From sequence record MT478991.1: 64,000 nucleotides of DNA; one strand, written 5' to 3'. The number at the start of each line of letters is the position of its first letter. The first letter of the stretch is position 1. Position numbers and translations under genes: made by a program. This document shows, one piece after another, positions 1 through 64,000 of this stretch. Source of the stretch: Escherichia phage vB_EcoM_011D4. The notes below the pieces were generated by a model, which was not told where the DNA came from, ran no database searches, and worked only from the letters and a program-made list of their open reading frames with translations.

Positions 1-377
1 CGGCAACCGCTCCAGCAATCGGTAACATCGGTTTCTGGAATATGCGAGTTACTACCCAGAACATCAAAGAAACTTATCCAGAGAAGAAAAACGGTACTCT
101 GATGCAATGGGGTACTGACGCGGACGGGCTTACCCAGCTTTGGTCCCCTGATGGTACTCATAAACATTATATCCGTTCCGGTACTGGTGGTCAATGGACT
201 GCATGGGGTGAAATTTACACCAAACAGAATAAGCCTACCGCTCAGGAAATCGGGGCAGTAGTTGCAGAAGGTGGTTTAATGAACTCTATGACGGTTCGTG
301 ATTGGATCAAAGTTGGTAATGTTAAAATCATCGCCAATAATCTGACTCGTACCGTAGACTTTATCTGGGAAGACTAA
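1..377 (+). CDS. 34: Long tail fibre proximal subunit (gp34-like), C-terminal fragment; 5' end lies outside window
   Basis: Frame is open from window start to the TAA at 375-377; lies immediately upstream of gp35/36/37 in T4 order; contains a tail-fibre NKPT motif (YTKQNKPTAQEIGAV). Confidence 0.6.
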   Translation, partial: ATAPAIGNIGFWNMRVTTQNIKETYPEKKNGTLMQWGTDADGLTQLWSPDGTHKHYIRSGTGGQWTAWGEIYTKQNKPTAQEIGAVVAEGGLMNSMTVRDWIKVGNVKIIANNLTRTVDFIWED

Positions 378-410
378 TTAAAGGGGGCGAAAGCCCCCTA
401 TGGGGTTATT

Positions 411-1550
411 ATGACACAAGATATAGAATTACGCAACACTGGAATTAGGTTTGCGCATTTCGACGAAGACTCTGCGACATTTACCAGCATTTCAGAAAAT
501 AACTCTGTGATGTATAAGCTGGAAGTGCGCGGATCTAATGCGGATTCTACCAAACCAGCAAGAATTAGATTTAATGGAGTGGAGATCGTTGGCACTGGCT
601 ATGAAAATGGCCTAAATTTTAAAGTTCTTACTCCAACTGGACAACTACACGAAGAAAAGGTATTCTATGGTCGCGGTGCTGTTTTGGCAATGCGTGATTA
701 TCTTTCTTTGCTGAAAGGTGATTATATCATTGCGATGGCAACTCATGGAGAATTGTTTGCAGATCCGATAAGTGATGTTGTATTTTCTAAGCTGGGATCG
801 GTATCATTCCCGAATCACATTTTGTTACAGCAAATGCCTCGTGTATCATATGCAGCAATTTATTCTACGAAAATGGGTAAAATTGTTTGTGAGGGTATGC
901 AAGCGACCCACGGGGAAGGACAAGATTCATCTATACAAATTGAGAAAGTCTATGATACTATAGATGATCTTGCTATAACAGGAACACCACAACGATTTTT
1001 AGATTATCCGGTTGAGTATGTTAGCGAAGATGCCGAACATTTCGAGCTAATACAATGGCCTCACGATGAGATCAGCGCACCACTTGAAGATTTTAACATA
1101 AAGGCAGGTGACAAACTATCAATATCCTTTGAATTGTTCCGTGATAGTGCCGCAGCCGCAGCCAACGTAACAGCGCGTTTCTATCACAACTACTTCACCG
1201 ATGGACAATATAAAACTGGTGTTCGATACAATGCCAGCAAAAAAGACCAATGGGAAAAGTTTGAAGCAGTCTATACAGTACCGGAAGGTGTCGATGGTGT
1301 AGTAACTGGTTGTATCAGATATCCAACCAACTCAAATGAAGGTATTGTTAAAATTAGAAACATACTAATAACGCCGATCAGTGGAGTCGTTAAAACTACT
1401 GGTCCTACTTCATTTGGTGTTAATGGTGTTAGAACAACTCATATTCAGGATAACGGTGATTTTACTAACCCTGTAATGAGTCTTCTTAAACTACCCAGAG
1501 ATAATAAACACATCACATCCAACAACTTTAAAGAGTTCGATGTTGATTAA
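411..1550 (+). CDS. 35: Long tail fibre hinge connector protein (gp35-like)
   Basis: 379 aa ORF between the gp34 fragment and gp36, matching the T4 34-35-36-37 order; size similar to T4 gp35. Confidence 0.6.
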   Translation: MTQDIELRNTGIRFAHFDEDSATFTSISENNSVMYKLEVRGSNADSTKPARIRFNGVEIVGTGYENGLNFKVLTPTGQLHEEKVFYGRGAVLAMRDYLSLLKGDYIIAMATHGELFADPISDVVFSKLGSVSFPNHILLQQMPRVSYAAIYSTKMGKIVCEGMQATHGEGQDSSIQIEKVYDTIDDLAITGTPQRFLDYPVEYVSEDAEHFELIQWPHDEISAPLEDFNIKAGDKLSISFELFRDSAAAAANVTARFYHNYFTDGQYKTGVRYNASKKDQWEKFEAVYTVPEGVDGVVTGCIRYPTNSNEGIVKIRNILITPISGVVKTTGPTSFGVNGVRTTHIQDNGDFTNPVMSLLKLPRDNKHITSNNFKEFDVD

Positions 1551-1560
1551 CATTTTTTAC

Positions 1561-1591
1561 AAGCCGATCCATGTGGTCGGCTTTATTTTTA
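1561..1591 (+). terminator. Rho-independent terminator after gp35
   Basis: Hairpin AAGCCGAtCC-ATGT-GGTCGGCTT followed by TATTTTTA, 11 nt after the gp35 stop. Confidence 0.55.
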
Positions 1592-1711
1592 TACAGTTGG
1601 TTAAAATGTAACCAAAACGAAGAAAGATCTTTAGAATAATAGAAAATTTGTTTCGGTTAAAAAATAGTCAGTGCCTACGGCACGTCGCGAAGCGATATTT
1701 TGTTAACATTC

Positions 1712-1719
1712 TATAAATA
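1712..1719 (+). promoter_or_regulatory. T4-type late promoter (TATAAATA) for gp36
   Basis: Exact TATAAATA about 34 nt upstream of the gp36 ATG at 1753; the T4 late promoter consensus is TATAAATA. Confidence 0.5.
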
Positions 1720-1752
1720 ATCGGAACTATAACTAATTTTTGAGGTTACTTT

Positions 1753-3243
1753 ATGGCAGATTTGAAATATGGATCTACTGTAGGTGGATCTCCCATTTGG
1801 ACGCAAGGAAACTTGACGATCCAGCCAGCGGGGGATCAGCTTTTCTACAAAGGTCATAAAATCTATACCGCTTTTGATAGACCTTCGGCTACCGATTTTG
1901 ATGCTGTTAGTGCATCCGAAGGTGGCACATTTCAAAAGCAAGTTCATTTCGAGGAAGGTTTAAGCGTAGGTAGCGCATCGGCTGGAGAAACCAAAAAGAA
2001 TGGTATCTTTAAAGGCCAGAGTGATGCCGCTAATTTTGACGGCGTAAGCTGGGGTTTGCATTCATGGAAGTCAATCGGCTTTGTTAATGCCCGTGATGGC
2101 GTTATTATGGCGTATATTGACACCACAACGGGCGAATTTAAGTCTAAAGGGACTATCGAAGGGACAACCATTAAAGACACAGGTCAACGCGTCTATAGCC
2201 CTGTTAATAAACCAACGAATAATGATTTAGATTTGGTGTCTCGTCGCGGTGATACTCTCACAGGAACATATAATTTAAACACTGTCACTGTTAAACTATC
2301 GGTTGATTCGAAATTAATTGCAAGGGAACGTGATTTAATTAATTTTGATGCGACTAAGATCTATTATGGTAACGTTCTTGATACGTTGGTATTCCGAAGT
2401 AAAGATGAGCCTACCATTTTTGTTAATGGCAGAGAAGGTCGTTTTTATCACACCAACAATAAACCAACTAAAGCCGATGTTGGGCTAGGCAATGTCACCA
2501 ATGATGCACAGGTTAAACGTGCTGGTGATATTATGGAAGGTAACTTGCAAGCGCCTAGAATGTTGGCGACAAACGATCCTGCTGGTCCTAATGAATTGGT
2601 TCGTTTGAGCTACTTTGAGAGAAAATCAATGGTAGCAAATCCAACCATCATTGGAAACGTTGATTGGAACACTCTTATTAATCGCGGTATCTATCGTGTG
2701 GAAAATGCTGGGTCGGGTACTAATAAACCGTCTGATAGTTATTATAACGGCGTTTTGATGGTATATCGCCCAGAAGATGCGGTCGGTACTCGTCGAATTG
2801 TTCAGGTGTATTATCCTGAATCTATTGATCATCCGATGTGCTGGCGTTCGTGTTCTAATGAATCATGGACTGCATGGAACTATGTAGATCACCGTAAATT
2901 AGCCGATATTCGCTATGTTAACGTAACTGGCGATACCATGACAGGACCGTTAACTGTTCCGGCTGCAAACGGTGTTAGAACAGCTAAAACTAACTATAAC
3001 GGGGATAACTGTTATGCGGCGTTAAGCGGTGCTGATGGTACTGCTATGATTCACCGTATTAGTGATATTAAAGGGACCGAAAAGCTGGGGATCACCCACG
3101 ACTCAAAGGTCGTGTTTTTCCGTTCTAGAAACAATACTCAAACCGTGGACCGCTATCAGCTTTATCATGAAGGCAATAAACCTACTCCGGCTGATGTTGG
3201 CGCAGTTCCACTTAATGCGGTGATTGATTTTGGTACTTTCTAA
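1753..3243 (+). CDS. 36: Long tail fibre distal subunit, proximal part (gp36)
   Basis: N-terminus MADLKYGSTVGGSPIWTQGN matches the conserved gp36 N-terminus as recalled; repeated NKPT tail-fibre motifs; RBS GAGG upstream. Confidence 0.8.
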   Translation: MADLKYGSTVGGSPIWTQGNLTIQPAGDQLFYKGHKIYTAFDRPSATDFDAVSASEGGTFQKQVHFEEGLSVGSASAGETKKNGIFKGQSDAANFDGVSWGLHSWKSIGFVNARDGVIMAYIDTTTGEFKSKGTIEGTTIKDTGQRVYSPVNKPTNNDLDLVSRRGDTLTGTYNLNTVTVKLSVDSKLIARERDLINFDATKIYYGNVLDTLVFRSKDEPTIFVNGREGRFYHTNNKPTKADVGLGNVTNDAQVKRAGDIMEGNLQAPRMLATNDPAGPNELVRLSYFERKSMVANPTIIGNVDWNTLINRGIYRVENAGSGTNKPSDSYYNGVLMVYRPEDAVGTRRIVQVYYPESIDHPMCWRSCSNESWTAWNYVDHRKLADIRYVNVTGDTMTGPLTVPAANGVRTAKTNYNGDNCYAALSGADGTAMIHRISDIKGTEKLGITHDSKVVFFRSRNNTQTVDRYQLYHEGNKPTPADVGAVPLNAVIDFGTF

Positions 3244-3248
3244 TTTTA

Positions 3249-3273
3249 GCGGGGAGACAATCCCCGCTTTTCT
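3249..3273 (+). terminator. Rho-independent terminator after gp36
   Basis: Hairpin GCGGGGA-GACAA-TCCCCGC followed by TTTTCT directly after the gp36 stop. Confidence 0.55.
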
Positions 3274-3313
3274 AAATAATATTATTCTAATAACCGTTTA
3301 AGGATTTTATAAA

Positions 3314-6232
3314 ATGGCAGATTTAAGCAGAATCCAATTTAAACGTACTAGCACTAAAGGCCGTCGACCTGATGCTGGTACGATGAATCCGGGGGAATTG
3401 GCAATCAACCTTGCGGATCAATATCTTCTTACTAAAAATGATTCCGGTGCTATTATCAATTTAAGTTGTCCTCCGGTTTATGACCGCGATGTTACAATGG
3501 CAGGTAAGGTTAAAGGTAATAATTATATCTTAAGTAAAACCGCTAACTATTTGGAAGACCAGACAGCGCGAGATCTTAACTACTTTGGTGCTTTCCGTAC
3601 CAATGGTCTTGATGGTCTTCTCGAACTCACGCTAAACGTTCCTCATTCTTCTGGTGTTCAGCATGGTCGAGGATTTACTTTCCAGTATGGACACACTGGA
3701 TCGCGTGTAGAAACTTATGGCTATAATAAAGAAGGTCAAAAAGCATTTAGCTATAAAATGTATCATGAAGGTGATAAACCAACTCCAGGAGAATTGAACG
3801 TTTATAGCAAACAAGAAGTTGACCGTATGTTTGTTAAGAACGTTAAACTTTCTACAGGTTCTGGTGATATCGTTGAAGGCTATTTTAAATTAGCAACTGC
3901 AATGATTCCACAAAACGGTCTTAGCGTATTTTTCCGTATTCATGGTGGTAACGGATATAACGTTACTGCATACGACCAAGTTGATATTGTAGAAATTGTT
4001 ATTCGCAGTGGAAATGGTCGCCCTAAAGGTGTTAACGTTATTGCATATCGCCGAAATACAAACAAATCATTTGATGTTTTGGCTGTTAATACTTCTGGTG
4101 ATAACTATGATATCTATGTGAAATATCAGCGTTACACTGATAACGTTATTGTTGAATTTGGTAAAAGTGTTGGTGTTAATCTGGTAGTTCATGACGTTCC
4201 AGATTTTGTTGCTGAACGTCCTGCTGGCGATAATGTTATTGGCGGTCGTGCTGTAACTCTTTTTAACACAGAAAATAAGCGTGGTGTGTTGAGTTTTGAC
4301 GATAACACACAAAACAGCTATGATATTGTTCATATGAGTAATGATAAAGGTACTGGTCGGAAATATATTCGTAAATTCCGTAGTAACTATAATGAAATGA
4401 TCTGGCACGAGACGGTTCAAGGTAATACATATCGATTGGCAACCGGAACGACTGATGCATCGGAAGTTTTTAGAATTACTAGCCGCACCATGTTTACTGG
4501 TAAAGGTGTATTTGATGCCGGACAAAACGTTCTTAGATTAGAGCGTCCTAGTAACCAATCAAACTATATTGAATGGCAAGATCGCCGAAATGGTGCTGAT
4601 GTTCGTCAAGGTTGGATCGGTTTTGGTGGTGCTGAAACAAATGACTTCCAATGGTATAGCGATCACGCAAAAAACTCATTCATGTTGGATGCTAACGGTC
4701 AATGCTCTATTATTACTGGTGCGACCAAAATTGTATATACCAACGGACAATATTATTCCGCTAACTCTGATGCATATCGTATGATCTATGGCAATTATGG
4801 TGCATTCTGGCGTAATGACGGGACTAAAGTTTATCTTCTGTCTACGGCTGAAAATGACCGTTTTGGTGGCTGGAACGGAAACCGACCATTCATTTACGAT
4901 CTTACTTCCGGTAACGTTCAATTAGGCGGTGATGGTAACGAAGATGCATTAACGTTAGAATGTGCTTCTCGTGCCGCTCGCTTTAGTAATGACGTTTACA
5001 TTAAGAAAGGGCTTTTGACTTTCGACGCTGGGCGCGCTGGATCTCGCGATTATATTCGATTTAATCATTGGGGTGATAGTAATAATGCCCGTGATAACGT
5101 TTTGTACATAGAAGATAGTCAAGGCCGACATTTTAGCACAGAACGTGCGATGGGTACTGGTGCTCTTAAAGCATACTTCTTAGGCGATCTTGAAGTCGGT
5201 GGTAAGTTTACTTGGGGTAAAAATACAGCTACATCTAGCTTTAATATTCGTGCATGGGGTAATGATTCCCGTAAACAAGTATTAGAATGCGCGGATGAAA
5301 GTGGTTGGCATTGGTATACCCAACGTCCAGGCGGTCCGGGAACAAATGAGATTATATTCAATGTTAACGGGAAAGTTCAATCTCAGGGTTTTGAGACTTC
5401 CGGTAATATTAAGATAACTGGACCAGACATTGAGTTTCGTCGCACTGGCAATAAGCACATCTGGTTTAGAGATCCTGACGGCTTAGAATTGGGTTTGATT
5501 TATTGTGACGACAACGGCGTTATTCGTTTCCGTGGTCAAAAACAAACTCAAGATTGGATATTTGGCAATAAGACGATCCAATTAGGAACTAGTGCTACTG
5601 TTAGTGGATCTGGTAACGGTTTGATTCGCGGACAAGTTCAAGGTGGTGCTTGGACACAATGGAGAGATCGTGCTGCTGGCTTATTGGTTGATTGTCAGAA
5701 TACCGAAAACTCTGCACATAACGTGTGGAAAGCGACACATTGGGGCAAATTCCACATTGCAGCTATGGGTATTCACGTTTCAGGTGGAAATATAGCAAAC
5801 GCATTGGCGCGTCTACATGTTAATGATGCAACTTTTGACCATAGTGCGAGCGGTGACTTCCAGGCAAGCCGTAATGGTAGCTTTAACGATGTTTATATTC
5901 GTTCTGATGCTCGCCTTAAAATCAATAAGGAAGAGTATAAGGAGAATGCCACCGATAAAGTTAATCGCTTGACTGTGTACACCTACGATAAGGTTAAGTC
6001 TTTGACGGACCGCACTGTTATCGCTCATGAAGTTGGTATTATTGCTCAGGATCTTGAAAAAGAATTGCCGGAAGCAGTAACAACTTCTAAGATCGGCGAT
6101 CCTGATAAGCCAGAAGAGATCTTAACAATTTCTAACTCTGCTGTCAACGCTCTTTTAATTAAGGCGTTTCAGGAAATGAGCGAAGAACTTAAAGCCGTTA
6201 AAGCTGAACTAGCGGAACTTAAAAAGAATTAA
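3314..6232 (+). CDS. 37: Long tail fibre distal subunit gp37 with C-terminal intramolecular chaperone-like domain
   Basis: N-terminus MADLSRIQFKRTSTKGRRPDAGTMNPGELAINL resembles the gp37 N-terminus; 972 aa; C-terminus has SDARLKINKEEY and a coiled-coil tail typical of self-cleaving tail-fibre chaperone domains. Confidence 0.85.
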   Translation: MADLSRIQFKRTSTKGRRPDAGTMNPGELAINLADQYLLTKNDSGAIINLSCPPVYDRDVTMAGKVKGNNYILSKTANYLEDQTARDLNYFGAFRTNGLDGLLELTLNVPHSSGVQHGRGFTFQYGHTGSRVETYGYNKEGQKAFSYKMYHEGDKPTPGELNVYSKQEVDRMFVKNVKLSTGSGDIVEGYFKLATAMIPQNGLSVFFRIHGGNGYNVTAYDQVDIVEIVIRSGNGRPKGVNVIAYRRNTNKSFDVLAVNTSGDNYDIYVKYQRYTDNVIVEFGKSVGVNLVVHDVPDFVAERPAGDNVIGGRAVTLFNTENKRGVLSFDDNTQNSYDIVHMSNDKGTGRKYIRKFRSNYNEMIWHETVQGNTYRLATGTTDASEVFRITSRTMFTGKGVFDAGQNVLRLERPSNQSNYIEWQDRRNGADVRQGWIGFGGAETNDFQWYSDHAKNSFMLDANGQCSIITGATKIVYTNGQYYSANSDAYRMIYGNYGAFWRNDGTKVYLLSTAENDRFGGWNGNRPFIYDLTSGNVQLGGDGNEDALTLECASRAARFSNDVYIKKGLLTFDAGRAGSRDYIRFNHWGDSNNARDNVLYIEDSQGRHFSTERAMGTGALKAYFLGDLEVGGKFTWGKNTATSSFNIRAWGNDSRKQVLECADESGWHWYTQRPGGPGTNEIIFNVNGKVQSQGFETSGNIKITGPDIEFRRTGNKHIWFRDPDGLELGLIYCDDNGVIRFRGQKQTQDWIFGNKTIQLGTSATVSGSGNGLIRGQVQGGAWTQWRDRAAGLLVDCQNTENSAHNVWKATHWGKFHIAAMGIHVSGGNIANALARLHVNDATFDHSASGDFQASRNGSFNDVYIRSDARLKINKEEYKENATDKVNRLTVYTYDKVKSLTDRTVIAHEVGIIAQDLEKELPEAVTTSKIGDPDKPEEILTISNSAVNALLIKAFQEMSEELKAVKAELAELKKN

Positions 6233-6272
6233 GGAAACTCCCAGGGAAGGGAACTACTAAGGAGAAACGGCT

Positions 6273-6512
6273 ATGGTCTATAATATCGTCATTGGTGCTT
6301 TGTCTAATTTCGGAATGAAATTATTGTCAAAGTTAATTAGTGAAAAGATGCTCACTAAAATTTTCTTCTATTGCGCTCGTCGTCTTGCGGCTTATACCAA
6401 TACGCCAATTGATGATCGTTTTGTGGAAGAACTTTATAAGGAGTTTAATAAAGATCAGTCAGAAGATAGCAACGAGCAAAATAAAAATAGTGATAGTCAA
6501 CTACCTAAATAA
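6273..6512 (+). CDS. Hypothetical protein (79 aa) in the position T4 gp38 would occupy
   Basis: ORF between gp37 and holin t with an acidic Ser/Asn-rich C-terminus; no glycine-rich or gp38-like features. Confidence 0.35.
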   Translation: MVYNIVIGALSNFGMKLLSKLISEKMLTKIFFYCARRLAAYTNTPIDDRFVEELYKEFNKDQSEDSNEQNKNSDSQLPK

Positions 6513-6545
6513 GAGTACACTGTCATAGTTATCTTAGGGCATTAT

Positions 6546-7202
6546 ATGCAAGTTTCTGAAAAAGGGAAAGACTTTGCTATCTCAAATGTCCTGCGCGCTA
6601 TTTTCACAACTAAAAGCACGGAGTTGCTCGTACTTCGTGTTTTTGCTGCCGTCGTGTTGTCCATATTAGCATTTGTCGTTTATAGTAAAAACGAGTTATT
6701 TGCGCTTTATAAAGAGACTCGTTATGAGACTTATGCTCACGTTCTCCAGGTAGAGAAAGACCGCAATTTTGATAATGCAGCACAGGAGCAGTTACAGATA
6801 GTTCATGTGTCGGCTGATGCCGATTTTTCTGCTGTTTTTAGTTTTCGTCCGAAAAACCTAAACTATTTTGTTGATTTGGTGGCATATGAAGGAAAGCTAC
6901 CGCATACAATCGATGAAAAAAATTTAGGCGGATTCCCTATCAATAAAACGAGTGAAGAATATCGTAGACATCTTTTAGGTAAATCCTATTTTACCGATAA
7001 AGATTTCCAGTATATTCCATCAAGAGAAAAGAAATTAGAGAGTATCGATATAGGGGTTATGTATTCTTGTCCTATATTCAATCTCGATAATGTCTATTCT
7101 GGTAGTATCTCCATTGCATGGAAGAATAAACCGGATATTGACATTGAGAATTTAGATACTCTTTGCAATCAATCTGCCAGAATCCTCGGAAGGATTAGAT
7201 AA
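6546..7202 (+). CDS. t: Holin (T4 t-like)
   Basis: 218 aa, same length as T4 holin T; N-terminal TM segment (VVLSILAFVVY); conserved block LQIVHVSADADFSAVFSFRPKNLNYFVDLVAYEGKLP and C-terminal ARILGR. Confidence 0.85.
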   Translation: MQVSEKGKDFAISNVLRAIFTTKSTELLVLRVFAAVVLSILAFVVYSKNELFALYKETRYETYAHVLQVEKDRNFDNAAQEQLQIVHVSADADFSAVFSFRPKNLNYFVDLVAYEGKLPHTIDEKNLGGFPINKTSEEYRRHLLGKSYFTDKDFQYIPSREKKLESIDIGVMYSCPIFNLDNVYSGSISIAWKNKPDIDIENLDTLCNQSARILGRIR

Positions 7203-7207
7203 CTTAA

Positions 7208-7240
7208 AGGGGAAGCCTTTCGGCCTCCCCTTCTTTTTTA
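7208..7240 (+). terminator. Hairpin plus T-run terminator after holin t (possibly bidirectional)
   Basis: AGGGGAAGCC-TTTC-GGCCTCCCCT followed by TCTTTTTTA at the convergence point of + and - strand genes. Confidence 0.5.
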
Positions 7241-7486
7241 TTGACGCATAGACGCGCCTGAATCGCATTTTGACGCTGTATGATGAAAACATGTAGCGTA
7301 CCAGTCATCGGCTTGTTTGTCTTCGTCAGAAAACGCGTAATTTCGTTGTATGCCGTTTTCTACTTTGACCAGTGCAATAGCTGTTTCTGGAAGATCAATC
7401 AATCGGACAAAATCACCATCTTCCCACTCTACACGAGCAATATCATAGCCCATCTCAAAGTATACAATCGCTTGTTCTAATTTCAT
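7238..7486 (-). CDS. Hypothetical protein (82 aa)
   Basis: First ORF of the - strand early block, start overlapping the next gene's stop. Confidence 0.4.
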   Translation of the reverse strand: MKLEQAIVYFEMGYDIARVEWEDGDFVRLIDLPETAIALVKVENGIQRNYAFSDEDKQADDWYATCFHHTASKCDSGASMRQ

Positions 7487-7806
7487 TCTGGAAACTTCCC
7501 GTAAACATTCTCTGCCAACTTACGTGCATCTTTTACAATATCTTTCATGTAATGACTATAATTTTTAGCTAGATCAATGATACAATCAACAAAGAAGTAA
7601 TAGCGTCGCAGTGCTACCAGCTCAACATCTTCAAGATGACCATTTTCTCCAATCGATGAAATATATTTAAATTCCTTTCGGATCGCGTCCATCGCTACAT
7701 TAACTTCTTTTATAATATCTTTAGTATTATATGCACCTCGACTAATCAAAATTTTGGTTATGTCTTCTGCTTTTTCGTGAAAGTTGTCAATTTCAAACTC
7801 GATCAT
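7483..7806 (-). CDS. Hypothetical protein; paralog of 7921..8253
   Basis: Track start is GTG; ATG at 7806 with GAGGTG RBS. C-terminus ARKLAENVYGKFPE parallels ARIMTENIFGKF of the neighbour. Confidence 0.45.
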   Translation of the reverse strand: MIEFEIDNFHEKAEDITKILISRGAYNTKDIIKEVNVAMDAIRKEFKYISSIGENGHLEDVELVALRRYYFFVDCIIDLAKNYSHYMKDIVKDARKLAENVYGKFPE

Positions 7807-7918
7807 AATCACCTCTCATAATTTCACGCTGTTGTTTCAACATTTTTTCGTGGTTTGCTAATTCTATACCTTGTAATAGCATAACCAGTGCAATTTTCAA
7901 TGATTCATCATCTTTCAT
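7793..7918 (-). CDS. Possible small ORF (41 aa) in the 108-nt gap
   Basis: ATG 2 nt after the upstream stop; fills an otherwise empty gap; overlaps the next start in another frame; below ORF-track threshold. Confidence 0.2.
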   Translation of the reverse strand: MKDDESLKIALVMLLQGIELANHEKMLKQQREIMRGDYDRV

Positions 7919-7920
7919 AA

Positions 7921-8253
7921 TCAAAATTTACCGAAAATATTCTCTGTCATAATTCTTGCTTCGTCGATTATTTTCGTCATGTTCATGGTGTAGTTATGAT
8001 CATTTAGTGCTTTAATAACAACGAGCAAGGAATCTAAAAACACTCGATACCGGGTATATTCTACGCTATTTGTGAATACCGATGTTTTCTCGACTTTATC
8101 GATCAGATAGCCTAAAACCGATAGCGCCTCGTTTACTTCCCTTGTTACTTTATCGGCGCTAAACAACACCGGATAAAGACGCGGTGTGATTAACCGCGCT
8201 GCCTCTTTCAATTCGGTTGCTTTCCATGATTCATATTTGTCATAATTAAACAT
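7921..8253 (-). CDS. Hypothetical protein; paralog of 7483..7806
   Basis: 110 aa; shares the C-terminal ...EN(V/I)(Y/F)GKF motif and overall size with the adjacent gene. Confidence 0.45.
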   Translation of the reverse strand: MFNYDKYESWKATELKEAARLITPRLYPVLFSADKVTREVNEALSVLGYLIDKVEKTSVFTNSVEYTRYRVFLDSLLVVIKALNDHNYTMNMTKIIDEARIMTENIFGKF

Positions 8254-8265
8254 TGTATAATGTCC

Positions 8266-8598
8266 TTACAGATGAAAACCTGTTACAATCACCGCATCGA
8301 TCATACCGCTAGGAATAAACGGTTCACCCTCTTTTATTTCAACTTTGAATTGATGCCATTTCGCTAATACTTCTTCCGGTACACCCAGCGATTCGGCGTC
8401 TGCTTTAGTTTCATCCATAATCCAACTAGGCTGCATGAGAGCATAGTTTACATAGTCCATTTCTGGGGTCATGTCATCAATGTTAATATATTTGCAGTTG
8501 ACGCGTTTCAGAATTTCAAATTCTTTATTGTCAACCTGTACCATGTATAATTCAGTAGTTTCTGGAATCAGTTCCCACACAATCAGTACATTTTTCAT
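8266..8598 (-). CDS. Hypothetical protein (110 aa)
   Basis: Compact - strand ORF in the early-gene array. Confidence 0.45.
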   Translation of the reverse strand: MKNVLIVWELIPETTELYMVQVDNKEFEILKRVNCKYINIDDMTPEMDYVNYALMQPSWIMDETKADAESLGVPEEVLAKWHQFKVEIKEGEPFIPSGMIDAVIVTGFHL

Positions 8599-8606
8599 AG
8601 TTCACC

Positions 8607-8975
8607 TCACTTAACAAAGATTTTCTTTAATGCTTTCAGGATCGTTGCTTCCGGCGCTTCTTCCGGTGGAGGAAGCAATTCTACCACTTCCTCTTCCAAC
8701 TCGATATAGTCTACCAGATATTCTACATAGAATGCAAGTGCTTCCATGAAATTAAATGCTACATCCGATTCACCACAAGCGCCCACATGCATTGTATAAA
8801 CATCACTGCGATCAAGTTTGTGGATGCTTCCCAGATAGTTTCGGTTATACCAGACTTCCCACACTTTCAACTTTCCGGTTTTTGTTGATGTTTTATAATC
8901 GGTTTCGTAATGATGCAATTGACGTTGCAAATCATTGATAATAACACATTTTTCGTAATTGTTTTGAATTTCCAT
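8607..8975 (-). CDS. Hypothetical protein (122 aa), acidic C-terminus
   Basis: Compact - strand ORF; C-terminal ELEEEVVELLPPPEEAPE acidic/proline stretch. Confidence 0.45.
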   Translation of the reverse strand: MEIQNNYEKCVIINDLQRQLHHYETDYKTSTKTGKLKVWEVWYNRNYLGSIHKLDRSDVYTMHVGACGESDVAFNFMEALAFYVEYLVDYIELEEEVVELLPPPEEAPEATILKALKKIFVK

Positions 8976-8985
8976 GATGTAATCC

Positions 8986-9177
8986 TCACTTATCGTTAAG
9001 AAGTTCTAAAACTTTCTGTCGTACTTTGTCAATATTAGTTGATTCAAAAACTGTACGGTATCCCCAGCTTTGACCGTATGATCGCGAGCAATCCCCATAT
9101 CCCCATTGTTCAACCTGATAGTATTCAAGGAATGGATGTTGCCGAACTATGATACCATCGCGATTAAAAATTACCAT
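8986..9177 (-). CDS. Hypothetical protein (63 aa)
   Basis: ORF with TGAGGA RBS 8 nt upstream of the ATG. Confidence 0.4.
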   Translation of the reverse strand: MVIFNRDGIIVRQHPFLEYYQVEQWGYGDCSRSYGQSWGYRTVFESTNIDKVRQKVLELLNDK

Positions 9178-9200
9178 AATATAATCCTCACGTCAACAAC

Positions 9201-9488
9201 TTATTTTCGGTTGTGGTCACGATATGTTTTAAAATATCCCTCGTACCACGGTAAAACATCTGGATTTTTACCACTATACAGACCTTTAACCATCATGTCA
9301 ATAAGACCGTCCGGTGTTTGATAATTACCAGCTTTTATAAGCTCTCTGATTAAAATTTCCCTGTATATGTCTTTCGGATCTTCGTAATCAACTTGTATCG
9401 TGGTTGTTGTCTCGCTTAATTTGGTTTCTGGAGTATCTTGCATCGCCTTCCACCAATCTTTTGTAATCTTCATGTTATTGAATTGCAT
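9201..9488 (-). CDS. Hypothetical protein (95 aa)
   Basis: Compact - strand ORF directly downstream of the secreted-protein gene. Confidence 0.4.
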   Translation of the reverse strand: MQFNNMKITKDWWKAMQDTPETKLSETTTTIQVDYEDPKDIYREILIRELIKAGNYQTPDGLIDMMVKGLYSGKNPDVLPWYEGYFKTYRDHNRK

Positions 9489-9499
9489 AATTTAACCTC

Positions 9500-10258
9500 T
9501 TACTTGCAAACGTATTGATCTACATCAATTGCGCCACCGAATGTAGGATGACGTTTTTCAAATCGAATAGTTCCGTCGTTTGGTTCGAAAACGGAGTATT
9601 CATATAGATCTTTCTTGCCAACATTCTTATAAAACCCGCCTTTAGTCATAACGGTTTCTTGTACGTTTGCTTTGTGTACGTTGTATTCATCAATGTATAC
9701 AAAATCAACCATCTTCCCATTTTTAATGGTTACTTTAAGATCTCCTGGTTGATTTCCATATTTGGCATACAGTGGCGCTTCTTTAATTTTTGTGGAAATT
9801 CCATCTTTCATACTCCACTCATAACGAACGGTGCATTGATAGGTAAAAGTTTCGACCTTCGGTTCTTCCACCACTTTTTCTTCCTGTTTCGGTTGTTCTT
9901 CGTCAACCTTCACAGAAGTCTCTGAATCGCTTTCTGACGCGGTTTCTTCTTTAGGTAATACATTCATCAAGTTTTGGATTTGAGCGTTGTATACAGCCTC
10001 CAGTGGCTGAATCTGCCCGATATTGATCATTGTATCACGAATAGTTTTATTCCAGTTGCGTTGCTCTTGTTTAAGAGACGGATCAATCTTAACAGCCTTA
10101 ACATATACTTCATGAAGTTTCGAATCCAGCGCGGAGATAGACTCGTTAGCACAAATAAACTTCTCTGATTTGGTAGTCGCTTTAGCGCAATCAAAGGACG
10201 CAGCGTTAGCACCGAAAGCAGTAGCAGAAAGAACGATAGCAGCGATAATGTTTTTCAT
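9500..10258 (-). CDS. Secreted/periplasmic protein with LprI/DUF1311-like (lysozyme-inhibitor-like) N-terminal domain
   Basis: Signal peptide MKNIIAAIVLSATAFGANA; then FDCAKATTKSEKFICANESISALDSKLHEVY...QEQRNWNKTIRD matching the DUF1311/LprI pattern; strong early promoter immediately upstream. Confidence 0.55.
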   Translation of the reverse strand: MKNIIAAIVLSATAFGANAASFDCAKATTKSEKFICANESISALDSKLHEVYVKAVKIDPSLKQEQRNWNKTIRDTMINIGQIQPLEAVYNAQIQNLMNVLPKEETASESDSETSVKVDEEQPKQEEKVVEEPKVETFTYQCTVRYEWSMKDGISTKIKEAPLYAKYGNQPGDLKVTIKNGKMVDFVYIDEYNVHKANVQETVMTKGGFYKNVGKKDLYEYSVFEPNDGTIRFEKRHPTFGGAIDVDQYVCK

Positions 10259-10291
10259 AATATATTCCTCAATGTTTTTCTTGATGGGAGT

Positions 10292-10320
10292 ATCTTACTA
10301 CTCCCTTAATCCGGTGTCAA
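10292..10320 (-). promoter_or_regulatory. Sigma70-like early promoter (TTGACA-N17-TAAGAT)
   Basis: - strand reads aaaaagtagTTGACAccggattaagggagtagTAAGATactccc; -10 sits inside the palindrome GGGAGTA..TACTCCC; AT-rich UP region. Confidence 0.6.
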
Positions 10321-10327
10321 CTACTTT

Positions 10328-10540
10328 TTAATTTTTACCCGCTCGTGCATTAATACGCATTTTCTGCATAGCCATGATCTGGTTTACTGCTTCTTCTTTA
10401 CGTTCTTGCGTGATAACGTGACCAGATTCCGCAAACTCTCCAGAGACCTCTTCCACGATCTCGCGAACTTGAGAACGTCCAAAGATGCGGTTTCCTTCGT
10501 AGCTCATAAACTCTGTTACTACTTGCTCGATAGATTTCAT
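10328..10540 (-). CDS. Hypothetical protein (70 aa)
   Basis: ORF flanked by early promoters on both sides. Confidence 0.45.
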   Translation of the reverse strand: MKSIEQVVTEFMSYEGNRIFGRSQVREIVEEVSGEFAESGHVITQERKEEAVNQIMAMQKMRINARAGKN

Positions 10541-10569
10541 GTGATTCTCCTTTCGTTTGGTATGGGAGT

Positions 10570-10598
10570 ATCTTACTACTCCCGTTTCTTTACGTCAA
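10570..10598 (-). promoter_or_regulatory. Sigma70-like early promoter (TTGACG-N17-TAAGAT)
   Basis: - strand TTGACGtaaagaaacgggagtagTAAGATactccc; same GGGAGTAgTAAGATACTCCC core as at 10292. Confidence 0.6.
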
Positions 10599-10605
10599 CT
10601 GGTTT

Positions 10606-10848
10606 TTAGAAATTTTTCGCTTCTTCTTCGGTCATCATAACCGCGCATTCGTGCATAACTTTGAAAACCGGATCAATCATGTCGAATGCTTCGCGAGACA
10701 GTTTACGAGAAGCGATTTTGATTGCTTCAACGTCTTCTACTACAGGAACAAAAACAGTTTTCAGTTCATCGAGCACGGCAGCTTCTTTTTCATTCAGGAA
10801 GATTCCAGCGTCGTACAGTGCAACTTCGATAACATTAACTTTAACCAT
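10606..10848 (-). CDS. Hypothetical protein (80 aa)
   Basis: Track start (10911) lies upstream of the predicted transcription start; ATG at 10848 has a GGAGGAAATAAAA RBS. Confidence 0.45.
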   Translation of the reverse strand: MVKVNVIEVALYDAGIFLNEKEAAVLDELKTVFVPVVEDVEAIKIASRKLSREAFDMIDPVFKVMHECAVMMTEEEAKNF

Positions 10849-10882
10849 TTTTATTTCCTCCAGTTCGTTTCGGTATGGGAGT

Positions 10883-10911
10883 ATAATACTACCGATGACC
10901 TTTGGCGTCAA
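10883..10911 (-). promoter_or_regulatory. Sigma70-like early promoter (TTGACG-N17-TATTAT)
   Basis: - strand TTGACGccaaaggtcatcggtagTATTATactccc; overlaps the 3' end of the upstream ORF. Confidence 0.5.
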
Positions 10912-11122
10912 CTGCTTTTTTATTATTTTCGTGAAAATTTTTCGTTGCCTCTAGGTTCTTTTCGACCTTCATCCATTCCGCGTATTCTTGCGCGGCTACT
11001 TTCGGATTTAGTCCGTCTTCGTACATTGCATCGAGTAATTCTTCGTCGGTGGGCTTATACCCTAGATAAGCCTCCACCTGATTTTTCCAAATTTTATACC
11101 AGTTCATATTATCACCAATCAA
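10889..11122 (-). CDS. Hypothetical protein (about 72-77 aa)
   Basis: - strand ORF; start uncertain (ORF-track start or ATG at 11107, MNWYKIW...). Confidence 0.4.
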   Translation of the reverse strand: MIGDNMNWYKIWKNQVEAYLGYKPTDEELLDAMYEDGLNPKVAAQEYAEWMKVEKNLEATKNFHENNKKAVDAKGHR

Positions 11123-11384
11123 GAGCGCGTGTCTCTGCGTCTTCCCATGCTTGATCCATTACAGCCTTAAAAACATACTCTAGAGTATCATCTTTAGAGA
11201 ATCCGAAGACTTTAGACGGAATATCTTCGATTGCTACTCCCGCAACTTCTGCATTACGCGCTTGGCAATAATGCAACTCTAAGTTATCGAGATAGCGACC
11301 GCCTAATTTCTCCATATCATCCCAGCATTTCCAGTAACCTACTTTATCTGCAATTGCTAACACTTTGCTGTTTTTGTTGCTCAT
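11112..11384 (-). CDS. Hypothetical protein (90 aa)
   Basis: Track start lies upstream of the promoter; ATG at 11384 (MSNKNSKVLAIAD...) has the AAGGAGAATCAAAG leader. Confidence 0.45.
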   Translation of the reverse strand: MSNKNSKVLAIADKVGYWKCWDDMEKLGGRYLDNLELHYCQARNAEVAGVAIEDIPSKVFGFSKDDTLEYVFKAVMDQAWEDAETRALDW

Positions 11385-11415
11385 CTTTGATTCTCCTTTT
11401 GTTTGGGATGGGTGT

Positions 11416-11444
11416 ATTATGCAATGATGGATTTGTGAAGTCAA
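11416..11444 (-). promoter_or_regulatory. Sigma70-like early promoter (TTGACT-N17-CATAAT)
   Basis: - strand TTGACTtcacaaatccatcattgCATAATacacccatc; the -10/+1 context recurs at 62006 and 63249. Confidence 0.5.
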
Positions 11445-11449
11445 CAACT

Positions 11450-11484
11450 TTTTAAAATAAAAAGCCGACCACAAGGATCGGCTT
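11450..11484 (-). terminator. Rho-independent terminator
   Basis: - strand AAGCCGATCCTTGTGGTCGGCTTTTTATTTT just after the stop at 11494; nearly the same hairpin as the + strand terminator at 1561. Confidence 0.6.
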
Positions 11485-11493
11485 AATAATCAG

Positions 11494-11889
11494 TTACTTA
11501 CTAAATTTCTTTTTGGCTTCGTCTACTGCATGAGATGCCAGTACCGCTGCCGCATGTGCACTTTTATCTGTGTTGCAGAGAACACCCAGATAAACATCAC
11601 GCCAAAGTTTAATCATCTCGTAGATCATATCAATATCATTTTCTTGTTTGTTGGCGATGCTATTCGTTGTTATCTGGTAAGGTAACGGCTTAATCTGTAC
11701 TGGTTCCGCCATCGGGCTAATCGGTTTCGGATCAGTCATAATAGGTGCTGTTGTGTGTGGTGTTTTCCATACGCCATTATTCCACGGTTTAATCGTTGTA
11801 TCGTAAAGTTTATAAGGATTTTTGTCTGGGTCAACCATCCATGCATGATGAGTACCCAAACCATTTGAAGTGATGCGTCGTTCAGTCAT
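11494..11889 (-). CDS. Hypothetical protein (131 aa)
   Basis: - strand ORF followed by a terminator. Confidence 0.45.
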   Translation of the reverse strand: MTERRITSNGLGTHHAWMVDPDKNPYKLYDTTIKPWNNGVWKTPHTTAPIMTDPKPISPMAEPVQIKPLPYQITTNSIANKQENDIDMIYEMIKLWRDVYLGVLCNTDKSAHAAAVLASHAVDEAKKKFSK

Positions 11890-11892
11890 AAT

Positions 11893-12096
11893 TTATTTCC
11901 TCTCTGATAATTCTTTCATCAAGCTGTCGATCTTTGCTCTGTGTTCTGGCGTGTTTGTCATCTCTGCTAATTTGCTCAGAGATTCACTGGTGATCCGGTT
12001 GGATTCTTCCAGTGTTTCAACGACAATTGGCACAATCTTTTTATTGTTGTACAGAAATGCAATATAACCGCCTTCTGGATATTCTTTCATAATCAA
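11893..12096 (-). CDS. Hypothetical protein (67 aa)
   Basis: Small ORF whose stop lies 3 nt after the gp52 stop-start overlap. Confidence 0.4.
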   Translation of the reverse strand: MIMKEYPEGGYIAFLYNNKKIVPIVVETLEESNRITSESLSKLAEMTNTPEHRAKIDSLMKELSERK

Positions 12097-13454
12097 CCCT
12101 TCTTAAGTTCTTTAAGATCTTTCTTATATTCCTTCATTGCGGTCGTCTTTGTCCAATACTCATATTCACTATGATGTTTATCGGCATCTTTGACCAGTCG
12201 ATCATACTCTTCTTGAGTAACGCTATACAATGGCATAGAAACGAGTTTATCGGCGTATGGACGCAGTTTTTCATGTCCATTGATAGATTGCATTACCTCG
12301 GCCTTTTTCTTGCCCTGTAGCTCGATTTCGCCCTTAATTACAAGGTCGATAAATTCGGCTTTAGCCATTGCATAATTGTATGCTTCCAGCGTTTCCGCTT
12401 GCATCAATTCAATGCGTTTATCGACATACCCTAATCGGATTTCGACGAATCGACGGATCAGATCGCTCGCTTTCTCGAATACTTCAACTAAGCCACGTTC
12501 ATTAACTACCACGATATTCTGGGCTACTAACTGCGTTAGTTTAAAATCCTTCATGATTTGCTCATGTCGAGCGTATTCATCTTCGCTTTTGAAATAATCG
12601 CGTTTCAGTGTTACTTCAAATCTGAATCCGTCCTTAGAGCAACGGTCATTATACGATACAATCAGATCTTTTTCTTCCAGCGCATCCAGTACCGCTACAT
12701 ATTCTTCACGGTCGAACTTATAAGGAACTTCTGATATTGTCAGTTTAGTCTTGCCGTTTAGTTCATATGTACCCTCAAGAATCACACCATCGCGATCATC
12801 TCGCGGGATAACTTTACCCGTGAATTTTGGGAATTGAACACTAGGTTCTTTATCCAGTTTTCCGGCAAGTGCTAGCTCTGTGCATTCAATGAGGCTTTCC
12901 AGTGAATGCGGTAAAATGTCGGTTTTATACCCTGTAGCAATACCACTAATACCATTTGCCAATACCATTGGCACAACTGGCAAGTAGAACGCTGGCGGGA
13001 TGTGTTCCAGGTCTTCGTGCTTAGGTGCGCAATTCATATCTTTATAGATTTTAAAGAAGTTTTCATGCACACGAGCAAAAATATAACGTGCTGCACCTGC
13101 TTTCTGGACTAAACGCGATCCGAAGTTACCTTGACCGTCAAGCAGTGGAGTATTATTGCTCCATGTATTCGCCATGAGTGATCCGGCTTCTACGGCATTA
13201 GTTTCCCCGTGGTGATACCCCAACTCAGCGACACCAGATCCAATATCTGCCATCTTACGGAATTTCTTACGGTCGCCTTTACTCTTTTGCAAAGCACATT
13301 CCATAACAAAGCGTTGCACTGGTTTAAGACCATCAACTAATTGAGGAATCCCGCGTTCCTCGGCAGAATAGATCGCATATTCCTTAGCTTCATTATGTAC
13401 AATGCTTTCAAGGCTGCGGTAAGTAACTGATTTATTCATCTTCACCTCATACAC
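12093..13454 (-). CDS. 52: DNA topoisomerase II medium subunit (gp52, GyrA-like)
   Basis: 453 aa; DGLKPVQRF motif typical of GyrA/topo II breakage-reunion domain; LGYHHGE; position next to the rIIB/rIIA/39 block as in T4. Confidence 0.9.
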   Translation of the reverse strand: MYEVKMNKSVTYRSLESIVHNEAKEYAIYSAEERGIPQLVDGLKPVQRFVMECALQKSKGDRKKFRKMADIGSGVAELGYHHGETNAVEAGSLMANTWSNNTPLLDGQGNFGSRLVQKAGAARYIFARVHENFFKIYKDMNCAPKHEDLEHIPPAFYLPVVPMVLANGISGIATGYKTDILPHSLESLIECTELALAGKLDKEPSVQFPKFTGKVIPRDDRDGVILEGTYELNGKTKLTISEVPYKFDREEYVAVLDALEEKDLIVSYNDRCSKDGFRFEVTLKRDYFKSEDEYARHEQIMKDFKLTQLVAQNIVVVNERGLVEVFEKASDLIRRFVEIRLGYVDKRIELMQAETLEAYNYAMAKAEFIDLVIKGEIELQGKKKAEVMQSINGHEKLRPYADKLVSMPLYSVTQEEYDRLVKDADKHHSEYEYWTKTTAMKEYKKDLKELKKG

Positions 13455-13809
13455 GCTTACAAATCACATTCTTTACTTTATCAGATTTATCAGCCCAATC
13501 CAATAGCCATTTTAACGGAAGGATTGAAACAATAAACGGGGCAGCAATCAAAGCAAACATGATACACCGGATAATCAGGAAAGCGCAAGTAACAAAGCTA
13601 GCGATAGCGATCCCGACAAAACAAAATACCATAGAAAACAGAGTAATGATATAGAAAGGCCAGAATACCCACTCCCGCATCTTAACGCCTTTGTATTCTC
13701 TGAATTGCTTAAAATCTACAAACAACTCTCGGATAGACGCGTACAGGACCGAAAAATCATCTTTCATTGCTCTGAATGAGCAATCTTCTATTTTAGAATG
13801 ACCTAGCAT
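13447..13809 (-). CDS. Predicted membrane protein (120 aa)
   Basis: Two long hydrophobic segments (FYIITLFSMVFCFVGIAIASFVTCAFLIIRCIMFALIAAPFIVSIL). Confidence 0.45.
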   Translation of the reverse strand: MLGHSKIEDCSFRAMKDDFSVLYASIRELFVDFKQFREYKGVKMREWVFWPFYIITLFSMVFCFVGIAIASFVTCAFLIIRCIMFALIAAPFIVSILPLKWLLDWADKSDKVKNVICKRV

Positions 13810-13811
13810 TA

Positions 13812-14105
13812 TTAACCGCCTTTCATCATTGATACTGGAATTGTTTTCTGATTTGTGTATAATTGTCCTACTTCAATTTTTTCTTGAATCACCACGACGT
13901 TACAATATCCACTGTCTTTAAGTTTTCTGATAATGACTCGCTTTTGTTCGTCGGTGATAGGATTGACTGTTCTCACCAATTCACCGCAAATAATAGCACC
14001 ATCTTTACAATTACCAGTAACTTTCATGCTACGACCGTGAACAACAACCACATCACCGCAAATCACATTTTCGTCGTCGTATTTGGTAATAACCGTGACC
14101 GTCAT
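13812..14105 (-). CDS. Hypothetical protein (97 aa)
   Basis: Compact - strand ORF. Confidence 0.4.
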   Translation of the reverse strand: MTVTVITKYDDENVICGDVVVVHGRSMKVTGNCKDGAIICGELVRTVNPITDEQKRVIIRKLKDSGYCNVVVIQEKIEVGQLYTNQKTIPVSMMKGG

Positions 14106-14150
14106 AATGTATTCCCTCTAAGAAAGGCCGCTTTGCGCGGCCTATGTTGA

Positions 14151-14477
14151 TTATTGTTCTACAGTATAACCGTTGTTTTCAAGCCATGCAATAACAATCT
14201 TCTCACCAATTTCATCGAGCATTTCATCAGATCCATATTCTTTGATGAAAATCGATGGATCATTATTGCTTACTACGTGCTGAATCACAACATGTTCAGG
14301 AATTGCGTCTAGCAGTTCGCTATGATCATACTCATTAACGATATCTTCAACACTAACATTATTAACCAAATCAACATCATCCATAGTCACAGTAACGCGA
14401 CCGGACGGACGCAATGAATATTGGCTACTTTCAACTTCAACATGTGCACTTTCGCAAGTAACTTTCATATCAACCAT
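14151..14477 (-). CDS. Hypothetical acidic protein (108 aa)
   Basis: Compact - strand ORF; a GGCCGC-TTTGC-GCGGCC hairpin lies downstream at about 14120-14140. Confidence 0.4.
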   Translation of the reverse strand: MVDMKVTCESAHVEVESSQYSLRPSGRVTVTMDDVDLVNNVSVEDIVNEYDHSELLDAIPEHVVIQHVVSNNDPSIFIKEYGSDEMLDEIGEKIVIAWLENNGYTVEQ

Positions 14478-14491
14478 AATTAATTCCTCTG

Positions 14492-15484
14492 TTAGTAATG
14501 GCTAAAACCTTCGGTTACATCTTCAACCACATAGTAACGATGACAGCGCATTTTGGCATTCGCATAATCTTTCGGAATACTTACAACGTGACGAGGATCA
14601 ACTTTGCATTTAATGATTCGGCCTCGTCCACCGCCATAGTGTGGAATATAGTGTTTCGCTGCAACGTGGAGGCCATTAGAGCAAGTGCGATCATCATCTG
14701 GGTCAACGTCTTTACGCTTCATTTTAACCGTGCGCCCTGGGCTATTATCAAACGTATGAGTAAAGAAATCTTTATAATCAACATCAACACGTTTCCATGC
14801 ATAGAAACAACCATCTTCCCCGATCTCAATGTCGTTGTGTTCTAAGAAGTCAAACAGACGATCTACCGCCTTACGGCTAGGGTTTTTCTTGCACTTCTCA
14901 AAGAAGTTCAGATAGTGCGTATATGGCTTATTCTCTTTAATAGACTCAACAACTCGACGAGTCAGATTATTATCAAGAACAATATTATGATAATACACAA
15001 TACCATTTTCGATACGGAAAGCGCCGTGATAATATACTTCAACCGCTTTCTTAATGTCAATCAGCGTAATTGCTTTAATAAAATCATTCTGCTTAACTGC
15101 TTCCAGTGCTTCCTTAAAGTTAACATGTGATGGATCAGCAGTATAAACAATGTCACCGCATGTAATAGTAATAAACTTAGTTGAGGCTATGGCTACGATT
15201 TTTGAGGTAGTAGTCACGGGCTTTTTTGCGCGTTCACCACCTTTTCCTTTACTTGTTTTACGGCGTGCTTTACGTTTTTCTAGTGCCTTGCGACCTTCCG
15301 CTACTGCGTCTTTCTGAATCAGTAATACACGGGAGGCAGTACGACGAGATACCCCAAATGCTGCCGCAAGTGCTTCGCGGGTAGTAAACTTACCTTCGCC
15401 CCACTGTTTAGCCAGTTTGATTTGTTTTTCAGAATCCAGGCATTGAACGTTACGGTCAGAGACGGTGATTTTTGCTTTAGTCAT
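14492..15484 (-). CDS. rIIB: rIIB protein
   Basis: C-terminal half matches T4 rIIB as recalled (AVDRLFDFLEHNDIEI, FYAWK, FDNSPG, CSNGLHV, DVVSIP, DYANAKMR, YVVEDVTE); lies next to rIIA. Start at ATG 15484 (MTKAK) with AGAGGA RBS. Confidence 0.8.
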   Translation of the reverse strand: MTKAKITVSDRNVQCLDSEKQIKLAKQWGEGKFTTREALAAAFGVSRRTASRVLLIQKDAVAEGRKALEKRKARRKTSKGKGGERAKKPVTTTSKIVAIASTKFITITCGDIVYTADPSHVNFKEALEAVKQNDFIKAITLIDIKKAVEVYYHGAFRIENGIVYYHNIVLDNNLTRRVVESIKENKPYTHYLNFFEKCKKNPSRKAVDRLFDFLEHNDIEIGEDGCFYAWKRVDVDYKDFFTHTFDNSPGRTVKMKRKDVDPDDDRTCSNGLHVAAKHYIPHYGGGRGRIIKCKVDPRHVVSIPKDYANAKMRCHRYYVVEDVTEGFSHY

Positions 15485-15546
15485 AGTATTCATTCCTCTA
15501 TTAGTTGGGCGACTATCGCCGCCCGATTCACATCATTATAACAGAA

Positions 15547-15678
15547 TTATTTTGCTTCGACAACCTTGCGGATTGTGCGGTCTGATACATTATAGATTCG
15601 TGCCAGTTCGCCTTTAGTCAAGCCGCGAGCGTATTGTTTACGGATGGTTTCTTTCTGGATAGCGGTCAGTTTAGTCAT
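15547..15678 (-). CDS. Small helix-turn-helix protein (43 aa) between rIIA and rIIB
   Basis: ATG at 15678 with GAGGTGA RBS; MTKLTAIQKETIRKQYARGLTKGELARIYNVSDRTIRKVVEAK; HTH-like segment resembles the rIIB N-terminus (TREALAAAFGVSRRTASRVL). Below ORF-track threshold. Confidence 0.45.
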   Translation of the reverse strand: MTKLTAIQKETIRKQYARGLTKGELARIYNVSDRTIRKVVEAK

Positions 15679-15689
15679 AATATCACCTC

Positions 15690-17798
15690 TTAAAATTTAA
15701 CATTCTTAACCAGTTTCATAAAGTCTTGTGCGCGTTTGTCGTTATGCAGAATACGATACCAGTTATCTACAATATCATACAGTAACGGGCTATTCTCTTT
15801 AAACTTCGCACAAACTGCTTTAATTCGTTCGTTTGCTGCCGTGAATTTTTCATCACAGATCTTTTTAGTTTCTTCGTCCATAATCCAACGAGTACGAAGG
15901 AGTAACTTGGAAACCTCTTTATTATAATGACGACCGTACAGTCTGTCAATAAATTCTGGAACACAGCGTTCTAGTTCATCGTCATGAAACAACATAGTGA
16001 TCACACCCAGATATTCGCCATACCCCAGATGATTGGTCTTAACCTTCTTAGCCAGACCAGCCAGCTTACCGCGAACAAATTCTAGCGCACATTCCAATTG
16101 TTCGTCAACGAGATATTTTTGTGTCTCGTTTCGAGTAATAATATACTTTGTTACCCCGAAGTAGTCAAGCGCCGTGTGTAATGTATCTTCATTATAGATC
16201 GATTGACGGCTACGGCTTTCGAATGCATCACCCACACGGAACATATGCAAACCTGATAACTCGCGAATCTCTGCCGCTTTCATGTGATGGCTGGTTTTAT
16301 GCCAACTGTCACCAATCTTTTCCATGATATACACGTTAGGCAGCTTGGGAGTAGCTTCACGTTGTGTACGCTCGGTCTTCTCCGGCTTAACTGCTTTAGC
16401 ACGCAGATCATCGGCCTCTGATACCTTAATCACGGTCATTTCAGAATCATCATAATACTGTTTGATGTACTCGAAAGTCTCCATATGTTTTTCGTTGTTC
16501 TGACGGAACACCAGTACCTTTTTATTGATTCCGTATTCCTGGACCATGCCGTTAAGAGTCAGTGCACGCAGTTTCGGTTTATCGGTATCATCAATAAGAC
16601 ACGTAATATCTTCTTTATGCATCCATACAAAATGCGTAATGTTGTATTGACTGCTAACGAAAGCAGGGCGCAATTTACTGATTGTGTGACGAGTACGATA
16701 CAGAGTATACACCTGACCTTCTACGTCATTTGGCGAATCTTTACCCGCATTCACAAACTTATTATAGATTGCTACCGGATCATCCCACTGCCCGATCTTA
16801 CCCATCTTGCTAATAATATTGCGTTGAGTCGATGAATACTCGCTCATAAATTGCGCAAGTTTACGCTCTGTTTTAATGTTGGCGATCTTCTCTTTAACCT
16901 TTTCCAACATCATTTCATTGATTTCTGCAATGCGTTTTTCGATGTTCGCTTTAGTATCAATTGACAAGTGAACTTCTTCACGCGATGGCATCAGGTCCAG
17001 ATCACCCAACTCAAAATTAATGTAAATGGTCTGGTGCTGGCGGTTTACAGCTTCTAACCACGTTCCGCGAACATATTCATACGGGATCGGATACTGGATC
17101 TTACCCATGATTGCATATACTACATAGGAATCGTTATCACGACCATTGCAAACATAATAATTATCAAAGCTAGGGAAATAATTAATTTCGATTGCATTGA
17201 TATTAGGTTTGTGTTCCCCAAAATGACGAAGTACAAATTGTGCTTCTCGATGCCATGTCTGAATGTCTTTTTCTTTCACCGGAATAGTGATTTTCAGACC
17301 ATTGTCTTCATAGGTCGGTTCGTCGAAAATCTGCACCATTTTCGGCATAGAGTTTTGCACAAATGCCGTAAAGCCATAAGCGCGACCATTGTAATAGTTT
17401 ACGATTGTAAAGGTGTCAGTGTAGCTATAAGCAGATTTCGCACCTAAACCAAAAGATCCGATATAATCATTAGTCTGGTCTTTTGTTGATTCAAAGTAAA
17501 CCGTAAACAGTTGTTCTAATTCTTTCTTAGACGGAATACCAGTACCATAATCACGCACAGAAAAATACGGTTCGATTGCAGTCGGTAAATGAATATCAAA
17601 CGGACGATCTAAGGTTCCGGCTTCTTTGTGAGTGTCGGTAGCATTGCACGAATACTCACGGACGCAAGCACGTTCACAATATTGATAGGTATTCTTAGAA
17701 AGCACCATAAAAGCCTTGCTACTTGCTTTCAGTGAAAAATCAACCGCACCGCTCAAGTCACTGCCAAATACTTCTTCATTATCAATATGCATTTTCAT
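15690..17798 (-). CDS. rIIA: rIIA protein (GHKL-type ATPase-like N-terminus)
   Basis: 702 aa; N-terminal blocks VREYSCNATD, RDYGTGI, DYIGSFGLGAKSAYSYTDTFTI match the rIIA ATPase-like domain as recalled; adjacent to rIIB. Confidence 0.9.
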   Translation of the reverse strand: MKMHIDNEEVFGSDLSGAVDFSLKASSKAFMVLSKNTYQYCERACVREYSCNATDTHKEAGTLDRPFDIHLPTAIEPYFSVRDYGTGIPSKKELEQLFTVYFESTKDQTNDYIGSFGLGAKSAYSYTDTFTIVNYYNGRAYGFTAFVQNSMPKMVQIFDEPTYEDNGLKITIPVKEKDIQTWHREAQFVLRHFGEHKPNINAIEINYFPSFDNYYVCNGRDNDSYVVYAIMGKIQYPIPYEYVRGTWLEAVNRQHQTIYINFELGDLDLMPSREEVHLSIDTKANIEKRIAEINEMMLEKVKEKIANIKTERKLAQFMSEYSSTQRNIISKMGKIGQWDDPVAIYNKFVNAGKDSPNDVEGQVYTLYRTRHTISKLRPAFVSSQYNITHFVWMHKEDITCLIDDTDKPKLRALTLNGMVQEYGINKKVLVFRQNNEKHMETFEYIKQYYDDSEMTVIKVSEADDLRAKAVKPEKTERTQREATPKLPNVYIMEKIGDSWHKTSHHMKAAEIRELSGLHMFRVGDAFESRSRQSIYNEDTLHTALDYFGVTKYIITRNETQKYLVDEQLECALEFVRGKLAGLAKKVKTNHLGYGEYLGVITMLFHDDELERCVPEFIDRLYGRHYNKEVSKLLLRTRWIMDEETKKICDEKFTAANERIKAVCAKFKENSPLLYDIVDNWYRILHNDKRAQDFMKLVKNVKF

Positions 17799-17812
17799 AA
17801 TATAATACTCAC

Positions 17813-18070
17813 TTAATTAAAATCTTCTTTGTCCATCTCTGCGTAGATTACATCCCACGCCCATAAATCAATAAACGCATTATATGTCACGGTGCAATCG
17901 TTGTCAATCACTTCTTTCGCATATTTCTTGATGTTTTCGTAGGAAACTTGCGGATCAATTTTGTGTTTACGAAGATGCGCATATTCATACCTCAAACACT
18001 CCATAAACAGGTCCATCGATTTCTTTTCTCGATGACACTTGGCGATCAGAAAATCAAAACTTCGACTCAT
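17813..18070 (-). CDS. Hypothetical protein (85 aa)
   Basis: ORF immediately upstream of rIIA. Confidence 0.4.
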   Translation of the reverse strand: MSRSFDFLIAKCHREKKSMDLFMECLRYEYAHLRKHKIDPQVSYENIKKYAKEVIDNDCTVTYNAFIDLWAWDVIYAEMDKEDFN

Positions 18071-18080
18071 TTTCTACTCC

Positions 18081-18275
18081 TTATACATTTTCAATCACCC
18101 ATTGCAGATGGGCTTCTGCGTCAACCAGTTCAGCGCGGCTTTTCTCTAAGCACTTGCTGTATTCTTTACGTTCCCAATCAGCAATTTCGTTTTTCAAGAC
18201 TTCTTCATAGTAAGCAATTACGCCTTTCAGATCGGAAACTCTACGGCTTGCCAGTTCGATGTAATGGTTACGCAT
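18081..18275 (-). CDS. Hypothetical protein (64 aa)
   Basis: ORF carrying the conserved leader AAGGAGAATCAAA-ATG. Confidence 0.4.
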   Translation of the reverse strand: MRNHYIELASRRVSDLKGVIAYYEEVLKNEIADWERKEYSKCLEKSRAELVDAEAHLQWVIENV

Positions 18276-18471
18276 TTTGATTCTCCTTTGTTACTAGATA
18301 ACGAATTTGGTCTTGCATTGCGATCAGTTCCCAGCGTGCTACTTTCATCATGGAAACTGACTCTTTGAACATAATATTAGCTTTTTCCTTCTCCCCTGTC
18401 AAGTAGATTTCTGCAATTTTTTCACAAAATTTTTGAGTTTCTTCATTCTTAAACGGTTTCATATAAGTCAA
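18268..18471 (-). CDS. Hypothetical protein (67 aa)
   Basis: ORF downstream of the early promoter at 18493. Confidence 0.4.
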   Translation of the reverse strand: MTYMKPFKNEETQKFCEKIAEIYLTGEKEKANIMFKESVSMMKVARWELIAMQDQIRYLVTKENQNA

Positions 18472-18492
18472 CCTTTTGTTTTCGATGGGGAC

Positions 18493-18521
18493 ATTATGAT
18501 ATATCCCCTATCTGGTGTCAA
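18493..18521 (-). promoter_or_regulatory. Sigma70-like early promoter (TTGACA-N17-CATAAT)
   Basis: - strand TTGACAccagataggggatatatCATAATgtcccc. Confidence 0.5.
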
Positions 18522-18529
18522 CAACTTTT

Positions 18530-18829
18530 TTAATCTTTTTTCAGTGCGTCCATTACTCGCTCTGCGATCAGTTCTCGTAAGCACTGATAACCATGATATT
18601 TGATGGCAATGTCACGCAGATCATTAACCAGTTCTCGCACTTCATGGTCTTTCAGATCGTCTCTGTATTTCGATTTAACCGTGTCTTTAGGTGGATTGCG
18701 GATAACCTGAAAACCTTGTTCTGCAATCACTGCGGCTTCTCGCTGGCGTTCATGTTGTACGGTGTTTTTGATCAGGTCCGCTTCCATGAACTTTGCCATG
18801 CTCATCATCATGTTATTCTTTTTGCTCAT
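18530..18829 (-). CDS. Hypothetical protein (99 aa)
   Basis: Track start lies upstream of the promoter at 18864; ATG at 18829 (MSKKNNMMMS...). Confidence 0.4.
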   Translation of the reverse strand: MSKKNNMMMSMAKFMEADLIKNTVQHERQREAAVIAEQGFQVIRNPPKDTVKSKYRDDLKDHEVRELVNDLRDIAIKYHGYQCLRELIAERVMDALKKD

Positions 18830-18863
18830 TATTAAATCCTCATAAAAGAAAAGGGAGACTCCC

Positions 18864-18891
18864 ATTATAGAGAATCTCCCTTTTATGTCAA
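18864..18891 (-). promoter_or_regulatory. Sigma70-like early promoter (TTGACA-N16-TATAAT) with flanking 9-bp inverted repeat
   Basis: - strand TTGACAtaaaagggagattctcTATAATggg directly after the gp39 stop; AAAGGGAGA...TCTCCCTTT inverted repeat. Confidence 0.55.
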
Positions 18892-18894
18892 GTG

Positions 18895-20718
18895 TTATGA
18901 TTGCATCCAAATTTTGCGCTGATCTGCATCTTCACTATAGAGCAAATCGAATAGCTCTTTATAGTTTTCCGGCAACGTGATGATTTCCATTACAGGATCG
19001 TTGATCACGCGATGATAATCTGATTCTGTAAGCGATGCTAACCCTTTGATATATCGAATGCTATAACCTTTGATATTATCTCGGTCGTTCTCAAAATCTT
19101 CTAGGTCATAATACCATCGAACATCATTACCTTTCTTTTGTTCCGCAATGATAATAGGTGTTTTGATAAACCGGATTCGTCCATCTTCGAACAATTCAGG
19201 CCAACGAGCAAAGAAAGAAATCAGACTAGGTTTAATAGACCCGATCCCGTCAGTATCAGCGTCTGTCATAATCGCAATATTTTTGTATTGCATAACTTCC
19301 AGCGCATCAACACCAAATTGCAAACCAGTGATCGCCATGATGTTAAAAATTTCGGCGTTCTTAACGATCTTTGCCTCTGGTTGTTCCCACGTTGTAAGAG
19401 TTTTACCTCGCAACGGGAAACCGCCATGTAAATCTTGATCACGTACAGAGATCAGATAGTTGATCGCGGAATCACCTTCCGTCAAAAACAGGGTAGTTTC
19501 TGCGTCAGTTCCAATAAGGTTAGCTTTAACGTGTTTTGCTACCTTAGCCCGTTTTGCTGCCTTTGCTGCCTTAGTCGCTGCCGCTTTATCTGCTGCCTCT
19601 TTGCGTGCCAGGACTACAGCAATAATAGGCATGATAATGTTTTCTTTCTTCGCAATGACTTTAGCCAGCTTTTTAAAATCAAGATCAATATGACGCTTGA
19701 TATCACCAGTTGGATTAGTCAATCGTTCTTTTGTCTGTGAATCAAAACGGAGGTTTGGCAATTCACGAACAATAAGAATACAGGTCAATCCAGACTTAAC
19801 CGCAGCTTTAGTAACATCAACCTTATATTCTTTCTTGATTCGTTTTACAATCTCTTCACAAAGATCATCTGTCACGTAGTCTACGTGTGTTCCCCCGTTT
19901 TTGGTAAACAGACCATTAGCAAATGATACTGATTTAAAACCTTCACCTTCAACCGCAGGAACTAGGGCAAGTGAAAAGTTTTTATCTTCAATGACAAACG
20001 GATCATCATTGTATAGTTTAGCATAATCCTTGAACTTACTAACAATACGTTTACCATTAAACTTAAACGTGATCTTAGGAAATATTACGCTCAATGATTG
20101 CAGACGATCATGAACAATATCTAAAACAGAGTTGTCCATCATATAACCTTCGAAGTGGTCGAAGTCTGGGCAAAATGTAACCTTTGTTCCCTTCAATTTT
20201 GATGGTTTCGATGACCATGTGATATTTTCAGCACCGTTTGTACATTGAACGGTCATTTCTGTTTCGCCGTCACAGGTCACACCAGTAAACCAATCGCTAA
20301 AGAAATTTGACAACGACGACCCCACACCGTTCATCCCTTGCGTTAGTCGATTTGTATCATCAAAGTTAGACCCTGCTTTTGTTCGTGTCCATGCGGCTAC
20401 AGGTTGCGGAATCTGCGTGCCCTCTGGGGTAGTAACCATATGTTGAGGAATACCGCGACCATTGTCTGTTACCGTAACAATATTGTTTTGGATATCGACG
20501 CTAATCACATTGGCAAATTCAAAGTTAGTGCGGATCGCCTCGTCTACAGAGTTGTCGATGATCTCATCAATGATTTTAACCAGTCCTGGAACATATGAAA
20601 TTTTTGTCCATTTACCGAACAGGAAACGTTGATGTTCTTCGTAAGTTGTTGATCCTATATACATTCCTGCACGCTTAAGGACATGTTCACGATCAGATAA
20701 AATGCGAAACTCACTCAT
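18895..20718 (-). CDS. 39: DNA topoisomerase II large subunit (gp39, GyrB-like), unsplit
   Basis: 607 aa; GyrB/ATPase motifs (RAGMYIGS, DNGRGIP, VDYV...); single continuous ORF with no gene-60 split. Confidence 0.9.
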   Translation of the reverse strand: MSEFRILSDREHVLKRAGMYIGSTTYEEHQRFLFGKWTKISYVPGLVKIIDEIIDNSVDEAIRTNFEFANVISVDIQNNIVTVTDNGRGIPQHMVTTPEGTQIPQPVAAWTRTKAGSNFDDTNRLTQGMNGVGSSLSNFFSDWFTGVTCDGETEMTVQCTNGAENITWSSKPSKLKGTKVTFCPDFDHFEGYMMDNSVLDIVHDRLQSLSVIFPKITFKFNGKRIVSKFKDYAKLYNDDPFVIEDKNFSLALVPAVEGEGFKSVSFANGLFTKNGGTHVDYVTDDLCEEIVKRIKKEYKVDVTKAAVKSGLTCILIVRELPNLRFDSQTKERLTNPTGDIKRHIDLDFKKLAKVIAKKENIIMPIIAVVLARKEAADKAAATKAAKAAKRAKVAKHVKANLIGTDAETTLFLTEGDSAINYLISVRDQDLHGGFPLRGKTLTTWEQPEAKIVKNAEIFNIMAITGLQFGVDALEVMQYKNIAIMTDADTDGIGSIKPSLISFFARWPELFEDGRIRFIKTPIIIAEQKKGNDVRWYYDLEDFENDRDNIKGYSIRYIKGLASLTESDYHRVINDPVMEIITLPENYKELFDLLYSEDADQRKIWMQS

Positions 20719-20780
20719 TATTAAACCTCTTCATAACATAACCATAACTTACTGCAACCGCCACAAAGACGGCTGCAACA

Positions 20781-20808
20781 ATCATATTAAAAATTGAGTG
20801 ATTGTCAA
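20781..20808 (-). promoter_or_regulatory. Sigma70-like early promoter for gp39 (TTGACA-N16-TATGAT)
   Basis: - strand TTGACAatcactcaatttttaaTATGAT, about 60 nt upstream of the gp39 ATG. Confidence 0.5.
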
Positions 20809-20817
20809 GTATATGAC

Positions 20818-20991
20818 TCATGATACGCGCACATTTTTATCATAGTACCCGCCATTAATCCCGCGCGGGGCAGTCAATCCCTGTTTGCATTCTTTACCAC
20901 ATTCAGGGCATTCTGCCTTTTCACGCTCGGAAATTTTGCGGATTTTCTGAAATTGACCGTGTTCTTCACAAGAATAATCGTATAATGGCAT
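20818..20991 (-). CDS. Small zinc-ribbon protein (57 aa)
   Basis: MPLYDYSCEEHG...CPECGKEC: two CxxC pairs; AAGGGGA RBS; the track start upstream is probably an over-extension. Confidence 0.4.
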   Translation of the reverse strand: MPLYDYSCEEHGQFQKIRKISEREKAECPECGKECKQGLTAPRGINGGYYDKNVRVS

Positions 20992-20992
20992 A

Positions 20993-21661
20993 TTATCCCC
21001 TTTGTTTCTTAACTGAATTTGGATCTGGATTTTCTGGTAGGTCTTCCAGACCCATAGCATAACGTTGTGCATAGATTAGCATAAGAATATCGCGAGCGCA
21101 ATCATGAATTGCATCATGTGCGATAAAACCATCTAGCGTACCCATTGGTAACGGACACTCACACATCCCGCGATGCATCAATGTACGCTCAATGGCGGTG
21201 CGAACATCTCGGATATTCCAGAATCGCACAGGTTCAAGGCTGAACGTCTCTCGTGTATTGTGTGCACGGCGGATCATATCAACTAGCAACGGAATATCAA
21301 ACGCATTACCGCGTGACCACATTACTGATTTAACCGGATCTACTCCTACGGCTTCACAGAATGCGTTAAAACGAGCTAAACCTTCTTTAGTTGATACTTC
21401 CGTACCATTTGTGATTAATTGCTTTCTCATGCCTTCTGAGGCGGTATTCTTCCACCATTCAACCACACCATGATCAAACACCCTTACACCTTTCTGGGAA
21501 GGAATATCAAATTTTACCAGAAAGGAATTGTCAACCAGTTCTTTAAATGTAGGTGGATTGTGCGGATCTTCTTTAAATCCGATTGCCGCCATATTGATCA
21601 CCGCCCCATCAGGCGGATAACCTAAACTTTCAAAGTCAATCATTAAATCCACTGGAAGCAT
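20993..21661 (-). CDS. dexA: Exonuclease A (dexA-like 3'-5' exonuclease)
   Basis: Blocks IDFESLG, KSVMWSRGNAFDIPLL, LEPVRFWNIRDVRT, PLPMGTLDGFIAHDAIHDCARDILM, YAMGLED match DexA as recalled; start at ATG 21661 with GCGGAGGA RBS. Confidence 0.75.
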   Translation of the reverse strand: MLPVDLMIDFESLGYPPDGAVINMAAIGFKEDPHNPPTFKELVDNSFLVKFDIPSQKGVRVFDHGVVEWWKNTASEGMRKQLITNGTEVSTKEGLARFNAFCEAVGVDPVKSVMWSRGNAFDIPLLVDMIRRAHNTRETFSLEPVRFWNIRDVRTAIERTLMHRGMCECPLPMGTLDGFIAHDAIHDCARDILMLIYAQRYAMGLEDLPENPDPNSVKKQRG

Positions 21662-21662
21662 T

Positions 21663-21905
21663 TTAAATATCCTCCGCGATGTGCCGGAATAACTCCAGAT
21701 CATTTTTATCAAGAATGAAACCGCTACAATCAATAATTCCTTTACCGTAATTATCGGTTAACAGTCGGTCCGTTGCCATGTATTCGCGTACTTTGTTGTT
21801 AAAATTCATTACATGTTGTGCATAGTCACAATGAATCTTTTGACGGTTCCACGCGACAATTGATTGTAGATGTATTACATTAGCCATATCATTAATAACA
21901 ACCAT
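21663..21905 (-). CDS. Hypothetical protein (80 aa)
   Basis: ORF whose 5' end lies inside a 60-bp direct repeat. Confidence 0.4.
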   Translation of the reverse strand: MVVINDMANVIHLQSIVAWNRQKIHCDYAQHVMNFNNKVREYMATDRLLTDNYGKGIIDCSGFILDKNDLELFRHIAEDI

Positions 21906-21919
21906 ATCAAAAACCTCGC

Positions 21920-22084
21920 TTAGTGGAATGTTCTGGCATTTTTATTGATACATTCAGCTTGGTAGTCACGAGATTTTTTTGACGAATTAAGAGCTACAGC
22001 CAAAAAATCCTGTAACTGCTCGTTTGTCATTTTTGGCTTACGACGCGTATCTAAACTCTTCGTTCTTCTAACTTCATTAGCCAT
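21920..22084 (-). CDS. Small ORF (54 aa) flanked by 60-bp direct repeats
   Basis: MANEVRR...AECINKNARTFH; start 1 nt after the upstream stop; below ORF-track threshold. Confidence 0.3.
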   Translation of the reverse strand: MANEVRRTKSLDTRRKPKMTNEQLQDFLAVALNSSKKSRDYQAECINKNARTFH

Positions 22085-22085
22085 A

Positions 22086-22253
22086 TCAAAAACCTCGCTT
22101 AGTGAAATGCTCGATCATTTTATTGATACATGCAGCTTCACTATCGCCGGACACGTTCCAGCCGTATAGACCCCATCTAAAGCACATGGTAACAGTTCCA
22201 TTGTGACGGCTTACCGTCACATCATTAAATTCTGGGATACTTCGCATAATCAT
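22086..22253 (-). CDS. Small ORF (55 aa)
   Basis: MIMRSIPEF...AACINKMIEHFTKRGF; GAGGA RBS after the dda stop; C-terminus parallels 21920..22084. Confidence 0.3.
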   Translation of the reverse strand: MIMRSIPEFNDVTVSRHNGTVTMCFRWGLYGWNVSGDSEAACINKMIEHFTKRGF

Positions 22254-22263
22254 AATAATTTCC

Positions 22264-23655
22264 TCAAATATAGTCTACTCGATACCGCGCACGGGTAACA
22301 CCCACATATAATAACTGCATTGCCAATTCAAAGTCAACATTGTCTGTACACATACAAGGAGTATACAGGAACACGCGGTCTACGCTGATCCCTTGTGACT
22401 TATGAATGGTGCAAGCTGGTAATGCTTTTACATTCAAGAACATACGTTTCATCGTCCAGAAGGAATCCCAATCTGGTTTAAATTTTGGATTCTCTTTCTT
22501 CATTTCGCGATATTGTCCGGCGACCGTATTCAGATAGATAGAGAAAATGTTCTTCTGACGTTGTTCTGTCAGAATGTTGATTTCTACTAAATCCGGTTTA
22601 TCTGTAGTGATTCCGACTGCATCTAAACCGACTTTCTGATTTAGGATTTCTTTGTCTTCGTCATCATCGACGCTTTCCACTTTCAGAGTATAGCCTAAAA
22701 CTGGTTGCGGATCTACCCCCGTGCAACGTAATGTAAATTCACGCGGTATAACCTCTTTAACCCGGATCATCTCACCATTGTTAAAAATAACATTGGGAAT
22801 TTTCTTCCCGCGTTCATCTCGCAGATATTCGATCAACGGTTCCTGAGTAACCAGAATTTCATCTACAATCACTGGTTCATCGGTGTTATAAACGCGCTTG
22901 CGCACAATTTCATTGAGTTTTTCGACGCTCTTGTTAGTGTAAGCCAGAATACGGTTTTCTAGAAGGTCTTCCGGCGTTTTAACGGTTTCGAAATAATGCT
23001 TCATAAACTCCGGCAGAGTTGAGCTATGGAATACACCCTCGTTACCGCACTGCTTTTCGAATACCCATTTACCGTTACGGACAGCGGTCGCCACATCAAT
23101 GATCGGTGCATTAGATCGTTTAATTTCTGTCAACTCCACGTTTTGAAAATTTTCATCCGTGAAGAAAGGAGAAATTGACGTTGCACCGCTCGGATCAACT
23201 GGTCGTAACTGGTGCGGATCGCCAACTGCAATAACAACAATTCGACCGTTGATACTCTTCATGAGAATATCAAATAGTTTCTTATCGACCATACTCGCTT
23301 CATCAACAATGATGATCTGAACATCATCTAGCTTAGGAGTATCTTTTTGCTCAAATACTTGAGTATCTTCATAGTTGGTCGGGTTTAGTCGCAGTAGTGC
23401 ATGTAAAGTAAATGCTTGACGACCTACCGCTTTACTCAAAACTTTTTTAGCCTGGTGGGTAGGCGTTGCCAAAACCACACCAGTTACACCACGGCGGACC
23501 ATTTCCTGAACAATGAATTTCATCATTGCGGTTTTACCAGTACCCGCCGCACCACGGACAGTTGTATGCTTCTTTTGTTCAATGCGTTTCATTAGAACAT
23601 CAAAAGCATGTTTTTGCCCGTCTGTTAACATATCGAAAGTTAATACTCTGCTCAT
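22264..23655 (-). CDS. dda: Dda DNA helicase (SF1)
   Basis: N-terminus FDMLTDGQKHAFDVLMKRI...GAAGTGKT; blocks VLATPTHQAKK, SNAPIIDVATAVRNGKW, AYTNKSV, LLYVGVTRARY match Dda as recalled. Confidence 0.9.
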   Translation of the reverse strand: MSRVLTFDMLTDGQKHAFDVLMKRIEQKKHTTVRGAAGTGKTAMMKFIVQEMVRRGVTGVVLATPTHQAKKVLSKAVGRQAFTLHALLRLNPTNYEDTQVFEQKDTPKLDDVQIIIVDEASMVDKKLFDILMKSINGRIVVIAVGDPHQLRPVDPSGATSISPFFTDENFQNVELTEIKRSNAPIIDVATAVRNGKWVFEKQCGNEGVFHSSTLPEFMKHYFETVKTPEDLLENRILAYTNKSVEKLNEIVRKRVYNTDEPVIVDEILVTQEPLIEYLRDERGKKIPNVIFNNGEMIRVKEVIPREFTLRCTGVDPQPVLGYTLKVESVDDDEDKEILNQKVGLDAVGITTDKPDLVEINILTEQRQKNIFSIYLNTVAGQYREMKKENPKFKPDWDSFWTMKRMFLNVKALPACTIHKSQGISVDRVFLYTPCMCTDNVDFELAMQLLYVGVTRARYRVDYI

Positions 23656-23969
23656 TATCCTAAAATCCTCACCTTGCGAACACAGATAGTATTGAGTTCT
23701 CGCCGTACCCGTTCTTTTTCATATTCAGGAATTTTATATTCGATACCATCCCGAACAATTTCAGAAGACCGGATTATGCCAAATTTTCGTTTAGGTACAA
23801 CCTTGTATTTCGGTTCACCCGCCAATAGACTCTCACAATAATCTATCTGATCACACATTGACGCTAACGCAGCATCATGTGTTTCGCAAGTTAGGACGCG
23901 ACCCTTCGCGTCCACTGAGTATTGAAAGAATCCGTCTTTATCACGATAACATACAGCAAATACATGCAT
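23655..23969 (-). CDS. Hypothetical protein (104 aa)
   Basis: ORF whose stop overlaps the dda start. Confidence 0.4.
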   Translation of the reverse strand: MHVFAVCYRDKDGFFQYSVDAKGRVLTCETHDAALASMCDQIDYCESLLAGEPKYKVVPKRKFGIIRSSEIVRDGIEYKIPEYEKERVRRELNTICVRKVRILG

Positions 23970-24724
23970 TATAAACCTACCTTCGCTTTCATCAATTCAA
24001 TCCACGACGCATCAATCGGAAGCCCGTATTTCACGCGTTCTTTTTGTGCTGGCGTTAAGTTCTCATACTTAGAAAGAGATTCAATCAAAACGCTGGTATA
24101 TTTTAGCACGATTTCGGTATTGTTTGCAATAGCCTTAAGTTTTTCCTCTTTCTTGTTGATTTCGCTAAGGGCTTGCTTGAGATCTGCAATTTTCTGATAA
24201 CGTTCTTCCATACGGAAGAGAGTATTTTTAATCGCTCGCTCGGCTGCCTCTGCTTTCTCCGGTTCGTTGTGCTTTTTATGGCGCTCGATTGCTAATTTCT
24301 TTTCTTCGATTGCCATTTCCTGATTTTTGATGCGATTCTCGTTAAGTTCGATCCACTCGATGTACTTCGCACGTAGGGCAATTTCATCATCAGAAAGTTT
24401 ACCGTTAGTTCCTAGTTCCTGGATCTCTTTAAGAGATTCGATAGTGTGATTGCCACGGAAAGAATTGTATTTCAGTTTAACCGGAATTACATTGCCATCA
24501 ACATATCCCAGATTGCAATCAATGCGCTCTAAGGAGAGTCCGTCATCACCTTCACCGAAAGCCTCACCTGAATATGCGCAATGAGTCTGACGGTAAATGT
24601 TACGCACAGTGACTAAGCTCATAGAGAAGTCTTTGTTGCGACGTGAAGCGCCAGCCATGATAGAGTTCAGACGGAAAACAACCAGCGCCAATTCTTCGTT
24701 AGATTTAAAAGCAAACAGTTTCAT
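23969..24724 (-). CDS. Hypothetical protein (251 aa); N-terminal degenerate HNH-like motif and C-terminal coiled coil; in the T4 dda.1/srd position
   Basis: N-terminal CAYSGEAF...LSLERID...GYVDGNV...NSFRGN loosely resembles an HNH motif with catalytic residues replaced; C-terminal half is a K/E-rich coiled coil. Confidence 0.4.
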   Translation of the reverse strand: MKLFAFKSNEELALVVFRLNSIMAGASRRNKDFSMSLVTVRNIYRQTHCAYSGEAFGEGDDGLSLERIDCNLGYVDGNVIPVKLKYNSFRGNHTIESLKEIQELGTNGKLSDDEIALRAKYIEWIELNENRIKNQEMAIEEKKLAIERHKKHNEPEKAEAAERAIKNTLFRMEERYQKIADLKQALSEINKKEEKLKAIANNTEIVLKYTSVLIESLSKYENLTPAQKERVKYGLPIDASWIELMKAKVGL

Positions 24725-24753
24725 AATTGATTCTCCTTAGTTGGTATGTGTGT

Positions 24754-24782
24754 ATTATTGTCTATCTGGTTTGTGCTGTCAA
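24754..24782 (-). promoter_or_regulatory. Sigma70-like early promoter (TTGACA-N17-AATAAT)
   Basis: - strand TTGACAgcacaaaccagatagacAATAATacacacat followed by the CTAAGGAGAATCAATT-ATG leader. Confidence 0.45.
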
Positions 24783-24785
24783 CAC

Positions 24786-25289
24786 TTAAATTAAAGAAAA
24801 TTTGTAAATCTCTATCAGATCGCCATTACACGCGTAAACTTCCTCGATCTCGTCAAGGATCATGGTCGTCCCTGTCTTGTATATGCACTCGCGCTCATCT
24901 GCCAACATAGCATACAAAGACAGTCGAGTAGTCGGATTGTCATACTCTTTAGACACCACTCGGTCAATAGCATGTTCGTAATAATTCATGCAAGGCTTGG
25001 TAGGTTTTATTGCAATAATCTTTCCTGTTGCATAAACATCGGTTGCAAAGTCCTCTGCTGTTGATTGCAGTGGCGTAAAGCTCATAGGACGCTCTACAAC
25101 GAAAGAATCACCCACAATTAAGGTATCCAGCTTACGGCCTTCTCTTTTGCTCACACCGCGATACAAGGCTTCATGATGCACTAACCGCTCAGTCTTTTCG
25201 ATCAATCCATTAAGGGTCGACATATCGATATTTTCTTTGGAGTTCATAACTTCATCAATGATGTTAAGTTCTTCTGGTGTAAATTGCAT
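24786..25289 (-). CDS. Putative ADP-ribosyltransferase (ModA/ModB-like)
   Basis: 167 aa with an ordered R...S-x-T...E-x-E pattern (LYRGV, SFT, ERE) as in R-S-E ADP-ribosyltransferases; sits in the T4 modA/modB position. Confidence 0.4.
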   Translation of the reverse strand: MQFTPEELNIIDEVMNSKENIDMSTLNGLIEKTERLVHHEALYRGVSKREGRKLDTLIVGDSFVVERPMSFTPLQSTAEDFATDVYATGKIIAIKPTKPCMNYYEHAIDRVVSKEYDNPTTRLSLYAMLADERECIYKTGTTMILDEIEEVYACNGDLIEIYKFSLI

Positions 25290-25322
25290 AATAAAAAAGC
25301 CTCCAATCTTTCGACGGGAGGC

Positions 25323-25351
25323 ATAATAAAACCATTATAGAGTAGTGTCAA
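25323..25351 (-). promoter_or_regulatory. Sigma70-like early promoter (TTGACA-N17-TATTAT)
   Basis: - strand TTGACActactctataatggtttTATTATgcctccc directly after the gp56 stop. Confidence 0.5.
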
Positions 25352-25358
25352 CTAATTT

Positions 25359-25883
25359 TTAGTAGCCGCGTTCTTGACGGGCGAAATTTTCAGCATTTTT
25401 CAGGTAGTACAGAATAAAGAGTTCTTGAGCGTCAATACCAAGCGGGATCATCTTTGACAGAATGAAGTGGACCGCGTCCACAAATTCAAATTTCACTTCA
25501 AGCTGATCTTCTGGTGACAGTTCAGAGAATTTACGCGCTCGCGCTTCCCCGTGGTTCTTTTTCCACATTTTCCAGATTGCACTTGCATCTTTACCATTGG
25601 ACATTCCACCCAGCGATGTGTAAAGCTCTCGTGTTTCGTCTGCGATAGCGTCATCCATCCGTTGCATCCAATCCAGCATTTCACCGCAAGTCTCTAGCTT
25701 AGTTGGATTTGGGACCCAATCAAATTTTTCGGATAGTGCAACCTGCAAACCAGTTTGCATTTCTAGCATCACCTGAAACGGATCTTTACCTTCTGCAATC
25801 GCGTGATGATATGCGGCAATAGCCGCGTTAATATCTTTTTCGTTAACCAGACCAGCACAAGAATTAAATTCTGACATATTCAC
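25359..25883 (-). CDS. 56: dCTPase/dNTP pyrophosphatase (gp56-like, MazG-type)
   Basis: 174 aa immediately next to primase gene 61, as for T4 gene 56; blocks SPEDQLEVKFEFVDAVHFIL and LYYLKNAENFARQERGY. Confidence 0.6.
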   Translation of the reverse strand: MNMSEFNSCAGLVNEKDINAAIAAYHHAIAEGKDPFQVMLEMQTGLQVALSEKFDWVPNPTKLETCGEMLDWMQRMDDAIADETRELYTSLGGMSNGKDASAIWKMWKKNHGEARARKFSELSPEDQLEVKFEFVDAVHFILSKMIPLGIDAQELFILYYLKNAENFARQERGY

Positions 25884-25891
25884 CTCATTAA

Positions 25892-26920
25892 TTAAAATTT
25901 ACAATATTTCATAAACCGCATTTTAGCCATCAGACCTTGTACGGTGTTCTCTTTGATATATTCCATGATCTGATCGCGGGTAGCACCCTCATCCTGAATC
26001 ATGGCGTTAACGTCTTTAGAATGCCACGGGCAACGATCCCATAATACAATCTTTTCCCCTGCATTGATAAACTTTTCCAGTCGGTGCATTGTATCGGCTG
26101 ACCGTGGTTCGGCGTCAAGTACAAACACTCGCTGATCAGGGAAAGGAATTTCATCTAATCCCAAAGTACCGCCAGTAATTGCACACCCGTTATCAATAAA
26201 CAGGGAATCTATCGGACCCTCTAAGAAGTACACTGGCTTGCTCGGATCAGCACGTTCAAGACCATAGACCTTACTCGCTAACTCATGAGTTTTAATCGTC
26301 ATATATTTGGTCTTTCCGTAATCCTTTCTCAATGCTCGCCCCTGAATGGATTCTATCTTGTTTTCGCGGTTAAAGATAGGAATCACTAAACGCGGTTCAG
26401 GTTGTGGATTCTTGAAGGTATCAGCTTTAATGTGATTTGCTACCTTTTGCCATTCTCTCGTGAAATACAGAAGATCCCATTTATCGTGGGGAATGCAACG
26501 ATCACTGACATACTTTATTATAGGATGATTAGCCGGAAGAGTATCTAATCTCTCGCAGAAAGGCAATGTTTGCACTTTCTTAATCTCCGGCTTTTCTACC
26601 TTTTTCAGTGGCTTGAACGTGGTGTTCTTGTGATCGCCTTGTTCCTTCCGTCGTTCCATAAGCCATTCCCTGAATAGGTCCGGCTTATATTGTTTAAGAA
26701 ATTCACCTAACGGCTGATTGTAGTTACAGTTGAAACAACCACAACGCAAACTATCCTTATAGGTATAGATACGGAATCGCGCTTGAGTATGATTTTTCTT
26801 TGAGTCACCGCAGATCGGACAACTACAGACCAGCGTAAATGAGCTAGTATGCAACCGTTTAAAATTTCGTTCGCCATATATGGCTTTTTCCGCTATTTCA
26901 TAATCTGCGTAGTAAATCAT
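25892..26920 (-). CDS. 61: DNA primase (gp61)
   Basis: 342 aa, same as T4 gp61; N-terminal zinc ribbon (CSCPICG...CGCFNCN); TOPRIM-like YFLEGPIDSLFIDNG; adjacent to gp41. Confidence 0.85.
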   Translation of the reverse strand: MIYYADYEIAEKAIYGERNFKRLHTSSFTLVCSCPICGDSKKNHTQARFRIYTYKDSLRCGCFNCNYNQPLGEFLKQYKPDLFREWLMERRKEQGDHKNTTFKPLKKVEKPEIKKVQTLPFCERLDTLPANHPIIKYVSDRCIPHDKWDLLYFTREWQKVANHIKADTFKNPQPEPRLVIPIFNRENKIESIQGRALRKDYGKTKYMTIKTHELASKVYGLERADPSKPVYFLEGPIDSLFIDNGCAITGGTLGLDEIPFPDQRVFVLDAEPRSADTMHRLEKFINAGEKIVLWDRCPWHSKDVNAMIQDEGATRDQIMEYIKENTVQGLMAKMRFMKYCKF

Positions 26921-26929
26921 ATTAACCTC

Positions 26930-27133
26930 TTATAGCTCAAATTTCATGAAAGTTCCTACACTTTCATTTTCATTCTCTCCGTTTTCATCTAAGCCAAATT
27001 TGTAGACACTACCATCTGGCGATGTGTAAGAGAATACACGAAAACGGCCTACCGGGTCAAGTTCTGTAAATTCATATTCTTTTCCGGCTTCAAAAAGTGC
27101 ATATGTGCTTTTAAGACATTTCATCGTAATCAT
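26930..27133 (-). CDS. Hypothetical protein (67 aa)
   Basis: ORF between the primase and helicase genes. Confidence 0.4.
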   Translation of the reverse strand: MITMKCLKSTYALFEAGKEYEFTELDPVGRFRVFSYTSPDGSVYKFGLDENGENENESVGTFMKFEL

Positions 27134-27273
27134 TTAAGCGCCACCGACAACAGAATGAGAACTACACCAACATACATTGTGATCTCGGATAACTTTTCTG
27201 TTTTTGTTTTGTGTCCAGATAATCCGAAAACAACAACACCGACAATAGCGGACAGCAAGCCAACGATAAACAT
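27130..27273 (-). CDS. Possible small membrane protein (47 aa)
   Basis: MFIVGLLSAIVGVVVFGLSGHKTKTEKLSEITMYVGVVLILLSVALK: two hydrophobic helices; stop overlaps the next ATG; no clear RBS; below ORF-track threshold. Confidence 0.3.
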   Translation of the reverse strand: MFIVGLLSAIVGVVVFGLSGHKTKTEKLSEITMYVGVVLILLSVALK

Positions 27274-27280
27274 GATGATA

Positions 27281-27457
27281 CTAAGCACCGTCTTTCTCCT
27301 TTTTGCGTTTTTCTTTACCCGCTACACTAGGTCCACGATTGGTAATAGATCCGCTCGTTTCACCTGCTGCGATCTTCTCAGGATTGCCGCCAGCATCGCC
27401 AGCGGTCATATCTTCTTTGAGTTTATTTTCTTCAACAAACTGTTTAAAGCCAATCAT
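27281..27457 (-). CDS. Possible small ORF (58 aa)
   Basis: ATG overlaps the upstream stop; fills the 180-nt gap; Gly/Lys-rich, low complexity; below ORF-track threshold. Confidence 0.25.
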   Translation of the reverse strand: MIGFKQFVEENKLKEDMTAGDAGGNPEKIAAGETSGSITNRGPSVAGKEKRKKEKDGA

Positions 27458-27831
27458 AGAATAATCTCTTTCAGTAAGTCAACAATCTGGTCTTTCGTCA
27501 GTTTATCCTGATTCTCTACAATCTTGATAACACAAGCGTTAACATCTTTTCGAGTCACGCGGGAGATCGTTTTAATCCGGTTAAATGGTTCGTAGAAATA
27601 CACTGCTTCATTATAGAGAGCGGATACTTTACGACGCATTTGATCTTTATCTGACAAGAAAACAATTGCTGTTTTATGACCTTCTACACCCGCCACGTTA
27701 TATAGTTCAGCAACACCCCAGCGACCGTTAGGTTCAATCATTCCGGCGTGTTTACCGTCGATAAAAATAAGAATATCTCCGTTGAATGCGGTTTTGAATG
27801 CTACATCTTCCGGCGTAATCATATTTTTCAT
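27454..27831 (-). CDS. Hypothetical protein (125 aa)
   Basis: ORF between gp41 and gp61. Confidence 0.45.
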   Translation of the reverse strand: MKNMITPEDVAFKTAFNGDILIFIDGKHAGMIEPNGRWGVAELYNVAGVEGHKTAIVFLSDKDQMRRKVSALYNEAVYFYEPFNRIKTISRVTRKDVNACVIKIVENQDKLTKDQIVDLLKEIIL

Positions 27832-27861
27832 AATATAGTCTCCTTAGAGTTTCATTATAGA

Positions 27862-28497
27862 TCAATCGAATGTAGAAAGCAACTGTTTTGTTTCTTTCAG
27901 TTGTCGTTCAAGATTTTTGCGTTTCTCTTTAAGTTGCATTTTAGCATTATTTCGCTCTCTTGTAACCTCTTTATCAATGCTCTTATTCCAGTTATCAATA
28001 TCAGAATAAGTTGGCATACCCAATTCTAGACCTAATGCGGTTGGATGCAGGGTAACAGTCCATAAACCGCTAATCTTCTTAAATAGGTCGGGGTGTAGTG
28101 TACTACCTACATCTTCCGGTGTCAACTCTTTTTCTTCTTTCAGTGGTGGGGTCTCGTCATATGGTTCCAGTGCATTTACTTTAATATCAGATACCTCATC
28201 AAAGAATCCGCGTACATCCGCAGGAAATACACAAGCAATTTCCCAACCGTGTTCACGCAGAGAAGTAATATTTTTCACACCCCCGCCATGTGTGATGATT
28301 GATGTGACATTGCCATCAAGGTCCACCGAATTTACGAGAAATGGCTTATCGTCTGTCAGATCATTATAAAACTGTGCTTCGGCTGTAGTCATCTCCAGAA
28401 ACAGATCTCGGATCGGACGACCATCAGGTGCGTTACCTTCCTTGAGAGTATAAAAGCGACTTACGATCCATTTTGGCGGTAAAGCATTAGCGATCAT
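27862..28497 (-). CDS. Hypothetical protein (211 aa), C-terminal coiled coil
   Basis: ORF downstream of gp41; a GCGCCC-CGCA-GGGCGC hairpin lies in the 41-to-ORF spacer. Confidence 0.45.
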   Translation of the reverse strand: MIANALPPKWIVSRFYTLKEGNAPDGRPIRDLFLEMTTAEAQFYNDLTDDKPFLVNSVDLDGNVTSIITHGGGVKNITSLREHGWEIACVFPADVRGFFDEVSDIKVNALEPYDETPPLKEEKELTPEDVGSTLHPDLFKKISGLWTVTLHPTALGLELGMPTYSDIDNWNKSIDKEVTRERNNAKMQLKEKRKNLERQLKETKQLLSTFD

Positions 28498-28547
28498 GTT
28501 ATATCTCCTATCAAATCATTCACCAGCGCCCCGCAGGGCGCATTTTA

Positions 28548-29960
28548 TTAGAAAGTCATGTTATTTGCTAGCTCGTCGAGTTTTTCTCGTTTCTCGGCTT
28601 GCTGTGCGCTTTGTGGTTTAACTTGTGCATTCTCCTGATCTGCGATCTGGTTTGGTACTTCATACCACCGCTGATTGCCTTTTTTCACACCAACGTTAAA
28701 CCGTGAATAATAGTTCTTATCACCGTAACGAGACTTGATCTGCTTCATGAGTTGGACGCCCATTTTAGCCAGGTCTTCGGTTTCGATAACACCCAACATA
28801 AAGTCGGCAGTAGCCGGAAGACCTGCTGATTCAGCGGTATCACTCATGTTAAGGTCTGACGCATCCCAACCAGCGCGGGTAGTCTGTGCCGCAGTCCAAC
28901 CGACAACATCCCACTTAACAAAAAATCCTCGCAGTTCTTCCGCAATCGCCTTAACTAGTGTGTAACTATTCTCAGAGTATACACGCAAGCGAGACGATGC
29001 GCAAATCCCCAGATAGTCAACAATCACAACATCAGGTTTAAACTGTTTCTTGAGTCGCAATTCATTCATTAACGCCTCAAAGTGATTGGAGTTCGCGCCA
29101 CCAGTAGGATACTGCTTGATCATCAATTTTCCAACCGGACGATCTCCGATCTTCTTATTCTTAACACGCTTCATGCGTGCGGAATATTCCGCAAAAGAAA
29201 CATTACCATTATCCAATTCATCTAATGTAATGTCAAGCAAGTTTGCGTCGATACGTTTGGCTACGACATGCTCTGCCATCTCCATTGAGATATACAATAC
29301 ATCATAACCACATTCCATATAATCCGCAGCAAGAGAACACAAGCCCAATGATTTGCCAACGTTTACACCAGCAAGCAACACATTTAGCGTTTTTCTTTCT
29401 GCCCCTCCTTTCGTGATTTTATTCAACATCGGCAGCTTAAACGGGATCTTATTCGCCTTAGTCTGATATAGCAAGAATCGTTTTTCAAAGTCATTAAACC
29501 AGTCATGACCTACATCAGAATCAAACGTAATGGATAGTGCTTCCTGCATGATCTCAGGAATAGCACCCTCACTCGGCAATTTCTTATTCTGTTTCTCTTT
29601 TGGTAGTTGTGCGTTCGCCTGAATCTCTAGCGCCCGTGACATTGCATTATACATAGCGCGGTCACGAATAAATTTTTCGGTTTCCTTCATTAACCAATCA
29701 AGGTCTTCCGGTGTATTCTCAAGCGAATCGAGAAGAGTTTTAGCCCCTTCATATGTTGTCTGATTGCCTCTCTCCTTGTCTAAAGCAATCTGTAATGCTG
29801 TTGGCGTAGGAATATTGGAATATTCGTCTACGTGCTTTTTAATCAGCTTATAAATCAGTTTTTCTTCGTCTTCGGTGAAGTAGTCCGCTTTAAGGTGAGG
29901 CCATACATTCGTAAAGAATGCGCTATTGTAAATCAACTGTGAAAAGATAGTTTTAATCAT
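28548..29960 (-). CDS. 41: Replicative DNA helicase (gp41, DnaB-like)
   Basis: 470 aa; Walker A LLAGVNVGKSLGLC; blocks VLYISMEMAE, KRIDANLLD, IVDYLGIC, AESAGLPATADFMLGVIETE match gp41 as recalled. Confidence 0.9.
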   Translation of the reverse strand: MIKTIFSQLIYNSAFFTNVWPHLKADYFTEDEEKLIYKLIKKHVDEYSNIPTPTALQIALDKERGNQTTYEGAKTLLDSLENTPEDLDWLMKETEKFIRDRAMYNAMSRALEIQANAQLPKEKQNKKLPSEGAIPEIMQEALSITFDSDVGHDWFNDFEKRFLLYQTKANKIPFKLPMLNKITKGGAERKTLNVLLAGVNVGKSLGLCSLAADYMECGYDVLYISMEMAEHVVAKRIDANLLDITLDELDNGNVSFAEYSARMKRVKNKKIGDRPVGKLMIKQYPTGGANSNHFEALMNELRLKKQFKPDVVIVDYLGICASSRLRVYSENSYTLVKAIAEELRGFFVKWDVVGWTAAQTTRAGWDASDLNMSDTAESAGLPATADFMLGVIETEDLAKMGVQLMKQIKSRYGDKNYYSRFNVGVKKGNQRWYEVPNQIADQENAQVKPQSAQQAEKREKLDELANNMTF

Positions 29961-30274
29961 ACATAGCCCCCAACTACACGCATAACAAAGGTCTTGAGTT
30001 TATACCAGAAAGTTTCTTTTTTCAACTTTTCTTCTGCTTCTTTGATCTGCGCGGTTAACGCCTTAATGACGTGTGGATATACCACATCACGATCTGACGG
30101 CGTGGAGTAGTCGACCACAATACCTTTAGTGTCTGGATCGTATTCAACATTATGAATATAGACAATATGATGTTCTCCCTCTTCATCAACAATTATCAGT
30201 TCCTGAATAACTGTCTTCATTGCTTCTTGAATCAAGCCGTGTGCTTCTTCTAAACTTGTTGGTTTCTTATCCAT
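29957..30274 (-). CDS. gp40-like protein (positional)
   Basis: 105 aa between uvsX and gp41 as for T4 gene 40; hydrophobic C-terminus; stop overlaps the gp41 start. Confidence 0.45.
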   Translation of the reverse strand: MDKKPTSLEEAHGLIQEAMKTVIQELIIVDEEGEHHIVYIHNVEYDPDTKGIVVDYSTPSDRDVVYPHVIKALTAQIKEAEEKLKKETFWYKLKTFVMRVVGGYV

Positions 30275-30290
30275 AATATAATCCTCTCTA

Positions 30291-30319
30291 GATATGAAAA
30301 AGGGGCATGTAGCCCCTTT
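30291..30319 (-). terminator. Hairpin terminator downstream of uvsX
   Basis: - strand AAGGGG-CTACAT-GCCCCTT followed by TTTCAT. Confidence 0.5.
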
Positions 30320-30329
30320 ACTACCATTG

Positions 30330-31400
30330 TTATGCTAACATATCTTCGATTTCTTTGTCAACTGCTTCGTCGCTGATCACTTGTCCCAGCTTATAATGAT
30401 CGTTGATTGCTTCGTTAAACTTATCGTTTGTCAGAAGTGGTTTCCAGAACTCAATACTATTGGTTTCTTTAGCACGGAACTTGCGTTCTTCGGTTTCCAT
30501 CTCTCCGGTCTCAATATTCAGGATTGAACGAGAATACCAGCCGTTTGACGGTTTCACTACCCAGCCTAACTCTACAGCCAACTCCAGCAAACCGGAATAA
30601 GGATCGATGCCACCGCTAAATGTTACGCTAATCGGGAACTTAGATTTTTCTTTAACGGTTCGTGATTTTTCCGCATTCAGGATAAAATCATAACCAGTAA
30701 TTTCGGTTCCTTCTTTCTGCTGACGACGACCAATAATGAAAACTTCATTGGCTGAATACATCGCGCCCGTACCGCCGGACATAACGGTCTTACTAAACAT
30801 TTCTTGCGTTTCGTAAGTGTGGTTAATAGCGATGCACGGGATATCATTCATAGTCAGATACGGCGTAACCATACGGAACAAGCCTTTAAGTGCTTTAGCT
30901 CGCGTCATATCCTGTGCGGATTTCTCATTAATCGCGTCTTCAACTTCTTTTTTACTTGCTAAGTTACCGATTGAGTCAATAAAGATGATCACTTTATCTT
31001 CACGGGTAATTTGCTCAAGCTGGTTCATGATTTCAAATTTAAGTTCTTCGATGTTCTTGATTGGAACATGCACCACGCGATCAGGATCTACACCCATAGA
31101 TTCAAGATAAGCGGGTGTAATACCGAACTCAGAATCAAAGAACAAACACGCCGCATCAGGATTCTGTTTCATGTATGCGCTAACGCAAGTTAATCCCATG
31201 TTTGATTTAAAGTGCTTAGATGGACCAGCAAAGAAAATCAGACCAGATTGAAAGCCCTTTTTAAGATCACCTGAAAACGCAATATTCAGCATCGGGATCT
31301 TAGTGCGAGTATTTGTTTTTTCGTTAAAGAAGCTGGATTTAGACAGTACCGCAGTAGTTTTCAGGGTAGAGTTCTTTTTCAGTTTTTCCAGTACAGACAT
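30330..31400 (-). CDS. uvsX: UvsX recombinase (RecA-like)
   Basis: 356 aa; P-loop FFAGPSKHFKS; blocks LFFDSEFG, DSIGNLASKKE, MYSANEVFIIGRRQ typical of UvsX/RecA; next to gp40/41. Confidence 0.9.
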   Translation of the reverse strand: MSVLEKLKKNSTLKTTAVLSKSSFFNEKTNTRTKIPMLNIAFSGDLKKGFQSGLIFFAGPSKHFKSNMGLTCVSAYMKQNPDAACLFFDSEFGITPAYLESMGVDPDRVVHVPIKNIEELKFEIMNQLEQITREDKVIIFIDSIGNLASKKEVEDAINEKSAQDMTRAKALKGLFRMVTPYLTMNDIPCIAINHTYETQEMFSKTVMSGGTGAMYSANEVFIIGRRQQKEGTEITGYDFILNAEKSRTVKEKSKFPISVTFSGGIDPYSGLLELAVELGWVVKPSNGWYSRSILNIETGEMETEERKFRAKETNSIEFWKPLLTNDKFNEAINDHYKLGQVISDEAVDKEIEDMLA

Positions 31401-31411
31401 TATTAATACCT

Positions 31412-31600
31412 CTATTCAGTTAATCCGTAATACTTTAATTGCTTCATTGTTATTCGATCTTTGTAGTGCTCTTGAATTAACTTTTTCATCGCACCAACAT
31501 CGATCGTCACAAATACTTCGTTGCTGTGATTTCCGTGAACTTTCTTGAAATGCTCTATGCCTTCCTCACGTTCACGTTTAATCTTTTCAATGTCTCTCAT
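31412..31600 (-). CDS. Hypothetical protein (about 62 aa) in the uvsX-43 interval
   Basis: Only ORF between uvsX and gp43; track start is GTG; first ATG at 31600 has a weak RBS. Confidence 0.35.
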   Translation of the reverse strand: MRDIEKIKREREEGIEHFKKVHGNHSNEVFVTIDVGAMKKLIQEHYKDRITMKQLKYYGLTE

Positions 31601-31644
31601 CGTATATTTCTCACGTTGGCGGGTATCGTCACCCAACACCCGCC

Positions 31645-31672
31645 ATTATACACACTTTATCTTAAATGTCAA
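31645..31672 (-). promoter_or_regulatory. Sigma70-like early promoter (TTGACA-N16-TATAAT) overlapping the gp43 3' end
   Basis: - strand TTGACAtttaagataaagtgtgTATAAT; a GGCGGGT...ACCCGCC inverted repeat follows in the leader. Confidence 0.55.
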
Positions 31673-34340
31673 ACAGGTCCGTAAGCGATGCCACTTTTTC
31701 ATATTGCAGCTTTGCAGCCGTGGTAATATTCTCCAGTGGTTTAACGAAAGTCTTATTAAACAACAAAGGCCAGTCTAACCACTTTAACACCTCGCTTTCA
31801 ATTTCTGGTGGAATACGAGTACCAGACAACCAACCAAAACAGATTTCTCCAAACGGATTTCGATCTTTGAGCGGTACGATCATAACTTTCTCGCCCTCAC
31901 GAATCGGATCTAGTCCAAATTTTCGAGCATTACGATTATAACACAATACGCTCTTAACCGCATACGGACAACCCTTAATCGGATACCCGTTTGAATCGCT
32001 GTATTTCTGTAGGTTGTTTGCAGATGACACCGCAGCAACCTCAAGATAGTCAAGTTTTCTAAATTCTTGCTCAAAAATACCGTAGTATTCCTGCAATGAC
32101 TCTTCACCTTCCTGCAACATACGACGAATACATTCTTTCAGTGATTTCTGACATGCTTTAGGCGTAGAGCTACGTTGCGTTTCCAAGCCCATGATTTTTA
32201 GCTTAGGTTCAGCAAAGCGCGTTCCTTCCATATCCCAAACATTAAGAGCATAACGCTTTTTACCAGTCCAGAATCCACCGATACCCGCAGATTTCAACGG
32301 AGGACCAGCAATTGCTTCACGGTCCATAAACATCAAGTGCTCATAGTTGTTCATGTACTCGCACAACTCTCGATATCCTTTGTCGATAATCGGTTCCATT
32401 CGATGTTTACCGAAATTATCAAGGAAGTCAACAAGTTTTTCGGTATCGTCGAAACGATCTTCCCCGCCAACCTTATCAACAACATTGTTAACCAGCACAT
32501 AAACGGAGTCAGTATCACAATAACGAACATATGCAAAATCAGTTGTTCCGCAAAGCTCGTTTAAGTATTCGTTAATCTTACGCTCAATCCACTGAATTGC
32601 AAGCTGACCAAACAGTGTGATCGCACTAGCGTTACGGAGATCATAAAAGCGGAATTTAGGATTCCCCAACGCACCATAAAGGGAGTTGATCAAAACTTTA
32701 CGAGAAAGCTGGTTTGTATTGCACAAGATCGACTCGTCTTTACATTCTTCCAGCAATTTTTCTAGGGTATCTTTGCTTAATTCCAAAAGCATAGATTTAA
32801 ACGCTTCATCGAAGTCATGACGCACTTCAACGCTATAGCTAATGGTTCCCCCATAAACATGATTTTCATCGTGTAGAATCGCTTTACATAGTTCAGCATT
32901 GCGATCACATGCCAACATCATGTTTTTGTACTGCTTACGCTGATCGAATACCTTTTTAATCTCAATCGGTACGATACCATGAATATCTTTTCTATACATC
33001 CATCCGTTAGGCGAGCAAGAATACTCATCACTCGGACGTGGTGCAGTTTTATTGATATACTCGTGCATCGGTGCAGCATCAAAAGATCCAGCGATAGTTT
33101 CGGGTGAAATATTTACCTGCCTAATTATTGAAGGATACAAACTCGTGAGATCGAAGCTCATCATCCAACGGTAAGCATTCGGCACAGGTTCTTTTACAAA
33201 TGCGCCTGGATACGTCTGCTTAGGCTGTATCTTATTTTCCGGTACTACTTTACCCTCTGCTTTCAGAGATCCGAAGATAATAGCATCCCATACTTTCATC
33301 GGATTATAAACATGGTTAAATTTAATCTTTGCATAGAAACATAGGCTATACACCAGATCAATAAAACCACGCTTTTTATCAATCGCCAGCACACGGTCAA
33401 CGTCGCCGATGTTATAATCGATGTAAAGTTGATGGTTGTCATCACGCAATTTCTTTAATGGACCATCATAATCAACCTTACCGATTCCTGTCTCATATTC
33501 AGCAACATAATCTAATGCATATGTTGGTTGAGTCGTAAAGCTAAATTTCTTGTACAGGTCAATATAATCAAGGCTTTCGATCCCCATGATCGTAAATGCT
33601 TCACGCTCGTTGCCAAAATCATCCTGTGAGATTCGGGATTTAATCTTACCGCACGGGCTTAATCGGTTTGCCGTTCGACTTCCAAACTTATTACTGATAC
33701 GCTTAATGATATATGGAATATCGAATGTTTCTGTGTTCCAGCCAGTGAAGCCAACTGGTCGGTTTTCCTCAAAGAATCGGATGTATTCTAATAGCAATTC
33801 ATCTTCTGTATCATAGACGTTATAAACAACGCGCTCTACAATATCAGGTCGAAGAATAGATTTGCTTGCTTCCCAGATTTCACCGTTCTTTCCTTTCAAA
33901 TCAAATACAAAGAAACGATCATGTACGGAATCATAATGCGTAATTGCATCGATAGGATATTTCGCTTCTTCTGGTTTAGGAAATTCTGGGGCAGTGACCT
34001 CAATATCAACCCACGCTACACGGATTTTATTTCGGTCATATCGAATCTCGCCTTTATATGTATCGGACAGATAGGAGATGATAAAATCATCCATCCCTAG
34101 TGCCTCTTGCCCCATTTCCCCCATCTTTTTACGCCATTTGTTGGCCTCGTTCATAGATGGGAATTTTTTAGCAATGCAAGGCTTGCCATAGATATCTTTA
34201 TAATTCGTAACCATACCAGGCGCGGCATGATGAAATAAAGTTGGCGTATATTCAACGTAACGCTCTTGTTCTTGTCCAGCATCATCAATATAACGCTCGT
34301 AGATCTTATCACCTACTCGCTCACATGACAGAAAATACAT
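31662..34340 (-). CDS. 43: DNA polymerase (gp43, family B)
   Basis: About 892 aa; long blocks match T4 gp43 as recalled (FPSMNEANKWRKKM, YPIDAITHYDSV, MSFDLTSLYPSIIRQVNISPETI, DEYSCSPNGWMY, INSLYGALGN, YCDTDSVYV, GKKRYALNV). Start at ATG 34340 with AAGGAG RBS. Confidence 0.95.
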   Translation of the reverse strand: MYFLSCERVGDKIYERYIDDAGQEQERYVEYTPTLFHHAAPGMVTNYKDIYGKPCIAKKFPSMNEANKWRKKMGEMGQEALGMDDFIISYLSDTYKGEIRYDRNKIRVAWVDIEVTAPEFPKPEEAKYPIDAITHYDSVHDRFFVFDLKGKNGEIWEASKSILRPDIVERVVYNVYDTEDELLLEYIRFFEENRPVGFTGWNTETFDIPYIIKRISNKFGSRTANRLSPCGKIKSRISQDDFGNEREAFTIMGIESLDYIDLYKKFSFTTQPTYALDYVAEYETGIGKVDYDGPLKKLRDDNHQLYIDYNIGDVDRVLAIDKKRGFIDLVYSLCFYAKIKFNHVYNPMKVWDAIIFGSLKAEGKVVPENKIQPKQTYPGAFVKEPVPNAYRWMMSFDLTSLYPSIIRQVNISPETIAGSFDAAPMHEYINKTAPRPSDEYSCSPNGWMYRKDIHGIVPIEIKKVFDQRKQYKNMMLACDRNAELCKAILHDENHVYGGTISYSVEVRHDFDEAFKSMLLELSKDTLEKLLEECKDESILCNTNQLSRKVLINSLYGALGNPKFRFYDLRNASAITLFGQLAIQWIERKINEYLNELCGTTDFAYVRYCDTDSVYVLVNNVVDKVGGEDRFDDTEKLVDFLDNFGKHRMEPIIDKGYRELCEYMNNYEHLMFMDREAIAGPPLKSAGIGGFWTGKKRYALNVWDMEGTRFAEPKLKIMGLETQRSSTPKACQKSLKECIRRMLQEGEESLQEYYGIFEQEFRKLDYLEVAAVSSANNLQKYSDSNGYPIKGCPYAVKSVLCYNRNARKFGLDPIREGEKVMIVPLKDRNPFGEICFGWLSGTRIPPEIESEVLKWLDWPLLFNKTFVKPLENITTAAKLQYEKVASLTDLFDI

Positions 34341-34372
34341 AATATAAACTCCTTCACTTACGAAAGACACTC

Positions 34373-34401
34373 ATTATAGGGGAATCGACTTAGTTTGTCA
34401 A
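34373..34401 (-). promoter_or_regulatory. Sigma70-like early promoter for gp43 (TTGACA-N17-TATAAT)
   Basis: - strand TTGACAaactaagtcgattccccTATAAT about 30 nt upstream of the gp43 start; flanked by an imperfect inverted repeat. Confidence 0.6.
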
Positions 34402-34422
34402 TACCCCTATCCCATCAGTATC

Positions 34423-34785
34423 TTAGCGTCCGATCTGATATTTCTCGATCAGCGTCCACTCTTCTTTCTGTTTAAAAGACAGTACACGGAAATTATTAAC
34501 TTCGGTAGTTTCAAAATCACTATCAATCAGGGTACACAGATTCCACTGCGCCAGAAGTTTTGCAATGTTATTGCGGCGTAATTCATCTTCCCACGTCATT
34601 TTAACACTACGACCATCTAATTTCAACAACTCCTTGAAATGAACGATGTAATAGCGCCCTTTCTTCTGGAGAATATGACAAGACTGATACAGTGTCTTGT
34701 CTCGATTGTTGGCAATGCCGCAGCGGGTTAAAGTTTCCTTAATTTTAAGGAAGTTTTCAGGACTAATCAAATTAATTTCAATCAT
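34423..34785 (-). CDS. regA: Translational repressor RegA
   Basis: 120 aa; blocks KETLTRCGIANNRDKTLYQSCHILQKKGRYYIVHFKEL and NNFRVLSFKQKEEW match T4 RegA as recalled; adjacent to 62/44/45. Confidence 0.85.
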   Translation of the reverse strand: MIEINLISPENFLKIKETLTRCGIANNRDKTLYQSCHILQKKGRYYIVHFKELLKLDGRSVKMTWEDELRRNNIAKLLAQWNLCTLIDSDFETTEVNNFRVLSFKQKEEWTLIEKYQIGR

Positions 34786-34786
34786 T

Positions 34787-35365
34787 TTACCACCTTTCTA
34801 TAATCTTTTTAAGTCGTTTCCTTTCTGTCTGATTCTTAGTAACACCCGCCAAAAGTTCATCGGTCGCATACGGTTTAATGTGCTTCAATAACTTGTCCAT
34901 ATATCCCTTTTCATTAGCCAAATCGAGATAAAACCGGGCGTCATCCATATTTACACAATATGCTTTCGCCACTGCCGTTAAAACCAATTTTTGGTCCAAT
35001 TCTTCTGTTAGTTTAGCCCATTTACCGTATCGTTTCCCCTTAGAAATACTCTGTAAGAGATAATCAAAATGCATTTGATCTGGGAGGCCATGACCGATTA
35101 AATTCATCACATACGCGCTATATAGGCAATCTGCGTGCTGGGAAAGAGCGGTGTTAATCCATCTCTGGTTATATGCAGAATTGTTTCCCACATTAACGCG
35201 CTGTTTATCTAAGGTGATATGATCCATCAGAGCAAATAATGCATTGTCGGTTTTCTCGGTGAATGTATCCGCTAATTCAGACACCTTTTCCCAATCACGA
35301 GAGCGCCATGCAATTTCATGCTCGTTTAATTGTGTATCATCTTCACCGAAAAATTGACCTAACAT
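34787..35365 (-). CDS. 62: Clamp loader small subunit (gp62)
   Basis: 192 aa between regA and gp44, as for T4 gene 62. Confidence 0.7.
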   Translation of the reverse strand: MLGQFFGEDDTQLNEHEIAWRSRDWEKVSELADTFTEKTDNALFALMDHITLDKQRVNVGNNSAYNQRWINTALSQHADCLYSAYVMNLIGHGLPDQMHFDYLLQSISKGKRYGKWAKLTEELDQKLVLTAVAKAYCVNMDDARFYLDLANEKGYMDKLLKHIKPYATDELLAGVTKNQTERKRLKKIIERW

Positions 35366-36354
35366 TATACGAACTCCAATTCAACCATTAATTGCATTAA
35401 CAAAAAGACAATGTGAATCTCTTTATCAGCCGCGTGCGCAAACATCTGATTATTTTCACCGATGATCTCAGTGAGACGAATAATCGACGCTGGCTTAACT
35501 TGAGTATATAACTCATTATAAAGTTTCTTGACAAATTGAGCGTATGTATTGGTATATCGCGGTGCAAGTTTACGCACATTAGCAAACTGTTTAGTTTTAA
35601 GTGCTTCCACTACATCGGTTACTTCGGTATTGCTACTTTCGATAACCATGCTCAATACGCCAGCATCAATTTTACCGTGTTTTGCGTAACGGTCCAAGAG
35701 TTTCATTACGCGCCGGAAATCTGGGAAGTTCTGCTTAACCAGTTCCGCCAATACGCGCATTTCTTCTACTGGAACACCTTCTTTATCAAGAATTGCTTTA
35801 CACCGGACGATCATTTCTTTCATCATGCGAAGCTGATCATCTTTAGTCGGAGATCCAAACGTGATTGGATCAAATCGAGATCTCAACGCTGGGATAACAC
35901 CTTCTAGATCGTTTGCTGTGATAATGAAGGTCACATTGTTTGAGTATGCCTCAGAGAAACTACGCAAGTGTCTTTGAGCATCAGCCAGCCCCGCTCGGTC
36001 ATACTCATCGATAATAACAACTTTGCCTTTTTCTCGTTTTTCTTCATCGAGTGATACACTCTGCGCAAAGCGTGTAATCTCATCGCGGATAAAATCAATC
36101 TTACAATCTGCGCCGTTAACAAACAGATAATCAACACCAACATCTTCACAAAGCGCCTTAGCAACGGTTGTTTTACCAGTACCTGGCGATGGGCTATGCA
36201 GAATCATTGAAGGGATTCGGCCTTGCTTAACGATCTGCGCGAAGATCTTTTTATCTGCTTCCGGCAGAATACATTCAGAAATTGATTTCGGACGGTATTT
36301 CTGTTCCCACTGAAACTCATTTTCATTAACACTCAGCATATAATCACCTCTCAC
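35365..36354 (-). CDS. 44: Clamp loader large subunit (gp44, AAA+)
   Basis: 329 aa; Walker A SPSPGTGKTT; Walker B VVIIDEYDR; position between 62 and 45. Confidence 0.85.
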   Translation of the reverse strand: MRGDYMLSVNENEFQWEQKYRPKSISECILPEADKKIFAQIVKQGRIPSMILHSPSPGTGKTTVAKALCEDVGVDYLFVNGADCKIDFIRDEITRFAQSVSLDEEKREKGKVVIIDEYDRAGLADAQRHLRSFSEAYSNNVTFIITANDLEGVIPALRSRFDPITFGSPTKDDQLRMMKEMIVRCKAILDKEGVPVEEMRVLAELVKQNFPDFRRVMKLLDRYAKHGKIDAGVLSMVIESSNTEVTDVVEALKTKQFANVRKLAPRYTNTYAQFVKKLYNELYTQVKPASIIRLTEIIGENNQMFAHAADKEIHIVFLLMQLMVELEFV

Positions 36355-36364
36355 AAATTACATC

Positions 36365-36391
36365 ATTAAAAAGGGGAGTTTTATACTCCCC
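36365..36391 (-). terminator. Hairpin plus T-run between gp45 and gp44
   Basis: - strand GGGGAGT-ATAAA-ACTCCCC followed by TTTTTAATG. Confidence 0.45.
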
Positions 36392-36403
36392 ACAATCATT
36401 ATA

Positions 36404-37093
36404 TTAGTCGGTGTAGCTGGAGTCAAGGTCACACGCGATCATGTAAGACACGGTTTCACTTGCCAGCCATACAGCCTTACGGCGAGTGAAGCTCAATTTG
36501 TAATCGCCGAAGTCGGTAGCAACCAGTTTCATGTTGTCTTTACGAATAAAGAAATGGAAGTCGGCGGTTCCTGCATATTCGCCCATATCAAGACAAAACA
36601 TCTCATTAGGATTGTTTTTGTCAATCTCTTCCCAGCCTTTGATCATCAGACGGCCATCAATCGGTAGAAATTCAAGGCGGTCCACTTTAAGCTGATTGCT
36701 CATTTTCATAAGCTGTTTCAGATCGTCGTTGCTCAGTTCGTAATCCACATCGCTTGCAGGTGGAGTAACTCGGCCTTTCGGTGATACGATAGCAGCAGCA
36801 CTAGCACCAGGATAATTAATTTTCAGACGATCATTAGACACACGAATGTTTCCGGTGCGGTTATCAACCGTAATATCTGCTTCATCGCCTACCAGATTCA
36901 GAATACCCAAGAAAGAGTTAAGATCATAGATCCCAATTTCGTGTTCCAGTTCTTGATTCAGAGTCGCTTCACCATATACAACGTTTGTCATGTTTTTGGT
37001 GATCAGGACGTTTCCTTTTTTCAGGATGATACCTGGGTTAATAGCGGAAAAGTTTTTCAGGGTAGCAATGGTTTCTTTAGTCAGTTTCATCAA
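36404..37093 (-). CDS. 45: Sliding clamp (gp45)
   Basis: 229 aa (T4 228); N-terminus KETIATLKNFSAINPGIILK...IYDLNSFLGILNLV matches gp45 as recalled. Confidence 0.85.
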   Translation of the reverse strand: MMKLTKETIATLKNFSAINPGIILKKGNVLITKNMTNVVYGEATLNQELEHEIGIYDLNSFLGILNLVGDEADITVDNRTGNIRVSNDRLKINYPGASAAAIVSPKGRVTPPASDVDYELSNDDLKQLMKMSNQLKVDRLEFLPIDGRLMIKGWEEIDKNNPNEMFCLDMGEYAGTADFHFFIRKDNMKLVATDFGDYKLSFTRRKAVWLASETVSYMIACDLDSSYTD

Positions 37094-37120
37094 ATCACCT
37101 TTATCATGTTAATCAATTAA

Positions 37121-37498
37121 TTACGGGTTTACTTCGTGCTCATTTTGAATCTTTAGCATTCTTTCGATAAATTTTTTCTCGGCTTCCTTGTCGGAGGAGT
37201 GAGTATACTTCAATCCAATGTAAGCTGTCAAGTATTGTTGCAGTGCATAGACAGTAACAGGATTCTTTGCGGTCTTTTTGCCGTCGAGATATACCAGATC
37301 ACCACGAACATCAAACGCAAGTTTACGACGAATCACATCATCAACAAATTTATCTAGGACAAAATACCACTCAATACACTCTATCCCGTGACGGTAGTTC
37401 ATTACATCATTATCTTTGATATAATCAAACGGAATATGACATAATTTACTATTTTGTAGGATGAATAGCATTTGTTCTTTTAAGCTCATACGTTTCAT
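37121..37498 (-). CDS. Hypothetical protein in the T4 rpbA position (about 125 aa)
   Basis: Directly upstream of gp45 as for T4 rpbA; assignment is positional only; ATG at 37498 has a GGGAAGTGA RBS. Confidence 0.35.
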   Translation of the reverse strand: MKRMSLKEQMLFILQNSKLCHIPFDYIKDNDVMNYRHGIECIEWYFVLDKFVDDVIRRKLAFDVRGDLVYLDGKKTAKNPVTVYALQQYLTAYIGLKYTHSSDKEAEKKFIERMLKIQNEHEVNP

Positions 37499-37502
37499 TC
37501 TA

Positions 37503-37895
37503 TCACTTCCCATCAGCAATTGCGATCAGACGAGTTACTACTACGCTAGCGGCTTCAATCAGCAGTTCATCAGTGTCAATCTGATAACTTTTTTCGAGAA
37601 TATCTTTACCTCGAATAGTTTTAGCGCCTTTAGCAATTGAATCATCGTAATACTTGCGCATTGCAGCGATCCATTCTTTTTGCACCATATCATCAATATG
37701 AGCGTACAGTTCAAAGCGTGCTTGCTGCGGGATAACCTTCATTTTAGCTTTCTCGCTTTCTGGCATTTGTAGTACCCACGCTTTACGGATCTTGTTCATT
37801 GCTCGGTCAAATTCGAGACTGGTTTTCTTGTTCTGAATGTCTGCTACAGTAATTTTAGCCAGGTTTGCGGAAGTAGTCATAATATTAATCTCCAA
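37503..37895 (-). CDS. Hypothetical protein (130 aa)
   Basis: ORF between gp46 and gp45. Confidence 0.4.
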   Translation of the reverse strand: MEINIMTTSANLAKITVADIQNKKTSLEFDRAMNKIRKAWVLQMPESEKAKMKVIPQQARFELYAHIDDMVQKEWIAAMRKYYDDSIAKGAKTIRGKDILEKSYQIDTDELLIEAASVVVTRLIAIADGK

Positions 37896-37910
37896 AATAA
37901 AATCAGTATA

Positions 37911-38141
37911 TCACGTTCTAAAGTTTGTTGCAACCCCAGCATCAGGGTAATCAAGTTTATCAAATTTGGGGACCAGCATAAACTCATGATGACGACAAGA
38001 CAACATTTTTGTTATGTCTTCATCGCTGTATATGCTGTTTTTCATATCCCCCATACTAACTACATATTCTTCACCGGAATATAGATTGATTAATGTATAC
38101 AATTCTAACTCCGGCTGCGTTACTCTGTCAAATGTTAACAT
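37911..38141 (-). CDS. Hypothetical protein (76 aa)
   Basis: Small ORF overlapping the gp46 3' end. Confidence 0.35.
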   Translation of the reverse strand: MLTFDRVTQPELELYTLINLYSGEEYVVSMGDMKNSIYSDEDITKMLSCRHHEFMLVPKFDKLDYPDAGVATNFRT

Positions 38142-39810
38142 TCATTTCAGTGAATCGCCCACGTTTAACCATCTTGAGATGACGGCTAAAATCATCAGGG
38201 TTATGGTCACGATGGCTGATAATATACACGTTATCATCTAACTTGTCAATGATGGAATCAAGTGCTTTTACGCCTTGAACGTCAGTAGCCCCATCATAGA
38301 TTTCATCGAGTACCAACAAAGAAATATTAGTACCAGATACTTTACCAGCAACATCACGCCATGTAAAGAGCATCGCAAGATCAATACGTGCTTTTTCGCC
38401 TTGACTGAATGATGTATACGAAAACGATTCACGCCCCCGTGATTTGATTGTTTCGTTAAACTCTTCATCTAACGTAAAGATATAATCCGCTTCCATGATC
38501 TCCAGATAATAAGCAATTCGATCATTGAAATATGGAATATATTTCTTGACGATAGACGCCTTAACACCGGAATCCTTCAACATTTCTGTTACAAATCCGC
38601 GATGATATTTTTCAAGAACTAGTTTTGATTTTTCATTGGTAATCTCTACCAGTTCGTGTTCCAGTTTAGCAAGTTCTTCGGAATTGTCAACCCTTTCTTT
38701 TTGTAATTCCTGAATTGCTTTCTGGATCTGTTTAGCCCGACCTACAGATGCCGTTAAATTAGCTCTCTGTGACTCTATAGCGCGTTTAATTTCCAAGACC
38801 TTAGTTTGTGCTGTCTGGAAAGAATTGGCTTTCTCTGCGTATTCTACGCGCTTCTCGTCAATCAGAGACAGCTTATGTTCTGCTTGTGCTTTTTGCTCGC
38901 GCACCGCTTGATCATTACCTTGAATGATCGGTTGTGTACACGTCGGACAAACCCCGCCTTTCTCGTGCATATGGATAACACGGTCAAAGTTCTGGATCTG
39001 CGCACCAATCTGAGCAATAGCAGTATTGATTTTAGCCAATGCCGCGCTGGGGTCTTCCGGCATAACAACAGCCAATAGCTCATCGGTCAAGCGCGTTTCT
39101 TCGGCTTTAAATGCTTTAGCCGATTCTACCTCTTTATCATACATATTCTGTAAACGCTGGAGATTCTCGGCACTCGCCTTGCTAGCGTCTTCTATGTACT
39201 TTTTATGAGTGTTGATTTGTTGCTGAACGTGATTAGCTTTCATTTCCTGCATTTGGATATTCTGGGTAATCTCGCGCACATATGCTTTATTCAGTTTATC
39301 CATTTCGCCTAGCGTAGCAATATCAAGCAAATCCTCGACCAGCTTACGGCGACCCGCTGCCGGAAGACTCATAAACGGAACATAACCAGCAGTGCCTAAA
39401 ACAACGATCTGTTTAAAGCTGGCTAGGTTCATGCCTATGATACCTTCAAAATATTCCTGAAAGTCTTTGGTGCTTGCGCTCTCGTCGATCTTTTGACCGT
39501 CGCGATGCACTTCGAATACTTCCGGCTTTTGACCACGTTTGATATAAAACTCTTTCCCGTCCAGTTCAAACCAGACTTCGACTAACAGTTTCTTTTTGTT
39601 GACGCTGTTAATCAATTGGCCTTTCTTGATACTACGAAACGGTTTACCAAACAACACAAAGCAAAGCGCCTCGATCATTGTTGATTTACCAGCACCGTTA
39701 ACACCAGTGATTAGTGTCTTTTTGAATCCGTCTAGCTGAATCTCAACAGGTTCAGCACCCACGCTCATTATATTTTGATAGCGCAAGGTTTTAAAATTTA
39801 ACTTTGCCAT
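38128..39810 (-). CDS. 46: Recombination endonuclease subunit gp46 (Rad50/SbcC-like)
   Basis: Walker A GVNGAGKST; zinc hook CPTC; LLVLDEIYDG; blocks FSYTSFSQGEKARIDLAMLFTWRD and KYIPYFN match gp46 as recalled. Start at ATG 39810 (MAKLNF). Confidence 0.9.
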   Translation of the reverse strand: MAKLNFKTLRYQNIMSVGAEPVEIQLDGFKKTLITGVNGAGKSTMIEALCFVLFGKPFRSIKKGQLINSVNKKKLLVEVWFELDGKEFYIKRGQKPEVFEVHRDGQKIDESASTKDFQEYFEGIIGMNLASFKQIVVLGTAGYVPFMSLPAAGRRKLVEDLLDIATLGEMDKLNKAYVREITQNIQMQEMKANHVQQQINTHKKYIEDASKASAENLQRLQNMYDKEVESAKAFKAEETRLTDELLAVVMPEDPSAALAKINTAIAQIGAQIQNFDRVIHMHEKGGVCPTCTQPIIQGNDQAVREQKAQAEHKLSLIDEKRVEYAEKANSFQTAQTKVLEIKRAIESQRANLTASVGRAKQIQKAIQELQKERVDNSEELAKLEHELVEITNEKSKLVLEKYHRGFVTEMLKDSGVKASIVKKYIPYFNDRIAYYLEIMEADYIFTLDEEFNETIKSRGRESFSYTSFSQGEKARIDLAMLFTWRDVAGKVSGTNISLLVLDEIYDGATDVQGVKALDSIIDKLDDNVYIISHRDHNPDDFSRHLKMVKRGRFTEMNVNI

Positions 39811-40054
39811 TAATCCACTCCGCAATCACACATTCCATAATATTAAATGCTAACACATCTTCATCAATGTTGTAAACACTTGCAGCCTTCACTTTAACTA
39901 GTGTGTCTCTGCGATCTGGCAACATGATCACATAATCCAGCGTCGCCGGATCATATGTCATAAAGGGATCAATGTAAATCCCTTTATTCAATGCCAGATA
40001 TTCGCGAAGACCTTCTATAACCCTGTGTCTAAGGTAGGTCATCGATAGAATCAT
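39791..40054 (-). CDS. Hypothetical protein (87 aa)
   Basis: ORF between gp47 and gp46. Confidence 0.4.
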   Translation of the reverse strand: MILSMTYLRHRVIEGLREYLALNKGIYIDPFMTYDPATLDYVIMLPDRRDTLVKVKAASVYNIDEDVLAFNIMECVIAEWINGKVKF

Positions 40055-40623
40055 TTTAGTTTATGTTCCTCTAAAAATTCTTCAATTTCACCTTGCAGGT
40101 CTTCCGCTTGCTGTTCCAGAATATCGCGAAATTCACCTACAGTCAAGCGGTGATCACATTTCACCAGTCTATGCGGGAGAATATACCCCTTGTACATTGT
40201 CTCTGACGCTTCCAGGAATACCCCGCTATGCATGACAGAGATCCAACCTGTTAGAGTCAATGGAGTATTCGGAAAATAATATTTGCTGGATTGTTTCCAC
40301 TGGACGAAAGCACCATATACAATCGGATTATATTCACCAACCACACTCTTAATAATAGCTTCTACTTTGTCTTTTACAAATACGCCCATATCCATATTGA
40401 TCATCAATTCTTGTGGATGTACCACTTTAAGATAACGATGATAACCATCATCATAATACAGCTTAACCACTGGCTGACCCCACGTAGATGAAATATTCGC
40501 TTTCAGATAACCATAAATCGGATTCTTGTAATGTGATTGTTTTATCGTGTAGTTATGCAACAGCGTAATAAAATGTTGCATTACCAGTTTATCTGGATCA
40601 GCCGCGACCATAGTCGTATTCAT
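40051..40623 (-). CDS. Hypothetical protein (about 190 aa)
   Basis: Start at ATG 40623 with AAGGGGGAA RBS; the track start may be an over-extension. Confidence 0.4.
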   Translation of the reverse strand: MNTTMVAADPDKLVMQHFITLLHNYTIKQSHYKNPIYGYLKANISSTWGQPVVKLYYDDGYHRYLKVVHPQELMINMDMGVFVKDKVEAIIKSVVGEYNPIVYGAFVQWKQSSKYYFPNTPLTLTGWISVMHSGVFLEASETMYKGYILPHRLVKCDHRLTVGEFRDILEQQAEDLQGEIEEFLEEHKLK

Positions 40624-40915
40624 AATATGTTCCCCCTTCAATCTCATATTGTTTCAGGTCTTCTAAAAGTTCATCCATTGCTTGTTTCAGCACATGACGC
40701 AGCGTAAAATAATAGCTTTCATCAAATTCTATTTCATCGCGAGGAATAGAGCGAAACTTACACTTAACGGTAGTGTCAGTGAGTCGCTTTTCGAGCATCA
40801 TACGAACTTCTTCATGATCTTTGGAATACCATACATCAACGGAGATCCCCTTACGGCGAGCAAACATAGGCAACGCTGCATTAAATTCCATTACTTTTTG
40901 TGCAAGTGTTTTCAT
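40598..40915 (-). CDS. Hypothetical protein (105 aa)
   Basis: ORF between gp47 and gp46. Confidence 0.4.
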   Translation of the reverse strand: MKTLAQKVMEFNAALPMFARRKGISVDVWYSKDHEEVRMMLEKRLTDTTVKCKFRSIPRDEIEFDESYYFTLRHVLKQAMDELLEDLKQYEIEGGTYYEYDYGRG

Positions 40916-41163
40916 CGTACAGACTCCATAGACCCACGAGCAATAACATTCTGGGTAATATCAGCAACCTTACGGGATACGATGGTTGCTAGTTCCAGTC
41001 TAGTGATATTGTCTCGGTCGAAAGGAATTTCATCATGTGTCCACATCCCGTAATTAGAACGGAAGGATAGCATATGTTGACCATTCCGAACAACCTCAAA
41101 AACTCGGATCTTAGTAAACTTCTCTAAACTTGCGTTAAATTCTTTCAGTGTGTCAGTAATCAT
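40912..41163 (-). CDS. Hypothetical protein (83 aa)
   Basis: First ORF downstream of the promoter at 41188. Confidence 0.4.
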   Translation of the reverse strand: MITDTLKEFNASLEKFTKIRVFEVVRNGQHMLSFRSNYGMWTHDEIPFDRDNITRLELATIVSRKVADITQNVIARGSMESVR

Positions 41164-41187
41164 AATAACCTCCCATCAATTTTAGAG

Positions 41188-41216
41188 AGTATAACGGGGA
41201 TTTCTCCCCGCGTCAA
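41188..41216 (-). promoter_or_regulatory. Sigma70-like early promoter (TTGACG-N17-TATACT) with spacer palindrome
   Basis: - strand TTGACGcggggagaaatccccgtTATACT directly after the gp47 stop; spacer holds CGGGGA-GAAA-TCCCCG. Confidence 0.55.
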
Positions 41217-42242
41217 CTAACTTTTTGCGCTATTTACTTCGGCTAAAAGTTCATCAGAGATACGCTTAACTGCCGCAAGTTCTTCCGGTTCTAGGTTTTG
41301 TTCTTCCAGATATTCATAGACCATCTGAATAGTGCTTTTAACTTCAATAACACCTGTTTCCTGTGATGCGCTACTCTCCAGCTTATGGACAACTTTTAGC
41401 TTATGCACAACGGCTTCTAACGCGCTTTCTAACTTAGTTAACCCATTATCAGCGACCGTTGCAATTAGGCGCACACTAAGCCCTTTAAAGCGTTCTACAT
41501 CGATTTTATCATCTGACGGGTAAGCGATACGCACATGATAAGTTTTGTCATTCTGGATAAACTCCTTTTTGTGTGTATCTGTATCGAATACCCAAAAACC
41601 ACGCGGATCATTTTCGTCGCCAGCCGTTAGTGTGTATGGTGTACCGATATACGTTACGTTACCGCCATCACTGATAGTATGAAAGTGACCGGAAAACACT
41701 TCACGGTATTTCTTGAGGAAGTCCGCGCTATAACCTTCGGATTTTAACCCTTTATAGAAATAGTAGCCGGACAATTCCCAATGGCCTACACAATATTCGC
41801 TGAATGAATTTTGAATAAACTCTAAAACCTCGGATTTATTGTCATCACAAAACCACGGGAACAGGTCGAATGATACCCCATCAAAGGTAACTGTTTCCGG
41901 CTTATCAATAACCTTAATGCAATCATACTGGCTTAACACTTCGCGCGGTGCGTTAGGCTGGATCTTATTGCGTTTAAACATATCATGATTCCCGACCGTG
42001 ATATAACAGGTGATTCCTGCCTCTTCCAGTAATGGGATGACCTTAGTACGGTTAAATTTCATGGTTTCATGTGTGATAGCCTTGCGACAATCAAACCAAT
42101 CCCCTGTTTGAATCCATATCTTAATACCGTTTTCTTTAGAATAATCAACAGCTTTCTTGATCGTGTCTAAAATATACTCATGCACCCACGGATCATCGCC
42201 ACCGATACCAGTATGCAGATCACCCAAAAGCAAAATTTTCAT
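41217..42242 (-). CDS. 47: Recombination endonuclease subunit gp47 (Mre11/SbcD-like)
   Basis: 341 aa; phosphoesterase motifs (LLLGDLH, GDWFD, VGNHD, GHWE, GHFH); blocks GTPYTLTAGDENDPRGFWVFDTDT match gp47 as recalled. Confidence 0.9.
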   Translation of the reverse strand: MKILLLGDLHTGIGGDDPWVHEYILDTIKKAVDYSKENGIKIWIQTGDWFDCRKAITHETMKFNRTKVIPLLEEAGITCYITVGNHDMFKRNKIQPNAPREVLSQYDCIKVIDKPETVTFDGVSFDLFPWFCDDNKSEVLEFIQNSFSEYCVGHWELSGYYFYKGLKSEGYSADFLKKYREVFSGHFHTISDGGNVTYIGTPYTLTAGDENDPRGFWVFDTDTHKKEFIQNDKTYHVRIAYPSDDKIDVERFKGLSVRLIATVADNGLTKLESALEAVVHKLKVVHKLESSASQETGVIEVKSTIQMVYEYLEEQNLEPEELAAVKRISDELLAEVNSAKS

Positions 42243-42291
42243 AGTCTCTTCCTCTCTTCGTTTTCGATGCTCTCACTATATCATAGAAAAA

Positions 42292-42324
42292 TAAAAAGGG
42301 AAACCCCTTTCGGAGTCTCCCTTA
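42292..42324 (-). terminator. Rho-independent terminator upstream of gp47
   Basis: - strand 12-bp stem AAGGGAGACTCC-GAAA-GGGGTTTCCCTT (GAAA tetraloop, two G-U pairs) followed by TTTTAT. Confidence 0.6.
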
Positions 42325-42332
42325 TAAAGCCA

Positions 42333-42620
42333 TTACAGCATACTTAATACCGTTTGCCGTGTACTAATCCACATAGCAGAAAGCAGTTCTGGCGTGTGTG
42401 GCTGTTTGTAGATATCACGTAACTTTCCGATAGCGTAGATATACGCATCACGGTTATCATCGATGATAGCTTGTTCAGCCCACCGCTTAAGGCGTGCAAT
42501 CTCTCGCGAGTTCTTACGCAAGATCTTTTCCGCTTTCTTAGCGGCTTTAGCCTCTAGTTCTGCTTGTACTTTGTCTACTTCATTCACTGCAATCTGGTCA
42601 TGCTGTTCATCGTAAGTCAT
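42333..42620 (-). CDS. Hypothetical protein (95 aa)
   Basis: ORF between gp55 and gp47. Confidence 0.4.
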   Translation of the reverse strand: MTYDEQHDQIAVNEVDKVQAELEAKAAKKAEKILRKNSREIARLKRWAEQAIIDDNRDAYIYAIGKLRDIYKQPHTPELLSAMWISTRQTVLSML

Positions 42621-42856
42621 GTTATTTTTCCTTCTGGGATATAATCAATTATTAAAGAAAATTCATCTTCTGATACATTATAGCTATGTGAGATTGTACC
42701 CGTAAAGACCTCAAGATCCGGTGATTTGATATTGCACGGATCGATAATCACCGGAACGCCGCAATCTCTCAAAAATAATTTGGCGAAATACGGCACGAGG
42801 TCAGTTTCAAACTCTGCTTCTTCCAGCAAACGGGAAATGTTAATTTTCAATCTCAT
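42617..42856 (-). CDS. Hypothetical protein (79 aa)
   Basis: ORF between gp55 and gp47; overlaps the gp55 3' end. Confidence 0.4.
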
Positions 42857-43373
42857 AAAATTGGTCCAGGCTAGGCAATTCCTCGGTCAATACATCTTCA
42901 ACCTTTGGCGCTTTCGGTTTATTGACCGATTCCTCGTAGTTGTTGATTTTATCGTAAATGTCCTGTATGAATGCCTCATCAGCAATCTGGCACATATCAG
43001 CGTCGCGTTCGTCATATACATGATGCACAAAATATTTGTATTTTGCGGCTGTCGCTGTTCTCTCTTTTTTAATGCGCTGTACAAAAGCATTAAAGCACGC
43101 TTGCGTGATGTAAGCATGAGGATTTTTATACTTTGTCTCGTCAAAATTAATCAAACCCTTGACCGCCGCTTCGATTCCGTCGTCGATCATTTCTTCGCGC
43201 CATGTTTGACTATAGCCAGAAAAGTTAAAACGTCGTGATAGATTTTTTGAGATTTGCATAATTGCCAGGCCAATTTGATCGCTCATTGGCACTTGCCGAC
43301 CTTCGGCTGCAATTCGTTGTTTCCAACGGCAAATTTCTTCGTAAAGCTCTTTATTGTTTACATAATCAGACAC
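42840..43373 (-). CDS. 55: Late-transcription sigma factor gp55
   Basis: Blocks [65 protein letters not shown] match gp55 as recalled; start codon appears to be GTG. Confidence 0.85.
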
Positions 43374-43413
43374 TTCGCACCCTCGCTATTATTTAGGAAA
43401 TAACCCTTTCGGG

Positions 43414-44883
43414 CTATTCCCCATTACCATTATACTTTCTTTGCTTAGTTATCCACACTCTAACCATCTCTACAGATTCGCCGTCAGACGGATCAAGAGT
43501 TTTTCCCTTTTTCTTCATGCGGTACTTAAATCCGTTAAATCTTGCATTCTCTTGTTCGTTAAAGTCGAACATCTTTTTAAATGATTTTCGCCCTTTACGC
43601 TCACCACATTCTAGCGGAATCATTCGGTCTGTTATTACATTGGCATTAGGTAGAAACGTTTTTAGATAATCTACCAACGCCCAATCAGGAACATATAGAT
43701 TAACATTCTCCTTGCTCTCGTTGTCTCTCAGGTTACAACGCAAACATAATTGAAATGCTGGTTCCAGATAATCAGACACATGACGCGCTTTCAAAAACTC
43801 ATTTGTTGGAAGATCGCAACTGTGCGCCAATCCTTTTAAAATGTCAATCTCCCATCGTTGAGGGTTAAAGCTGAACATCACAGCAACATTTTTATGATGA
43901 ATGTAAGAGTTAAGGCCATAAGATCCGTATGGTATCCGCTCACCAATACCATTTGTGCACGCTTCACGGTCCCTATTCACGGTATAAATGAAGTCATCAC
44001 CACATTCATTTTTAACCATATCAACTAGACGTTCAAAGGTATTGTTTGTTTCTGACTGGTGACGCGACCAGCGTTCGGAGTCCGTCATAAGGATGATATT
44101 AACTCTATCTGTATTTTTATACTCTTTGAAATATAGTCTGGATTCTAGAGCACTCGGAACAAAATCGCAATTTGCATAGTATCGTAGATACTTCCCGCTA
44201 TATGTATCAAAGAGATTTGCACATGCTATCGTAACCTTTTTAAAGTCTCCCCATGTACCGTGTTTGTTATCGTTCAAGAAAACAATTTTCGACCCATTCT
44301 TCCGGTGTCCTTCGTTATGTTTTACCATAACGTTGATTTTCTTCTCTAATAACGCCTCATAAAGCCCTCTAAGAGAAGAATCGATCATATCAGTACCATC
44401 CTTTGCACTTTCTATCTTTTCTTTGATAGCGGCCTTCTCAGAGTCTTTTAGAACTAGGTTCTGTAGACATTCCGATTCGTCGGCGATTGGTTCGCAATGC
44501 TTCGTGATAAGTTCAAGATTAGACTTAAACGGATACTCATTAAATTCAACCAGTTGAGGAACTTCATCAATGTAAAGAGCATAATCACCAAACATTTTTG
44601 AACGTTCCATATTAGATAACGCAGTATGTGTAATGAATATCACATCAGCACCGTCTTTAACTGATTGCATTATCGACGCTTGCACTGTCTTAAGGCTTCT
44701 TAGTCTTGTGCTATCGATCAAGACAGCACGACCGCCCATTCTTTTAAACTTATTGTAAGATTGTTCACTTAAAACACGAGATGGCGAAGCAATAACCGCT
44801 TTTTCTTTTGTCTCTAGGACGTGGGAAAGTATAGCATCAGTTTTCCCCGCCGCTGGCAATGCGATTAATGTTTCAATCTTCAT
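43414..44883 (-). CDS. P-loop NTPase of unknown function (489 aa)
   Basis: Walker A at residues 8-15 (ALPAAGKT) and Walker B-like ALYIDEVP near residue 105; large uncharacterised C-terminal region; ATG overlaps the upstream stop. Confidence 0.5.
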   Translation of the reverse strand: MKIETLIALPAAGKTDAILSHVLETKEKAVIASPSRVLSEQSYNKFKRMGGRAVLIDSTRLRSLKTVQASIMQSVKDGADVIFITHTALSNMERSKMFGDYALYIDEVPQLVEFNEYPFKSNLELITKHCEPIADESECLQNLVLKDSEKAAIKEKIESAKDGTDMIDSSLRGLYEALLEKKINVMVKHNEGHRKNGSKIVFLNDNKHGTWGDFKKVTIACANLFDTYSGKYLRYYANCDFVPSALESRLYFKEYKNTDRVNIILMTDSERWSRHQSETNNTFERLVDMVKNECGDDFIYTVNRDREACTNGIGERIPYGSYGLNSYIHHKNVAVMFSFNPQRWEIDILKGLAHSCDLPTNEFLKARHVSDYLEPAFQLCLRCNLRDNESKENVNLYVPDWALVDYLKTFLPNANVITDRMIPLECGERKGRKSFKKMFDFNEQENARFNGFKYRMKKKGKTLDPSDGESVEMVRVWITKQRKYNGNGE

Positions 44884-45170
44884 TAGAAACCCTTACGTCG
44901 TGCTTTCTGGCATTTCTTGATCATTTTATCAGAAATTTCGCGCTTAGGTGCAATCTCTTTCACACCGAAAGCACTAATGCCAAATTCAGAGAGAATATAT
45001 TCAACTAACAATTCACGCACACGCGCTTTACCGATATTCACGCCGTTATTTTTCAGATATGTCTGGCCTTCGACTTGCATCAGATCTAAATCTGCGTCGG
45101 TAATATTGATTTCTTCCATGCGCCCAAATCGAGAATAAACCATGTGTGCGATTGCATTGTGTACTAACAT
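44883..45170 (-). CDS. Hypothetical protein (about 95 aa)
   Basis: Track start is TTG; first ATG at 45170; stop overlaps the start of the P-loop gene. Confidence 0.4.
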   Translation of the reverse strand: MLVHNAIAHMVYSRFGRMEEINITDADLDLMQVEGQTYLKNNGVNIGKARVRELLVEYILSEFGISAFGVKEIAPKREISDKMIKKCQKARRKGF

Positions 45171-45191
45171 AATATATTCCTCACTCAAGAA

Positions 45192-45350
45192 TTACTTAAT
45201 GATACTTACTTTACCAGATCCGTGACAATGAGCGCAACACCCATCACCACACAATCCTGTTCCGTTACAGTGTTTACACTTCTTCAACGGTAAAGCCATT
45301 ATAACAAATAAAGCAATAATGAACACCGAAACTAAATTCTCAATAATCAT
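45192..45350 (-). CDS. Possible membrane-anchored Cys-rich mini-protein (52 aa) with DnaJ-type zinc-finger repeats
   Basis: MIIENLVSVFIIALFVIMALPLKKCKHCNGTGLCGDGCCAHCHGSGKVSIIK: N-terminal TM helix plus two CxxCxGxG units; ATG overlaps the glutaredoxin-like gene's 3' end; below ORF-track threshold. Confidence 0.35.
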   Translation of the reverse strand: MIIENLVSVFIIALFVIMALPLKKCKHCNGTGLCGDGCCAHCHGSGKVSIIK

Positions 45351-45609
45351 AAATCGCCCTCAGTTCTTTATAGCCTCCAATGTGCTCGTTGTCAATGAAT
45401 ATCTGGGGGTATACAAATCGGAGGCTCTTTGAGTTCAGCCTCCCCGCCAGTTCTTCAATCATATCACGGTCGGGAATAATGTCAACCCCGACCTGCTTGA
45501 ATACTGGTTTAAGTGTATACGGAATACCCAGATCATCCAGTAGCTTCATTGCACCAATACAACCATAACAATGATAAGCCTCTTTCGGTATGCCGTATAT
45601 CTCGATCAT
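45340..45609 (-). CDS. Glutaredoxin-like protein (NrdH/glutaredoxin family)
   Basis: 89 aa; N-terminal CxxC (HCYGC), cis-Pro motif VYPQIF and GGY typical of glutaredoxin/thioredoxin fold; near nrdG/nrdD. Confidence 0.55.
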   Translation of the reverse strand: MIEIYGIPKEAYHCYGCIGAMKLLDDLGIPYTLKPVFKQVGVDIIPDRDMIEELAGRLNSKSLRFVYPQIFIDNEHIGGYKELRAIYDY

Positions 45610-46082
45610 TTCTCAGCCTTTAATCTTTCTAGTTCTTCTTCCAGTTCCTTGATCCGTTGGTCACGTTCAAAGTCACGCTGCAACTTAGTGGCGAATACTC
45701 GTTTAAACTGATTGTAATCATCGATTTTAAACACTTCTTCTTCGCCATAGCGACGCACAGAAACTTCGTAGTTATTGAAGAATTGTTGCATCATTGCTTC
45801 GGATGATAGTTCTGCTGATACTACTTTAAAATATTGATCTTCTGTAGGCGAAAACCAATTACAAGCATAAAGATAAACCTTTTCATTGTCTGGACACTGG
45901 TAAGCCTTACCATCGATTTCAATCACAGAAACATATTCAGGCATAGTAGATGAATCAATAGCTAAGACTTTAAACTGACGGTCCCCGATAAACTCGGAGA
46001 TCACACGATTCGCATCACTGGTTGCAAAGGCTTTACGCGCTTGTTCGCTTTTCCACTGATAGGTCATACCAACAACAAACAT
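45606..46082 (-). CDS. Hypothetical protein; member of multi-copy module family (1 module)
   Basis: N-terminal module VGMTYQWKSEQARKAF...FKVL...VSVIEIDGKAY shared with the next three genes and with 52293..54381. Confidence 0.5.
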   Translation of the reverse strand: MFVVGMTYQWKSEQARKAFATSDANRVISEFIGDRQFKVLAIDSSTMPEYVSVIEIDGKAYQCPDNEKVYLYACNWFSPTEDQYFKVVSAELSSEAMMQQFFNNYEVSVRRYGEEEVFKIDDYNQFKRVFATKLQRDFERDQRIKELEEELERLKAEK

Positions 46083-46083
46083 A

Positions 46084-46908
46084 TTACCAACCTCGCTCTT
46101 TACCGATCAAAAATTCAACCTCACGACGTTTAATGTCTTCTTGAAGGTCTTTAATCTTCTGGCGATCTTGCATGATTTCATCCATCTTGTCAAGTGCTGC
46201 AATAAAATCATCGAAACGTTCAAAGGTTTTACCTTCATTTGCTTCGCCAAATTTAACCATAGTCAGACCGTAACGACTACTAAACAGACGTTTCAACTGC
46301 CCAACGATCTTAGAATCAGTAGTGACGACTTCCAATTCTTCTACTTCTTGAAAGAATTTTCTATCAGAATCAATAAACCAGCTAGTTCCTTTATGGTCTT
46401 TATCTTCGGTTGCACTCATTAGAGTATGGTCTTTACCATCAATTTCAATTACATCAATTTGCCCACATGGACTAACCTTTTTAACAGTAAAAGGTCTATA
46501 ATTTATTGCTCGTGCAATAACATAATTAAGGTTAGATACGTTTTCAGCATAATGACAGAAGTCGGTCATAGCATTCGCATCTTTCCAAGTATAAGTTTTA
46601 CCAACTTCCCATTTCTGGGGAACTTCTTCAACTTCACGAAAGAATTTTCTGTCAGTAGGACTAAAGAAAAATGATGCCGTCCACAATTCATTTTCTGTAA
46701 CAGAGTCTACCGTATGCTCAACCCCATCGAGTTCTATTACATCAATCCAATCGCCATCTTCGACCTTGTTGATGGTAAAAGGCTTATCACCAATAGATTT
46801 TCTGATATCGTCATTAAGTGGAGAAAGGCAACCACCACCACAATTAACAAAATCTGTTTTAGCTTTTTCATCTTTCCAGGTGTAAGTTTTACCAATTTCC
46901 CATTTCAT
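46084..46908 (-). CDS. Hypothetical protein; module family (2 tandem modules)
   Basis: MKWEIGKTYTWKDEKAKTDF and QKWEVGKTYTWKDANAMTDF start two internal repeats, each followed by ...IDVIE(L/I)DG...DRKFF(R/Q)EVEE. Confidence 0.5.
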   Translation of the reverse strand: MKWEIGKTYTWKDEKAKTDFVNCGGGCLSPLNDDIRKSIGDKPFTINKVEDGDWIDVIELDGVEHTVDSVTENELWTASFFFSPTDRKFFREVEEVPQKWEVGKTYTWKDANAMTDFCHYAENVSNLNYVIARAINYRPFTVKKVSPCGQIDVIEIDGKDHTLMSATEDKDHKGTSWFIDSDRKFFQEVEELEVVTTDSKIVGQLKRLFSSRYGLTMVKFGEANEGKTFERFDDFIAALDKMDEIMQDRQKIKDLQEDIKRREVEFLIGKERGW

Positions 46909-46920
46909 AATATATTCCCC

Positions 46921-47400
46921 TTAACCGATTTTATCAAGTTCGTTTAATGCTTTCTCTGCTTCCTGTATAGCTTGCACCCTTTCCGGCATTTTGTCAAGAA
47001 AATCTTTCAACTCTTCAAAACTGGAGATATGACGCAAGGCGTTAGCACCGATAGCCGCATGTGATTTGCATTCAAAGCGGATTTTATAATTATCCATCGC
47101 CAACTTGAGAAGATCAATTAATTTAGATTCTTCTGGAATAATAATTTCTTCAAATCTGCTACGGTCATGATCCAGAAACCAACAAGATAGACCTACATCG
47201 GTTGAACTAATATAAGTTCCATCATGAAGATAAACAGACCGCACGTATCCTTTTTTCGCATCAACCGACGCAACTTTAAACGGTAATCTCAGATATTTCA
47301 AATAATCAACATCATACCATTTAAAAAATTGGTTTGCATCTTTTACATCTTTCCACGCATAGGTCTTACCAGCTTCCCATTTCATAATATCATCTCTCAT
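46921..47400 (-). CDS. Hypothetical protein; module family (1 module)
   Basis: MKWEAGKTYAWKDVKDANQFF...PFKVASVD...; C-terminal coiled coil. Confidence 0.5.
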   Translation of the reverse strand: MRDDIMKWEAGKTYAWKDVKDANQFFKWYDVDYLKYLRLPFKVASVDAKKGYVRSVYLHDGTYISSTDVGLSCWFLDHDRSRFEEIIIPEESKLIDLLKLAMDNYKIRFECKSHAAIGANALRHISSFEELKDFLDKMPERVQAIQEAEKALNELDKIG

Positions 47401-47926
47401 TTTTGATACGTGATTCTAATTGGATCATACGGTCGCGCGTTTGCTTGTATTCTCGGATAGCACCGATCCGGCTAGGCATACCATCAAGCACGCTCTTAAT
47501 ACCTTCTAGGGTAGTAATTTTGGCAATGCTATTATGTAACCCCATCTTATCGATCAACTGAATGTCGTAGGCTTCCATAAGCAGACCCAGGCGTTCTAAA
47601 GTTAGGTCTTCTTCTTTTTCTTCCGAATCTGGAATCTTAGGTTCAATAGTAACTTCGGTAAAGAAACGACGCTCACCCGACCAAAACCACACACCGGAAC
47701 AGCCAATAGGGGATTCTTTTAACGTCATAGAGTCGAAATTACTACCAATAATAGTAATTTCTCTAACATCACCATCATCGTCAAGGTCTTCTACCCTAAA
47801 CGGGCGACCAGCCAACAAGTCAACAATACATCTGTTAATAGACGACGAAAATTTAGTCAGTTCGGCTTTCGACGCTTCGCATTCAATCTTGTAAGTTTTA
47901 CCAACTTCCCATTCCATAATAATCAC
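47390..47926 (-). CDS. Hypothetical protein; module family (1 module)
   Basis: MEWEVGKTYKIECEASKAEL...RPFRVEDL...VREITIIG...ERRFFTEV. Confidence 0.5.
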   Translation of the reverse strand: MIIMEWEVGKTYKIECEASKAELTKFSSSINRCIVDLLAGRPFRVEDLDDDGDVREITIIGSNFDSMTLKESPIGCSGVWFWSGERRFFTEVTIEPKIPDSEEKEEDLTLERLGLLMEAYDIQLIDKMGLHNSIAKITTLEGIKSVLDGMPSRIGAIREYKQTRDRMIQLESRIKNER

Positions 47927-47927
47927 C

Positions 47928-48437
47928 TCAAATAATTTTCACTGGAATACTATTAACAATCTTGTATTGTACTTGATTGTCAGACCCCCGCCACGGCTTC
48001 TTCGTTGGCATATCTTTAATATAACGCCCATCGATGAACATGTCAACTGATTCTACAATTTTTCTTTGCTCATCATTCAATTGGTCAAGGGTATAACCAG
48101 ACCATAGCCAAATATCTTTATTTGGCATCCATGATTTTACTTCATCGATGATCCGCTGTACACCCTTTAAATTGCGTTTATACAGTGGATCGCCACCTAA
48201 GAATGTTAGCCCCTGAATAAAATCAGGTCTAAGCAGATCCAGAATCAATCCCATTGTATCATCGGTGAATGGTTCCCCGTTCTTAGGATTGAGTAGGCTA
48301 GCATTAAAGCAACCATCACATGCGTGTGAACATCCGGTAACGTAAAGGGAGACTCTCACTCCCTCACCGTTAACCATATCACAATCTTTAATATCGGCAT
48401 AGCGTAGTTTGCCGTATGTATCAGAACTCATATTCAA
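47928..48437 (-). CDS. nrdG: Anaerobic ribonucleotide reductase activating protein NrdG (radical SAM)
   Basis: 169 aa; radical-SAM cluster CSHACDGC (Cx3Cx2C); GGDPL; adjacent to nrdD as in T4. Confidence 0.85.
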   Translation of the reverse strand: MNMSSDTYGKLRYADIKDCDMVNGEGVRVSLYVTGCSHACDGCFNASLLNPKNGEPFTDDTMGLILDLLRPDFIQGLTFLGGDPLYKRNLKGVQRIIDEVKSWMPNKDIWLWSGYTLDQLNDEQRKIVESVDMFIDGRYIKDMPTKKPWRGSDNQVQYKIVNSIPVKII

Positions 48438-48573
48438 TTACCCCGAACTCGTTTACAATCTGCGCTTTATAGTAACCACCGCGAGATGCTAATAGATAAG
48501 CTGGGCTTAGGTATTCGTATTCACGGATTTCTACTTGTGCGTTTTCAGTTTCCCAAATCAGTAAAGTCCACAT
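48421..48573 (-). CDS. Small ORF (about 50 aa)
   Basis: ATG at 48573 with AGGAGAATCAAAT leader just downstream of the promoter at 48616. Confidence 0.3.
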   Translation of the reverse strand: MWTLLIWETENAQVEIREYEYLSPAYLLASRGGYYKAQIVNEFGVIEYEF

Positions 48574-48615
48574 ATTTGATTCTCCTGTAAAGTTGTATCT
48601 CGTCTTGATGAATAT

Positions 48616-48644
48616 AGTATAGGGGATCTCGCGATCCCCGTCAA
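48616..48644 (-). promoter_or_regulatory. Sigma70-like early promoter (TTGACG-N17-TATACT) with spacer palindrome
   Basis: - strand TTGACGgggatcgcgagatccccTATACT; spacer is the palindrome GGGGATC-TCGC-GATCCCC. Confidence 0.55.
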
Positions 48645-48648
48645 GCAT

Positions 48649-49197
48649 TTATTTTAAATTTTTTCGAATGTAGTCAGACCATTCCTTCCCTGTCAGTTCG
48701 GTCCCATTCTGGAAACTGAAATATTCATACGGCATCGAGTCAAGATAAAACAGGATCATACATCGCGCCATATAATACCAATCACGATTAAAGTAAACTA
48801 CGTTATCTCCAGTACCATCAGCACCTTTATCATAACCATCGCGGGTACGGGCGACCCATTGAATGGTATCATTTTTCTCACGGATAGTAACAGGTTCCCA
48901 ATATCCAGCACATCCAGCATGACCACACGAACAAGTAAGGAAATATTGACCTTTTGCTTTGTTGTCATCCCATTCACGATGAATTGGTTTGATTTCGTGA
49001 AACAGTGCCAAACAATCATGATTATGCAACACTGGCTTACCATCAATCAATGCATGGAATGTATACAAACGACCCGTAGACAAATAGCTATCCTCACGCT
49101 CAACCAGTTCAATAGCAATCTTTTTAGCTAGTTCTTTGTGTCGTTGTGCTTTACGCTTACGGTTTAATGATTTCATATTCACCTCACACATTATCAA
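48649..49197 (-). CDS. Hypothetical Cys/His-rich protein (182 aa)
   Basis: Contains a CSCGHAGCAGYW cluster and several His/Cys. Confidence 0.45.
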   Translation of the reverse strand: MIMCEVNMKSLNRKRKAQRHKELAKKIAIELVEREDSYLSTGRLYTFHALIDGKPVLHNHDCLALFHEIKPIHREWDDNKAKGQYFLTCSCGHAGCAGYWEPVTIREKNDTIQWVARTRDGYDKGADGTGDNVVYFNRDWYYMARCMILFYLDSMPYEYFSFQNGTELTGKEWSDYIRKNLK

Positions 49198-49736
49198 AGG
49201 TCGCGATATAGTACATTATGAAAATGAGAACTTGCATTACCAATATTGTAGATAATAAATTCTTCATCCGGCGCTTGCGCTACAAATTGAGTATGAGCAA
49301 CCGCCACAACCTTAAAAATACGATCCGTGATCTTGTGTTTAATTTCTGCTCCTACTTCCATAGGAACATATTCATTTGTTTCTGTTTCAGTCGCAAAACA
49401 GCCATCTTCTTCATAAGCACGAACAAATCGGTCGCAATCAGTACGCTTAACAAATTCAAGAGTATATAATTCTCGTGAATTGTCGGTATAGACCAATACA
49501 GAATTATTATGATAGCGAATCACATACAGGTTATTATCATCGTCAATTACGCAAAAGCTACGGATTCCTTCGCCTTGACTCCAGCAGACATTAACCACCG
49601 TTCCTCTAATAAAAAAACTTTCCTTTAAATTAAAACTAGCCAATGTGCTAGCGTGCATTTTAACAACAACACCATCGCCAATTTCCAGTTTACGAAGTTT
49701 AACTTCTTTGCTCAGTACACAAAACATCATCATCAT
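49194..49736 (-). CDS. Hypothetical protein (180 aa)
   Basis: First ORF downstream of the promoter at 49765. Confidence 0.45.
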   Translation of the reverse strand: MMMMFCVLSKEVKLRKLEIGDGVVVKMHASTLASFNLKESFFIRGTVVNVCWSQGEGIRSFCVIDDDNNLYVIRYHNNSVLVYTDNSRELYTLEFVKRTDCDRFVRAYEEDGCFATETETNEYVPMEVGAEIKHKITDRIFKVVAVAHTQFVAQAPDEEFIIYNIGNASSHFHNVLYRDL

Positions 49737-49764
49737 GTTGTCCTCTCGTTGTTTTCGATGTGAG

Positions 49765-49792
49765 CATTATACATTAGCTAATCAGGTTGTCA
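49765..49792 (-). promoter_or_regulatory. Sigma70-like early promoter (TTGACA-N16-TATAAT)
   Basis: - strand TTGACAacctgattagctaatgTATAATgctcacatc. Confidence 0.6.
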
Positions 49793-49794
49793 AC

Positions 49795-49830
49795 ACCCCA
49801 AAACGAAAAAGCCGACCCTTTCGGATCGGC
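49795..49830 (-). terminator. Rho-independent terminator downstream of nrdD
   Basis: - strand AGCCGATCC-GAAA-GGGTCGGCT followed by TTTTTCGTTTT, 7 nt after the nrdD stop. Confidence 0.6.
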
Positions 49831-49836
49831 TGAAAA

Positions 49837-51699
49837 TTACATGTGCTTAACGCGGTTTACCATCTCGGAGTGTTTCCCGTGGTTAAATGGACGCAGATCA
49901 ACAGATCCAAGATATCCACTAACGCGGCGGATAACATTCATCTTTTCCAGATTGTCGTTGCCGCAATCAGGACAAACAAAACCAGACTCGGTCGCTCTCA
50001 TTTCCTTATTAGATCCGCATACATGACATACATCAGAAGGAGTATTAACACCGAAGTAGTGCAATTTATCCATTGCATAGTCTACTACAGTTTCAAGACC
50101 TTTCAGGTTGTTTTTCATGTCTGGGAACTCAACATAAGAGATCATGCCACCGGACGCCAGCCAGTGATAATCTTTCTCAAAGTCGATTTTCTCAAATGGT
50201 GTGACTTTCCGGTCTACGTCAAGGTGGAATGAGTTGGTGTACCAGTCTTTATCGGTAGCACCCTTAACAATACCAAATTGCTCTCTGTCCAGTCGATTAA
50301 ATCGATAGCAAAGGCTCTCGGCTGGAGTACCGTAAAGACTAAACCCAAGTCCGGTTTCATCCTTCCATTTTTCAGTATAATGACGCAGGATTTTAAGAAT
50401 ATGTTTACCGTATCGCTGCGCATCTTCCGAATCAAACGGATGAACACCAAACAGGACGCTCAATACCTCATGCAAACCAATATACCCAAGAGAGATACTA
50501 GCGCGACCATCTTTCAGCACTTCCAAAATTTCATCGTTTTGATGAATACGGAAAAATGCACCTTCTGTATACAGCACCGGAGCAACATTGGCTTTAGCCC
50601 CTTTTAAAGCGTCTACGCGACTCATGAGCGCATCAAAGCAAATAGGCATACGATTAGCTAGCTCTTGTTCGAATAGCTCAATTCTGCGCATTACAGACGC
50701 TTTACCAGCACGACGAGCGGCAATAAGGGCAATACGCGGAAGATTCAGAGTCACAACACCTAAGTTATTACGTCCGTCTAATACTTCTTCGCCTTTCTCA
50801 TTATGCCACACACCCAGGAAGCTACGACAACCCATCGGGCTAACCGGAACACTAGATCCGGTGATACTACGGTTATTCTTCGCAGAGATATAATCAGGGT
50901 AAAGACGCTTACTAGAACATTCCAATGCAAGTTGCTTAATGTCGTAGTTCGGATCTTCCGGTTTAAGGTTTAATCCTTCTTCTAAGAACATCACCAGCTT
51001 AGGAAACACCGGAGTTATACCATCTTTACCTAAACCTTTAGTTCGAACTTTCAGGATCGCTTTCTGAATCAGTTTTTCTTCCCAGCTAGTACCCATACCA
51101 AAGGTTAAAGTCACAAAAGGCGTTTGACCGTTGGTGGAGAACAAAGTGTTGATTTCATATTCCAACGCTTGATACCCGTCTAAAGTTTCTTTTTCTGTCT
51201 TCTCTTGTGCATAGAGAGTATCAGCTTTGATTCCGTAGGTTTCGGCATCAGCAAGGTGTTTATGATATGTTTTCTCAACGTATGGCGCTAAAACCTGATC
51301 GATGTTTGCAATTGTGGTCCCGCCATATTGATGACTTGCCACCTGTGCGATAATTTGAGCGGTTACAGCACAAGCAACGCCGATTGATTTCGGACTTTCG
51401 ATTTGTGCGCTACCCAATTTAAAACCATTCTCTAACATGTCTTTGAGATTAACAAGACAGCAGTTAGTAAACGGCATAGCGGGTGCATAATCCATATCAT
51501 GATAATGAATATCACCGTCTACATGCGCTTTATAGATGTGCTCAGGTAACACGGTTTTAGCAATCTGTTTAGACACAGCACCAGCAATCAGATCTCGACG
51601 TGTCGGGAATGTTCGCGCGTCTTTGTTCGCGTTCTCTTTACTTACTTCGTTTTCTTTACCCGTTGCGATCTCTGTAATGTCTTTGATTAGTTTTTCCAT
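49837..51699 (-). CDS. nrdD: Anaerobic ribonucleoside-triphosphate reductase NrdD (glycyl radical enzyme), intron-less
   Basis: 620 aa; C-terminal zinc ribbon CHVCGS...CPDCG and glycyl-radical motif RVSGYLG; single uninterrupted ORF. Confidence 0.9.
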   Translation of the reverse strand: MEKLIKDITEIATGKENEVSKENANKDARTFPTRRDLIAGAVSKQIAKTVLPEHIYKAHVDGDIHYHDMDYAPAMPFTNCCLVNLKDMLENGFKLGSAQIESPKSIGVACAVTAQIIAQVASHQYGGTTIANIDQVLAPYVEKTYHKHLADAETYGIKADTLYAQEKTEKETLDGYQALEYEINTLFSTNGQTPFVTLTFGMGTSWEEKLIQKAILKVRTKGLGKDGITPVFPKLVMFLEEGLNLKPEDPNYDIKQLALECSSKRLYPDYISAKNNRSITGSSVPVSPMGCRSFLGVWHNEKGEEVLDGRNNLGVVTLNLPRIALIAARRAGKASVMRRIELFEQELANRMPICFDALMSRVDALKGAKANVAPVLYTEGAFFRIHQNDEILEVLKDGRASISLGYIGLHEVLSVLFGVHPFDSEDAQRYGKHILKILRHYTEKWKDETGLGFSLYGTPAESLCYRFNRLDREQFGIVKGATDKDWYTNSFHLDVDRKVTPFEKIDFEKDYHWLASGGMISYVEFPDMKNNLKGLETVVDYAMDKLHYFGVNTPSDVCHVCGSNKEMRATESGFVCPDCGNDNLEKMNVIRRVSGYLGSVDLRPFNHGKHSEMVNRVKHM

Positions 51700-51711
51700 T
51701 GTATCACCTAT

Positions 51712-51735
51712 GAAAAAGCGGGATTTCTCCCGCTC
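51712..51735 (-). terminator. Hairpin plus T-run upstream of nrdD
   Basis: - strand AGCGGGA-GAAA-TCCCGCT followed by TTTTTCAT, 13 nt before the nrdD ATG. Confidence 0.5.
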
Positions 51736-51743
51736 GTTGATAG

Positions 51744-52238
51744 TTATTTTACCAATTCTGCTAATTCTTTTTCTTTAGCTTCTAGTTCAGCTTTAAGCTG
51801 TTTAATCTCTTGTCGCTTCTTATTAGCGGCTTCCTGCTTACTATTTCGGATAACCTGATCTAGATACAATTCCCAATCCTGAATATTTTTGATAATGTAG
51901 CCGTCAACATTAATTGGTCGGAGATTCAGTACAGCTTCCAGTTTAGTTGCAAAAACTTTAATTGCTGGGGTGAAGTATTCATATTCGTTATCTTCAAACC
52001 AATAACCTAGACTTGCATTCTCAATACGAAGATGAAGTTTAAGATCAAGGTCTTTATCATCGGTATATAGGTCTTTTACACACCCCATAGAATTAACCAC
52101 AACTTTAAAACGAATTTTATCTACACCACCAAAAACATCTTCAAGAATATCAGCAATTGAGCTATTAGCGCAAGATTGGTCGCTGAATGCGTCAAGGTTT
52201 TCTTTAGTTACAGTATACCAAACATCTTGTACCCACAT
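51744..52238 (-). CDS. Hypothetical protein (164 aa), C-terminal coiled coil
   Basis: ORF with a K/E-rich C-terminal coiled coil. Confidence 0.45.
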   Translation of the reverse strand: MWVQDVWYTVTKENLDAFSDQSCANSSIADILEDVFGGVDKIRFKVVVNSMGCVKDLYTDDKDLDLKLHLRIENASLGYWFEDNEYEYFTPAIKVFATKLEAVLNLRPINVDGYIIKNIQDWELYLDQVIRNSKQEAANKKRQEIKQLKAELEAKEKELAELVK

Positions 52239-52268
52239 AATATAATCCTCTCGTTGTTAAGTGGGAGT

Positions 52269-52296
52269 ATTATAGCATACTCCCTTCGCATGTCAA
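52269..52296 (-). promoter_or_regulatory. Sigma70-like early promoter (TTGACA-N16-TATAAT) inside GGGAGTA..TACTCCC palindrome
   Basis: - strand TTGACAtgcgaagggagtatgcTATAATactccc. Confidence 0.6.
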
Positions 52297-53471
52297 GCAC
52301 TAACTTTTTTCTTTACTGCTTTCACCTTCTGGCGAATTGCTCGAATCTCTTCGATCTCTTTTTCAGTCTCTTTAACAATTTCTTTGCGATTCTGAATATC
52401 TGTATCTAGATTATCATCAAGTTTAGGCAGCATGTCAATCAAGAACTTTTTAAAGTCTTTCAGGTTTCGGATAACAGCACCTTCACCCATTACCGCCACG
52501 CCTACACCATCCGGCAGGTCGCCAAACAGTTTAACCAGTTCAGACAGATGATCATGATCTTCTAGTGCTTCTTCCGGTTCAGATGGCAGTCCAACAAAGT
52601 AATAACGTTCATCATTGCTGATCAGGTGATACCAGCAAAGCCCAAAAGATTTAGGAGTATATTCTACACCACCAACTTCAACTGCGTCAACACTTCCGAA
52701 AGAATCTACTTTAGTTACCTTAAATCCATGTTCCAGCGTTTTAATAATTTCAATAACATGACTAGATACGGTTTCAGTATTAAACCAATGAGGCAAATTA
52801 TGTGGATTTGGCTTGTATCGTTCGCCTACTTTAAATCTCTGACCACGCTCTTGCATACGGACATATTCAACTCGCGTGATTTCCGCGAAGTATTCAAATT
52901 CGCTACCGTCAAACAAGCAATTCCATTGATCACAAAAACGATCCGCCTTGACGGTTTCACCTTTCGCGGTGATCATGGTAGCCGATCCATGAAATTCTTC
53001 TTCAACCAAAAAGCCATATTCGACAAAATCAACAAGTTTCATGGCTTCTTTATGCTCTGGGTCATGCTCTCCCCAGAATCGCTTAAATTCTTGCAAACCT
53101 TCTGGGGTAAACGAATAACATTTACCTTTTTCAAAGTAAGTCGGCATTGCATCCTCTTTCTTGTTCATCGCTTCGTATGCCTCTTTTGAGATACGTTTAA
53201 AGTATTTGCGCTCATTGTGCATAATCATAGTAGACCAATAATAAACGATATCCTCAGCGGAATAAACTACATCTCCAGCTTCAATAGTAATAACATGACC
53301 GTGGTCATCTTTTTCTAATACTTTAAAGCCCTTTTCTACGATTTCAGCAACCCGAATATGACCACGGCGCGAAGCATCGGTCAGAATAATTGAATAGCGA
53401 GAAAAGTCTAGAAACTCATCTTTACCACCTTCACGGAATGCATAGTAATGACCTTCAAAGAATTTAGCCAT
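52293..53471 (-). CDS. Hypothetical protein; module family (3 tandem modules)
   Basis: Three internal repeats each with G(H/K)(Y/C)Y.F...GFKV(L/T)...G.V...(I/V)E.G...ER(K/Y)YF; acidic/coiled-coil tail. Confidence 0.5.
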   Translation of the reverse strand: MAKFFEGHYYAFREGGKDEFLDFSRYSIILTDASRRGHIRVAEIVEKGFKVLEKDDHGHVITIEAGDVVYSAEDIVYYWSTMIMHNERKYFKRISKEAYEAMNKKEDAMPTYFEKGKCYSFTPEGLQEFKRFWGEHDPEHKEAMKLVDFVEYGFLVEEEFHGSATMITAKGETVKADRFCDQWNCLFDGSEFEYFAEITRVEYVRMQERGQRFKVGERYKPNPHNLPHWFNTETVSSHVIEIIKTLEHGFKVTKVDSFGSVDAVEVGGVEYTPKSFGLCWYHLISNDERYYFVGLPSEPEEALEDHDHLSELVKLFGDLPDGVGVAVMGEGAVIRNLKDFKKFLIDMLPKLDDNLDTDIQNRKEIVKETEKEIEEIRAIRQKVKAVKKKVSA

Positions 53472-53502
53472 AATATAATCCTCTCGTTGTTTAGATGGGA
53501 GT

Positions 53503-53531
53503 ATCTTACTACTCCCGTTTCATCATGTCAA
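53503..53531 (-). promoter_or_regulatory. Sigma70-like early promoter (TTGACA-N17-TAAGAT) inside GGGAGTA..TACTCCC palindrome
   Basis: - strand TTGACAtgatgaaacgggagtagTAAGATactccc; core identical to promoters at 10292 and 10570. Confidence 0.6.
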
Positions 53532-54112
53532 GCGTTAAATGACTTTTGGATCTCTTTCAGTTCAGCTACTTTATCTGCGCTATATTTTGCTTGATGTTCC
53601 ATGCGCTTAATCTCACCTTTGATATAGGTTTCTAGCTTAGGTTTATTCTCAATCAAAAAATCTTTCAGGTCATCGGCATTTTTAAAGTATAGCTGATTAT
53701 CAACGCTAAAATCTTCCAGCGTCAATGATACCAAAGAAGACTTCGCAAACAAGTTAATCAGATCTTCCAGCGATTCTTCTTTCTTAACTGGCTTCATTTC
53801 TTCAAACTGCTTTTTAGTGATACGCTTAAAGTATTTGCGCTCGCTGGCATCAATCATGATTGATGCGCCCTCATAATCATGAGTTTCTACCAAATACACT
53901 TTACCCATAACATTAACAGTCAGAACTTTAAAGCCCTTGTGAAGCACACCATACAGGAACTTGTTATGTTGTGGATAGCGTTTAACAAATTCCTCTGCGG
54001 ACTCAGCATTACGGAAAGTGTAATAACGACCTCGTTCAAAAACAGCATCATTTGAAGACTTAGCCGGATACAATTTATACGTTTTCTGTACCATAATATA
54101 ATCCTCTATCAT
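53528..54112 (-). CDS. Hypothetical protein; module family (1 module)
   Basis: RGRYYTFRNAESAEEF...GFKVLTVNVMGKVYLVE...ASERKYFKRI. Confidence 0.5.
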   Translation of the reverse strand: MIEDYIMVQKTYKLYPAKSSNDAVFERGRYYTFRNAESAEEFVKRYPQHNKFLYGVLHKGFKVLTVNVMGKVYLVETHDYEGASIMIDASERKYFKRITKKQFEEMKPVKKEESLEDLINLFAKSSLVSLTLEDFSVDNQLYFKNADDLKDFLIENKPKLETYIKGEIKRMEHQAKYSADKVAELKEIQKSFNA

Positions 54113-54381
54113 TTCACTAATTGAACAGCACGGAACAGAATGCGCTCACACGGAAGCAGCATAAATTCCCAACGCGGATCAAAGTCTTTAGCGGTATACG
54201 TTTTCCCATCAACCGAGATTTCACTTACATAACCAACAGGTGACACTTTAAGAACAGTAAACCCATTCTTGATGACTTCGTAGGTATCTTTCACCCCTTC
54301 GTATTCATCATCTAAGAAGTCTTTATGTGCTTGCTCAGATTTAAAAACATAGGCCACACCGGATTTAAACATCTTACGCAT
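54109..54381 (-). CDS. Hypothetical protein; module family (1 module)
   Basis: ATG at 54381 with AAGGAGAATCAACA leader; SGVAYVFKSEQAHKDF...GFTVLKV...VSEISVDGKTY. Confidence 0.45.
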   Translation of the reverse strand: MRKMFKSGVAYVFKSEQAHKDFLDDEYEGVKDTYEVIKNGFTVLKVSPVGYVSEISVDGKTYTAKDFDPRWEFMLLPCERILFRAVQLVK

Positions 54382-54412
54382 TGTTGATTCTCCTTCTTGA
54401 TTAGATGGGAGT

Positions 54413-54441
54413 ATTTTACTACTCCCATTTCTTATTGTCAA
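54413..54441 (-). promoter_or_regulatory. Sigma70-like early promoter (TTGACA-N17-TAAAAT) inside GGGAGTA..TACTCCC palindrome
   Basis: - strand TTGACAataagaaatgggagtagTAAAATactccc directly after the gp49 stop. Confidence 0.6.
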
Positions 54442-54444
54442 CTA

Positions 54445-54933
54445 CTATCTTAATCTTTGTATAAATTGTTTCTTATACTTCTTCGTGATCTCTTCTCTTG
54501 TATCAGCGTCACAATAATCGAAGCCTTCTGCGTCCATAATAGCAACCATCTCCGCGCGTGTCAAGCGTGAAAATCGTTTTACTTTATCAACAGCATATTG
54601 AGGATGTAAATGATTGTTGGTGTAGTCTCCTTTGATGTAATTAACATAGTTTGTCGCCCAAACAACGAAATCAGCACCTAAAGCACCAACACCAAACCGT
54701 TTAAAGTCTCCGGTCAACGATCCTTCTAGGCGGTTGCAACACGAATGAAGCAATCCCCTTACGCGGCCTTGCCCTTTACCATCTAGATCGTGGTCGTGGT
54801 CAAGATGGTTTTTGCTCATATCCTCAAAAAGTGGCAATTGACAAAGGGGGCAAATGCCCCCCTGTTTTTCGAATAGTTCTTGTTTGTACTCTTTAGCACT
54901 CTTAGCAGTCAGTAACATAAATTCACCCTCCAA
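54445..54933 (-). CDS. 49: Endonuclease VII (gp49, Holliday junction resolvase)
   Basis: 162 aa; N-terminus MLLTAKSAKEYKQELFEKQGGICPLCQ...HLDHDHDL...GRVRGLL matches T4 endo VII as recalled. Confidence 0.85.
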   Translation of the reverse strand: MEGEFMLLTAKSAKEYKQELFEKQGGICPLCQLPLFEDMSKNHLDHDHDLDGKGQGRVRGLLHSCCNRLEGSLTGDFKRFGVGALGADFVVWATNYVNYIKGDYTNNHLHPQYAVDKVKRFSRLTRAEMVAIMDAEGFDYCDADTREEITKKYKKQFIQRLR

Positions 54934-54942
54934 AGAAGGTAT

Positions 54943-55224
54943 TTAACCATGAATCTTGTTTTTGACTACAAAGGATCGGAACTCATCAAAGCCACCAATA
55001 TAATCACCATCATAGAAAATCTGCGGCATGGTGGCAATAACTTCTACCCCTGCGCGATCCTGAATATCGGCAATGATAGAATCAATCTTTACGGGGCGAC
55101 CGTTTTCGTCAACACCATCATTAACCGGAATGTAGATGTAAGGGATCTTACGCGATTCACAAAGGCGCTTTGCATTCTGGCAATACTTACAGTTGTAACC
55201 TTCAAAACCAAAAATTTCTACCAT
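54943..55224 (-). CDS. nrdC: Thioredoxin/glutaredoxin-like protein (NrdC-like)
   Basis: CKYC active-site motif near the N-terminus, cis-Pro TMPQIF and GGF; lies next to gp49 as nrdC does in T4. Start at ATG 55224. Confidence 0.55.
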   Translation of the reverse strand: MVEIFGFEGYNCKYCQNAKRLCESRKIPYIYIPVNDGVDENGRPVKIDSIIADIQDRAGVEVIATMPQIFYDGDYIGGFDEFRSFVVKNKIHG

Positions 55225-55232
55225 ATTATACC

Positions 55233-56045
55233 TCAATCTACGTTAGTTACATAAACTTCTTGCGTATCAGAAGACTTGCCACCTGAACGGTCTAGGCAAT
55301 AGGTCTTATTCAACAGGACGCAGTTTAAATCATTCCGCTTGATAAAGTCAAGAAGATGATCGTTTACCTTTCCCTTATGATGCGTGACATTACTGATACC
55401 AAACTGAAAACCACGCGCCATAATAGATTCCACCCACCGATAGAATTTAATCTCTTCCTCGTCACTCCAGAACTTATTATATTCCGCAGAAGTGATAAGG
55501 TACGGCGGGTCCAAATAAACGAAATCACCTGGCAAGATCTCGATCTCGTCATAACGACCAGACGTAAAACTGATTCGACCGTCTTTGTTTTCTTCCTTAA
55601 AATTCAGGACACGCTCTACCGCGTTTTCGTTAAAAGTCCGGCGACCAAAATTAGCATTAAATTCGCCCTTTCGGTTATGGCGGTTAATGTTGCTAAAACT
55701 GTGCTGAATCAACACAAACAGCGATAGCGGATCTGGATTCTCGTTATACTTCTTACGGAATGCCATGTAAGCGTCTTTATCATCACGAGACAAACCATTT
55801 TCGGAAATAATCCGATTGATTGTAGAAACCGGATCAGGACACGCATCAATGGCCTTGTAAGCGTCAATTAAACGATGGTCATAGTCATTAGCCAGCACAT
55901 CACCTTCGACGTACAGAGACACGCTCAAACCGCCACAAAAGGCATCAACAAAGCGGTTATAGTGCTTAGGGAAATACTTACTAACACCTGGCAATAGCTT
56001 TTCCTTATTGCCAGTATAGGGAATTAAACCTAATGCTTTCTTCAT
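55233..56045 (-). CDS. dam: DNA adenine methyltransferase (Dam)
   Basis: 270 aa; AdoMet motif FVDAFCGGLSV and catalytic DPPY (YLDPPYL). Confidence 0.85.
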   Translation of the reverse strand: MKKALGLIPYTGNKEKLLPGVSKYFPKHYNRFVDAFCGGLSVSLYVEGDVLANDYDHRLIDAYKAIDACPDPVSTINRIISENGLSRDDKDAYMAFRKKYNENPDPLSLFVLIQHSFSNINRHNRKGEFNANFGRRTFNENAVERVLNFKEENKDGRISFTSGRYDEIEILPGDFVYLDPPYLITSAEYNKFWSDEEEIKFYRWVESIMARGFQFGISNVTHHKGKVNDHLLDFIKRNDLNCVLLNKTYCLDRSGGKSSDTQEVYVTNVD

Positions 56046-56476
56046 TATCCCTTCCTCAAATAAGTTCGCTCAATCTCTACCAGTTCGAAAAAATCTTGCC
56101 AGTCGCAAGGAAAATTGCAGTTTCCGAAATGATCCTCTTTGTAAAGTTCTTTACCGGATGGCAGCTTAATATCTGTTACGCTGTAGTATCCGCAACAATC
56201 GCAATCACCCTCTGTATATTCTGTTTTGGTAGGAATATCCATCATTGCCAGATACAAAGGCACATCGTCTTGCTCAAAGTTCATGTAACCTTCATGGTCG
56301 AATGAAACAAAGTTATCATCACCACCGAAAGGGATATAATGGTCATAATCTGTTACAGGTTGACCGTGTAATTCCCATTCTACAATTTTAACATTACCGC
56401 TAAACTTGATACCCATAATTTCAACAATAAAATGAGTATCGTCAATGTAAATCTTACCAGGAGTTGGATAAACCAT
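56045..56476 (-). CDS. Hypothetical protein (143 aa)
   Basis: ORF; contains a Cys cluster (GDCDCCGYY...CNFPC). Confidence 0.45.
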   Translation of the reverse strand: MVYPTPGKIYIDDTHFIVEIMGIKFSGNVKIVEWELHGQPVTDYDHYIPFGGDDNFVSFDHEGYMNFEQDDVPLYLAMMDIPTKTEYTEGDCDCCGYYSVTDIKLPSGKELYKEDHFGNCNFPCDWQDFFELVEIERTYLRKG

Positions 56477-56486
56477 TATATAATCC

Positions 56487-56783
56487 TCATATCTCAGAGA
56501 ATAGAATCTCTGTTAGCTTCACTGACTGCTCTCTGAATGTTAGCGTATACTCGAAAGGAAAGTCAACACCCAATTTCAAAAGAGAATAGCCTACCGCCTC
56601 TTTATGCTTATCGGTTAGGGCGATCCTAACCAATTCCCGTTGAATCTCTTTAGGCGGTGAATGGATAGTAACACGGGTATCATGTAATGTCCAGTCACCA
56701 TTACGAATCAAGATTAACGGTTTATCGTCATTAAAGATCACCGACCCCTTTCCGGTCGGTGAGTGTTTTATACTAATCATCAA
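56487..56783 (-). CDS. Hypothetical protein (98 aa)
   Basis: Compact - strand ORF. Confidence 0.4.
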   Translation of the reverse strand: MMISIKHSPTGKGSVIFNDDKPLILIRNGDWTLHDTRVTIHSPPKEIQRELVRIALTDKHKEAVGYSLLKLGVDFPFEYTLTFREQSVKLTEILFSEI

Positions 56784-56994
56784 ATTCTAAGAAATATTCT
56801 GGAACGATATAACCGTTAAAGTCATTGCACTTATAAAAATGTGGTGCATTTAATGCTGGATGAGCGTTTGTAAAGAGTTTACCCTCTAGAAACAGAATGT
56901 AATTAATAGGTCTTATACCGACAGAATCAGGGTCTAATCCTTTTTCTCTCAGTTCAGCCAGCGTTAAAACTCGTCCAGATCGTAACTTAGCCAT
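56773..56994 (-). CDS. Hypothetical protein (73 aa)
   Basis: Compact - strand ORF. Confidence 0.4.
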   Translation of the reverse strand: MAKLRSGRVLTLAELREKGLDPDSVGIRPINYILFLEGKLFTNAHPALNAPHFYKCNDFNGYIVPEYFLEFDD

Positions 56995-57280
56995 GATTTA
57001 CCCCCAATTCATCAAGATTGTGTCGCAGCATTTCAGAGTATTTTTCTACTTCCTTAATCTTAGTGTGGATCTCCACGATCTCATCTTCACTATCAGAAAG
57101 TTTAATGGCAATAGCGGTACTGCTTTTACCCGCTTTCATAGTCTCTTTCAGTTCAACCAACAGGTCCGCGTGTTTCAGTAGCAGTTCTTCACGTCGAACA
57201 TAAGCGACGGTCAAAGCCTCATCAGCGATTTCTAAAGCATTTTCAGCGACACCAACAACCATTTTACGAGTAGACAGCAT
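56987..57280 (-). CDS. Hypothetical protein (97 aa)
   Basis: Compact - strand ORF; coiled-coil-like. Confidence 0.4.
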   Translation of the reverse strand: MLSTRKMVVGVAENALEIADEALTVAYVRREELLLKHADLLVELKETMKAGKSSTAIAIKLSDSEDEIVEIHTKIKEVEKYSEMLRHNLDELGVNHG

Positions 57281-57294
57281 AAATTCACCTCACA

Positions 57295-57603
57295 TTATTT
57301 CACGTTAACGCCGCCATCAATCCAGCCGACGCTATTTGGTTTAACAGTTTTACCATAGGATGCATACTTAATCAAGCATGGTTTAACATCATTATCAAAT
57401 CTTCCTAAGCGTACTCCCAAATCAGGAATATCCATGTAAGCGGCTTTATATCCCCATGTACAATATTCAGCATCAATCTCAACCGGACGGCCTTTAAAAG
57501 CATACACTACACCGTAACGGTCAACGATAACATAGCGATAGCCAGCCGGAAGATACACAGTTTCGCCGTAAACTTTAACTGGAGTAGCAGAAGAGATAAA
57601 CAT
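57295..57603 (-). CDS. Hypothetical protein (102 aa)
   Basis: First ORF after the promoter at 57638; GTGAGGAAT RBS. Confidence 0.4.
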   Translation of the reverse strand: MFISSATPVKVYGETVYLPAGYRYVIVDRYGVVYAFKGRPVEIDAEYCTWGYKAAYMDIPDLGVRLGRFDNDVKPCLIKYASYGKTVKPNSVGWIDGGVNVK

Positions 57604-57637
57604 AATATATTCCTCACATCGTTCATTTGATGCGGCT

Positions 57638-57666
57638 ATTATAGGATAACCGCATTTTCATGTCAA
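57638..57666 (-). promoter_or_regulatory. Sigma70-like early promoter (TTGACA-N17-TATAAT) with -10 inside an inverted repeat
   Basis: - strand TTGACAtgaaaatgcggttatccTATAATagccgc; GCGGTTA..TAGCCGC flanks the -10. Confidence 0.6.
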
Positions 57667-57672
57667 CAGTTT

Positions 57673-58035
57673 TTAAAAATCTTCTTCCGGTTTATATCGA
57701 CCGTCGTCTTCTTGTTTTGGGCTGAATCCGGTATGTTTGCGCGGCTTCGCTTCCGGTTTACCCGCAATCATCAAACCAAAACATTTCAGCCCCTTATAAC
57801 ACATAACAATATAAACTACTGTCCACGTTATAGGCCAGATGATTGCGGCAATACAAAATGCTCCTGTATCGACCTCTTTCGTGTCCTTATCGAATCTGGC
57901 ATACAAGCAGAATATAAGATACGAGATCATTGCACCCGTAGGCCAGATATAAAGCACATTAACAATATCTTGTGTTGTCACATTGTCCTCCTTACATGTC
58001 TTGCAGTGCGTAGAAGCATTTTTCTTCATAGTCAT
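57673..58035 (-). CDS. Predicted membrane protein (about 120 aa)
   Basis: Two hydrophobic helices (AMISYLIFCLYA, AAIIWPITWTVVYIVMCY); track start is TTG, ATG at 58035; overlaps the upstream gene's 3' end. Confidence 0.4.
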   Translation of the reverse strand: MTMKKNASTHCKTCKEDNVTTQDIVNVLYIWPTGAMISYLIFCLYARFDKDTKEVDTGAFCIAAIIWPITWTVVYIVMCYKGLKCFGLMIAGKPEAKPRKHTGFSPKQEDDGRYKPEEDF

Positions 58036-58270
58036 AGAAAATGTCAAAGTATGCTTTTTCTACATACTCGCCATTGATCCAAGCGGCAGTAACAATCAGG
58101 GTAGTCCAGTTAGATCCGCTCTCAACGGTAAAGGTTTTAATACCCAGCTTCACAGCAAGGTCACGCGCAAACTGGTCGCAACCACGGCAGGAAGTGATAT
58201 TGGAAGTTTTGATTTTGATGCCACCGCGAGTTTTAGAAATTTCTACTTTAGCGAAAGACAGGTTGCTCAT
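57992..58270 (-). CDS. Hypothetical protein (92 aa)
   Basis: ATG at 58270 with CTTAAGGAGAATCAAA leader; the track start lies upstream of the predicted transcription start. Confidence 0.4.
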   Translation of the reverse strand: MSNLSFAKVEISKTRGGIKIKTSNITSCRGCDQFARDLAVKLGIKTFTVESGSNWTTLIVTAAWINGEYVEKAYFDIFYDYEEKCFYALQDM

Positions 58271-58313
58271 TTTGATTCTCCTTAAGAAAAGTGTGTTTCG
58301 TTTTGATGTGTGT

Positions 58314-58342
58314 AGTATAGGGGATACGCGATCCCCTGTCAA
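58314..58342 (-). promoter_or_regulatory. Sigma70-like early promoter (TTGACA-N17-TATACT) with spacer palindrome
   Basis: - strand TTGACAggggatcgcgtatccccTATACT; spacer palindrome GGGGAT-CGCGT-ATCCCC as at 48616. Confidence 0.55.
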
Positions 58343-58357
58343 CAACTTTTTATGATT

Positions 58358-58678
58358 TTAGTGAATTAACTCTACACCAAAATGAGGCACAGAGAACGCC
58401 TTACGAAACACATATTCATCATGTTTAGGGATCGCCCCTAACCTCTCTATTTCGCTCGCCATAACGATAAACTGTTTATCTGGTGCATATGCCTTGTGTG
58501 CTTCAACAACGCACGGAAAACGCGTTTTAGAGAGTTCTGGATAGTTTTCTGAATCCAGAAGGACGATGAATACCCTATTACATTGATTGTAGAATCCTGT
58601 TTTTGATTTCATCAAGTTTTTTTCTATGTACATTTCGTGCAATCTTCCTTTCATGATTTCGTTGGTTCTTGTCTTCAC
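58358..58678 (-). CDS. Hypothetical protein; 5' end uncertain (overlaps upstream ORF by about 100 nt)
   Basis: Track start is GTG; internal ATGs at 58654, 58633 and 58612 lack strong RBS; possible frameshift partner of 58578..58916. Confidence 0.3.
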   Translation of the reverse strand: MKTRTNEIMKGRLHEMYIEKNLMKSKTGFYNQCNRVFIVLLDSENYPELSKTRFPCVVEAHKAYAPDKQFIVMASEIERLGAIPKHDEYVFRKAFSVPHFGVELIH

Positions 58679-58916
58679 AGTTTACCCACTCAACAAGATC
58701 TTTACCTAACTCGAAAGCCCATTCTCGGTCTTGCTTTACGTTTTGTAGGTATGGGCTTTCCGACACTCGACGAAGTGATCTTGTCGTAACAAGAATGATC
58801 CCAGGAATGGTCGGATGTTCTTTTCCATATACAATAGGACGCGAGTCACTATCAATACCTTGTAAGAAGGTGTATCCTGAATCACTTAGAATCATATACT
58901 TTTTCATTTCACACAT
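58578..58916 (-). CDS. Hypothetical protein (112 aa)
   Basis: ATG at 58916 overlaps the upstream stop; basic C-terminal tail overlaps the next ORF in another frame. Confidence 0.4.
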   Translation of the reverse strand: MCEMKKYMILSDSGYTFLQGIDSDSRPIVYGKEHPTIPGIILVTTRSLRRVSESPYLQNVKQDREWAFELGKDLVEWVNCEDKNQRNHERKIARNVHRKKLDEIKNRILQSM

Positions 58917-59173
58917 CACAGATTCCTCAACCAGTTATTAAAGCGAGCAAACCATGATGCTTTTCGTGCTTCTTTTACTTTATGTGCACGAAAACCACTG
59001 AAACACCATTCATAATCATCACCGAAACATGATTCAACAGGAACACCCGCATTTCGTAGTTCTCTGGTCTTTATCATGAATCCTTGACATAAGGGTCGAC
59101 CTTCAACAATGATAGGAAGTTTAACTTTTTCCATGAAATTATACCCAGCACGGTCAATAATTTCAATCTTCAT
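58916..59173 (-). CDS. Hypothetical protein; small paralog family B
   Basis: MKIEIIDRAGYNFMEKVKLPIIVEGR...AGVPVE; paralog of 59192..59389 and 61743..61964. Confidence 0.45.
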   Translation of the reverse strand: MKIEIIDRAGYNFMEKVKLPIIVEGRPLCQGFMIKTRELRNAGVPVESCFGDDYEWCFSGFRAHKVKEARKASWFARFNNWLRNL

Positions 59174-59191
59174 AATATAATCCTCAATTAG

Positions 59192-59389
59192 TTATACCGC
59201 CCAGGCTTCATTTGCACGAAAACACCATTCATACTCAGGAAAATAACCTTTAATTGGCACGCCAGCTTTTTGTAGTTCCTGCGTTTCTACAAGATAATCA
59301 AGCCCATAACGACGACCTTCCACGATGATAGGAAGTTTAACGCCATTCATGAAAGAAAATCCACCATCATCAATAATTTCAATTTTCAT
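59192..59389 (-). CDS. Hypothetical protein; small paralog family B
   Basis: MKIEIIDDGGFSFMNGVKLPIIVEGR...AGVPIK; tandem to 58916..59173. Confidence 0.45.
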   Translation of the reverse strand: MKIEIIDDGGFSFMNGVKLPIIVEGRRYGLDYLVETQELQKAGVPIKGYFPEYEWCFRANEAWAV

Positions 59390-59633
59390 TTACATTGTCT
59401 CCATAGATCTTTCCAGCAATATCAATTTCACCAGCGCGAACATCTAGGATAAGATGCGGTAGGTGTATGCAGTTTTCCCACCCTACGCGCTTCATTTCTT
59501 CTACGGTAACGTAAGCCCACCCGTTCGCTGTAATAAAGTCTACTTCAACCTTGAGAGGAAAGCAAGACTTTTCTATGTCTTCGAATCCGACAATATGTTT
59601 TGTTGTTGAATATGGAATATATCCGGTGATCAT
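59379..59633 (-). CDS. Hypothetical protein (84 aa)
   Basis: Compact - strand ORF. Confidence 0.4.
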   Translation of the reverse strand: MITGYIPYSTTKHIVGFEDIEKSCFPLKVEVDFITANGWAYVTVEEMKRVGWENCIHLPHLILDVRAGEIDIAGKIYGDNVNEN

Positions 59634-60064
59634 TTTGTGATCTCCTTATACTCAACACACCATAAGCGGGTAGCCCATGATAAACGCTCATAACGCTGGC
59701 AGAAATCGGACCATAGATATTGTGTACCGTCTTGCATAGTTGAAATATGCGTTTTCTCTCCTACTTTCACGAAAGAAGTATTCGATTTTGTGATCTCGAC
59801 AGGAGTATATCCGAAAGCTGGTTCCAAGTCAACATCTGAACTAAATGCCAATTTAACAGAATTTGTTTTTCTGACCGCTGTCCGGTTTCCTTCTGGGTAT
59901 AGCACAGCAGGTTTAGCGCCTAAGCGGATAAACTCAGTATTTTTAATGAACAGAATATCATGATAACCGTCATATTCCGACACTTCCATAGTAACAGGAA
60001 AATCGATATGTGTTAAACCTGGTAGATCTCGCATGTCATGAAATGTAGCCATCAACTTTTTCAT
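59630..60064 (-). CDS. Hypothetical protein (144 aa)
   Basis: GAGGAA RBS; C-terminal half (PAFGYTPVEITKSNTSFVKVGEKTHISTM...YLWSDFC) is duplicated in the next gene. Confidence 0.45.
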   Translation of the reverse strand: MKKLMATFHDMRDLPGLTHIDFPVTMEVSEYDGYHDILFIKNTEFIRLGAKPAVLYPEGNRTAVRKTNSVKLAFSSDVDLEPAFGYTPVEITKSNTSFVKVGEKTHISTMQDGTQYLWSDFCQRYERLSWATRLWCVEYKEITK

Positions 60065-60114
60065 TTTGTATTCCTCACTCTTCTGTAATTACTTCATATT
60101 CAATTTTCCATACA

Positions 60115-60294
60115 TCAATCGCCCAGCTTAAAAAGCTCATACGATTTACAGAAAGATGACCAAATATACTGTTTTCCGTGCATCGTTGTTATGTGTGTAC
60201 GCTCGCCAACCTCAACGAAAGACATATTTGACTTTGTGATAACTATAGGAATGCGACCGAAAGCTGGCGGTATTACTGATTCGTTGGTCTTCAT
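60115..60294 (-). CDS. Hypothetical protein (59 aa); partial duplicate of 59630..60064
   Basis: PAFGRIPIVITKSNMSFVEVGERTHITTMHGKQYIWSSFC matches the neighbour's C-terminus; identical 16-nt RBS context ACAGAAGAGTGAGGAA. Confidence 0.35.
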   Translation of the reverse strand: MKTNESVIPPAFGRIPIVITKSNMSFVEVGERTHITTMHGKQYIWSSFCKSYELFKLGD

Positions 60295-60304
60295 TCTATG
60301 TTCC

Positions 60305-60502
60305 TCACTCTTCTGTTTCATTTCTTTTATATGGTACTATAACAGGATTAATACAGCAAGCACCAATTACGTTATGAGCACCACAATTTAAGCATTTATA
60401 ATCATGGAACTTATTAAGGAATCGCCCGAACTCATAACCGACTAGCGCCGCATGTACTTGAGTCTCGATCTCATCCATATCAGCCAATGTTTTAACCCTC
60501 AT
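60305..60502 (-). CDS. Small Cys-rich protein (about 65 aa)
   Basis: ATG at 60502 with TGAGGA RBS; contains CLNCG...GACC, a likely Zn-binding cluster. Confidence 0.4.
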   Translation of the reverse strand: MRVKTLADMDEIETQVHAALVGYEFGRFLNKFHDYKCLNCGAHNVIGACCINPVIVPYKRNETEE

Positions 60503-60512
60503 ATTATAATCC

Positions 60513-60803
60513 TCAAATGGTAGTTTTGCGAAGATGGTCATTACATGCTTTTAATGCATCAGTCGCGGTGTCATAGCGAGTATTATCATAGCACCAGTAA
60601 CCATCTGTCAACTGATAAATTAATCCATCCTTTTTAGCTTCGATGAAAGATAACTCTTTGAAAGTTTCTACTTTCTTTACGGATACTCCACGGTCACGGC
60701 GCTCATAGAGTTTAGCTAAAATGCGTTCAGCCTGTTCCTCTTTATCACCAGACAGATCCCAAATAATGTTGCGGATATGTTTGATTAATTGTTCAGCGGT
60801 CAT
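60513..60803 (-). CDS. Hypothetical protein (96 aa)
   Basis: First ORF after the promoter at 60833; CTAAGGAGAATCAAAG leader. Confidence 0.4.
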   Translation of the reverse strand: MTAEQLIKHIRNIIWDLSGDKEEQAERILAKLYERRDRGVSVKKVETFKELSFIEAKKDGLIYQLTDGYWCYDNTRYDTATDALKACNDHLRKTTI

Positions 60804-60832
60804 CTTTGATTCTCCTTAGTTGTTATGTGTGC

Positions 60833-60860
60833 ATTATAGCACTATGATTTTCATTGTCAA
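60833..60860 (-). promoter_or_regulatory. Sigma70-like early promoter (TTGACA-N16-TATAAT)
   Basis: - strand TTGACAatgaaaatcatagtgcTATAATgcacacat. Confidence 0.6.
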
Positions 60861-60863
60861 CAC

Positions 60864-60899
60864 CCAAAAAACAAAAAAGGCTATCCCGAAGGATAGCCC
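60864..60899 (-). terminator. Rho-independent terminator downstream of the glycine-rich gene
   Basis: - strand GGCTATCC-TTCG-GGATAGCC followed by TTTTTTGTTTTTT, 7 nt after the stop at 60906. Confidence 0.65.
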
Positions 60900-60905
60900 A
60901 TAAAA

Positions 60906-61688
60906 TTACACGCGAGCACCGTAGATCGTGCCTACTTTATCCCAGCGAGGGGCATTGCCAGTAACAGCCTTACCAGCCGCACCGCCATTATATTCCGATC
61001 CCTGTCCACGGATATTACATTTACCACCAGCACCGCCAGCATCACCACCGTTACCGCCATTATATACACCGTTGACAGACCCTTTACCTGGCGCGGAAAT
61101 AGTACCAGCAGTAGCACCCCGTTCCATATTAGCAGACCCACCAGCAGCACCAAATGGACGACCGCCACCACCACCAAAGGTTAATTTCATTTGTGGCATA
61201 GGAGAATAATACCCACCACCGCCACCACCACCACCGCCACCACAAATAGCGCCGTTATTTGTGATGCGTAAGCGTGTGCCTATACCGTTGTTAATTGCAT
61301 TACCACCAGCACCACCAGCGGAGTTATTGCCACCATTACCACCACGCCCCCAAACATGAACACCGGAGTTAATGATCAATGTTACATATTCATTTGTTAA
61401 CGAGCTAGGGAAGTCAAGACAAGGAACGCCAGTAGATTGGGAAACAATATTACCAGTGATAGTAATTACTACCGGAGTAGATCCCTGTGCTTTCATCCAG
61501 TTAATAAGCGTATCTTTATTGTAACTATTACTAGCGCCAATGCTATAATGAATCTCTTTAGAGCGTCCGACCATTGCCGACATATACGCCGGACGACCTA
61601 AGCGAACAGCTTGCATTGCGGCGCTCATCCACCGTTGACCAGTCTCGGACACAGCAGATGATCCTACCCATCCAGAAGATATTGCCAT
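60906..61688 (-). CDS. 38: Glycine-rich protein resembling T2-type gp38 tail-fibre adhesin
   Basis: 260 aa; N-terminus GWVGSSAVSETGQRWMS resembles the gp38 attachment domain as recalled; C-terminal half has repeated glycine-rich motifs (GRGGNGG, a run of ten Gly, FGGGGGRPFG, GGNGGDAGGAGG); TGAGGA RBS. Confidence 0.5.
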   Translation of the reverse strand: MAISSGWVGSSAVSETGQRWMSAAMQAVRLGRPAYMSAMVGRSKEIHYSIGASNSYNKDTLINWMKAQGSTPVVITITGNIVSQSTGVPCLDFPSSLTNEYVTLIINSGVHVWGRGGNGGNNSAGGAGGNAINNGIGTRLRITNNGAICGGGGGGGGGGYYSPMPQMKLTFGGGGGRPFGAAGGSANMERGATAGTISAPGKGSVNGVYNGGNGGDAGGAGGKCNIRGQGSEYNGGAAGKAVTGNAPRWDKVGTIYGARV

Positions 61689-61699
61689 AAAGTTTCCTC

Positions 61700-61724
61700 A
61701 CAAGAAAAGCCCCATTTAAGGGGC
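61700..61724 (-). terminator. Hairpin plus T-run upstream of the glycine-rich gene
   Basis: - strand GCCCC-TTAAAT-GGGGC followed by TTTTCTT. Confidence 0.45.
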
Positions 61725-61742
61725 ATTGATTAATAATATTAC

Positions 61743-61964
61743 TTAGATGACCTCTGCTTCTCCATTCAGGAAGAAAGACCAAGTTTTGTTTGGGTAACGA
61801 AGCGCCCATGATTCAGCAGTTTTAACACCAGCTTCGAACAATTGACGGCTGGTCACTTTAGCCATACCATCTTCGATGGCAACGTTTTCAATAATCATCG
61901 GGTACTTAGCTCCACGCATGAAACCGAAACCAGCGGAAGATTTGATAATTTTAACAGTTGCCAT
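61743..61964 (-). CDS. Hypothetical protein; small paralog family B
   Basis: MATVKIIKSSAGFGFMRGAKYPMIIEN...EAGVK aligns with the 58916/59192 pair; CTAGGAGAATCAAAA leader. Confidence 0.45.
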   Translation of the reverse strand: MATVKIIKSSAGFGFMRGAKYPMIIENVAIEDGMAKVTSRQLFEAGVKTAESWALRYPNKTWSFFLNGEAEVI

Positions 61965-62005
61965 TTTTGATTCTCCTAGAAAGTGTATCTCGTTTCGATG
62001 GGTGT

Positions 62006-62034
62006 ATTATGCAATGACACCGGATCGCTGTCAA
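62006..62034 (-). promoter_or_regulatory. Sigma70-like early promoter (TTGACA-N17-CATAAT)
   Basis: - strand TTGACAgcgatccggtgtcattgCATAATacacccatc; -10/+1 region nearly identical to the promoter at 11416. Confidence 0.55.
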
Positions 62035-62052
62035 CACTTTCTAAGAAAAAAT

Positions 62053-62337
62053 TTAAATTAATCGAATATAGCCCAGAATTTCAGCGCCTTTAGCCAGTCC
62101 TAAAACTTCCCATTCAAGGTCGCCGTAGTCATAATTTGCAACCATCAACTGACCATTTTTCATGCAGCAATCATGAGAGAAAATTTGCCCCGCATAAACT
62201 ACGATAGTAATAAACTTTCCTGATTCTGGCGGTGTGGAAGACAAAGCGACCATATGACCATTCAGCTTAGTCACCAGTGATGGAACAATAAAATTCGGGC
62301 TTATCTGAATACAGTTAAATTCGTTTGTGTCTTTCAT
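62053..62337 (-). CDS. Hypothetical protein (94 aa)
   Basis: Compact - strand ORF. Confidence 0.4.
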   Translation of the reverse strand: MKDTNEFNCIQISPNFIVPSLVTKLNGHMVALSSTPPESGKFITIVVYAGQIFSHDCCMKNGQLMVANYDYGDLEWEVLGLAKGAEILGYIRLI

Positions 62338-62684
62338 GCCAGACCTCGCAAAACACTAATAGCATAATCATGCTGGTTATTCATAATATCAATTGCATTG
62401 TGATAACGAGCTAAACCATCAAGGATAAATTCTTGTTTATCCTGTTTCAGTTTGGTATCACGCGCAGCCATAAGAGCATCAAGAACAGGTCCAAAGTGAT
62501 TATCTAATTCATCTTCGGTTGCAATGTTTCCTATTGCCTCGTCGATCCGTGATTCTAATGCTTGCTTTTCGTTGATCACTTGCTGGGTATATTCCAACAC
62601 ATCAAGAATATCGCGGGTAACGTCGCCATGATAAGGTATTCCCGCGTGAATATGATCAATTAATCGCTGAATATCAATGTTCAA
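62334..62684 (-). CDS. Hypothetical protein (116 aa)
   Basis: Compact - strand ORF; stop overlaps the next start. Confidence 0.4.
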   Translation of the reverse strand: MNIDIQRLIDHIHAGIPYHGDVTRDILDVLEYTQQVINEKQALESRIDEAIGNIATEDELDNHFGPVLDALMAARDTKLKQDKQEFILDGLARYHNAIDIMNNQHDYAISVLRGLA

Positions 62685-63019
62685 TTGTAACCCTCCTCTG
62701 AAAGTACATCCCAGATCGTTGCGTCAAGGTGCATTAAATTCCACATAATAGAGTCATAACTACCGAAGCCAGAAGTAAAAATTACATCACACTGACGATA
62801 GGTCTTATGAAAATCGGTAGCTGTCTCTGCATCAATCGGCATATCGTCACCGGAAAGCACCAGACATTTAAGAATCATAACCCTGTTAGCCGTTGGCGCT
62901 TGCTTAGTCTTTTCAGCATATTTTTCGATGATCCGTTTTGCCTTTTCTTCTTTGATACGTCCAGACCAAATCCGGTTTCTATATTGATTCATAATAATTT
63001 CAATCACATCATTTTGCAT
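62681..63019 (-). CDS. Hypothetical protein (112 aa)
   Basis: Compact - strand ORF. Confidence 0.4.
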   Translation of the reverse strand: MQNDVIEIIMNQYRNRIWSGRIKEEKAKRIIEKYAEKTKQAPTANRVMILKCLVLSGDDMPIDAETATDFHKTYRQCDVIFTSGFGSYDSIMWNLMHLDATIWDVLSEEGYN

Positions 63020-63218
63020 TCTTCACGGTCTCCATAATTGTTTTGTAAGCCAGTTTAAGATGATCACCGAAAAACTTTGCGGTGTTACCCTTCGGATCGC
63101 GGAGCATGGTTTCTACGATCTCATCGGCAGTAACAATTTCTCCTTTCTTTGCTGCATGTTCTACCATATACTTCAAAGTTTCTTCGGAAGCAAGTGCTGC
63201 CGCTACTGGATTAATCAT
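63009..63218 (-). CDS. Hypothetical protein (69 aa)
   Basis: First ORF after the promoter at 63249; CAAAGGAGAATCAAAA leader. Confidence 0.4.
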   Translation of the reverse strand: MINPVAAALASEETLKYMVEHAAKKGEIVTADEIVETMLRDPKGNTAKFFGDHLKLAYKTIMETVKNAK

Positions 63219-63248
63219 TTTTGATTCTCCTTTGTTGTCGATGTGTGC

Positions 63249-63277
63249 ATTATGCTATACACTATTCCGGTTGTCAA
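63249..63277 (-). promoter_or_regulatory. Sigma70-like early promoter (TTGACA-N17-CATAAT)
   Basis: - strand TTGACAaccggaatagtgtatagCATAATgcacacatc. Confidence 0.55.
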
Positions 63278-63280
63278 CAC

Positions 63281-63313
63281 CTAAAAACGAAAAAGCCACC
63301 CTTTAGGATGGCT
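63281..63313 (-). terminator. Rho-independent terminator (possibly bidirectional)
   Basis: - strand AGCCATCC-TAAA-GGGTGGCT followed by TTTTTCGTTTTT; the + strand hairpin is followed by TTTTGATT. Confidence 0.55.
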
Positions 63314-63546
63314 TTTGATTATATTTTATTCACGTCCATTTGTATAGTAGTGTTTGAATCGACCTTTGCTAAACTAGTTAAACATAGTAACCAATTCACC
63401 ATCCCTTTCCAATGATAACCCTTCCTCGTCTTAGACGGGTCTTCCGATTCGGCAGTAATTGAACACGCGAAAGTATGAGGAAGCCAAATAGTTGTGTTAA
63501 TGCTAGTATTCTTTTACTTATGGTATGCATCCCACGGTGACTAACA

Positions 63547-63945
63547 TTAAGCCAGTCGAGTGAGTTTATAAATTGTTTTAAAGCATAGAGCTTTGATATC
63601 GTCTAAAACGCTCTGTAACGAGCTATCAACATCATTATAAATCTCACTAGCCATTTGCGTTAACTCTTGCAAATAGGCAATTTCGCTAATCTCCTTGCGG
63701 ACGACCAACTTTGGCTGATAACGACCAGTGATCCCAATATTGGTTTCAGTGAAATCATCAACCAATTCTTGCATTTCAAGATAGAACTCTTCTAGAGCCT
63801 TATGTTTTGCATAAGATCCAGGACCAGTTACCCCAAAATGCGCAGAATGCATATAAGTAACACTCATCAGACATTCACCGATAAAGCGGTCAACTTTATT
63901 AGCCTTTCCCTCTTCGGACGTCTTTAGAAAATCACTGAATTTCAT
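63547..63945 (-). CDS. Hypothetical protein (about 133 aa)
   Basis: ORF at the window edge; internal ATG at 63945 (MKFSDFLK...) preferred over the track start; followed by about 230 nt without an ORF of 60 aa or more. Confidence 0.4.
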   Translation of the reverse strand: MKFSDFLKTSEEGKANKVDRFIGECLMSVTYMHSAHFGVTGPGSYAKHKALEEFYLEMQELVDDFTETNIGITGRYQPKLVVRKEISEIAYLQELTQMASEIYNDVDSSLQSVLDDIKALCFKTIYKLTRLA

Positions 63946-64000
63946 GTTCTCGATTCTCCATATTATGCAACAGAACAAATTGTTGTGCGGCATATCCCCC

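Follow-up and report, generated by a model that had tools for sequence, protein, structure and literature searches.

A predicted Fe-S-less SF2 helicase with an XPD/DinG-like fold encoded immediately upstream of gene 55 in Escherichia phage vB_EcoM_011D4

The DNA analysed here is a window of 64,000 nucleotides from Escherichia phage vB_EcoM_011D4 (MT478991.1), in which a protein of 489 amino acids (aa) is encoded next to the late sigma factor gene 55. The coordinates of the locus and of the sequence motifs in the protein are listed in Table 1. An earlier note on this sequence had pointed out the open reading frame, which our analysis bears out as one real ORF on the minus strand. Its product is 99.8% identical to EpJSE_00045 ("hypothetical protein") of phage JSE (Krischvirus, the RB49/Phi1 group), and the gene 55 product of the window is 100% identical to Phi1 gp55. 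The local order in the direction of transcription is nrdH, a 52-aa Cys-rich ORF, a 95-aa ORF, the 489-aa gene and gene 55. Because transcription runs towards gene 55, the 489-aa gene lies immediately upstream of it, and not after it as had been proposed; likewise, the Cys-rich mini-ORF that was thought to follow actually precedes the pair formed by the 95-aa and 489-aa genes. The DNA-metabolism neighbours of the 489-aa gene are nrdH, nrdG and nrdD upstream, a homolog of T4 gene 55.2 (the 95-aa ORF) abutting it, and the genes of gp47 and gp46 downstream.

Table 1. Positions of the genes, motifs and signals discussed in the text, within the 64,000-nucleotide window
Feature	Coordinates	Strand	Remarks
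Dda gene	22267-23643		product 46% identical to T4 Dda
Gene 55 (late sigma factor)	42840..43373	minus	directly downstream of the 489-aa gene; PHROG 234, E = 4.8e-63
Short stem-loop AGCCC-GAAA-GGGTT	43402..43415	minus	read directly from the sequence
489-aa SF2 helicase-like gene	43414..44883	minus	single ORF, stop codon included
Basic helical C-terminal tail (residues 421-489)	43417..43623	minus	only in the T4-like subfamily; E445 and W477 invariant there
Motif VI (YLEPAFQLCLRCNLR, residues 372-386)	43726..43770	minus	Q378, R382 and R386 invariant
Motif V-like (PYGSYGLNSY, residues 318-327)	43903..43932	minus	G323 and N325 invariant
~105-residue insertion (110-215), from motif II to the motif III-like TIACAN	44239..44556	minus	predicted secondary structure
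Motif II / Walker B (ALYIDEVP, residues 102-109)	44557..44580	minus	D106 and E107 invariant
Motif Ia-like (SPSRVLSEQS, residues 33-42)	44758..44787	minus	S33, L38 and S42 invariant in the T4-like subfamily
Motif I / Walker A (ALPAAGKT, residues 8-15)	44839..44862	minus	K14 invariant in 142 homologs; G13 in 98%
95-aa gene, T4 gp55.2 homolog (DUF7570)	44883..45170	minus	stop overlaps the helicase ATG
Sigma-70-like promoter match TTGTCA-18-TATCAT	45199..45228	minus	just upstream of the 55.2 start; consensus match only

The overlap behind the translational coupling suggested by the earlier note is present in the sequence, where the ATG of the 489-aa gene overlaps the TAA of the 95-aa ORF (TAATG), and an AAGGG Shine-Dalgarno-like sequence lies 8 nt upstream of this ATG. 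At the other end of the gene, the stem-loop overlaps the stop codon inside the 40-nt gap ahead of gene 55. Sigma-70-like sites such as the one in front of the 95-aa gene show no enrichment and are indistinguishable from chance (14 found, compared with 11.5 ± 3.9 expected from shuffled sequences), and the only occurrence of the late promoter TATAAATA in the window, at position 1712, is nowhere near the gene.

The identification of the protein as a P-loop NTPase is supported by the Walker A motif (LIALPAAGKT, residues 6-15) and the hhhhDE motif (ALYIDEVP, residues 102-109), with 92 residues from K14 to D106. The C-terminal ~350 residues had been described as lacking any recognisable motif, but they contain a conserved HGLN (322-325) and a conserved FQLCxRxxxR (377-386). 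Upstream of motif II, residues 33-42 align to the PTRELA-type motif Ia of DEAD, reverse gyrase and PriA proteins. The residues that are invariant across 142 homologs, some with as little as ~20% identity, are K14, D106/E107, G323/N325 and Q378/R382/R386. As judged from this alignment, they are exactly the SF2 catalytic set, and the arginines of motif VI are presumed to be arginine fingers. The only conserved cysteines are C130 and C380, and these are conserved only within the T4-like subfamily. Within the motor, conservation is lowest in the insertion at residues 110-215; this insertion is located at the position of the Arch domain of XPD and DinG and may represent an Arch domain. The C-terminal tail could serve in binding DNA or a partner protein.

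The sole Pfam match of the protein is a marginal one of residues 11-130 to PF00270 DEAD (E = 3.4e-6), whose 27.3 bits lie just above the gathering score of 26, and no match to DEAD_2 or Helicase_C_2 was found at E up to 1. The full length of the protein corresponds to PHROG 2467 (residues 1-489 on positions 8-502 of a 502-position profile, E = 5.2e-175), a family of "unknown function". The NCBIfam search returned nothing useful, and neither the single protein nor the profile of the T4-like subfamily retrieved anything relevant from the PDB by sequence. An AF2 model with pLDDT of 87.7 has its best whole-protein structural matches among XPD/DinG helicases, spanning 316-374 residues, which is 60-100 more than matches to the RecA core only (~240-260), and the structural matches and the conservation together place a second RecA-like domain in the part of the protein that bears motifs V and VI. 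By sequence profile, the family aligns to E. coli DinG with a probability of 6.9% in hhalign and over motifs I-Ia only. There is no profile-level membership in DinG, and hence polarity and substrate are not safely transferable from that protein. The sequence motifs and the model indicate that the 489-aa protein is a complete two-domain SF2 helicase-type motor.

The protein would thus be an SF2 nucleic-acid motor, a helicase or a translocase, with a fold closest to XPD/Rad3/DinG. Its predicted layout consists of motor domain 1, the insertion at the Arch position, motor domain 2 and a short basic tail. In this predicted layout it resembles XPD, Rad3 and DinG, with two motor domains and, behind motif II in the first of them, an inserted segment at the position of Arch. 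Unlike them, it is devoid of an Fe-S or pseudo-Fe-S domain, as the ~60 residues from motif Ia to motif II (43-101) are free of cysteine and contain canonical RecA elements only, and its Walker A motif is located at the very N-terminus, which also sets it apart from the XPD/DinG family. A functional Fe-S cluster is also missing from CasDinG of type IV-A CRISPR systems, from sDinG and from some ExoDinG proteins (PMC11981726). However, sDinG is described there as having incomplete ATP and DNA sites, whereas the ATPase motifs are invariant in the family of the 489-aa protein, and the word "primase", which describes a domain fused to some relatives of our protein (see below), occurs 0 times in the same review of DinG-like proteins (PMC11981726). 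The Fe-S-less, DinG-like structural neighbourhood of the protein includes two defence proteins, CasDinG and the anti-phage helicase-nuclease Hna (PDB 9yhn). In contrast to Hna, the 489-aa protein has no C-terminal PD-(D/E)XK nuclease, and its long relatives have a primase-like domain at the position of the Hna nuclease; no sequence homology to Hna could be detected, in that 9yhn was not listed in PDB searches with the family profiles A1 and A2 and with the long relative P0077.

Homologs 31-99.8% identical to the protein were found in 243 phage records, and for 237 the alignment extends over at least 80% of the query, which establishes the gene as real and conserved. The same 243 records amount to ~13% of the 1880 gp55-bearing phage records. 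By host, the gene is present in 77 of 77 gp55-bearing records from Aeromonas, 53 of 611 from Escherichia and 9 of 278 from Klebsiella. It is conserved in whole lineages, namely Krischvirus, Pseudotevenvirus/Karamvirus and the T4-like phages of Aeromonas (all 77 records). This is the distribution of an accessory gene. In keeping with the earlier note, the protein is none of the replication or packaging ATPases of the T4 core, and no ordinary core gene of T4 matched it over its full length. The wider family comprises at least 1,329 representative sequences. The description of the function as unknown also agrees with existing annotation: besides the PHROG label, database records read "hypothetical", with one exception, the 99-100% identical ortholog W115_27, labelled "putative helicase" in GenBank. 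A literature search found no functional study of the gene; the only entry was that for RB49ORF044c in a 2006 table, with a marginal DEAD/DEAH Pfam match at E = 0.069 (PMC1524935). Judging by position, RB49ORF044c appears to be the RB49 counterpart of the 489-aa gene. Prior annotations are at most a domain hint, and do not extend to the fold class, the extent of the family, the primase-fused relatives or the function.

The 95-aa product encoded next to the helicase is 42% identical to T4 gp55.2 (E = 9e-20) and matches DUF7570 with E = 1.4e-28. In T4, gp55.2 is an inhibitor of E. coli topoisomerase I, and the 55.2 mRNA is early (PMC4396842). Among 29 related viral loci, 28 have a gp55.2 homolog upstream of the helicase on its strand, and in 21 the two genes abut; in RB16-type phages the 55.2-helicase pair stays joined even where gene 55 has moved away. 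T4 has no counterpart of the 489-aa helicase gene. Its order 55.2-55.1-55 is otherwise the same as here, and the slot of the helicase holds the unrelated 87-aa gene 55.1, which we rejected as a helicase remnant for want of similarity (E = 1.6; gene 55.1 belongs to DUF5495). At the helicase-relative locus of the non-T4-like phage Pseudoalteromonas PH357, no gp55.2-like neighbour was found. This locus and the T4 backbone order without a helicase weaken the case for an obligate partnership with gp55.2, and the linkage may reflect inherited backbone synteny only.

Integrative elements of Alphaproteobacteria encode relatives of ~800 aa with a primase-like domain at the C-terminus, which the 489-aa phage protein lacks. 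This C-terminal extension contains the motifs LDFExGD, NTYxHT, RFRV and SGLDxSK, and in 12 of 15 such proteins it hits "DNA primase" families of PHROG (best E = 4.9e-10); tyrosine integrases are encoded nearby at 9 of 24 alphaproteobacterial loci. The phage protein itself matches PHROG 31024, which represents the long relatives, weakly (E = 1.7e-9). Mobile elements are known to encode primase-helicase replication proteins, for example P4 alpha, pRN1 ORF904 and T7 gp4. The ~800-aa relatives resemble these in that their helicase motor is joined to a primase-like domain, and in that they reside in islands with integrases. They differ in the reversed order of the domains, with the helicase N-terminal and the primase C-terminal, and in a motor of the monomer-type SF2 class rather than ring-forming SF3 or SF4; the 489-aa protein differs further in lacking the primase domain. 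These sequence features suggest that the motor of the long relatives is part of a helicase-primase, typically the replication protein of a mobile element.

With moderate confidence, we favour the view that the 489-aa protein is an accessory DNA helicase in phage replication or recombination, with a catalytically competent SF2 motor. By analogy with DinG, Dda and UvsW, it most likely acts on DNA, and its polarity would be 5'-3'. This view draws on the invariant SF2 residues, the DEAD match, the primase fusion of the long relatives, the DNA-metabolism neighbourhood and the linkage to gp55.2, and for the early timing on the early T4 55.2 mRNA and the promoter match. The helicase is probably co-transcribed early with the gp55.2 homolog, and its candidate jobs include the unwinding of forks, D-loops or R-loops and the clearing of proteins off the template. 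Since Dda is encoded in the same window, the 489-aa helicase is an extra one, which would work in addition to gp41 and Dda. Replacement of Dda was considered and rejected, as Dda is present in the window and throughout the helicase-bearing lineages. T4 Dda (SF1B) and UvsW (SF2), non-replicative helicases of T4 replication and recombination, provide a functional model for such an extra helicase, although the 489-aa protein is not homologous to Dda. UvsW is counted among the core genes of T4-like phages (PMC2993671). With gp41 and Dda in the phage and UvsW in the core, a replication role for the 489-aa protein would be redundant or conditional.

A doubtful but arguable alternative is that the protein is a counter-defence or host-takeover factor, which would target an immune helicase system of the host or its trigger by mimicry, titration or dismantling, or would remove host proteins from DNA. 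Such a role would suit the accessory distribution described above, the location in an early accessory region amid small unassigned ORFs, and the structural neighbourhood common to Hna and CasDinG; moreover, the neighbours gp55.1 and gp55.2 modulate host proteins in T4 (PMC4396842). On the other hand, the strict conservation of the catalytic residues argues for an active motor and not a decoy, and the syntenic position, stable across genera at 31-44% identity, suggests vertical inheritance. PADLOC gave no match at a meaningful E-value, and relatives are fused to a primase and not to effector or inhibitor domains.

A more far-reaching interpretation, which we consider unlikely, would make the protein the stand-alone form of an undescribed Fe-S-less, XPD-shaped SF2 clade, coupled with gp55.2 as a helicase-topology module. 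In elements of Alphaproteobacteria, the motor and an AEP-type primase in reversed order would constitute a new monomeric helicase-primase replication protein, and in T4-like phages outside Tevenvirinae the motor would work with the translationally coupled gp55.2. With Topo I inhibited, negative supercoiling would be favoured along with R-loops; by processing R-loops or D-loops, the helicase would start or regulate replication. T-even phages would have replaced the helicase with gene 55.1.

An RNA helicase or transcription-linked translocase, tied to gene 55 and acting on phage mRNA, R-loops or RNA polymerase, seems rather improbable. The sole Pfam match is to the DEAD/DEAH box, the best PDB sequence-profile matches include the DEAD-box proteins DDX52 and Mss116 as well as Mfd, hhalign aligns the family profile to the DEAD-box protein RhlE with 74.7% probability, and the gene abuts gene 55. 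However, none of these profile matches, that to RhlE included, reaches beyond motifs I-II in the first RecA domain. There is no space for a Q motif, because motif I starts at residue 8, and, unlike DEAD-box RNA helicases, the protein has DEVP in place of DEAD and TIACAN in place of SAT at motif III. The whole-protein structure favours the DNA helicases XPD and DinG, the relatives are fused to a DNA primase, and in RB16-type phages the gene is not beside gene 55.

There is still less to recommend a dsDNA translocase or remodeller of the Snf2/HsdR type, which would move along duplex DNA with no unwinding and could, for example, clear nucleoid proteins off the DNA of host or phage. Snf2/HsdR-like structural matches cover the RecA core only (~240-260 residues) and score below XPD/DinG, and neither Snf2-specific insertions nor a Pfam SNF2 or ResIII match were found for the phage protein. 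Finally, a single-domain kinase- or Zot-like P-loop NTPase with an unrelated C-terminal region, as proposed in the earlier note from the Walker A motif at the extreme N-terminus and the hhhhDE motif ~90 residues on, is hardly credible: it is refuted by a second RecA-like domain that completes the SF2 motif set with invariant motif V and VI residues (the motif VI arginines family-wide), by closest structures that are XPD/DinG helicases, and by Pfam, where DEAD scores above the cutoff and neither kinases nor Zot are among the families matched at E up to 1.

T4-like phages are a reference system for replication and recombination, and yet a full-size and apparently active helicase, as predicted here, is conserved through whole lineages of these phages and has never been studied. 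Its annotation can be upgraded from "hypothetical protein" to "SF2 (XPD/DinG-like fold) helicase, Fe-S-less". Characterisation of an accessory DNA helicase of this kind would reveal what an extra XPD-shaped motor adds beside gp41 and Dda, and whether it cooperates with the Topo I inhibitor gp55.2. The wider family, with its helicase-primase fusions, constitutes a sizeable uncharacterised branch of SF2, and it bears on the replication of mobile elements and on the evolution of the DinG-like fold without an Fe-S cluster.

The 489-aa gene is a single ORF in the ORF listing, with the N-terminus MKIETLIALPAAGKTDAIL. The Walker A motif at residues 6–15 and the ALYIDEVP at residues 102–109 are as the earlier note described them, while its remark that the C-terminal region holds no recognisable motif does not stand. 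Among 42 aligned T4-like homologs, conservation extends in blocks well past the Walker motifs: SRxLSxQS (35–42), ITHxAL (84–89), TIAxAN (218–223), PYxxHGLN (318–325), FSFNP (337–341), YLEPAFQLCxRxxxR (372–386) and VPD (398–400). When 1.84 billion representative proteins were searched exhaustively with a profile, 1,329 relatives were found at E ≤ 1e-3 (765 at E ≤ 1e-10), in two size classes of ~480–550 and ~750–890 aa. The only residues invariant in a 142-sequence family-wide alignment, which reaches down to ~17–25% identity, are K14, D106, E107, G323, N325, Q378, R382 and R386. These belong to SF2 motifs I, II, V and VI, arginine fingers included, a set that marks an active two-RecA motor, and we predict with high confidence that the protein is an active SF2 helicase or translocase. 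Pfam DEAD/DEAH (PF00270) matches residues 11–130 barely over threshold (27.3 bits against 26), PHROG 2467 ("unknown function") matches the full length (E=5e-175), and NCBIfam and PADLOC searches gave nothing useful for this protein.

The predicted structure matches Finegoldia DinG (9kqh; score 18.3, 358 residues aligned), XPD (3crv; 18.3, 331), type IV-A CasDinG (8s35; 17.7, 316), Rad3 (5fmf; 17.5, 332) and XPD (2vl7; 17.3, 323), with Ino80, Chd1, CSB and HsdR at ~14.2–14.4 over ~240–275 residues. A second independent model, that of a 799-aa relative (24% identity, pLDDT 85.6), gives the same ranking (XPD 18.3, CasDinG 18.2, XPD 17.0 and DinG 16.9, versus 15.8 for Ino80 and CSB). The 60–100 extra residues aligned with XPD/DinG fit a ~105-residue insertion at 110–215, which follows motif II and ends ahead of TIACAN, the motif III-like stretch; it lies where XPD/DinG proteins have their Arch domain and may correspond to it. 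The protein has no Fe–S or pseudo-Fe–S domain: residues 43–101 comprise canonical RecA elements only, with no cysteine, and the conserved cysteines are limited to C130 and C380, which are specific to the subfamily and sit in separate domains. DinG membership by sequence fails, as neither Pfam DEAD_2 nor Helicase_C_2 matches and the family profile aligned to E. coli DinG by hhalign reaches 6.9% probability, over motifs I–Ia only; for RhlE, the DEAD-box control, the figure is 74.7%, over motifs I–II. A DEAD-box helicase was also rejected, there being no room for a Q motif, a motif II that reads DEVP, and no SAT motif. PDB profile matches are generic to RecA1 (DDX52, reverse gyrase, Mss116, PriA, Mfd, UvrB, NS3). 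A fair statement is that the protein is an SF2 motor whose predicted architecture is nearest to Fe–S-less DinG-like proteins, the set for comparison being CasDinG, sDinG and Hna (PMC11981726, PMC13381803), yet which forms a sequence family of its own.

The minus-strand order is nrdH, 52-aa Cys-rich ORF, 95-aa ORF, 489-aa gene, gene 55, a-gt.5, a-gt.4 and gene 47. By transcription the helicase comes before gene 55, and the Cys-rich ORF before the 95-aa ORF/helicase pair; the earlier note had placed the helicase after gene 55 and the mini-ORF after the helicase. The overlap of the helicase ATG with the TAA of the upstream ORF was reported correctly, one A being common to both (…AAGGGTTTCTAATGAAG…), and a ribosome-binding-like AAGGG lies 8 nt upstream of the ATG. 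The upstream ORF most plausibly starts at an ATG preceded by GAGGAA, which gives the length annotated in phage JSE. The Cys-rich ORF, which overlaps the end of nrdH, has a hydrophobic N-terminal helix and two CxxCxGxG repeats of the DnaJ zinc-finger pattern; it matches NCBIfam DnaJ models (E ~0.005) and PHROG 3931, and is annotated as a putative membrane protein in W115. The paralogs between nrdH and nrdG (23–30% identity, without a Pfam family) carry five copies of a ~90-aa module (M(K/E)WE.GKTY.WK … WF … R.FF.EV), and a coiled-coil-like tail comes after every copy.

Positions of the features discussed (in the window unless a locus handle is given)
Feature	Position	Strand
Helicase, 489 aa	43414–44883	minus
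Gene 55	42840–43373	minus
gp55.2 homolog, 95 aa	most plausible start 45170	minus
Cys-rich ORF, 52 aa	45192–45350	minus
nrdH	45340–45609	minus
Four tandem paralogs (158, 274, 159, 178 aa)	45606–47926	minus
Dda homolog	22267–23643	minus
Sigma-70-like promoter matches	45228–45199; 45485–45458	minus
GAAA-loop stem	43402–43415	minus
Terminator-like hairpin	42296–42323	minus
168-aa gene, Aeromonas phage 44RR2.8t.2	L003:2998–3504	
~800-aa relative, alphaproteobacterial chromosome	L037:10001–12427	

The sigma-70-like promoter matches upstream are not enriched over shuffles, and no TATAAATA late promoter was found near the helicase. Strong sigma-70-like early promoters are in use in RB49 and Phi1 (PMC2839356). 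Early timing of the helicase is weakly suggested. Over its stop codon, in the 40-nt gap ahead of the gene 55 GTG start, a stem of five pairs capped by a GAAA loop (AGCCC-GAAA-GGGTT) could act as an attenuator or RNA-stability element. A strong intrinsic-terminator-like hairpin (12 pairs, 6 G–C, with a T-run after them) follows a-gt.4, ahead of gene 47, and is probably the end of the transcription unit with 55.2, the helicase and gene 55.

The 95-aa ORF is genuinely homologous to T4 gp55.2 (42% identity, E=9e-20, DUF7570). In T4 this protein is made early, inhibits E. coli topoisomerase I and raises phage fitness (PMC4396842). Across 29 related viral loci, the gp55.2-like gene abuts the helicase in 21, lies 0.8–2.2 kb upstream with an inserted gene between in 7, and was undetected in one. 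A 168-aa ORF is what separates the two genes in the Aeromonas 25/44RR group; it is present in 44RR2.8t.2 and, at the corresponding site, in phages 25 and Aes508, has a GRSGGADGADD motif and no Pfam match, is called a "DprA-like DNA recombination-mediator protein" in some records, and overlaps the helicase start by 4 nt. RB16-type phages keep the 55.2–helicase pair, with gene 55 no longer adjoining. The T4 order 55.2-55.1-55 is the same backbone order, and no gp55.2-like gene neighbours the relative in Pseudoalteromonas phage PH357, a phage that is not T4-like; both points argue against functional coupling. Co-expression of the two genes is likely, and functional cooperation speculative.

The window phage belongs to Krischvirus (RB49/Phi1/JSE group), and its gp55 is 100% identical to that of Phi1. 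The helicase is 99.8% identical to JSE EpJSE_00045, a "hypothetical protein" there, and is labelled "putative helicase" in one record, W115. For RB49ORF044c, apparently the RB49 ortholog by position, a marginal DEAD/DEAH match was tabulated in 2006 (PMC1524935); literature searches found no functional study of the gene. Within the same genus, phages SAP and TB34 are 99.96% identical and differ completely in DNA modification (glucosylated methyl-dC in SAP, plain cytosine in TB34), with no known hydroxymethylase or glucosyltransferase genes (PMC13390438), a difference with no link to the helicase. In total 243 phage records have a homolog (Aeromonas 77, Escherichia 53, Cronobacter 19, Enterobacter 18, Citrobacter 12, Klebsiella 9, Serratia 8, Proteus 7, and others) at 31–99.8% identity, or 31–44% across genera. 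With gp55 homologs in 1880 records, the helicase is present in ~13% of T4-like records: 77/77 gp55-bearing records in Aeromonas, 53/611 in Escherichia and 9/278 in Klebsiella. Neither Synechococcus (281 records with gp55) nor Acinetobacter (70) figures among the ten genera given for the helicase. T4 lacks it, and gene 55.1 (87 aa, DUF5495), which fills the slot between 55.2 and 55, was rejected as a counterpart, the two being unrelated.

The window also encodes a Dda homolog, which shares 46% identity with the T4 protein (E=3e-128), and Dda is present across helicase-bearing lineages, so the helicase is additional to Dda and does not replace it. We lean towards a joint reading in which an active SF2 motor on DNA, shaped like XPD/DinG, would be made early along with gp55.2 and would serve as an accessory helicase in replication or recombination. 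A role as a counter-defence or host-takeover factor seems unlikely, an RNA or transcription-linked helicase rather more so, and a dsDNA translocase is less likely still. The kinase-like or Zot-like single-domain NTPase of the earlier note is excluded by the invariant motifs I, II, V and VI, of which V and VI fit a two-RecA motor instead, and we give it next to no weight.

Uncharacterised relatives were found by Foldseek against BFVD in Agrobacterium phage Atu_ph07, Ralstonia phiRSL1, Fusobacterium Fnu1, Achromobacter Motura and Pseudoalteromonas H101. The ~800-aa relatives, on alphaproteobacterial chromosomes (Bradyrhizobium, Bosea, Methylobacterium, Sphingomonas and others; loci L037–L060), combine the same motor with a primase-like C-terminal extension of ~330 residues, conserved in LDFExGD, NTYxHT, RFRV and SGLDxSK. 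The extension has no significant match in Pfam or PDB (faint PriCT_1, 0.063, and RepB_primase_C, 0.11), and 12 of 15 extension domains match PHROG 9765 "DNA primase" (best E=4.9e-10); PHROG 256 is matched in its N-terminal part by 10 of the 15, and PHROG 2135 "DNA primase" by 5. By our own reading, its DxE, sxH and hD-like pattern is as expected for an archaeo-eukaryotic primase core. A tyrosine-integrase-family ORF lies ≤8 kb away in 9 of 24 loci (Phage_integrase matched in all six representatives scanned), and HTH regulators and DUF6641 proteins also recur nearby; such neighbours suggest that these relatives are replication proteins of integrative elements. The convergent neighbour in Bradyrhizobium sp. 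172 is a gene for an ATP-dependent DNA ligase. The full motif assignment, the Fe–S-less XPD-like fold, the family size and the primase-fused relatives are new in this analysis. The phage protein is an uncharacterised subfamily member within SF2 motors, and its ~800-aa relatives may represent an undescribed helicase-primase replication protein of integrative elements.

Follow-up and report, generated by a model that had tools for sequence, protein, structure and literature searches.

We report that the minus-strand open reading frame at 45192-45350 of the window (the whole 64 kb stretch of phage 011D4 DNA analysed here) is a genuine coding gene, and that its 52-residue product joins an N-terminal transmembrane (TM) helix to a Cys-rich part that, from homology and modelling, is a putative single Zn(Cys)4 knuckle, anti-TRAP-like in structure and homologous to half of the DnaJ Cys-rich domain. 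Tentatively, and with somewhat less than even confidence, we propose that this mini-protein is an early, membrane-tethered zinc knuckle in N-out/C-in orientation that may bind a protein of the host or of the phage and so, as an inhibitor or an adaptor, serve host takeover or counter-defence. It was already known as a catalogued hypothetical protein with a known class of motif; what is refined here is its architecture, topology, regulation and evolutionary behaviour, and what is new is a conserved candidate promoter inside the neighbouring glutaredoxin-like (Grx) gene and a divergence island at the mini-protein gene.

The source genome is an RB49-like Krischvirus of the Straboviridae, and its region 44000-47000 shows 96-97% identity to 58 phage records. 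The reading frame consists of 52 codons followed by the TAA at 45192-45194 and translates to MIIENLVSVFIIALFVIMALPLKKCKHCNGTGLCGDGCCAHCHGSGKVSIIK; the ATG at 45350 is the sole start codon after the upstream in-frame stop (the stop-to-stop segment begins GRF-M). Retranslation and hydropathy bore out the position, the translation, the hydrophobic helix and the two CxxCxGxG units given for this ORF in a first-pass annotation, and our translation matches the sequence quoted there. The same annotation described the ORF as unannotated, which is true only under the 60-residue cutoff that it applied, as the protein stands in public records as RB49p046 (NP_891617.1, "hypothetical protein") and as UniProt Q7Y3T0 ("uncharacterized"). 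Orthologs with 92-98% amino acid identity are present in 58 Krischvirus genomes, most of which label the product "hypothetical protein" and some "putative membrane protein", and about 3 of the 58 annotated relatives omit the ORF. No opposite-strand ORF of more than 37 residues competes for this sequence, and a search of 44800-45800 against Rfam returned no RNA family.

The gene order at the locus is nrdG, four goF-like paralogs, the nrdH-like Grx gene, the mini-protein gene, a gp55.2-like gene (DUF7570), a 489-residue DEAD-like gene and gp55. The gp55.2-like gene (44883-45170, minus strand, 95 residues; PF24454, E 1.1e-28; annotated gp55.2 in RB49) is co-oriented with the mini-protein gene and lies 21 nt past its stop codon, and gp55.2 of T4 inhibits topoisomerase I of E. 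coli (PMC4396842). The four tandem paralogs (45606-47926, minus strand; 158, 274, 159 and 178 residues) match phrog_5347, give weak goF-like PHROG matches and have in common an N-terminal W-x-x-GKTY-x-WK module, which is doubled inside the 274-residue protein.

Relatives were gathered by tblastn, an exhaustive HMMER search of 1.8 billion representatives and locus scans; a word-indexed protein search returned close relatives only, and the wider family was reached by the exhaustive HMMER search. The same architecture was found in six diverged Krischvirus-like lineages (P0003, P0011, P0017, P0078, P0102 and isolates) and in Ounavirinae and relatives (among them Felixounavirus, Kolesnikvirus M7 gp087, the Erwinia phages Tian and Pistou, Yersinia P778, Pectobacterium Arno162 and Shigella Silverhawkium). 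Family members are proteins of 49-60 residues whose TM segment starts within the first 8 residues. The 18 that were aligned are 24-83% identical to the mini-protein, keep the N-terminal hydrophobic helix and have eight invariant columns (C25, C28, G30, G32, C39, C42, G44 and G46). Soluble look-alikes that have no TM helix (Buttiauxella GuL6_177, a 102-residue protein in L009 and C-terminal knuckles of large proteins in L021, L028, L029 and L037) were left out of the family. The phrog_3931 model (PHROGs v4), a family of unknown function, is matched by the mini-protein with E 4.6e-9 (its residues 11-48 align with positions 17-56 of a 59-position model), and elsewhere by the Felix homolog (3.4e-33), Erwinia M7 gp087 (3.7e-18) and the Krischvirus-like P0017 (1.9e-9).

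Several observations confirm that the gene is real. The reading frame is kept across two phage lineages, and 20 distinct Felixounavirus alleles give a pS of 0.243 and a pN of 0.023, hence a pN/pS of 0.09. The architecture, the Shine-Dalgarno sequence and the candidate promoter described below are conserved as well, and the pair of motifs is not a chance product, since none of 200 block shuffles of the window produced a CxxCxGxG pair in one frame (mean of 0.2 single motifs per shuffle) and the mini-protein is the only ORF with such a motif in its six frames. Three Felixounavirus records (P0007, P0008 and P0009; phiWec177, NJ12 and a metagenome contig) carry copies that are frameshifted after the first motif or truncated at the N-terminus, so that either these records contain errors of sequencing or annotation or the gene is lost from time to time. 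There is no ortholog in T4, where unrelated genes occupy the equivalent place: the translated T4 genes 55.3-55.6 (from nrdH to 55.2), the membrane protein 55.8, encoded upstream of nrdH, and the 51-residue membrane protein Ac near rIIB all lack the motif.

The first-pass annotation referred to DnaJ-type zinc-finger repeats. Homology to the CXXCXGXG region of DnaJ is upheld at the level of the family, but the number and type of zinc sites are better described as one anti-TRAP-like site. The two units (C25-G32 and C39-G46; codons 25-46, 45213-45278, minus strand) are each of the form C-x2-C-x-G-x-G, and the presence of only two motifs with the spacing C-x2-C-x10-C-x2-C, as in anti-TRAP, points to a single-zinc knuckle and not to the two-zinc DnaJ domain. 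The family profile matched the Cys-rich domain of E. coli DnaJ (PDB 1EXK) with E 4.5e-10 and anti-TRAP (3LCZ) with E 1.4e-5, and retrieved many proteins of DnaJ length (340-380 residues) from the 1.8 billion representatives. PF00684 gave sub-threshold matches in 15 of the 18 family members (best E 5.8e-5, under the gathering score). The mini-protein alone has no match to PF00684 at E<=1 and falls under every Pfam and NCBIfam threshold; for the anti-TRAP models, it scored 10.4 bits against the 65-bit cut-off of NF058604 (E 0.55), and PF15777 was matched by only 5 of the 18 members (best E 0.0075). An AlphaFold2 (AF2) model built on the 18-sequence alignment (mean pLDDT 75.5) places a small beta hairpin after the N-terminal helix, and in Foldseek its top PDB neighbours were the anti-TRAP structures 3LD0, 3LCZ and 2BX9, with an rmsd of 0.6-0.7 Å over 25-27 residues. 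Neither a J domain (HPD motif; no Pfam or NCBIfam match) nor a catalytic domain was found in the mini-protein. Besides the four putative ligands C25, C28, C39 and C42, C38 is semi-conserved (CC or CxC in 12 of 18 members), and codon 34 (45249-45251) encodes a Cys peculiar to the 011D4 allele where RB49 and most relatives have Arg, so that this allele has six cysteines instead of five.

The predicted TM helix (LVSVFIIALFVIMALPL; codons 6-22, 45285-45335, minus strand) is strongly hydrophobic (its residues 6-22 average 2.94 on the Kyte-Doolittle scale), and the AF2 model has a helix at residues 2-19. Its N flank (MIIEN) has no Lys or Arg, while the C flank (KKCKHC) has three. The N flank is likewise free of Lys and Arg in 23 of 24 short family members, usually with an acidic residue, and basic residues follow the helix; some members carry acidic C flanks. 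By the positive-inside rule, an N flank of this kind together with a basic C flank predicts an N-out/C-in topology, which would leave the finger in the cytoplasm, at the surface of the inner membrane. The idea, raised in the first-pass annotation, that the peptide acts on envelope proteins is disfavoured because of this predicted orientation.

The Grx gene (45340-45609, minus strand, 89 residues; PF00462, E 2.2e-4; phrog_22, nrdH in RB49) reads YPQIFI...HIGGY and has the active site C14-Y-G-C17, the CYGC/CWGC motif being conserved. The mini-protein ATG overlaps its last 11 nt (ATGATTATTGA), and a Shine-Dalgarno GAGG (45358-45361, minus strand) lies inside the Grx 3' end, 7 nt upstream of the ATG. 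GAGG or GGAG stands at the same distance in 6 of 6 Krischvirus-like lineages, including L043, in which the Grx C-terminus is different. Every Krischvirus-like contig examined (six lineages) conserves the triad of Grx, mini-protein and DUF7570 genes with an overlap of 8-11 nt, and the overlap persists where Grx identity is down to 59-67% and that of the mini-protein to 46-48%. Because overlap and Shine-Dalgarno sequence are conserved despite this divergence, the coupled translation suggested in the first-pass annotation is plausible, but it may be dispensable, since the gene has its own conserved Shine-Dalgarno sequence and a candidate promoter about 100 nt upstream of its ATG.

This candidate promoter (45458-45486, minus strand) lies inside the Grx gene and reads GTTGACA-16 nt-(TGa)TATGAT, an 11/12 match to the sigma-70 type with an extended -10 element. 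It is identical in RB49, L042 and L045, and the same position holds a perfect TTGACA-17-TATAAT in L043 and TTGACT-16-TACAAT in L044, although the encoded Grx residues differ. The 90 nt around it are 100% conserved among genomes that are otherwise 83-97% identical. The candidate also fits the early -35 consensus of RB49, GTTGAC, in a phage whose novel ORFs cluster in early regions (PMC1524935). Taken as sequence evidence, these features strongly suggest an early promoter within the Grx gene, and a transcript started there would carry the mini-protein and gp55.2-like genes but not that of Grx. Promoters of the sigma-70-like kind are also enriched around the homolog in Felixounavirus EC106 (L002 2599-2626 and 2862-2890, plus strand; 7 found against 2.0 expected), where one such site lies about 100 nt upstream of the homolog within the gene before it, an arrangement like that in Krischvirus.

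The mini-protein gene is also an island of divergence. Between the metagenomic Krischvirus-like contig L042 and 011D4, nucleotide identity is 43-67% exactly from the start to the stop codon of the mini-protein gene, against 87-100% in both flanks, and the encoded proteins are 52% identical for the mini-protein, 94% for Grx, 99% for DUF7570 and 100% for the 489-residue protein; the comparison also reveals 9-nt indels in the TM part of the gene. L045 and L040 show the same pattern in a milder form, and in the Ounavirinae the homolog has 47% identity against 68% for its flanks. Variable positions cluster at the tip of the hairpin (residues 33-37) and at residue 43, and a comparison of alleles gives a pN/pS of 0.43 for the finger and 0.70 for the TM helix. 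However, synonymous divergence is raised too (pS 0.33-0.54 in the mini-protein gene vs 0.09-0.33 in the flanks, or about 0.5-0.6 vs 0.1-0.3), which argues at least as strongly for a swapping of old alleles, or for a looser constraint on so small a gene, as for positive selection. The island therefore fits a mosaic cassette of old alleles under weaker constraint and not simple recent positive selection, in contrast to the strong constraint on the gene within Felixounavirus. No pattern of co-variation was seen between mini-protein alleles and alleles of the 489-residue neighbour or Grx among Krischvirus-like contigs. The DEAD-like 489-residue gene (43414-44883, minus strand; phrog_2467) is itself mosaic among these contigs, being identical in L042 and only 68-70% identical in L045 and L040, regardless of the mini-protein allele. 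The pattern is the signature that a preprint (bioRxiv 10.1101/2023.04.06.535777) describes for phage accessory genes; the preprint makes no mention of the mini-protein.

From these observations we propose how the mini-protein may work. It would be the product of an early-expressed accessory gene, a bitopic inner-membrane micro-protein with an N-tail of 4-5 residues in the periplasm, one TM helix and a C-terminal domain of about 30 residues on the cytoplasmic face, folded as a single Zn(Cys)4 knuckle hairpin through C25, C28, C39 and C42. Early in infection, the tethered module could act on a host (or phage) protein at the cytoplasmic side of the inner membrane, by capturing, inhibiting or relocating it. 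A role in binding is supported by the binding-type fold, by co-transcription with the gp55.2-like gene, with which the mini-protein shares a unit that we count as an early, host-directed context, by the accessory-gene pattern and by the precedent of the plant protein FIP, discussed below. That the hairpin tip varies, and that the gene behaves as a hypervariable allele while its flanks are conserved, suggests a partner under host-phage conflict, although the gene is simply conserved within Felixounavirus, which counts against this reading. We found neither experimental nor co-evolutionary evidence for any partner and nothing that links the mini-protein to FtsH, the anti-defence and defence libraries (including the PADLOC models) gave no match, and literature searches returned no study of the mini-protein or of phage anti-TRAP-like proteins. 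The Gabija anti-defence protein Gad1 was considered and set aside, as its Pfam match (E 0.25; 0.0064 in one family member) is sub-threshold, covers the Cys-rich tail only and was treated as chance. Also to be counted against the binding-module reading are the scores under Pfam and NCBIfam thresholds, the acidic C flanks of some members, which bear on a topology predicted from charge rules, and multi-repeat relatives with signal peptides, which indicate that the fold can be exported.

It could be argued instead that the finger acts as a holdase or assembly factor, binding unfolded or assembling polypeptides at the membrane, for example membrane-associated phage proteins such as rIIA/rIIB. The Ounavirinae-like homologs follow a phrog_4262 gene and stand directly before rIIA in four lineages and one gene away in a fifth, the Cys-rich region of DnaJ to which the finger is homologous is substrate-binding, BSD2 and plant thylakoid factors offer a likeness as zinc-finger proteins that are DnaJ-like yet have no J domain, and some depositors label homologs "chaperone protein" or "heat shock protein". 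Those names are motif-based, however, and in Krischvirus rIIA is about 28 kb away. A single knuckle of 22 residues offers little holdase surface, and one would not expect the gene of a housekeeping assembly factor to diverge more than any other while its flanks stay almost identical. We consider this reading improbable.

Also unlikely is the proposal that the mini-protein serves the NrdH-like Grx as a substrate, as a partner or as an adaptor to the membrane, kept stoichiometric by translational coupling. The finger would then hold a redox-switchable zinc site or exchange thiols and disulfides, in the way reported for the Cys-rich domain of DnaJ and for DnaJ-like zinc-finger proteins of plant thylakoids. 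The overlap with an intact C-[YW]-G-C Grx in all six lineages, with the proteins diverged to about 46-67%, speaks for such a module, as do the semi-conserved extra Cys beside C39 and a weak resemblance to the Cys-rich tail found in eukaryotic proteins with a fused Grx (PF23733, the GRXCR1/2 type). This last match is insignificant (E 0.1; 12.9 bits against a 26-bit cut-off, over 13 residues), and a phmmer search with Grx found no Grx fusion in 163 relatives, so that a Rosetta-stone link was rejected. The suggestion of redox partners in the first-pass annotation rests on a lineage-specific neighbourhood: no Grx lies near the Ounavirinae-like homologs of the same family, and T4 nrdH has no such partner. 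The internal promoter, moreover, would yield transcripts that carry the mini-protein without Grx, and mini-protein alleles swap independently of a near-invariant Grx.

A periplasm-facing peptide that acts on envelope proteins, whose helix would serve as an N-in signal anchor and lead to export of the Cys-rich part, is less probable still. Many small T-even membrane proteins work in the envelope, and the multi-repeat relatives P0143, P0085 and P0129 have classical signal peptides, so that CxxCxGxG modules can be extracytoplasmic. Nevertheless, the flank charges run the other way in 23 of 24 members, with no Lys or Arg before the helix, where acidic residues are usual, and positive charges (KK and K26) after it; neither a signal-peptidase site nor a lipobox is found in the mini-protein sequence, and it is in the cytoplasm, a reducing compartment, that Zn(Cys)4 sites typically occur. 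Finally, a spurious or decaying ORF with no function, to which its very short length, its omission from a few annotations, the broken Felix-like copies and the fairly high pN/pS between Krischvirus-like alleles (0.27-0.72) might be taken to point, is already effectively refuted by conservation, as the frame, the TM helix and the eight Cys/Gly positions are kept in two phage lineages at 25-50% identity, along with the low pN/pS in Felixounavirus, the conserved expression signals and a motif pair beyond chance.

If the binding role that we favour is true, the mini-protein, a TM helix and one zinc knuckle, would be among the smallest structured phage effectors and a tractable model for the way in which micro-proteins are held at the membrane so as to catch proteins of the host. 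The swapping of alleles between near-identical flanks makes it a candidate determinant of host range or counter-defence in Krischvirus and Felixounavirus, both of which are used in phage therapy and biocontrol. A wider and more doubtful reading is that phrog_3931 comprises hypervariable membrane-tethered anti-TRAP-like micro-inhibitors, exchanged as allelic cassettes among virulent enterobacterial myoviruses, in which each hairpin tip would neutralise a variant host factor associated with the inner membrane. Candidate targets would be sensors or effectors of defence that are bound to the membrane or, by analogy with plant FIP, proteases of quality control such as FtsH.

Comparison with known systems places these results in context. 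The members of phrog_3931 share with the mini-protein a TM helix followed by C..C.G.G-x-C..C.G.GK, those of Felixounavirus and Kolesnikvirus having 54-60 residues and lying upstream of rIIA; the Krischvirus branch differs in matching part of the model (E 4.6e-9 vs 3e-33 for Felix) and in its neighbourhood, which is Grx and gp55.2-like genes instead of phrog_4262 and rIIA. With DnaJ/Hsp40 there is homology of the CXXCXGXG motif at the family level, but DnaJ has four motifs and two interleaved zinc centres, together with a J domain, a G/F region and C-terminal domains, whereas the mini-protein has two motifs, one putative zinc site and only its TM anchor beside the knuckle.

Closer in size and fold is anti-TRAP (RtpA; Bacillus; PF15777), which has 53 residues against 52, forms one zinc site from two CxxCxGxG units with the same spacing, and is both the best structural match to the mini-protein and a significant match to the family profile. 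Anti-TRAP acts purely by binding and blocking another protein; it is soluble, forms trimers and dodecamers and targets TRAP, which is not known from enterobacteria, including E. coli. Unlike anti-TRAP, the mini-protein has an N-terminal TM helix and lacks a C-terminal helix in the AF2 model, and its context is that of phage early genes, whereas anti-TRAP is under tryptophan (T-box) control. A bacterial look-alike of 52 residues (P0139; L050 2525-2683 and L051 521-679) has a TM helix, poly-Lys and then the same knuckle; it lies between a Trp-tRNA-synthetase-type gene with a Trp_repressor-family gene on one side and an Asp/Asn-tRNA synthetase gene on the other, a context that recalls the tryptophan-linked setting of anti-TRAP.

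For the predicted layout at the membrane, the nearest parallel is FIP (At5g02160), one of the plant thylakoid DnaJ-like zinc-finger membrane proteins, which has a TM segment and two CxxCxGxG units, with the finger facing the stroma, and which binds FtsH5 (PMC5915565). FIP, which we compared with the mini-protein by description only, is eukaryotic and limited to land plants and is made as a larger precursor with a transit peptide. In mature FIP one anchor helix is followed by a C4 finger without a J domain, which is also the architecture predicted for the mini-protein, and the stromal side of FIP is equivalent to the cytoplasmic side on which the finger of the mini-protein is predicted to lie.

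What the first reader, a model, noticed from the sequence alone, without database searches (positions are those of the whole stretch)
58256..58275. Near-identical translation-initiation leader (AAGGAGAATCAAA-ATG) reused on at least ten genes
The same RBS-plus-spacer string precedes the ATG of genes starting at 11384, 18275, 24724, 48573, 54381, 58270, 60803, 61964 and 63218, with close variants elsewhere. Together with the shared promoters this indicates that whole promoter-leader cassettes have been copied in front of unrelated ORFs, a mechanism for recruiting new genes.
Basis: seen in the sequence. Interest (0 to 1): 0.45.

Follow-up and report, generated by a model that had tools for sequence, protein, structure and literature searches.

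The report
Reused early-gene leader, RB49-like phage
The repeated ribosome-binding leader is the downstream end of the already-described 'PeSL' promoter cassettes of RB49-like T4-type phages, and its 11 invariant bases look like a cutting site for the phage's own early-mRNA nuclease RegB, a link that still needs an experiment.

Summary
The window comes from an RB49-like (Krischvirus) T4-type coliphage. The full 16-mer is exact at only two sites. The 10-mer core GGAGAATCAA occurs nine times (0.14 expected), always on the early-gene strand, 2-4 nt before an ATG. Eight of the nine (plus one variant) lie 17-32 nt downstream of a sigma70-type promoter.

These units are the published PeSL (promoter-early stem-loop) cassettes of RB49/phi1 (Arbiol et al. 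2010), whose 3' end is defined as the Shine-Dalgarno plus start codon. I confirmed it with cassette+ORF indels and a promoter swap in relatives.

What is not in the PeSL papers is this. Conservation forms a sharp 11-nt block, GGAGAAUCAAA, starting exactly at GGAG. It is absent from internal and late genes. Across orthologs it is about as constrained as the promoter hexamers, while the leaders around it vary. It matches the T4 RegB/S1 cleavage consensus GGAGRAYARAA at 10 of 11 positions. RB49 encodes RegB, and regB's own start region is GGAUAAUAAAAUG.

Best reading: the block is both a ribosome-binding site and an early-mRNA shut-off site. The cassette finding itself is already known. The RegB link is a testable inference with probability of about 0.5.

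The parts
58337..58342 (-). -35 hexamer TTGACA of the cassette at the flagged site
58320..58336 (-). stem-loop GGGGATCGCGTATCCCC filling the -35/-10 spacer (the PeSL 'SL'); loop bases vary among orthologs while the stem is kept
   Evidence: sequence; ortholog variation
58314..58319 (-). -10 hexamer TATACT
58282..58313 (-). A/C-rich 5' leader (long type, ...CATCAAAACGAAACACACTTTTCTTAA); shared with 48573 and 61964
58271..58281 (-). 11-nt block GGAGAATCAAA: Shine-Dalgarno GGAG plus AAUCAAA; candidate RegB/S1 site (10/11 to GGAGRAYARAA)
   Evidence: consensus from PMC1702504
57992..58270 (-). 92-aa ORFan served by this cassette (ATG 58268-58270)
63220..63230 (-). 11-mer GGAGAATCAAA before 69-aa ORF 63009-63218; promoter -35 63272-63277, -10 63249-63254; terminator hairpin 63291-63316 upstream
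61966..61976 (-). 11-mer GGAGAATCAAA before 73-aa ORF 61743-61964; promoter -35 62029-62034, -10 62006-62011; long leader
60805..60815 (-). 11-mer GGAGAATCAAA before 96-aa ORF 60513-60803; promoter -35 60855-60860, -10 60833-60838; terminator hairpin 60878-60899; promoter module replaced in phages G2248/KMB43
54383..54393 (-). 11-mer GGAGAATCAAC before 90-aa ORF 54109-54381; promoter -35 54436-54441, -10 54413-54418 with stem-loop GGGAGTAgtaaaaTACTCCC over the -10
48575..48585 (-). 11-mer GGAGAATCAAA before 50-aa ORF 48421-48573 (DUF7170); promoter -35 48639-48644, -10 48616-48621, stem-loop in spacer; long leader
24726..24736 (-). 11-mer GGAGAATCAAT before 251-aa ORF 23969-24724 (srd ortholog); promoter -35 24777-24782, -10 24754-24759
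18276..18286 (-). 11-mer GGAGAATCAAA before 64-aa ORF 18081-18275; the only copy without its own promoter (second gene behind the promoter at 18521)
11386..11396 (-). 11-mer GGAGAATCAAA before 90-aa ORF 11112-11384; promoter -35 11439-11444, -10 11416-11421; terminator hairpin upstream
10540..10550 (-). variant GGAGAATCACA overlapping the ATG of 70-aa ORF 10328-10540; promoter -35 10593-10598, -10 10570-10575 with stem-loop over the -10

Best explanation
The string is the 3' (translation-initiation) module of PeSL cassettes, the composite early-promoter / stem-loop / Shine-Dalgarno units of RB49-like T4-type phages.

Shown here:
- Each copy lies 17-32 nt downstream of a near-consensus sigma70 promoter.
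- Each is at the end of a short, G-poor, A/C-rich leader.
- Each is in front of the first ORF of an early transcript, usually a small ORFan.
- The cassettes are recombination substrates that accompany ORF gain, loss and promoter swapping.

Inferred. The invariant part is an 11-nt block, GGAGAAUCAAA, with two functions. GGAG pairs with 16S rRNA as the ribosome-binding site. The whole block, single-stranded and bound by ribosomal protein S1, is also a target for the phage endoribonuclease RegB. RegB cuts between GG and AG and so destroys the ribosome-binding site of early messages once it accumulates. On this reading each cassette supplies a start signal, an upstream stop signal, a ribosome-binding site and a timed shut-off switch.
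For: 1. Identity of the genome and of the cassettes. The window is 94-99% identical to RB49-group phages. PMC2839356 describes PeSLs in RB49/phi1 with SD plus ATG at the 3' end and crossovers between the -10 and the SD/ATG.

2. Specificity. In RB49, GGAGAATCA occurs 27 times, all on the early strand. 26 copies are 10-13 nt before an ATG that opens an ORF, and 25 of those are behind a sigma70-type promoter.

3. Block shape. Among all GGAG initiation regions of RB49, the 40 promoter-proximal ones carry 0.7-1.1 bits per position at positions 5-11 (AATCAAA). Information is low upstream of G1 and drops at position 12. The 31 non-proximal ones on the same strand carry 0.1-0.4 bits, and late-strand ones carry none. 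Durand et al. define the RegB/S1 site in the same way: 11 nt, GGA at the 5' end, information needed 3' but not 5' of GGAG, consensus GGAGRAYARAA (PMC1702504). The block matches this at 10 of 11 positions.

4. Enzyme present. RB49 regB is a full-length Pfam REGB_T4 member (E = 1e-48) and lies about 3 kb beyond the window's syntenic right end. Copies at 95% identity or more occur in 58 phage records. regB's own start region is GGAUAAUAAAAUG, and a review reports that RB49's GGAU SD is cleaved in vivo (PMC3014915).

5. Constraint. Across 15 ortholog groups in up to 8 phages, variable columns were 0 of 60 in GGAG and 3 of 105 at positions 5-11. Comparison regions gave 0.088 (leader), 0.115 (codon position 3) and 0.224 (promoter spacer), with Fisher p = 0.055, 0.011 and 7e-7. 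One of the three changes is T7->C, which keeps the pyrimidine the consensus requires at position 7; the A6->G change departs from it. The G1-to-ATG distance varies within groups, so the block is anchored on GGAG and not on the ATG.

6. Accessibility. Predicted unpaired probability of the block is 0.56, against 0.41 for other GGAG initiation regions (p = 0.001). Leaders are 48% A, 24% C and 10% G.

7. Positive control. The same consensus scan on T4 bases 1-50,000 recovers the motB, motB.2 and 55.2-upstream sites named by Durand et al., with 5 hits on the early strand and 1 on the other.
Against: - Position 8 is C, whereas both T4 in-vivo sites and SELEX products strongly prefer A. RB49 has 22 GGAGAATCAAA and no GGAGAATAAAA. 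That looks as much like a founder effect or gene conversion among cassettes as like selection by S1, which is the same host protein for both phages.
- No cleavage data for these leaders were accessible. The RB49 RegB paper (PMC524301) and the RB49 genome paper (PMC135041) are not held.
- Predicted accessibility is only moderate (0.56).
- The contrast with the leader in orthologs is borderline (p = 0.055). The counts ignore phylogenetic non-independence and rest on three substitutions.
- The same 16-mer occurs as a single start site in at least 120 unrelated viral contigs, so it is also simply a good ribosome-binding site.
- regB is not inside the window, so its presence in this particular phage is inferred from relatives.
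Confidence: 0.55

Rival explanations
1. Descent only. The leader is identical because all cassettes descend from one ancestral promoter-leader unit. Frequent homologous recombination or gene conversion between copies keeps them alike. Beyond GGAG the sequence has no function of its own.
For: - Cassettes do recombine: there are cassette+ORF indels against RB49 and a promoter swap with its crossover between the -10 and the SD. Mini-circles with crossovers in this interval are published (PMC2839356).
- Sub-families share up to about 75 nt, including non-functional spacer.
- The invariant C at position 8 (22 vs 0 for A) is what a founder effect predicts.
Against: - Leaders and promoter spacers directly next to the block differ widely between copies and between orthologs, while the block does not.
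- Conversion tracts would not be expected to stop exactly at G1 and at position 11.
- All promoter and leader sub-types carry the same block, and the same promoter sub-types also occur with a different RBS.
Confidence: 0.25
2. Translation optimum only. AAUCAAA is an unstructured, A-rich SD-to-AUG spacer, possibly an S1-binding enhancer. It is selected for efficient stand-alone initiation on the 5'-proximal cistron of short early transcripts. RegB plays no part.
For: - The block is more accessible than other GGAG sites, and the leaders are G-poor.
- First cistrons cannot use translational coupling (established knowledge).
- The same 16-mer serves as a start site in many unrelated phages, including a repeated cassette in a 24% GC contig.
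Against: - The most heavily translated genes (late structural genes, plus strand) never use it: 0 of 27 copies in RB49.
- A spacer optimum should be anchored to the AUG, but the block is anchored to GGAG with a variable distance to the AUG.
- Many promoter-proximal genes use an unrelated leader, GAGGAWTATATTATG.
Confidence: 0.15
3. Chance or a generic Shine-Dalgarno. The similarity is no more than AAGGAG followed by A-rich sequence, as found before any well-expressed bacterial gene.
For: With one mismatch allowed, the 10-mer count is not above shuffles. Only two copies of the full 16-mer are exact.
Against: Nine exact 10-mers occur against 0.14 expected. RB49 has 27 exact 9-mers, all on one strand. 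Most genes in the window use GAGG/GAGGT instead.
Confidence: 0.01

Closest known systems
PeSL (promoter-early stem-loop) cassettes of RB49, phi1 and JSE (Arbiol et al. 2010, PMC2839356; Comeau et al. 2014, PMC4122927)
   Same: - Same phage group.
- Same anatomy: AT-rich upstream region, consensus -35 and -10, stem-loop in one of several positions, then SD and start codon.
- Same location in front of small ORFans.
- Same evidence of recombination between copies.
- The finding is the 3' end of these elements.
   Different: The papers treat the 3' end simply as 'a Shine-Dalgarno sequence and start codon' used for alignment. They do not mention RegB or mRNA at all. They do not describe the sharply bounded, constrained 11-nt block or its absence from internal and late genes.
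RegB/S1 target sites of phage T4 early mRNAs (Durand et al. 2006, PMC1702504; review PMC3014915)
   Same: - 11 nt, single-stranded, with GGA(G/U) at the 5' end followed by an A-rich 7-mer.
- Consensus GGAGRAYARAA, with the T4 in-vivo form GGAGAAUAAAA.
- Located mostly in the initiation regions of early genes and absent from late transcripts.
- Often abuts the AUG, as in T4 GGAGAAUAAAAUG and GGAUAAUAAAAUG.
   Different: - Position 8 is C instead of the strongly preferred A.
- The RB49-type block is nearly invariant (22 identical 11-mers), whereas T4 sites are degenerate.
- Cleavage of these particular leaders has not been shown.
- RB49 RegB is only about 42% identical to T4-type RegB.
Strong synthetic or phage leaders such as the T7 gene 10 leader AAGGAGATATACATATG (from my own knowledge, not tested here)
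   Same: AAGGAG followed by a 7-8 nt A/U-rich spacer before the ATG, used as a portable high-efficiency ribosome-binding site.
   Different: The T7 leader is a single site rather than a dispersed family. No nuclease target function is attached to it.

Membership tests
PeSL cassette | Near-consensus sigma70 -35 and -10 hexamers acting as an early promoter | tested here: met
   Eight of nine sites plus 10540 have TTGAC(A/G/T)-N16-17-(T/C/A)A(T/A)(A/G)(A/C)T. The top scanner hits score 11-12 of 12. This is sequence only; activity was not tested.
PeSL cassette | [quoted passage not shown] | tested here: met
   Upstream sequences such as aaaatcataaaaagttgTTGACA and ttttcgtttttaggtgTTGACA.
PeSL cassette | G/C-rich stem-loop upstream of, between, or overlapping the promoter boxes | tested here: met
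   58270 and 48573 have GGGGATCGCG(T/A)(A/G)ATCCCC in the spacer. 54381 and 10540 have GGGAGTA...TACTCCC over the -10. 63218, 60803 and 11384 have terminator hairpins upstream. Ortholog loops vary while the stems are kept.
PeSL cassette | Shine-Dalgarno and start codon of the downstream gene at the 3' end | tested here: met
   This is the finding itself. The definition is in PMC2839356.
PeSL cassette | Concentrated in hyperplastic regions among ORFans and associated with insertion, deletion or replacement between relatives | tested here: met
   - The downstream ORFs are unrelated and mostly have no family.
- There are cassette+ORF indels against RB49 and a promoter swap in G2248/KMB43.
- Only 17 of 63 relatives retain 80% or more of RB49's densest cassette region.
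PeSL cassette | Promoter and terminator activity in vivo; formation of mini-circles | not testable with these tools
   Needs reporter assays and inverse PCR, as in PMC2839356.
RegB/S1 cleavage site | Invariant GGA at the 5' end with G (or U) at position 4 | tested here: met
   GGAG is invariant in all copies and in all orthologs, with 0 of 60 columns variable.
RegB/S1 cleavage site | 11-nt site whose 3' seven bases fit RAYARAA | tested here: inconclusive
   Positions 5, 6, 7, 9, 10 and 11 fit; position 8 is C, not A (rules). C is excluded at positions 5, 6 and 9 in the published data, but for position 8 it is only disfavoured.
RegB/S1 cleavage site | No sequence requirement 5' of GGAG; information lies 3' | tested here: met
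   The information profile is low upstream of G1, high at positions 5-11, and drops at position 12 (requirement).
RegB/S1 cleavage site | Single-stranded target | tested here: inconclusive
   Predicted unpaired probability is 0.56. This is higher than the control value of 0.41 (p = 0.001) but not near 1. It is a prediction only.
RegB/S1 cleavage site | Located in intergenic initiation regions of early genes, not in late transcripts | tested here: met
   26 of 27 RB49 copies are at early-strand gene starts and none is on the late strand.
RegB/S1 cleavage site | The phage encodes RegB | tested here: met
   RB49 regB matches Pfam REGB_T4 at E = 1e-48, and 58 relatives carry it at 95% identity or more. 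It lies outside the window, so for this genome its presence is inferred from synteny.
RegB/S1 cleavage site | RegB- and S1-dependent cleavage between G2 and A3 | not testable with these tools
   Requires RNA end mapping or an in-vitro assay. No such data for these leaders were found in the held literature.

The most novel reading that the evidence does not exclude
PeSL cassettes are self-limiting expression units. Besides a promoter, an upstream terminator and a ribosome-binding site, each carries a built-in RegB/S1 cleavage site, with an RB49-type consensus GGAG-R-A-Y-C-A-A-A. Any ORF captured behind a cassette is therefore switched on immediately after infection and switched off again by RegB. 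This would explain how these phages can shuffle and acquire many foreign ORFans without disturbing the later programme. It would also explain why the 11-mer stays invariant while the rest of the cassette diversifies.
Probability: 0.5. Interest if true: 0.55.

Novelty: already known. Interest (0 to 1): 0.35.

Why it matters
The finding as stated (promoter-leader cassettes in front of unrelated ORFs as a route for gene recruitment) re-discovers the PeSL model from sequence alone. That is a useful validation but not new.

The added observation is that the 3' end of the cassette is a sharply bounded, constrained 11-mer matching the RegB/S1 consensus. If confirmed, it would link two separately studied aspects of T4-type phage biology: modular genome shuffling and post-transcriptional shut-off of early genes. 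It would also give about 25 natural substrates per genome for studying how a divergent RegB and host protein S1 choose their targets. That includes the effect of C rather than A at position 8.

Tried and rejected
- A one-mismatch search for the 10-mer was not above chance. Only the exact core is informative.
- The papers most likely to list RB49 RegB cleavage sites and RB49 early-gene signals (PMC524301, PMC135041) are not held.
- A literal search for the string in the literature returned only unrelated primers. No paper links PeSL and RegB.
- A T4 positive control based on start-site detection alone was too sparse: 19 sites, only motB.2 at 10/11 or better. A plain consensus scan worked better.
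- The scan of viral contigs for the 16-mer gave at least 120 contigs, almost all with a single copy. Apparent pairs about 176 nt apart are one start site plus an in-frame coding coincidence in a family of related contigs. This shows that the string alone is not diagnostic.
- I considered, by eye, extended pairing of AAUC with 16S rRNA bases 5' of the anti-SD. It would need a 3-nt bulge, so I rejected it.
- I considered the ORF next to regB as a second RegB, because phage JK32 annotates it so. The RB49 ortholog has no REGB_T4 hit.
- My first gene map mis-called a few plus-strand ORFs inside the minus-strand block. It was used only for orientation.
- MAFFT-based counts of variable 11-mer columns were inflated by an alignment shift. 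They were redone with each 11-mer anchored on its own GGAG.

Full report
WHAT THE WINDOW IS. Megablast places the window in the RB49 group of T4-type coliphages (genus Krischvirus). Identity is 98.7% to phage E26 over 57000-64000 and 94-97% to RB49, phi1, JSE, GEC-3S and about 60 other isolates. Bases 1-7200 carry late tail-fibre genes on the plus strand. From 7.2 kb to the end, the genes are early and replication genes on the minus strand.

CHECK OF THE OBSERVATION. The full 16-mer is exact at only two sites. The 10-mer GGAGAATCAA is exact at all nine cited gene starts, always 2-4 nt before the ATG and always on the minus strand. The chance expectation is 0.14, and none of 100 shuffles reached 9. 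Two one-off variants occur at 10540 and 63949. Allowing one mismatch removes the significance.

Most genes in the window use GAGG or GAGGT instead, so this is not the phage's generic ribosome-binding site. Sigma70-type promoters are strongly enriched on the minus strand: 58 against 7 on the plus strand and about 10 in shuffles. The best scanner hits coincide with these sites. Eight of the nine motif sites, plus 10540, lie 17-32 nt downstream of a -10 hexamer. Site 18275 has no promoter of its own.

ANATOMY. Aligning the 110 nt upstream of each site shows sub-families:
- 63218, 60803, 24724 and 11384 have a terminator hairpin and T-run, then gtgTTGACA, a non-conserved 16-17 nt spacer, (C/T/A)ATAAT, rCACmCAT and a short A/C leader.
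- 54381 and 10540 have a stem-loop GGGAGTA...TACTCCC lying over the -10.
- 58270 and 48573 have the stem-loop GGGGATCGCG..ATCCCC between -35 and -10 and a long leader. They are alike over about 75 nt.
- 61964 combines the long leader with the promoter core of the first group.
All of them end in GGAGAATCA. The same promoter types also occur with a different ribosome-binding leader. The units are therefore mosaics of promoter, leader and RBS modules.

WHAT IS ALREADY KNOWN. Arbiol et al. 2010 described these units in RB49 and phi1 as PeSLs. [quoted passage not shown] The authors showed promoter and terminator activity. They also showed recombination between PeSLs that produced mini-circles, with crossovers between the -10 and the SD or ATG (PMC2839356). 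A second paper extended the concept to other T4-like phages (PMC4122927).

INDEPENDENT TEST OF THE RECOMBINATION IDEA.
- The 39 ORFs behind these leaders in the window and RB49 are unrelated to one another, apart from window/RB49 orthologs and one paralog pair. Most have no Pfam family.
- Against RB49, the window lacks one cassette+ORF unit at about 10.32 kb and has an extra cassette+ORF at 10.60-10.96 kb. The other differences are homing-endonuclease or small-ORF indels and a variable tail-fibre segment.
- Six further relatives were compared over 47.5-64 kb. In G2248 and KMB43 the promoter module in front of the 60803 ORF is replaced by a different one (TTGACAcggggagaaatccccgTATAAT). It joins the same leader at CATACCAACTAAGGAGAATCAAA, and the adjacent gp38-like gene is deleted.
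- SSG23, JK32 and G2248 carry an extra ORF of about 2.1 kb just upstream of the 63277 cassette.
- RB49's densest cassette region (114-124 kb) is retained at 80% or more by only 17 of 63 relatives. For window 47.5-64 kb the figure is 53 of 69.

THE 11-NT BLOCK. In the complete RB49 genome, GGAGAATCA occurs 27 times, all on the early strand. 26 copies are 10-13 nt before an ATG that opens an ORF, and 25 of those lie behind a sigma70-type promoter.

To avoid circularity I collected every GGAG-containing start region regardless of what follows:
- The 40 promoter-proximal ones show 0.7-1.1 bits per position at positions 5-11 (AATCAAA). Information is low upstream of G1 and drops at position 12.
- The 31 non-proximal ones on the same strand show 0.1-0.4 bits, and only one of them has the motif.
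- The eight on the late strand show none.

Across 15 ortholog groups from up to eight phages, the variable-column fractions were as follows:
- -35 hexamer: 0.033
- -10 hexamer: 0.022
- Leader: 0.088
- Codon position 3: 0.115
- Upstream region: 0.189
- Promoter spacer: 0.224
- GGAG: 0 of 60
- Positions 5-11: 3 of 105 (0.029)
Fisher tests for positions 5-11 gave p = 0.055 against the leader, 0.011 against codon position 3 and 7e-7 against the spacer. The distance from G1 to the ATG varies within ortholog groups, so the block is anchored on GGAG rather than on the start codon. SD pairing does not need positions 5-11. The heavily translated late genes never use this block.

THE REGB LINK (INFERENCE). 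Durand et al. 2006 showed the following for T4 RegB, stimulated by ribosomal protein S1:
- It recognises an 11-nt single-stranded site with GGA at the 5' end.
- It needs sequence 3' but not 5' of GGAG.
- The consensus is GGAGRAYARAA, with GGAGAAUAAAA as the T4 in-vivo form.
- The sites lie mostly in the initiation regions of early genes.
(PMC1702504; review PMC3014915.)

GGAGAAUCAAA fits this consensus at 10 of 11 positions. The variants GGAGUAUCAAA and GGAGAACCAAA also respect the rules at positions 5 and 7. RB49 encodes a full-length REGB_T4 protein about 3 kb beyond the window's syntenic end. The gene is present at 95% identity or more in 58 records. regB's own start region reads GGAUAAUAAAAUG. 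That is a GGAU followed by the strict A-rich consensus, as Durand et al. require for GGAU sites. The review states that the RB49 GGAU SD is cut in vivo.

A consensus scan of T4 bases 1-50,000 recovers the motB, motB.2 and 55.2-upstream sites, with 5 hits on the early strand and 1 on the other. The same scan gives 30 against 7 in RB49 and 8 against 3 in the window, and most early-strand hits have C at position 8. The block is predicted to be more accessible than other GGAG sites (0.56 against 0.41, p = 0.001), within G-poor leaders.

CAVEATS.
- Position 8 is C where A is strongly preferred in T4. RB49 has no GGAGAATAAAA at all. A founder effect or gene conversion among cassettes could account for this.
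- The ortholog contrast with the leader is borderline and ignores shared ancestry.
- Accessibility is a prediction.
- No cleavage data for these leaders could be consulted.
- The same 16-mer occurs singly in at least 120 unrelated viral contigs, so it is also simply an efficient ribosome-binding site.
- regB is not in the window itself.

VERDICT. The cassette interpretation is correct in outline but already published as the PeSL model. My best explanation is that the block is the PeSL's ribosome-binding site and also a RegB/S1 shut-off site. The first half is near certain. The second half has a probability of about 0.5 and can be tested directly by RNA end mapping in a regB mutant.

Noticed in passing
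window minus strand, e.g. 59171-59185, 57601-57615, 54092-54106, 53469-53483, 52236-52250, 45168-45182, 30272-30286, 10256-10270, 9175-9189: There is a second recurrent leader, GAGGAWTATATTATG. It occurs 9 times in the window and 14 times in RB49, always on the early strand. Unlike the GGAG type, it is anchored on the ATG and occurs both behind promoters and inside operons. Its A+U-rich block abutting the AUG loosely resembles T4 RegA translational-repressor operators, and regA lies within the window's syntenic span. This is resemblance only.
   Followed up: partly
window 60086-60321: A 68-aa ORF (60115-60321) is present only in the window, E26 and Makalu003. It is flanked by a 16-nt direct repeat, ACAGAAGAGTGAGGAA (starting at 60316 and 60086, minus strand). 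The repeat contains the SD of two successive genes. This suggests ORF gain or loss by recombination between shared non-PeSL ribosome-binding leaders.
   Followed up: partly
window 21663-22253: The window has three small ORFs where RB49 has two. The extra 54-aa ORF (21920-22084) shares about 45 nt of upstream sequence and a related C-terminal coding segment with its neighbour. This looks like a local partial duplication or insertion.
   Followed up: partly
window 60827-61743: The gp38-like adhesin gene (60906-61688) lies between two type-A cassettes. It is missing from phages G2248 and KMB43, where the downstream ORF has acquired a different promoter module.
   Followed up: yes
window 63321-63540: SSG23, JK32 and G2248 carry an extra ORF of about 2.1 kb (about 715 aa, hypothetical) at this point, immediately upstream of the terminator hairpin of the 63277 cassette.
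   Followed up: partly
window ~42240, ~50829, ~55238: There are homing-endonuclease indels relative to relatives. The RB49 HNH gene p040 is absent from the window. JSE has an endonuclease that splits nrdD. KMB43 has one next to dam.
   Followed up: no
window, minus strand throughout 7.2-64 kb: There are 58 sigma70-like -35/-10 pairs on the early strand, against 7 on the other strand and about 10 in shuffles. Many lie inside coding regions, for example 17907, 15949 and 38249. The RB49 record also annotates hypothetical early promoters inside genes 41, 43 and 46.
   Followed up: no
L108 (IMGVR_UViG contig, 24% GC), minus strand 4867, 1845, 603: An unrelated AT-rich phage contig carries three copies of an approximately 85-nt near-identical upstream block ending in the same AAGGAGAATCAAAATG. 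This is an independent case of a reused promoter-leader unit.
   Followed up: no
L003 1983-2318 (RB49 p095) and L009 9877-10215 (JK32): JK32 annotates the ORF upstream of regB as 'Endoribonuclease RegB', but the RB49 ortholog has no REGB_T4 Pfam hit. This ORF and regB lie behind a cassette whose leader is the variant GGAGTATTAAAATG.
   Followed up: partly
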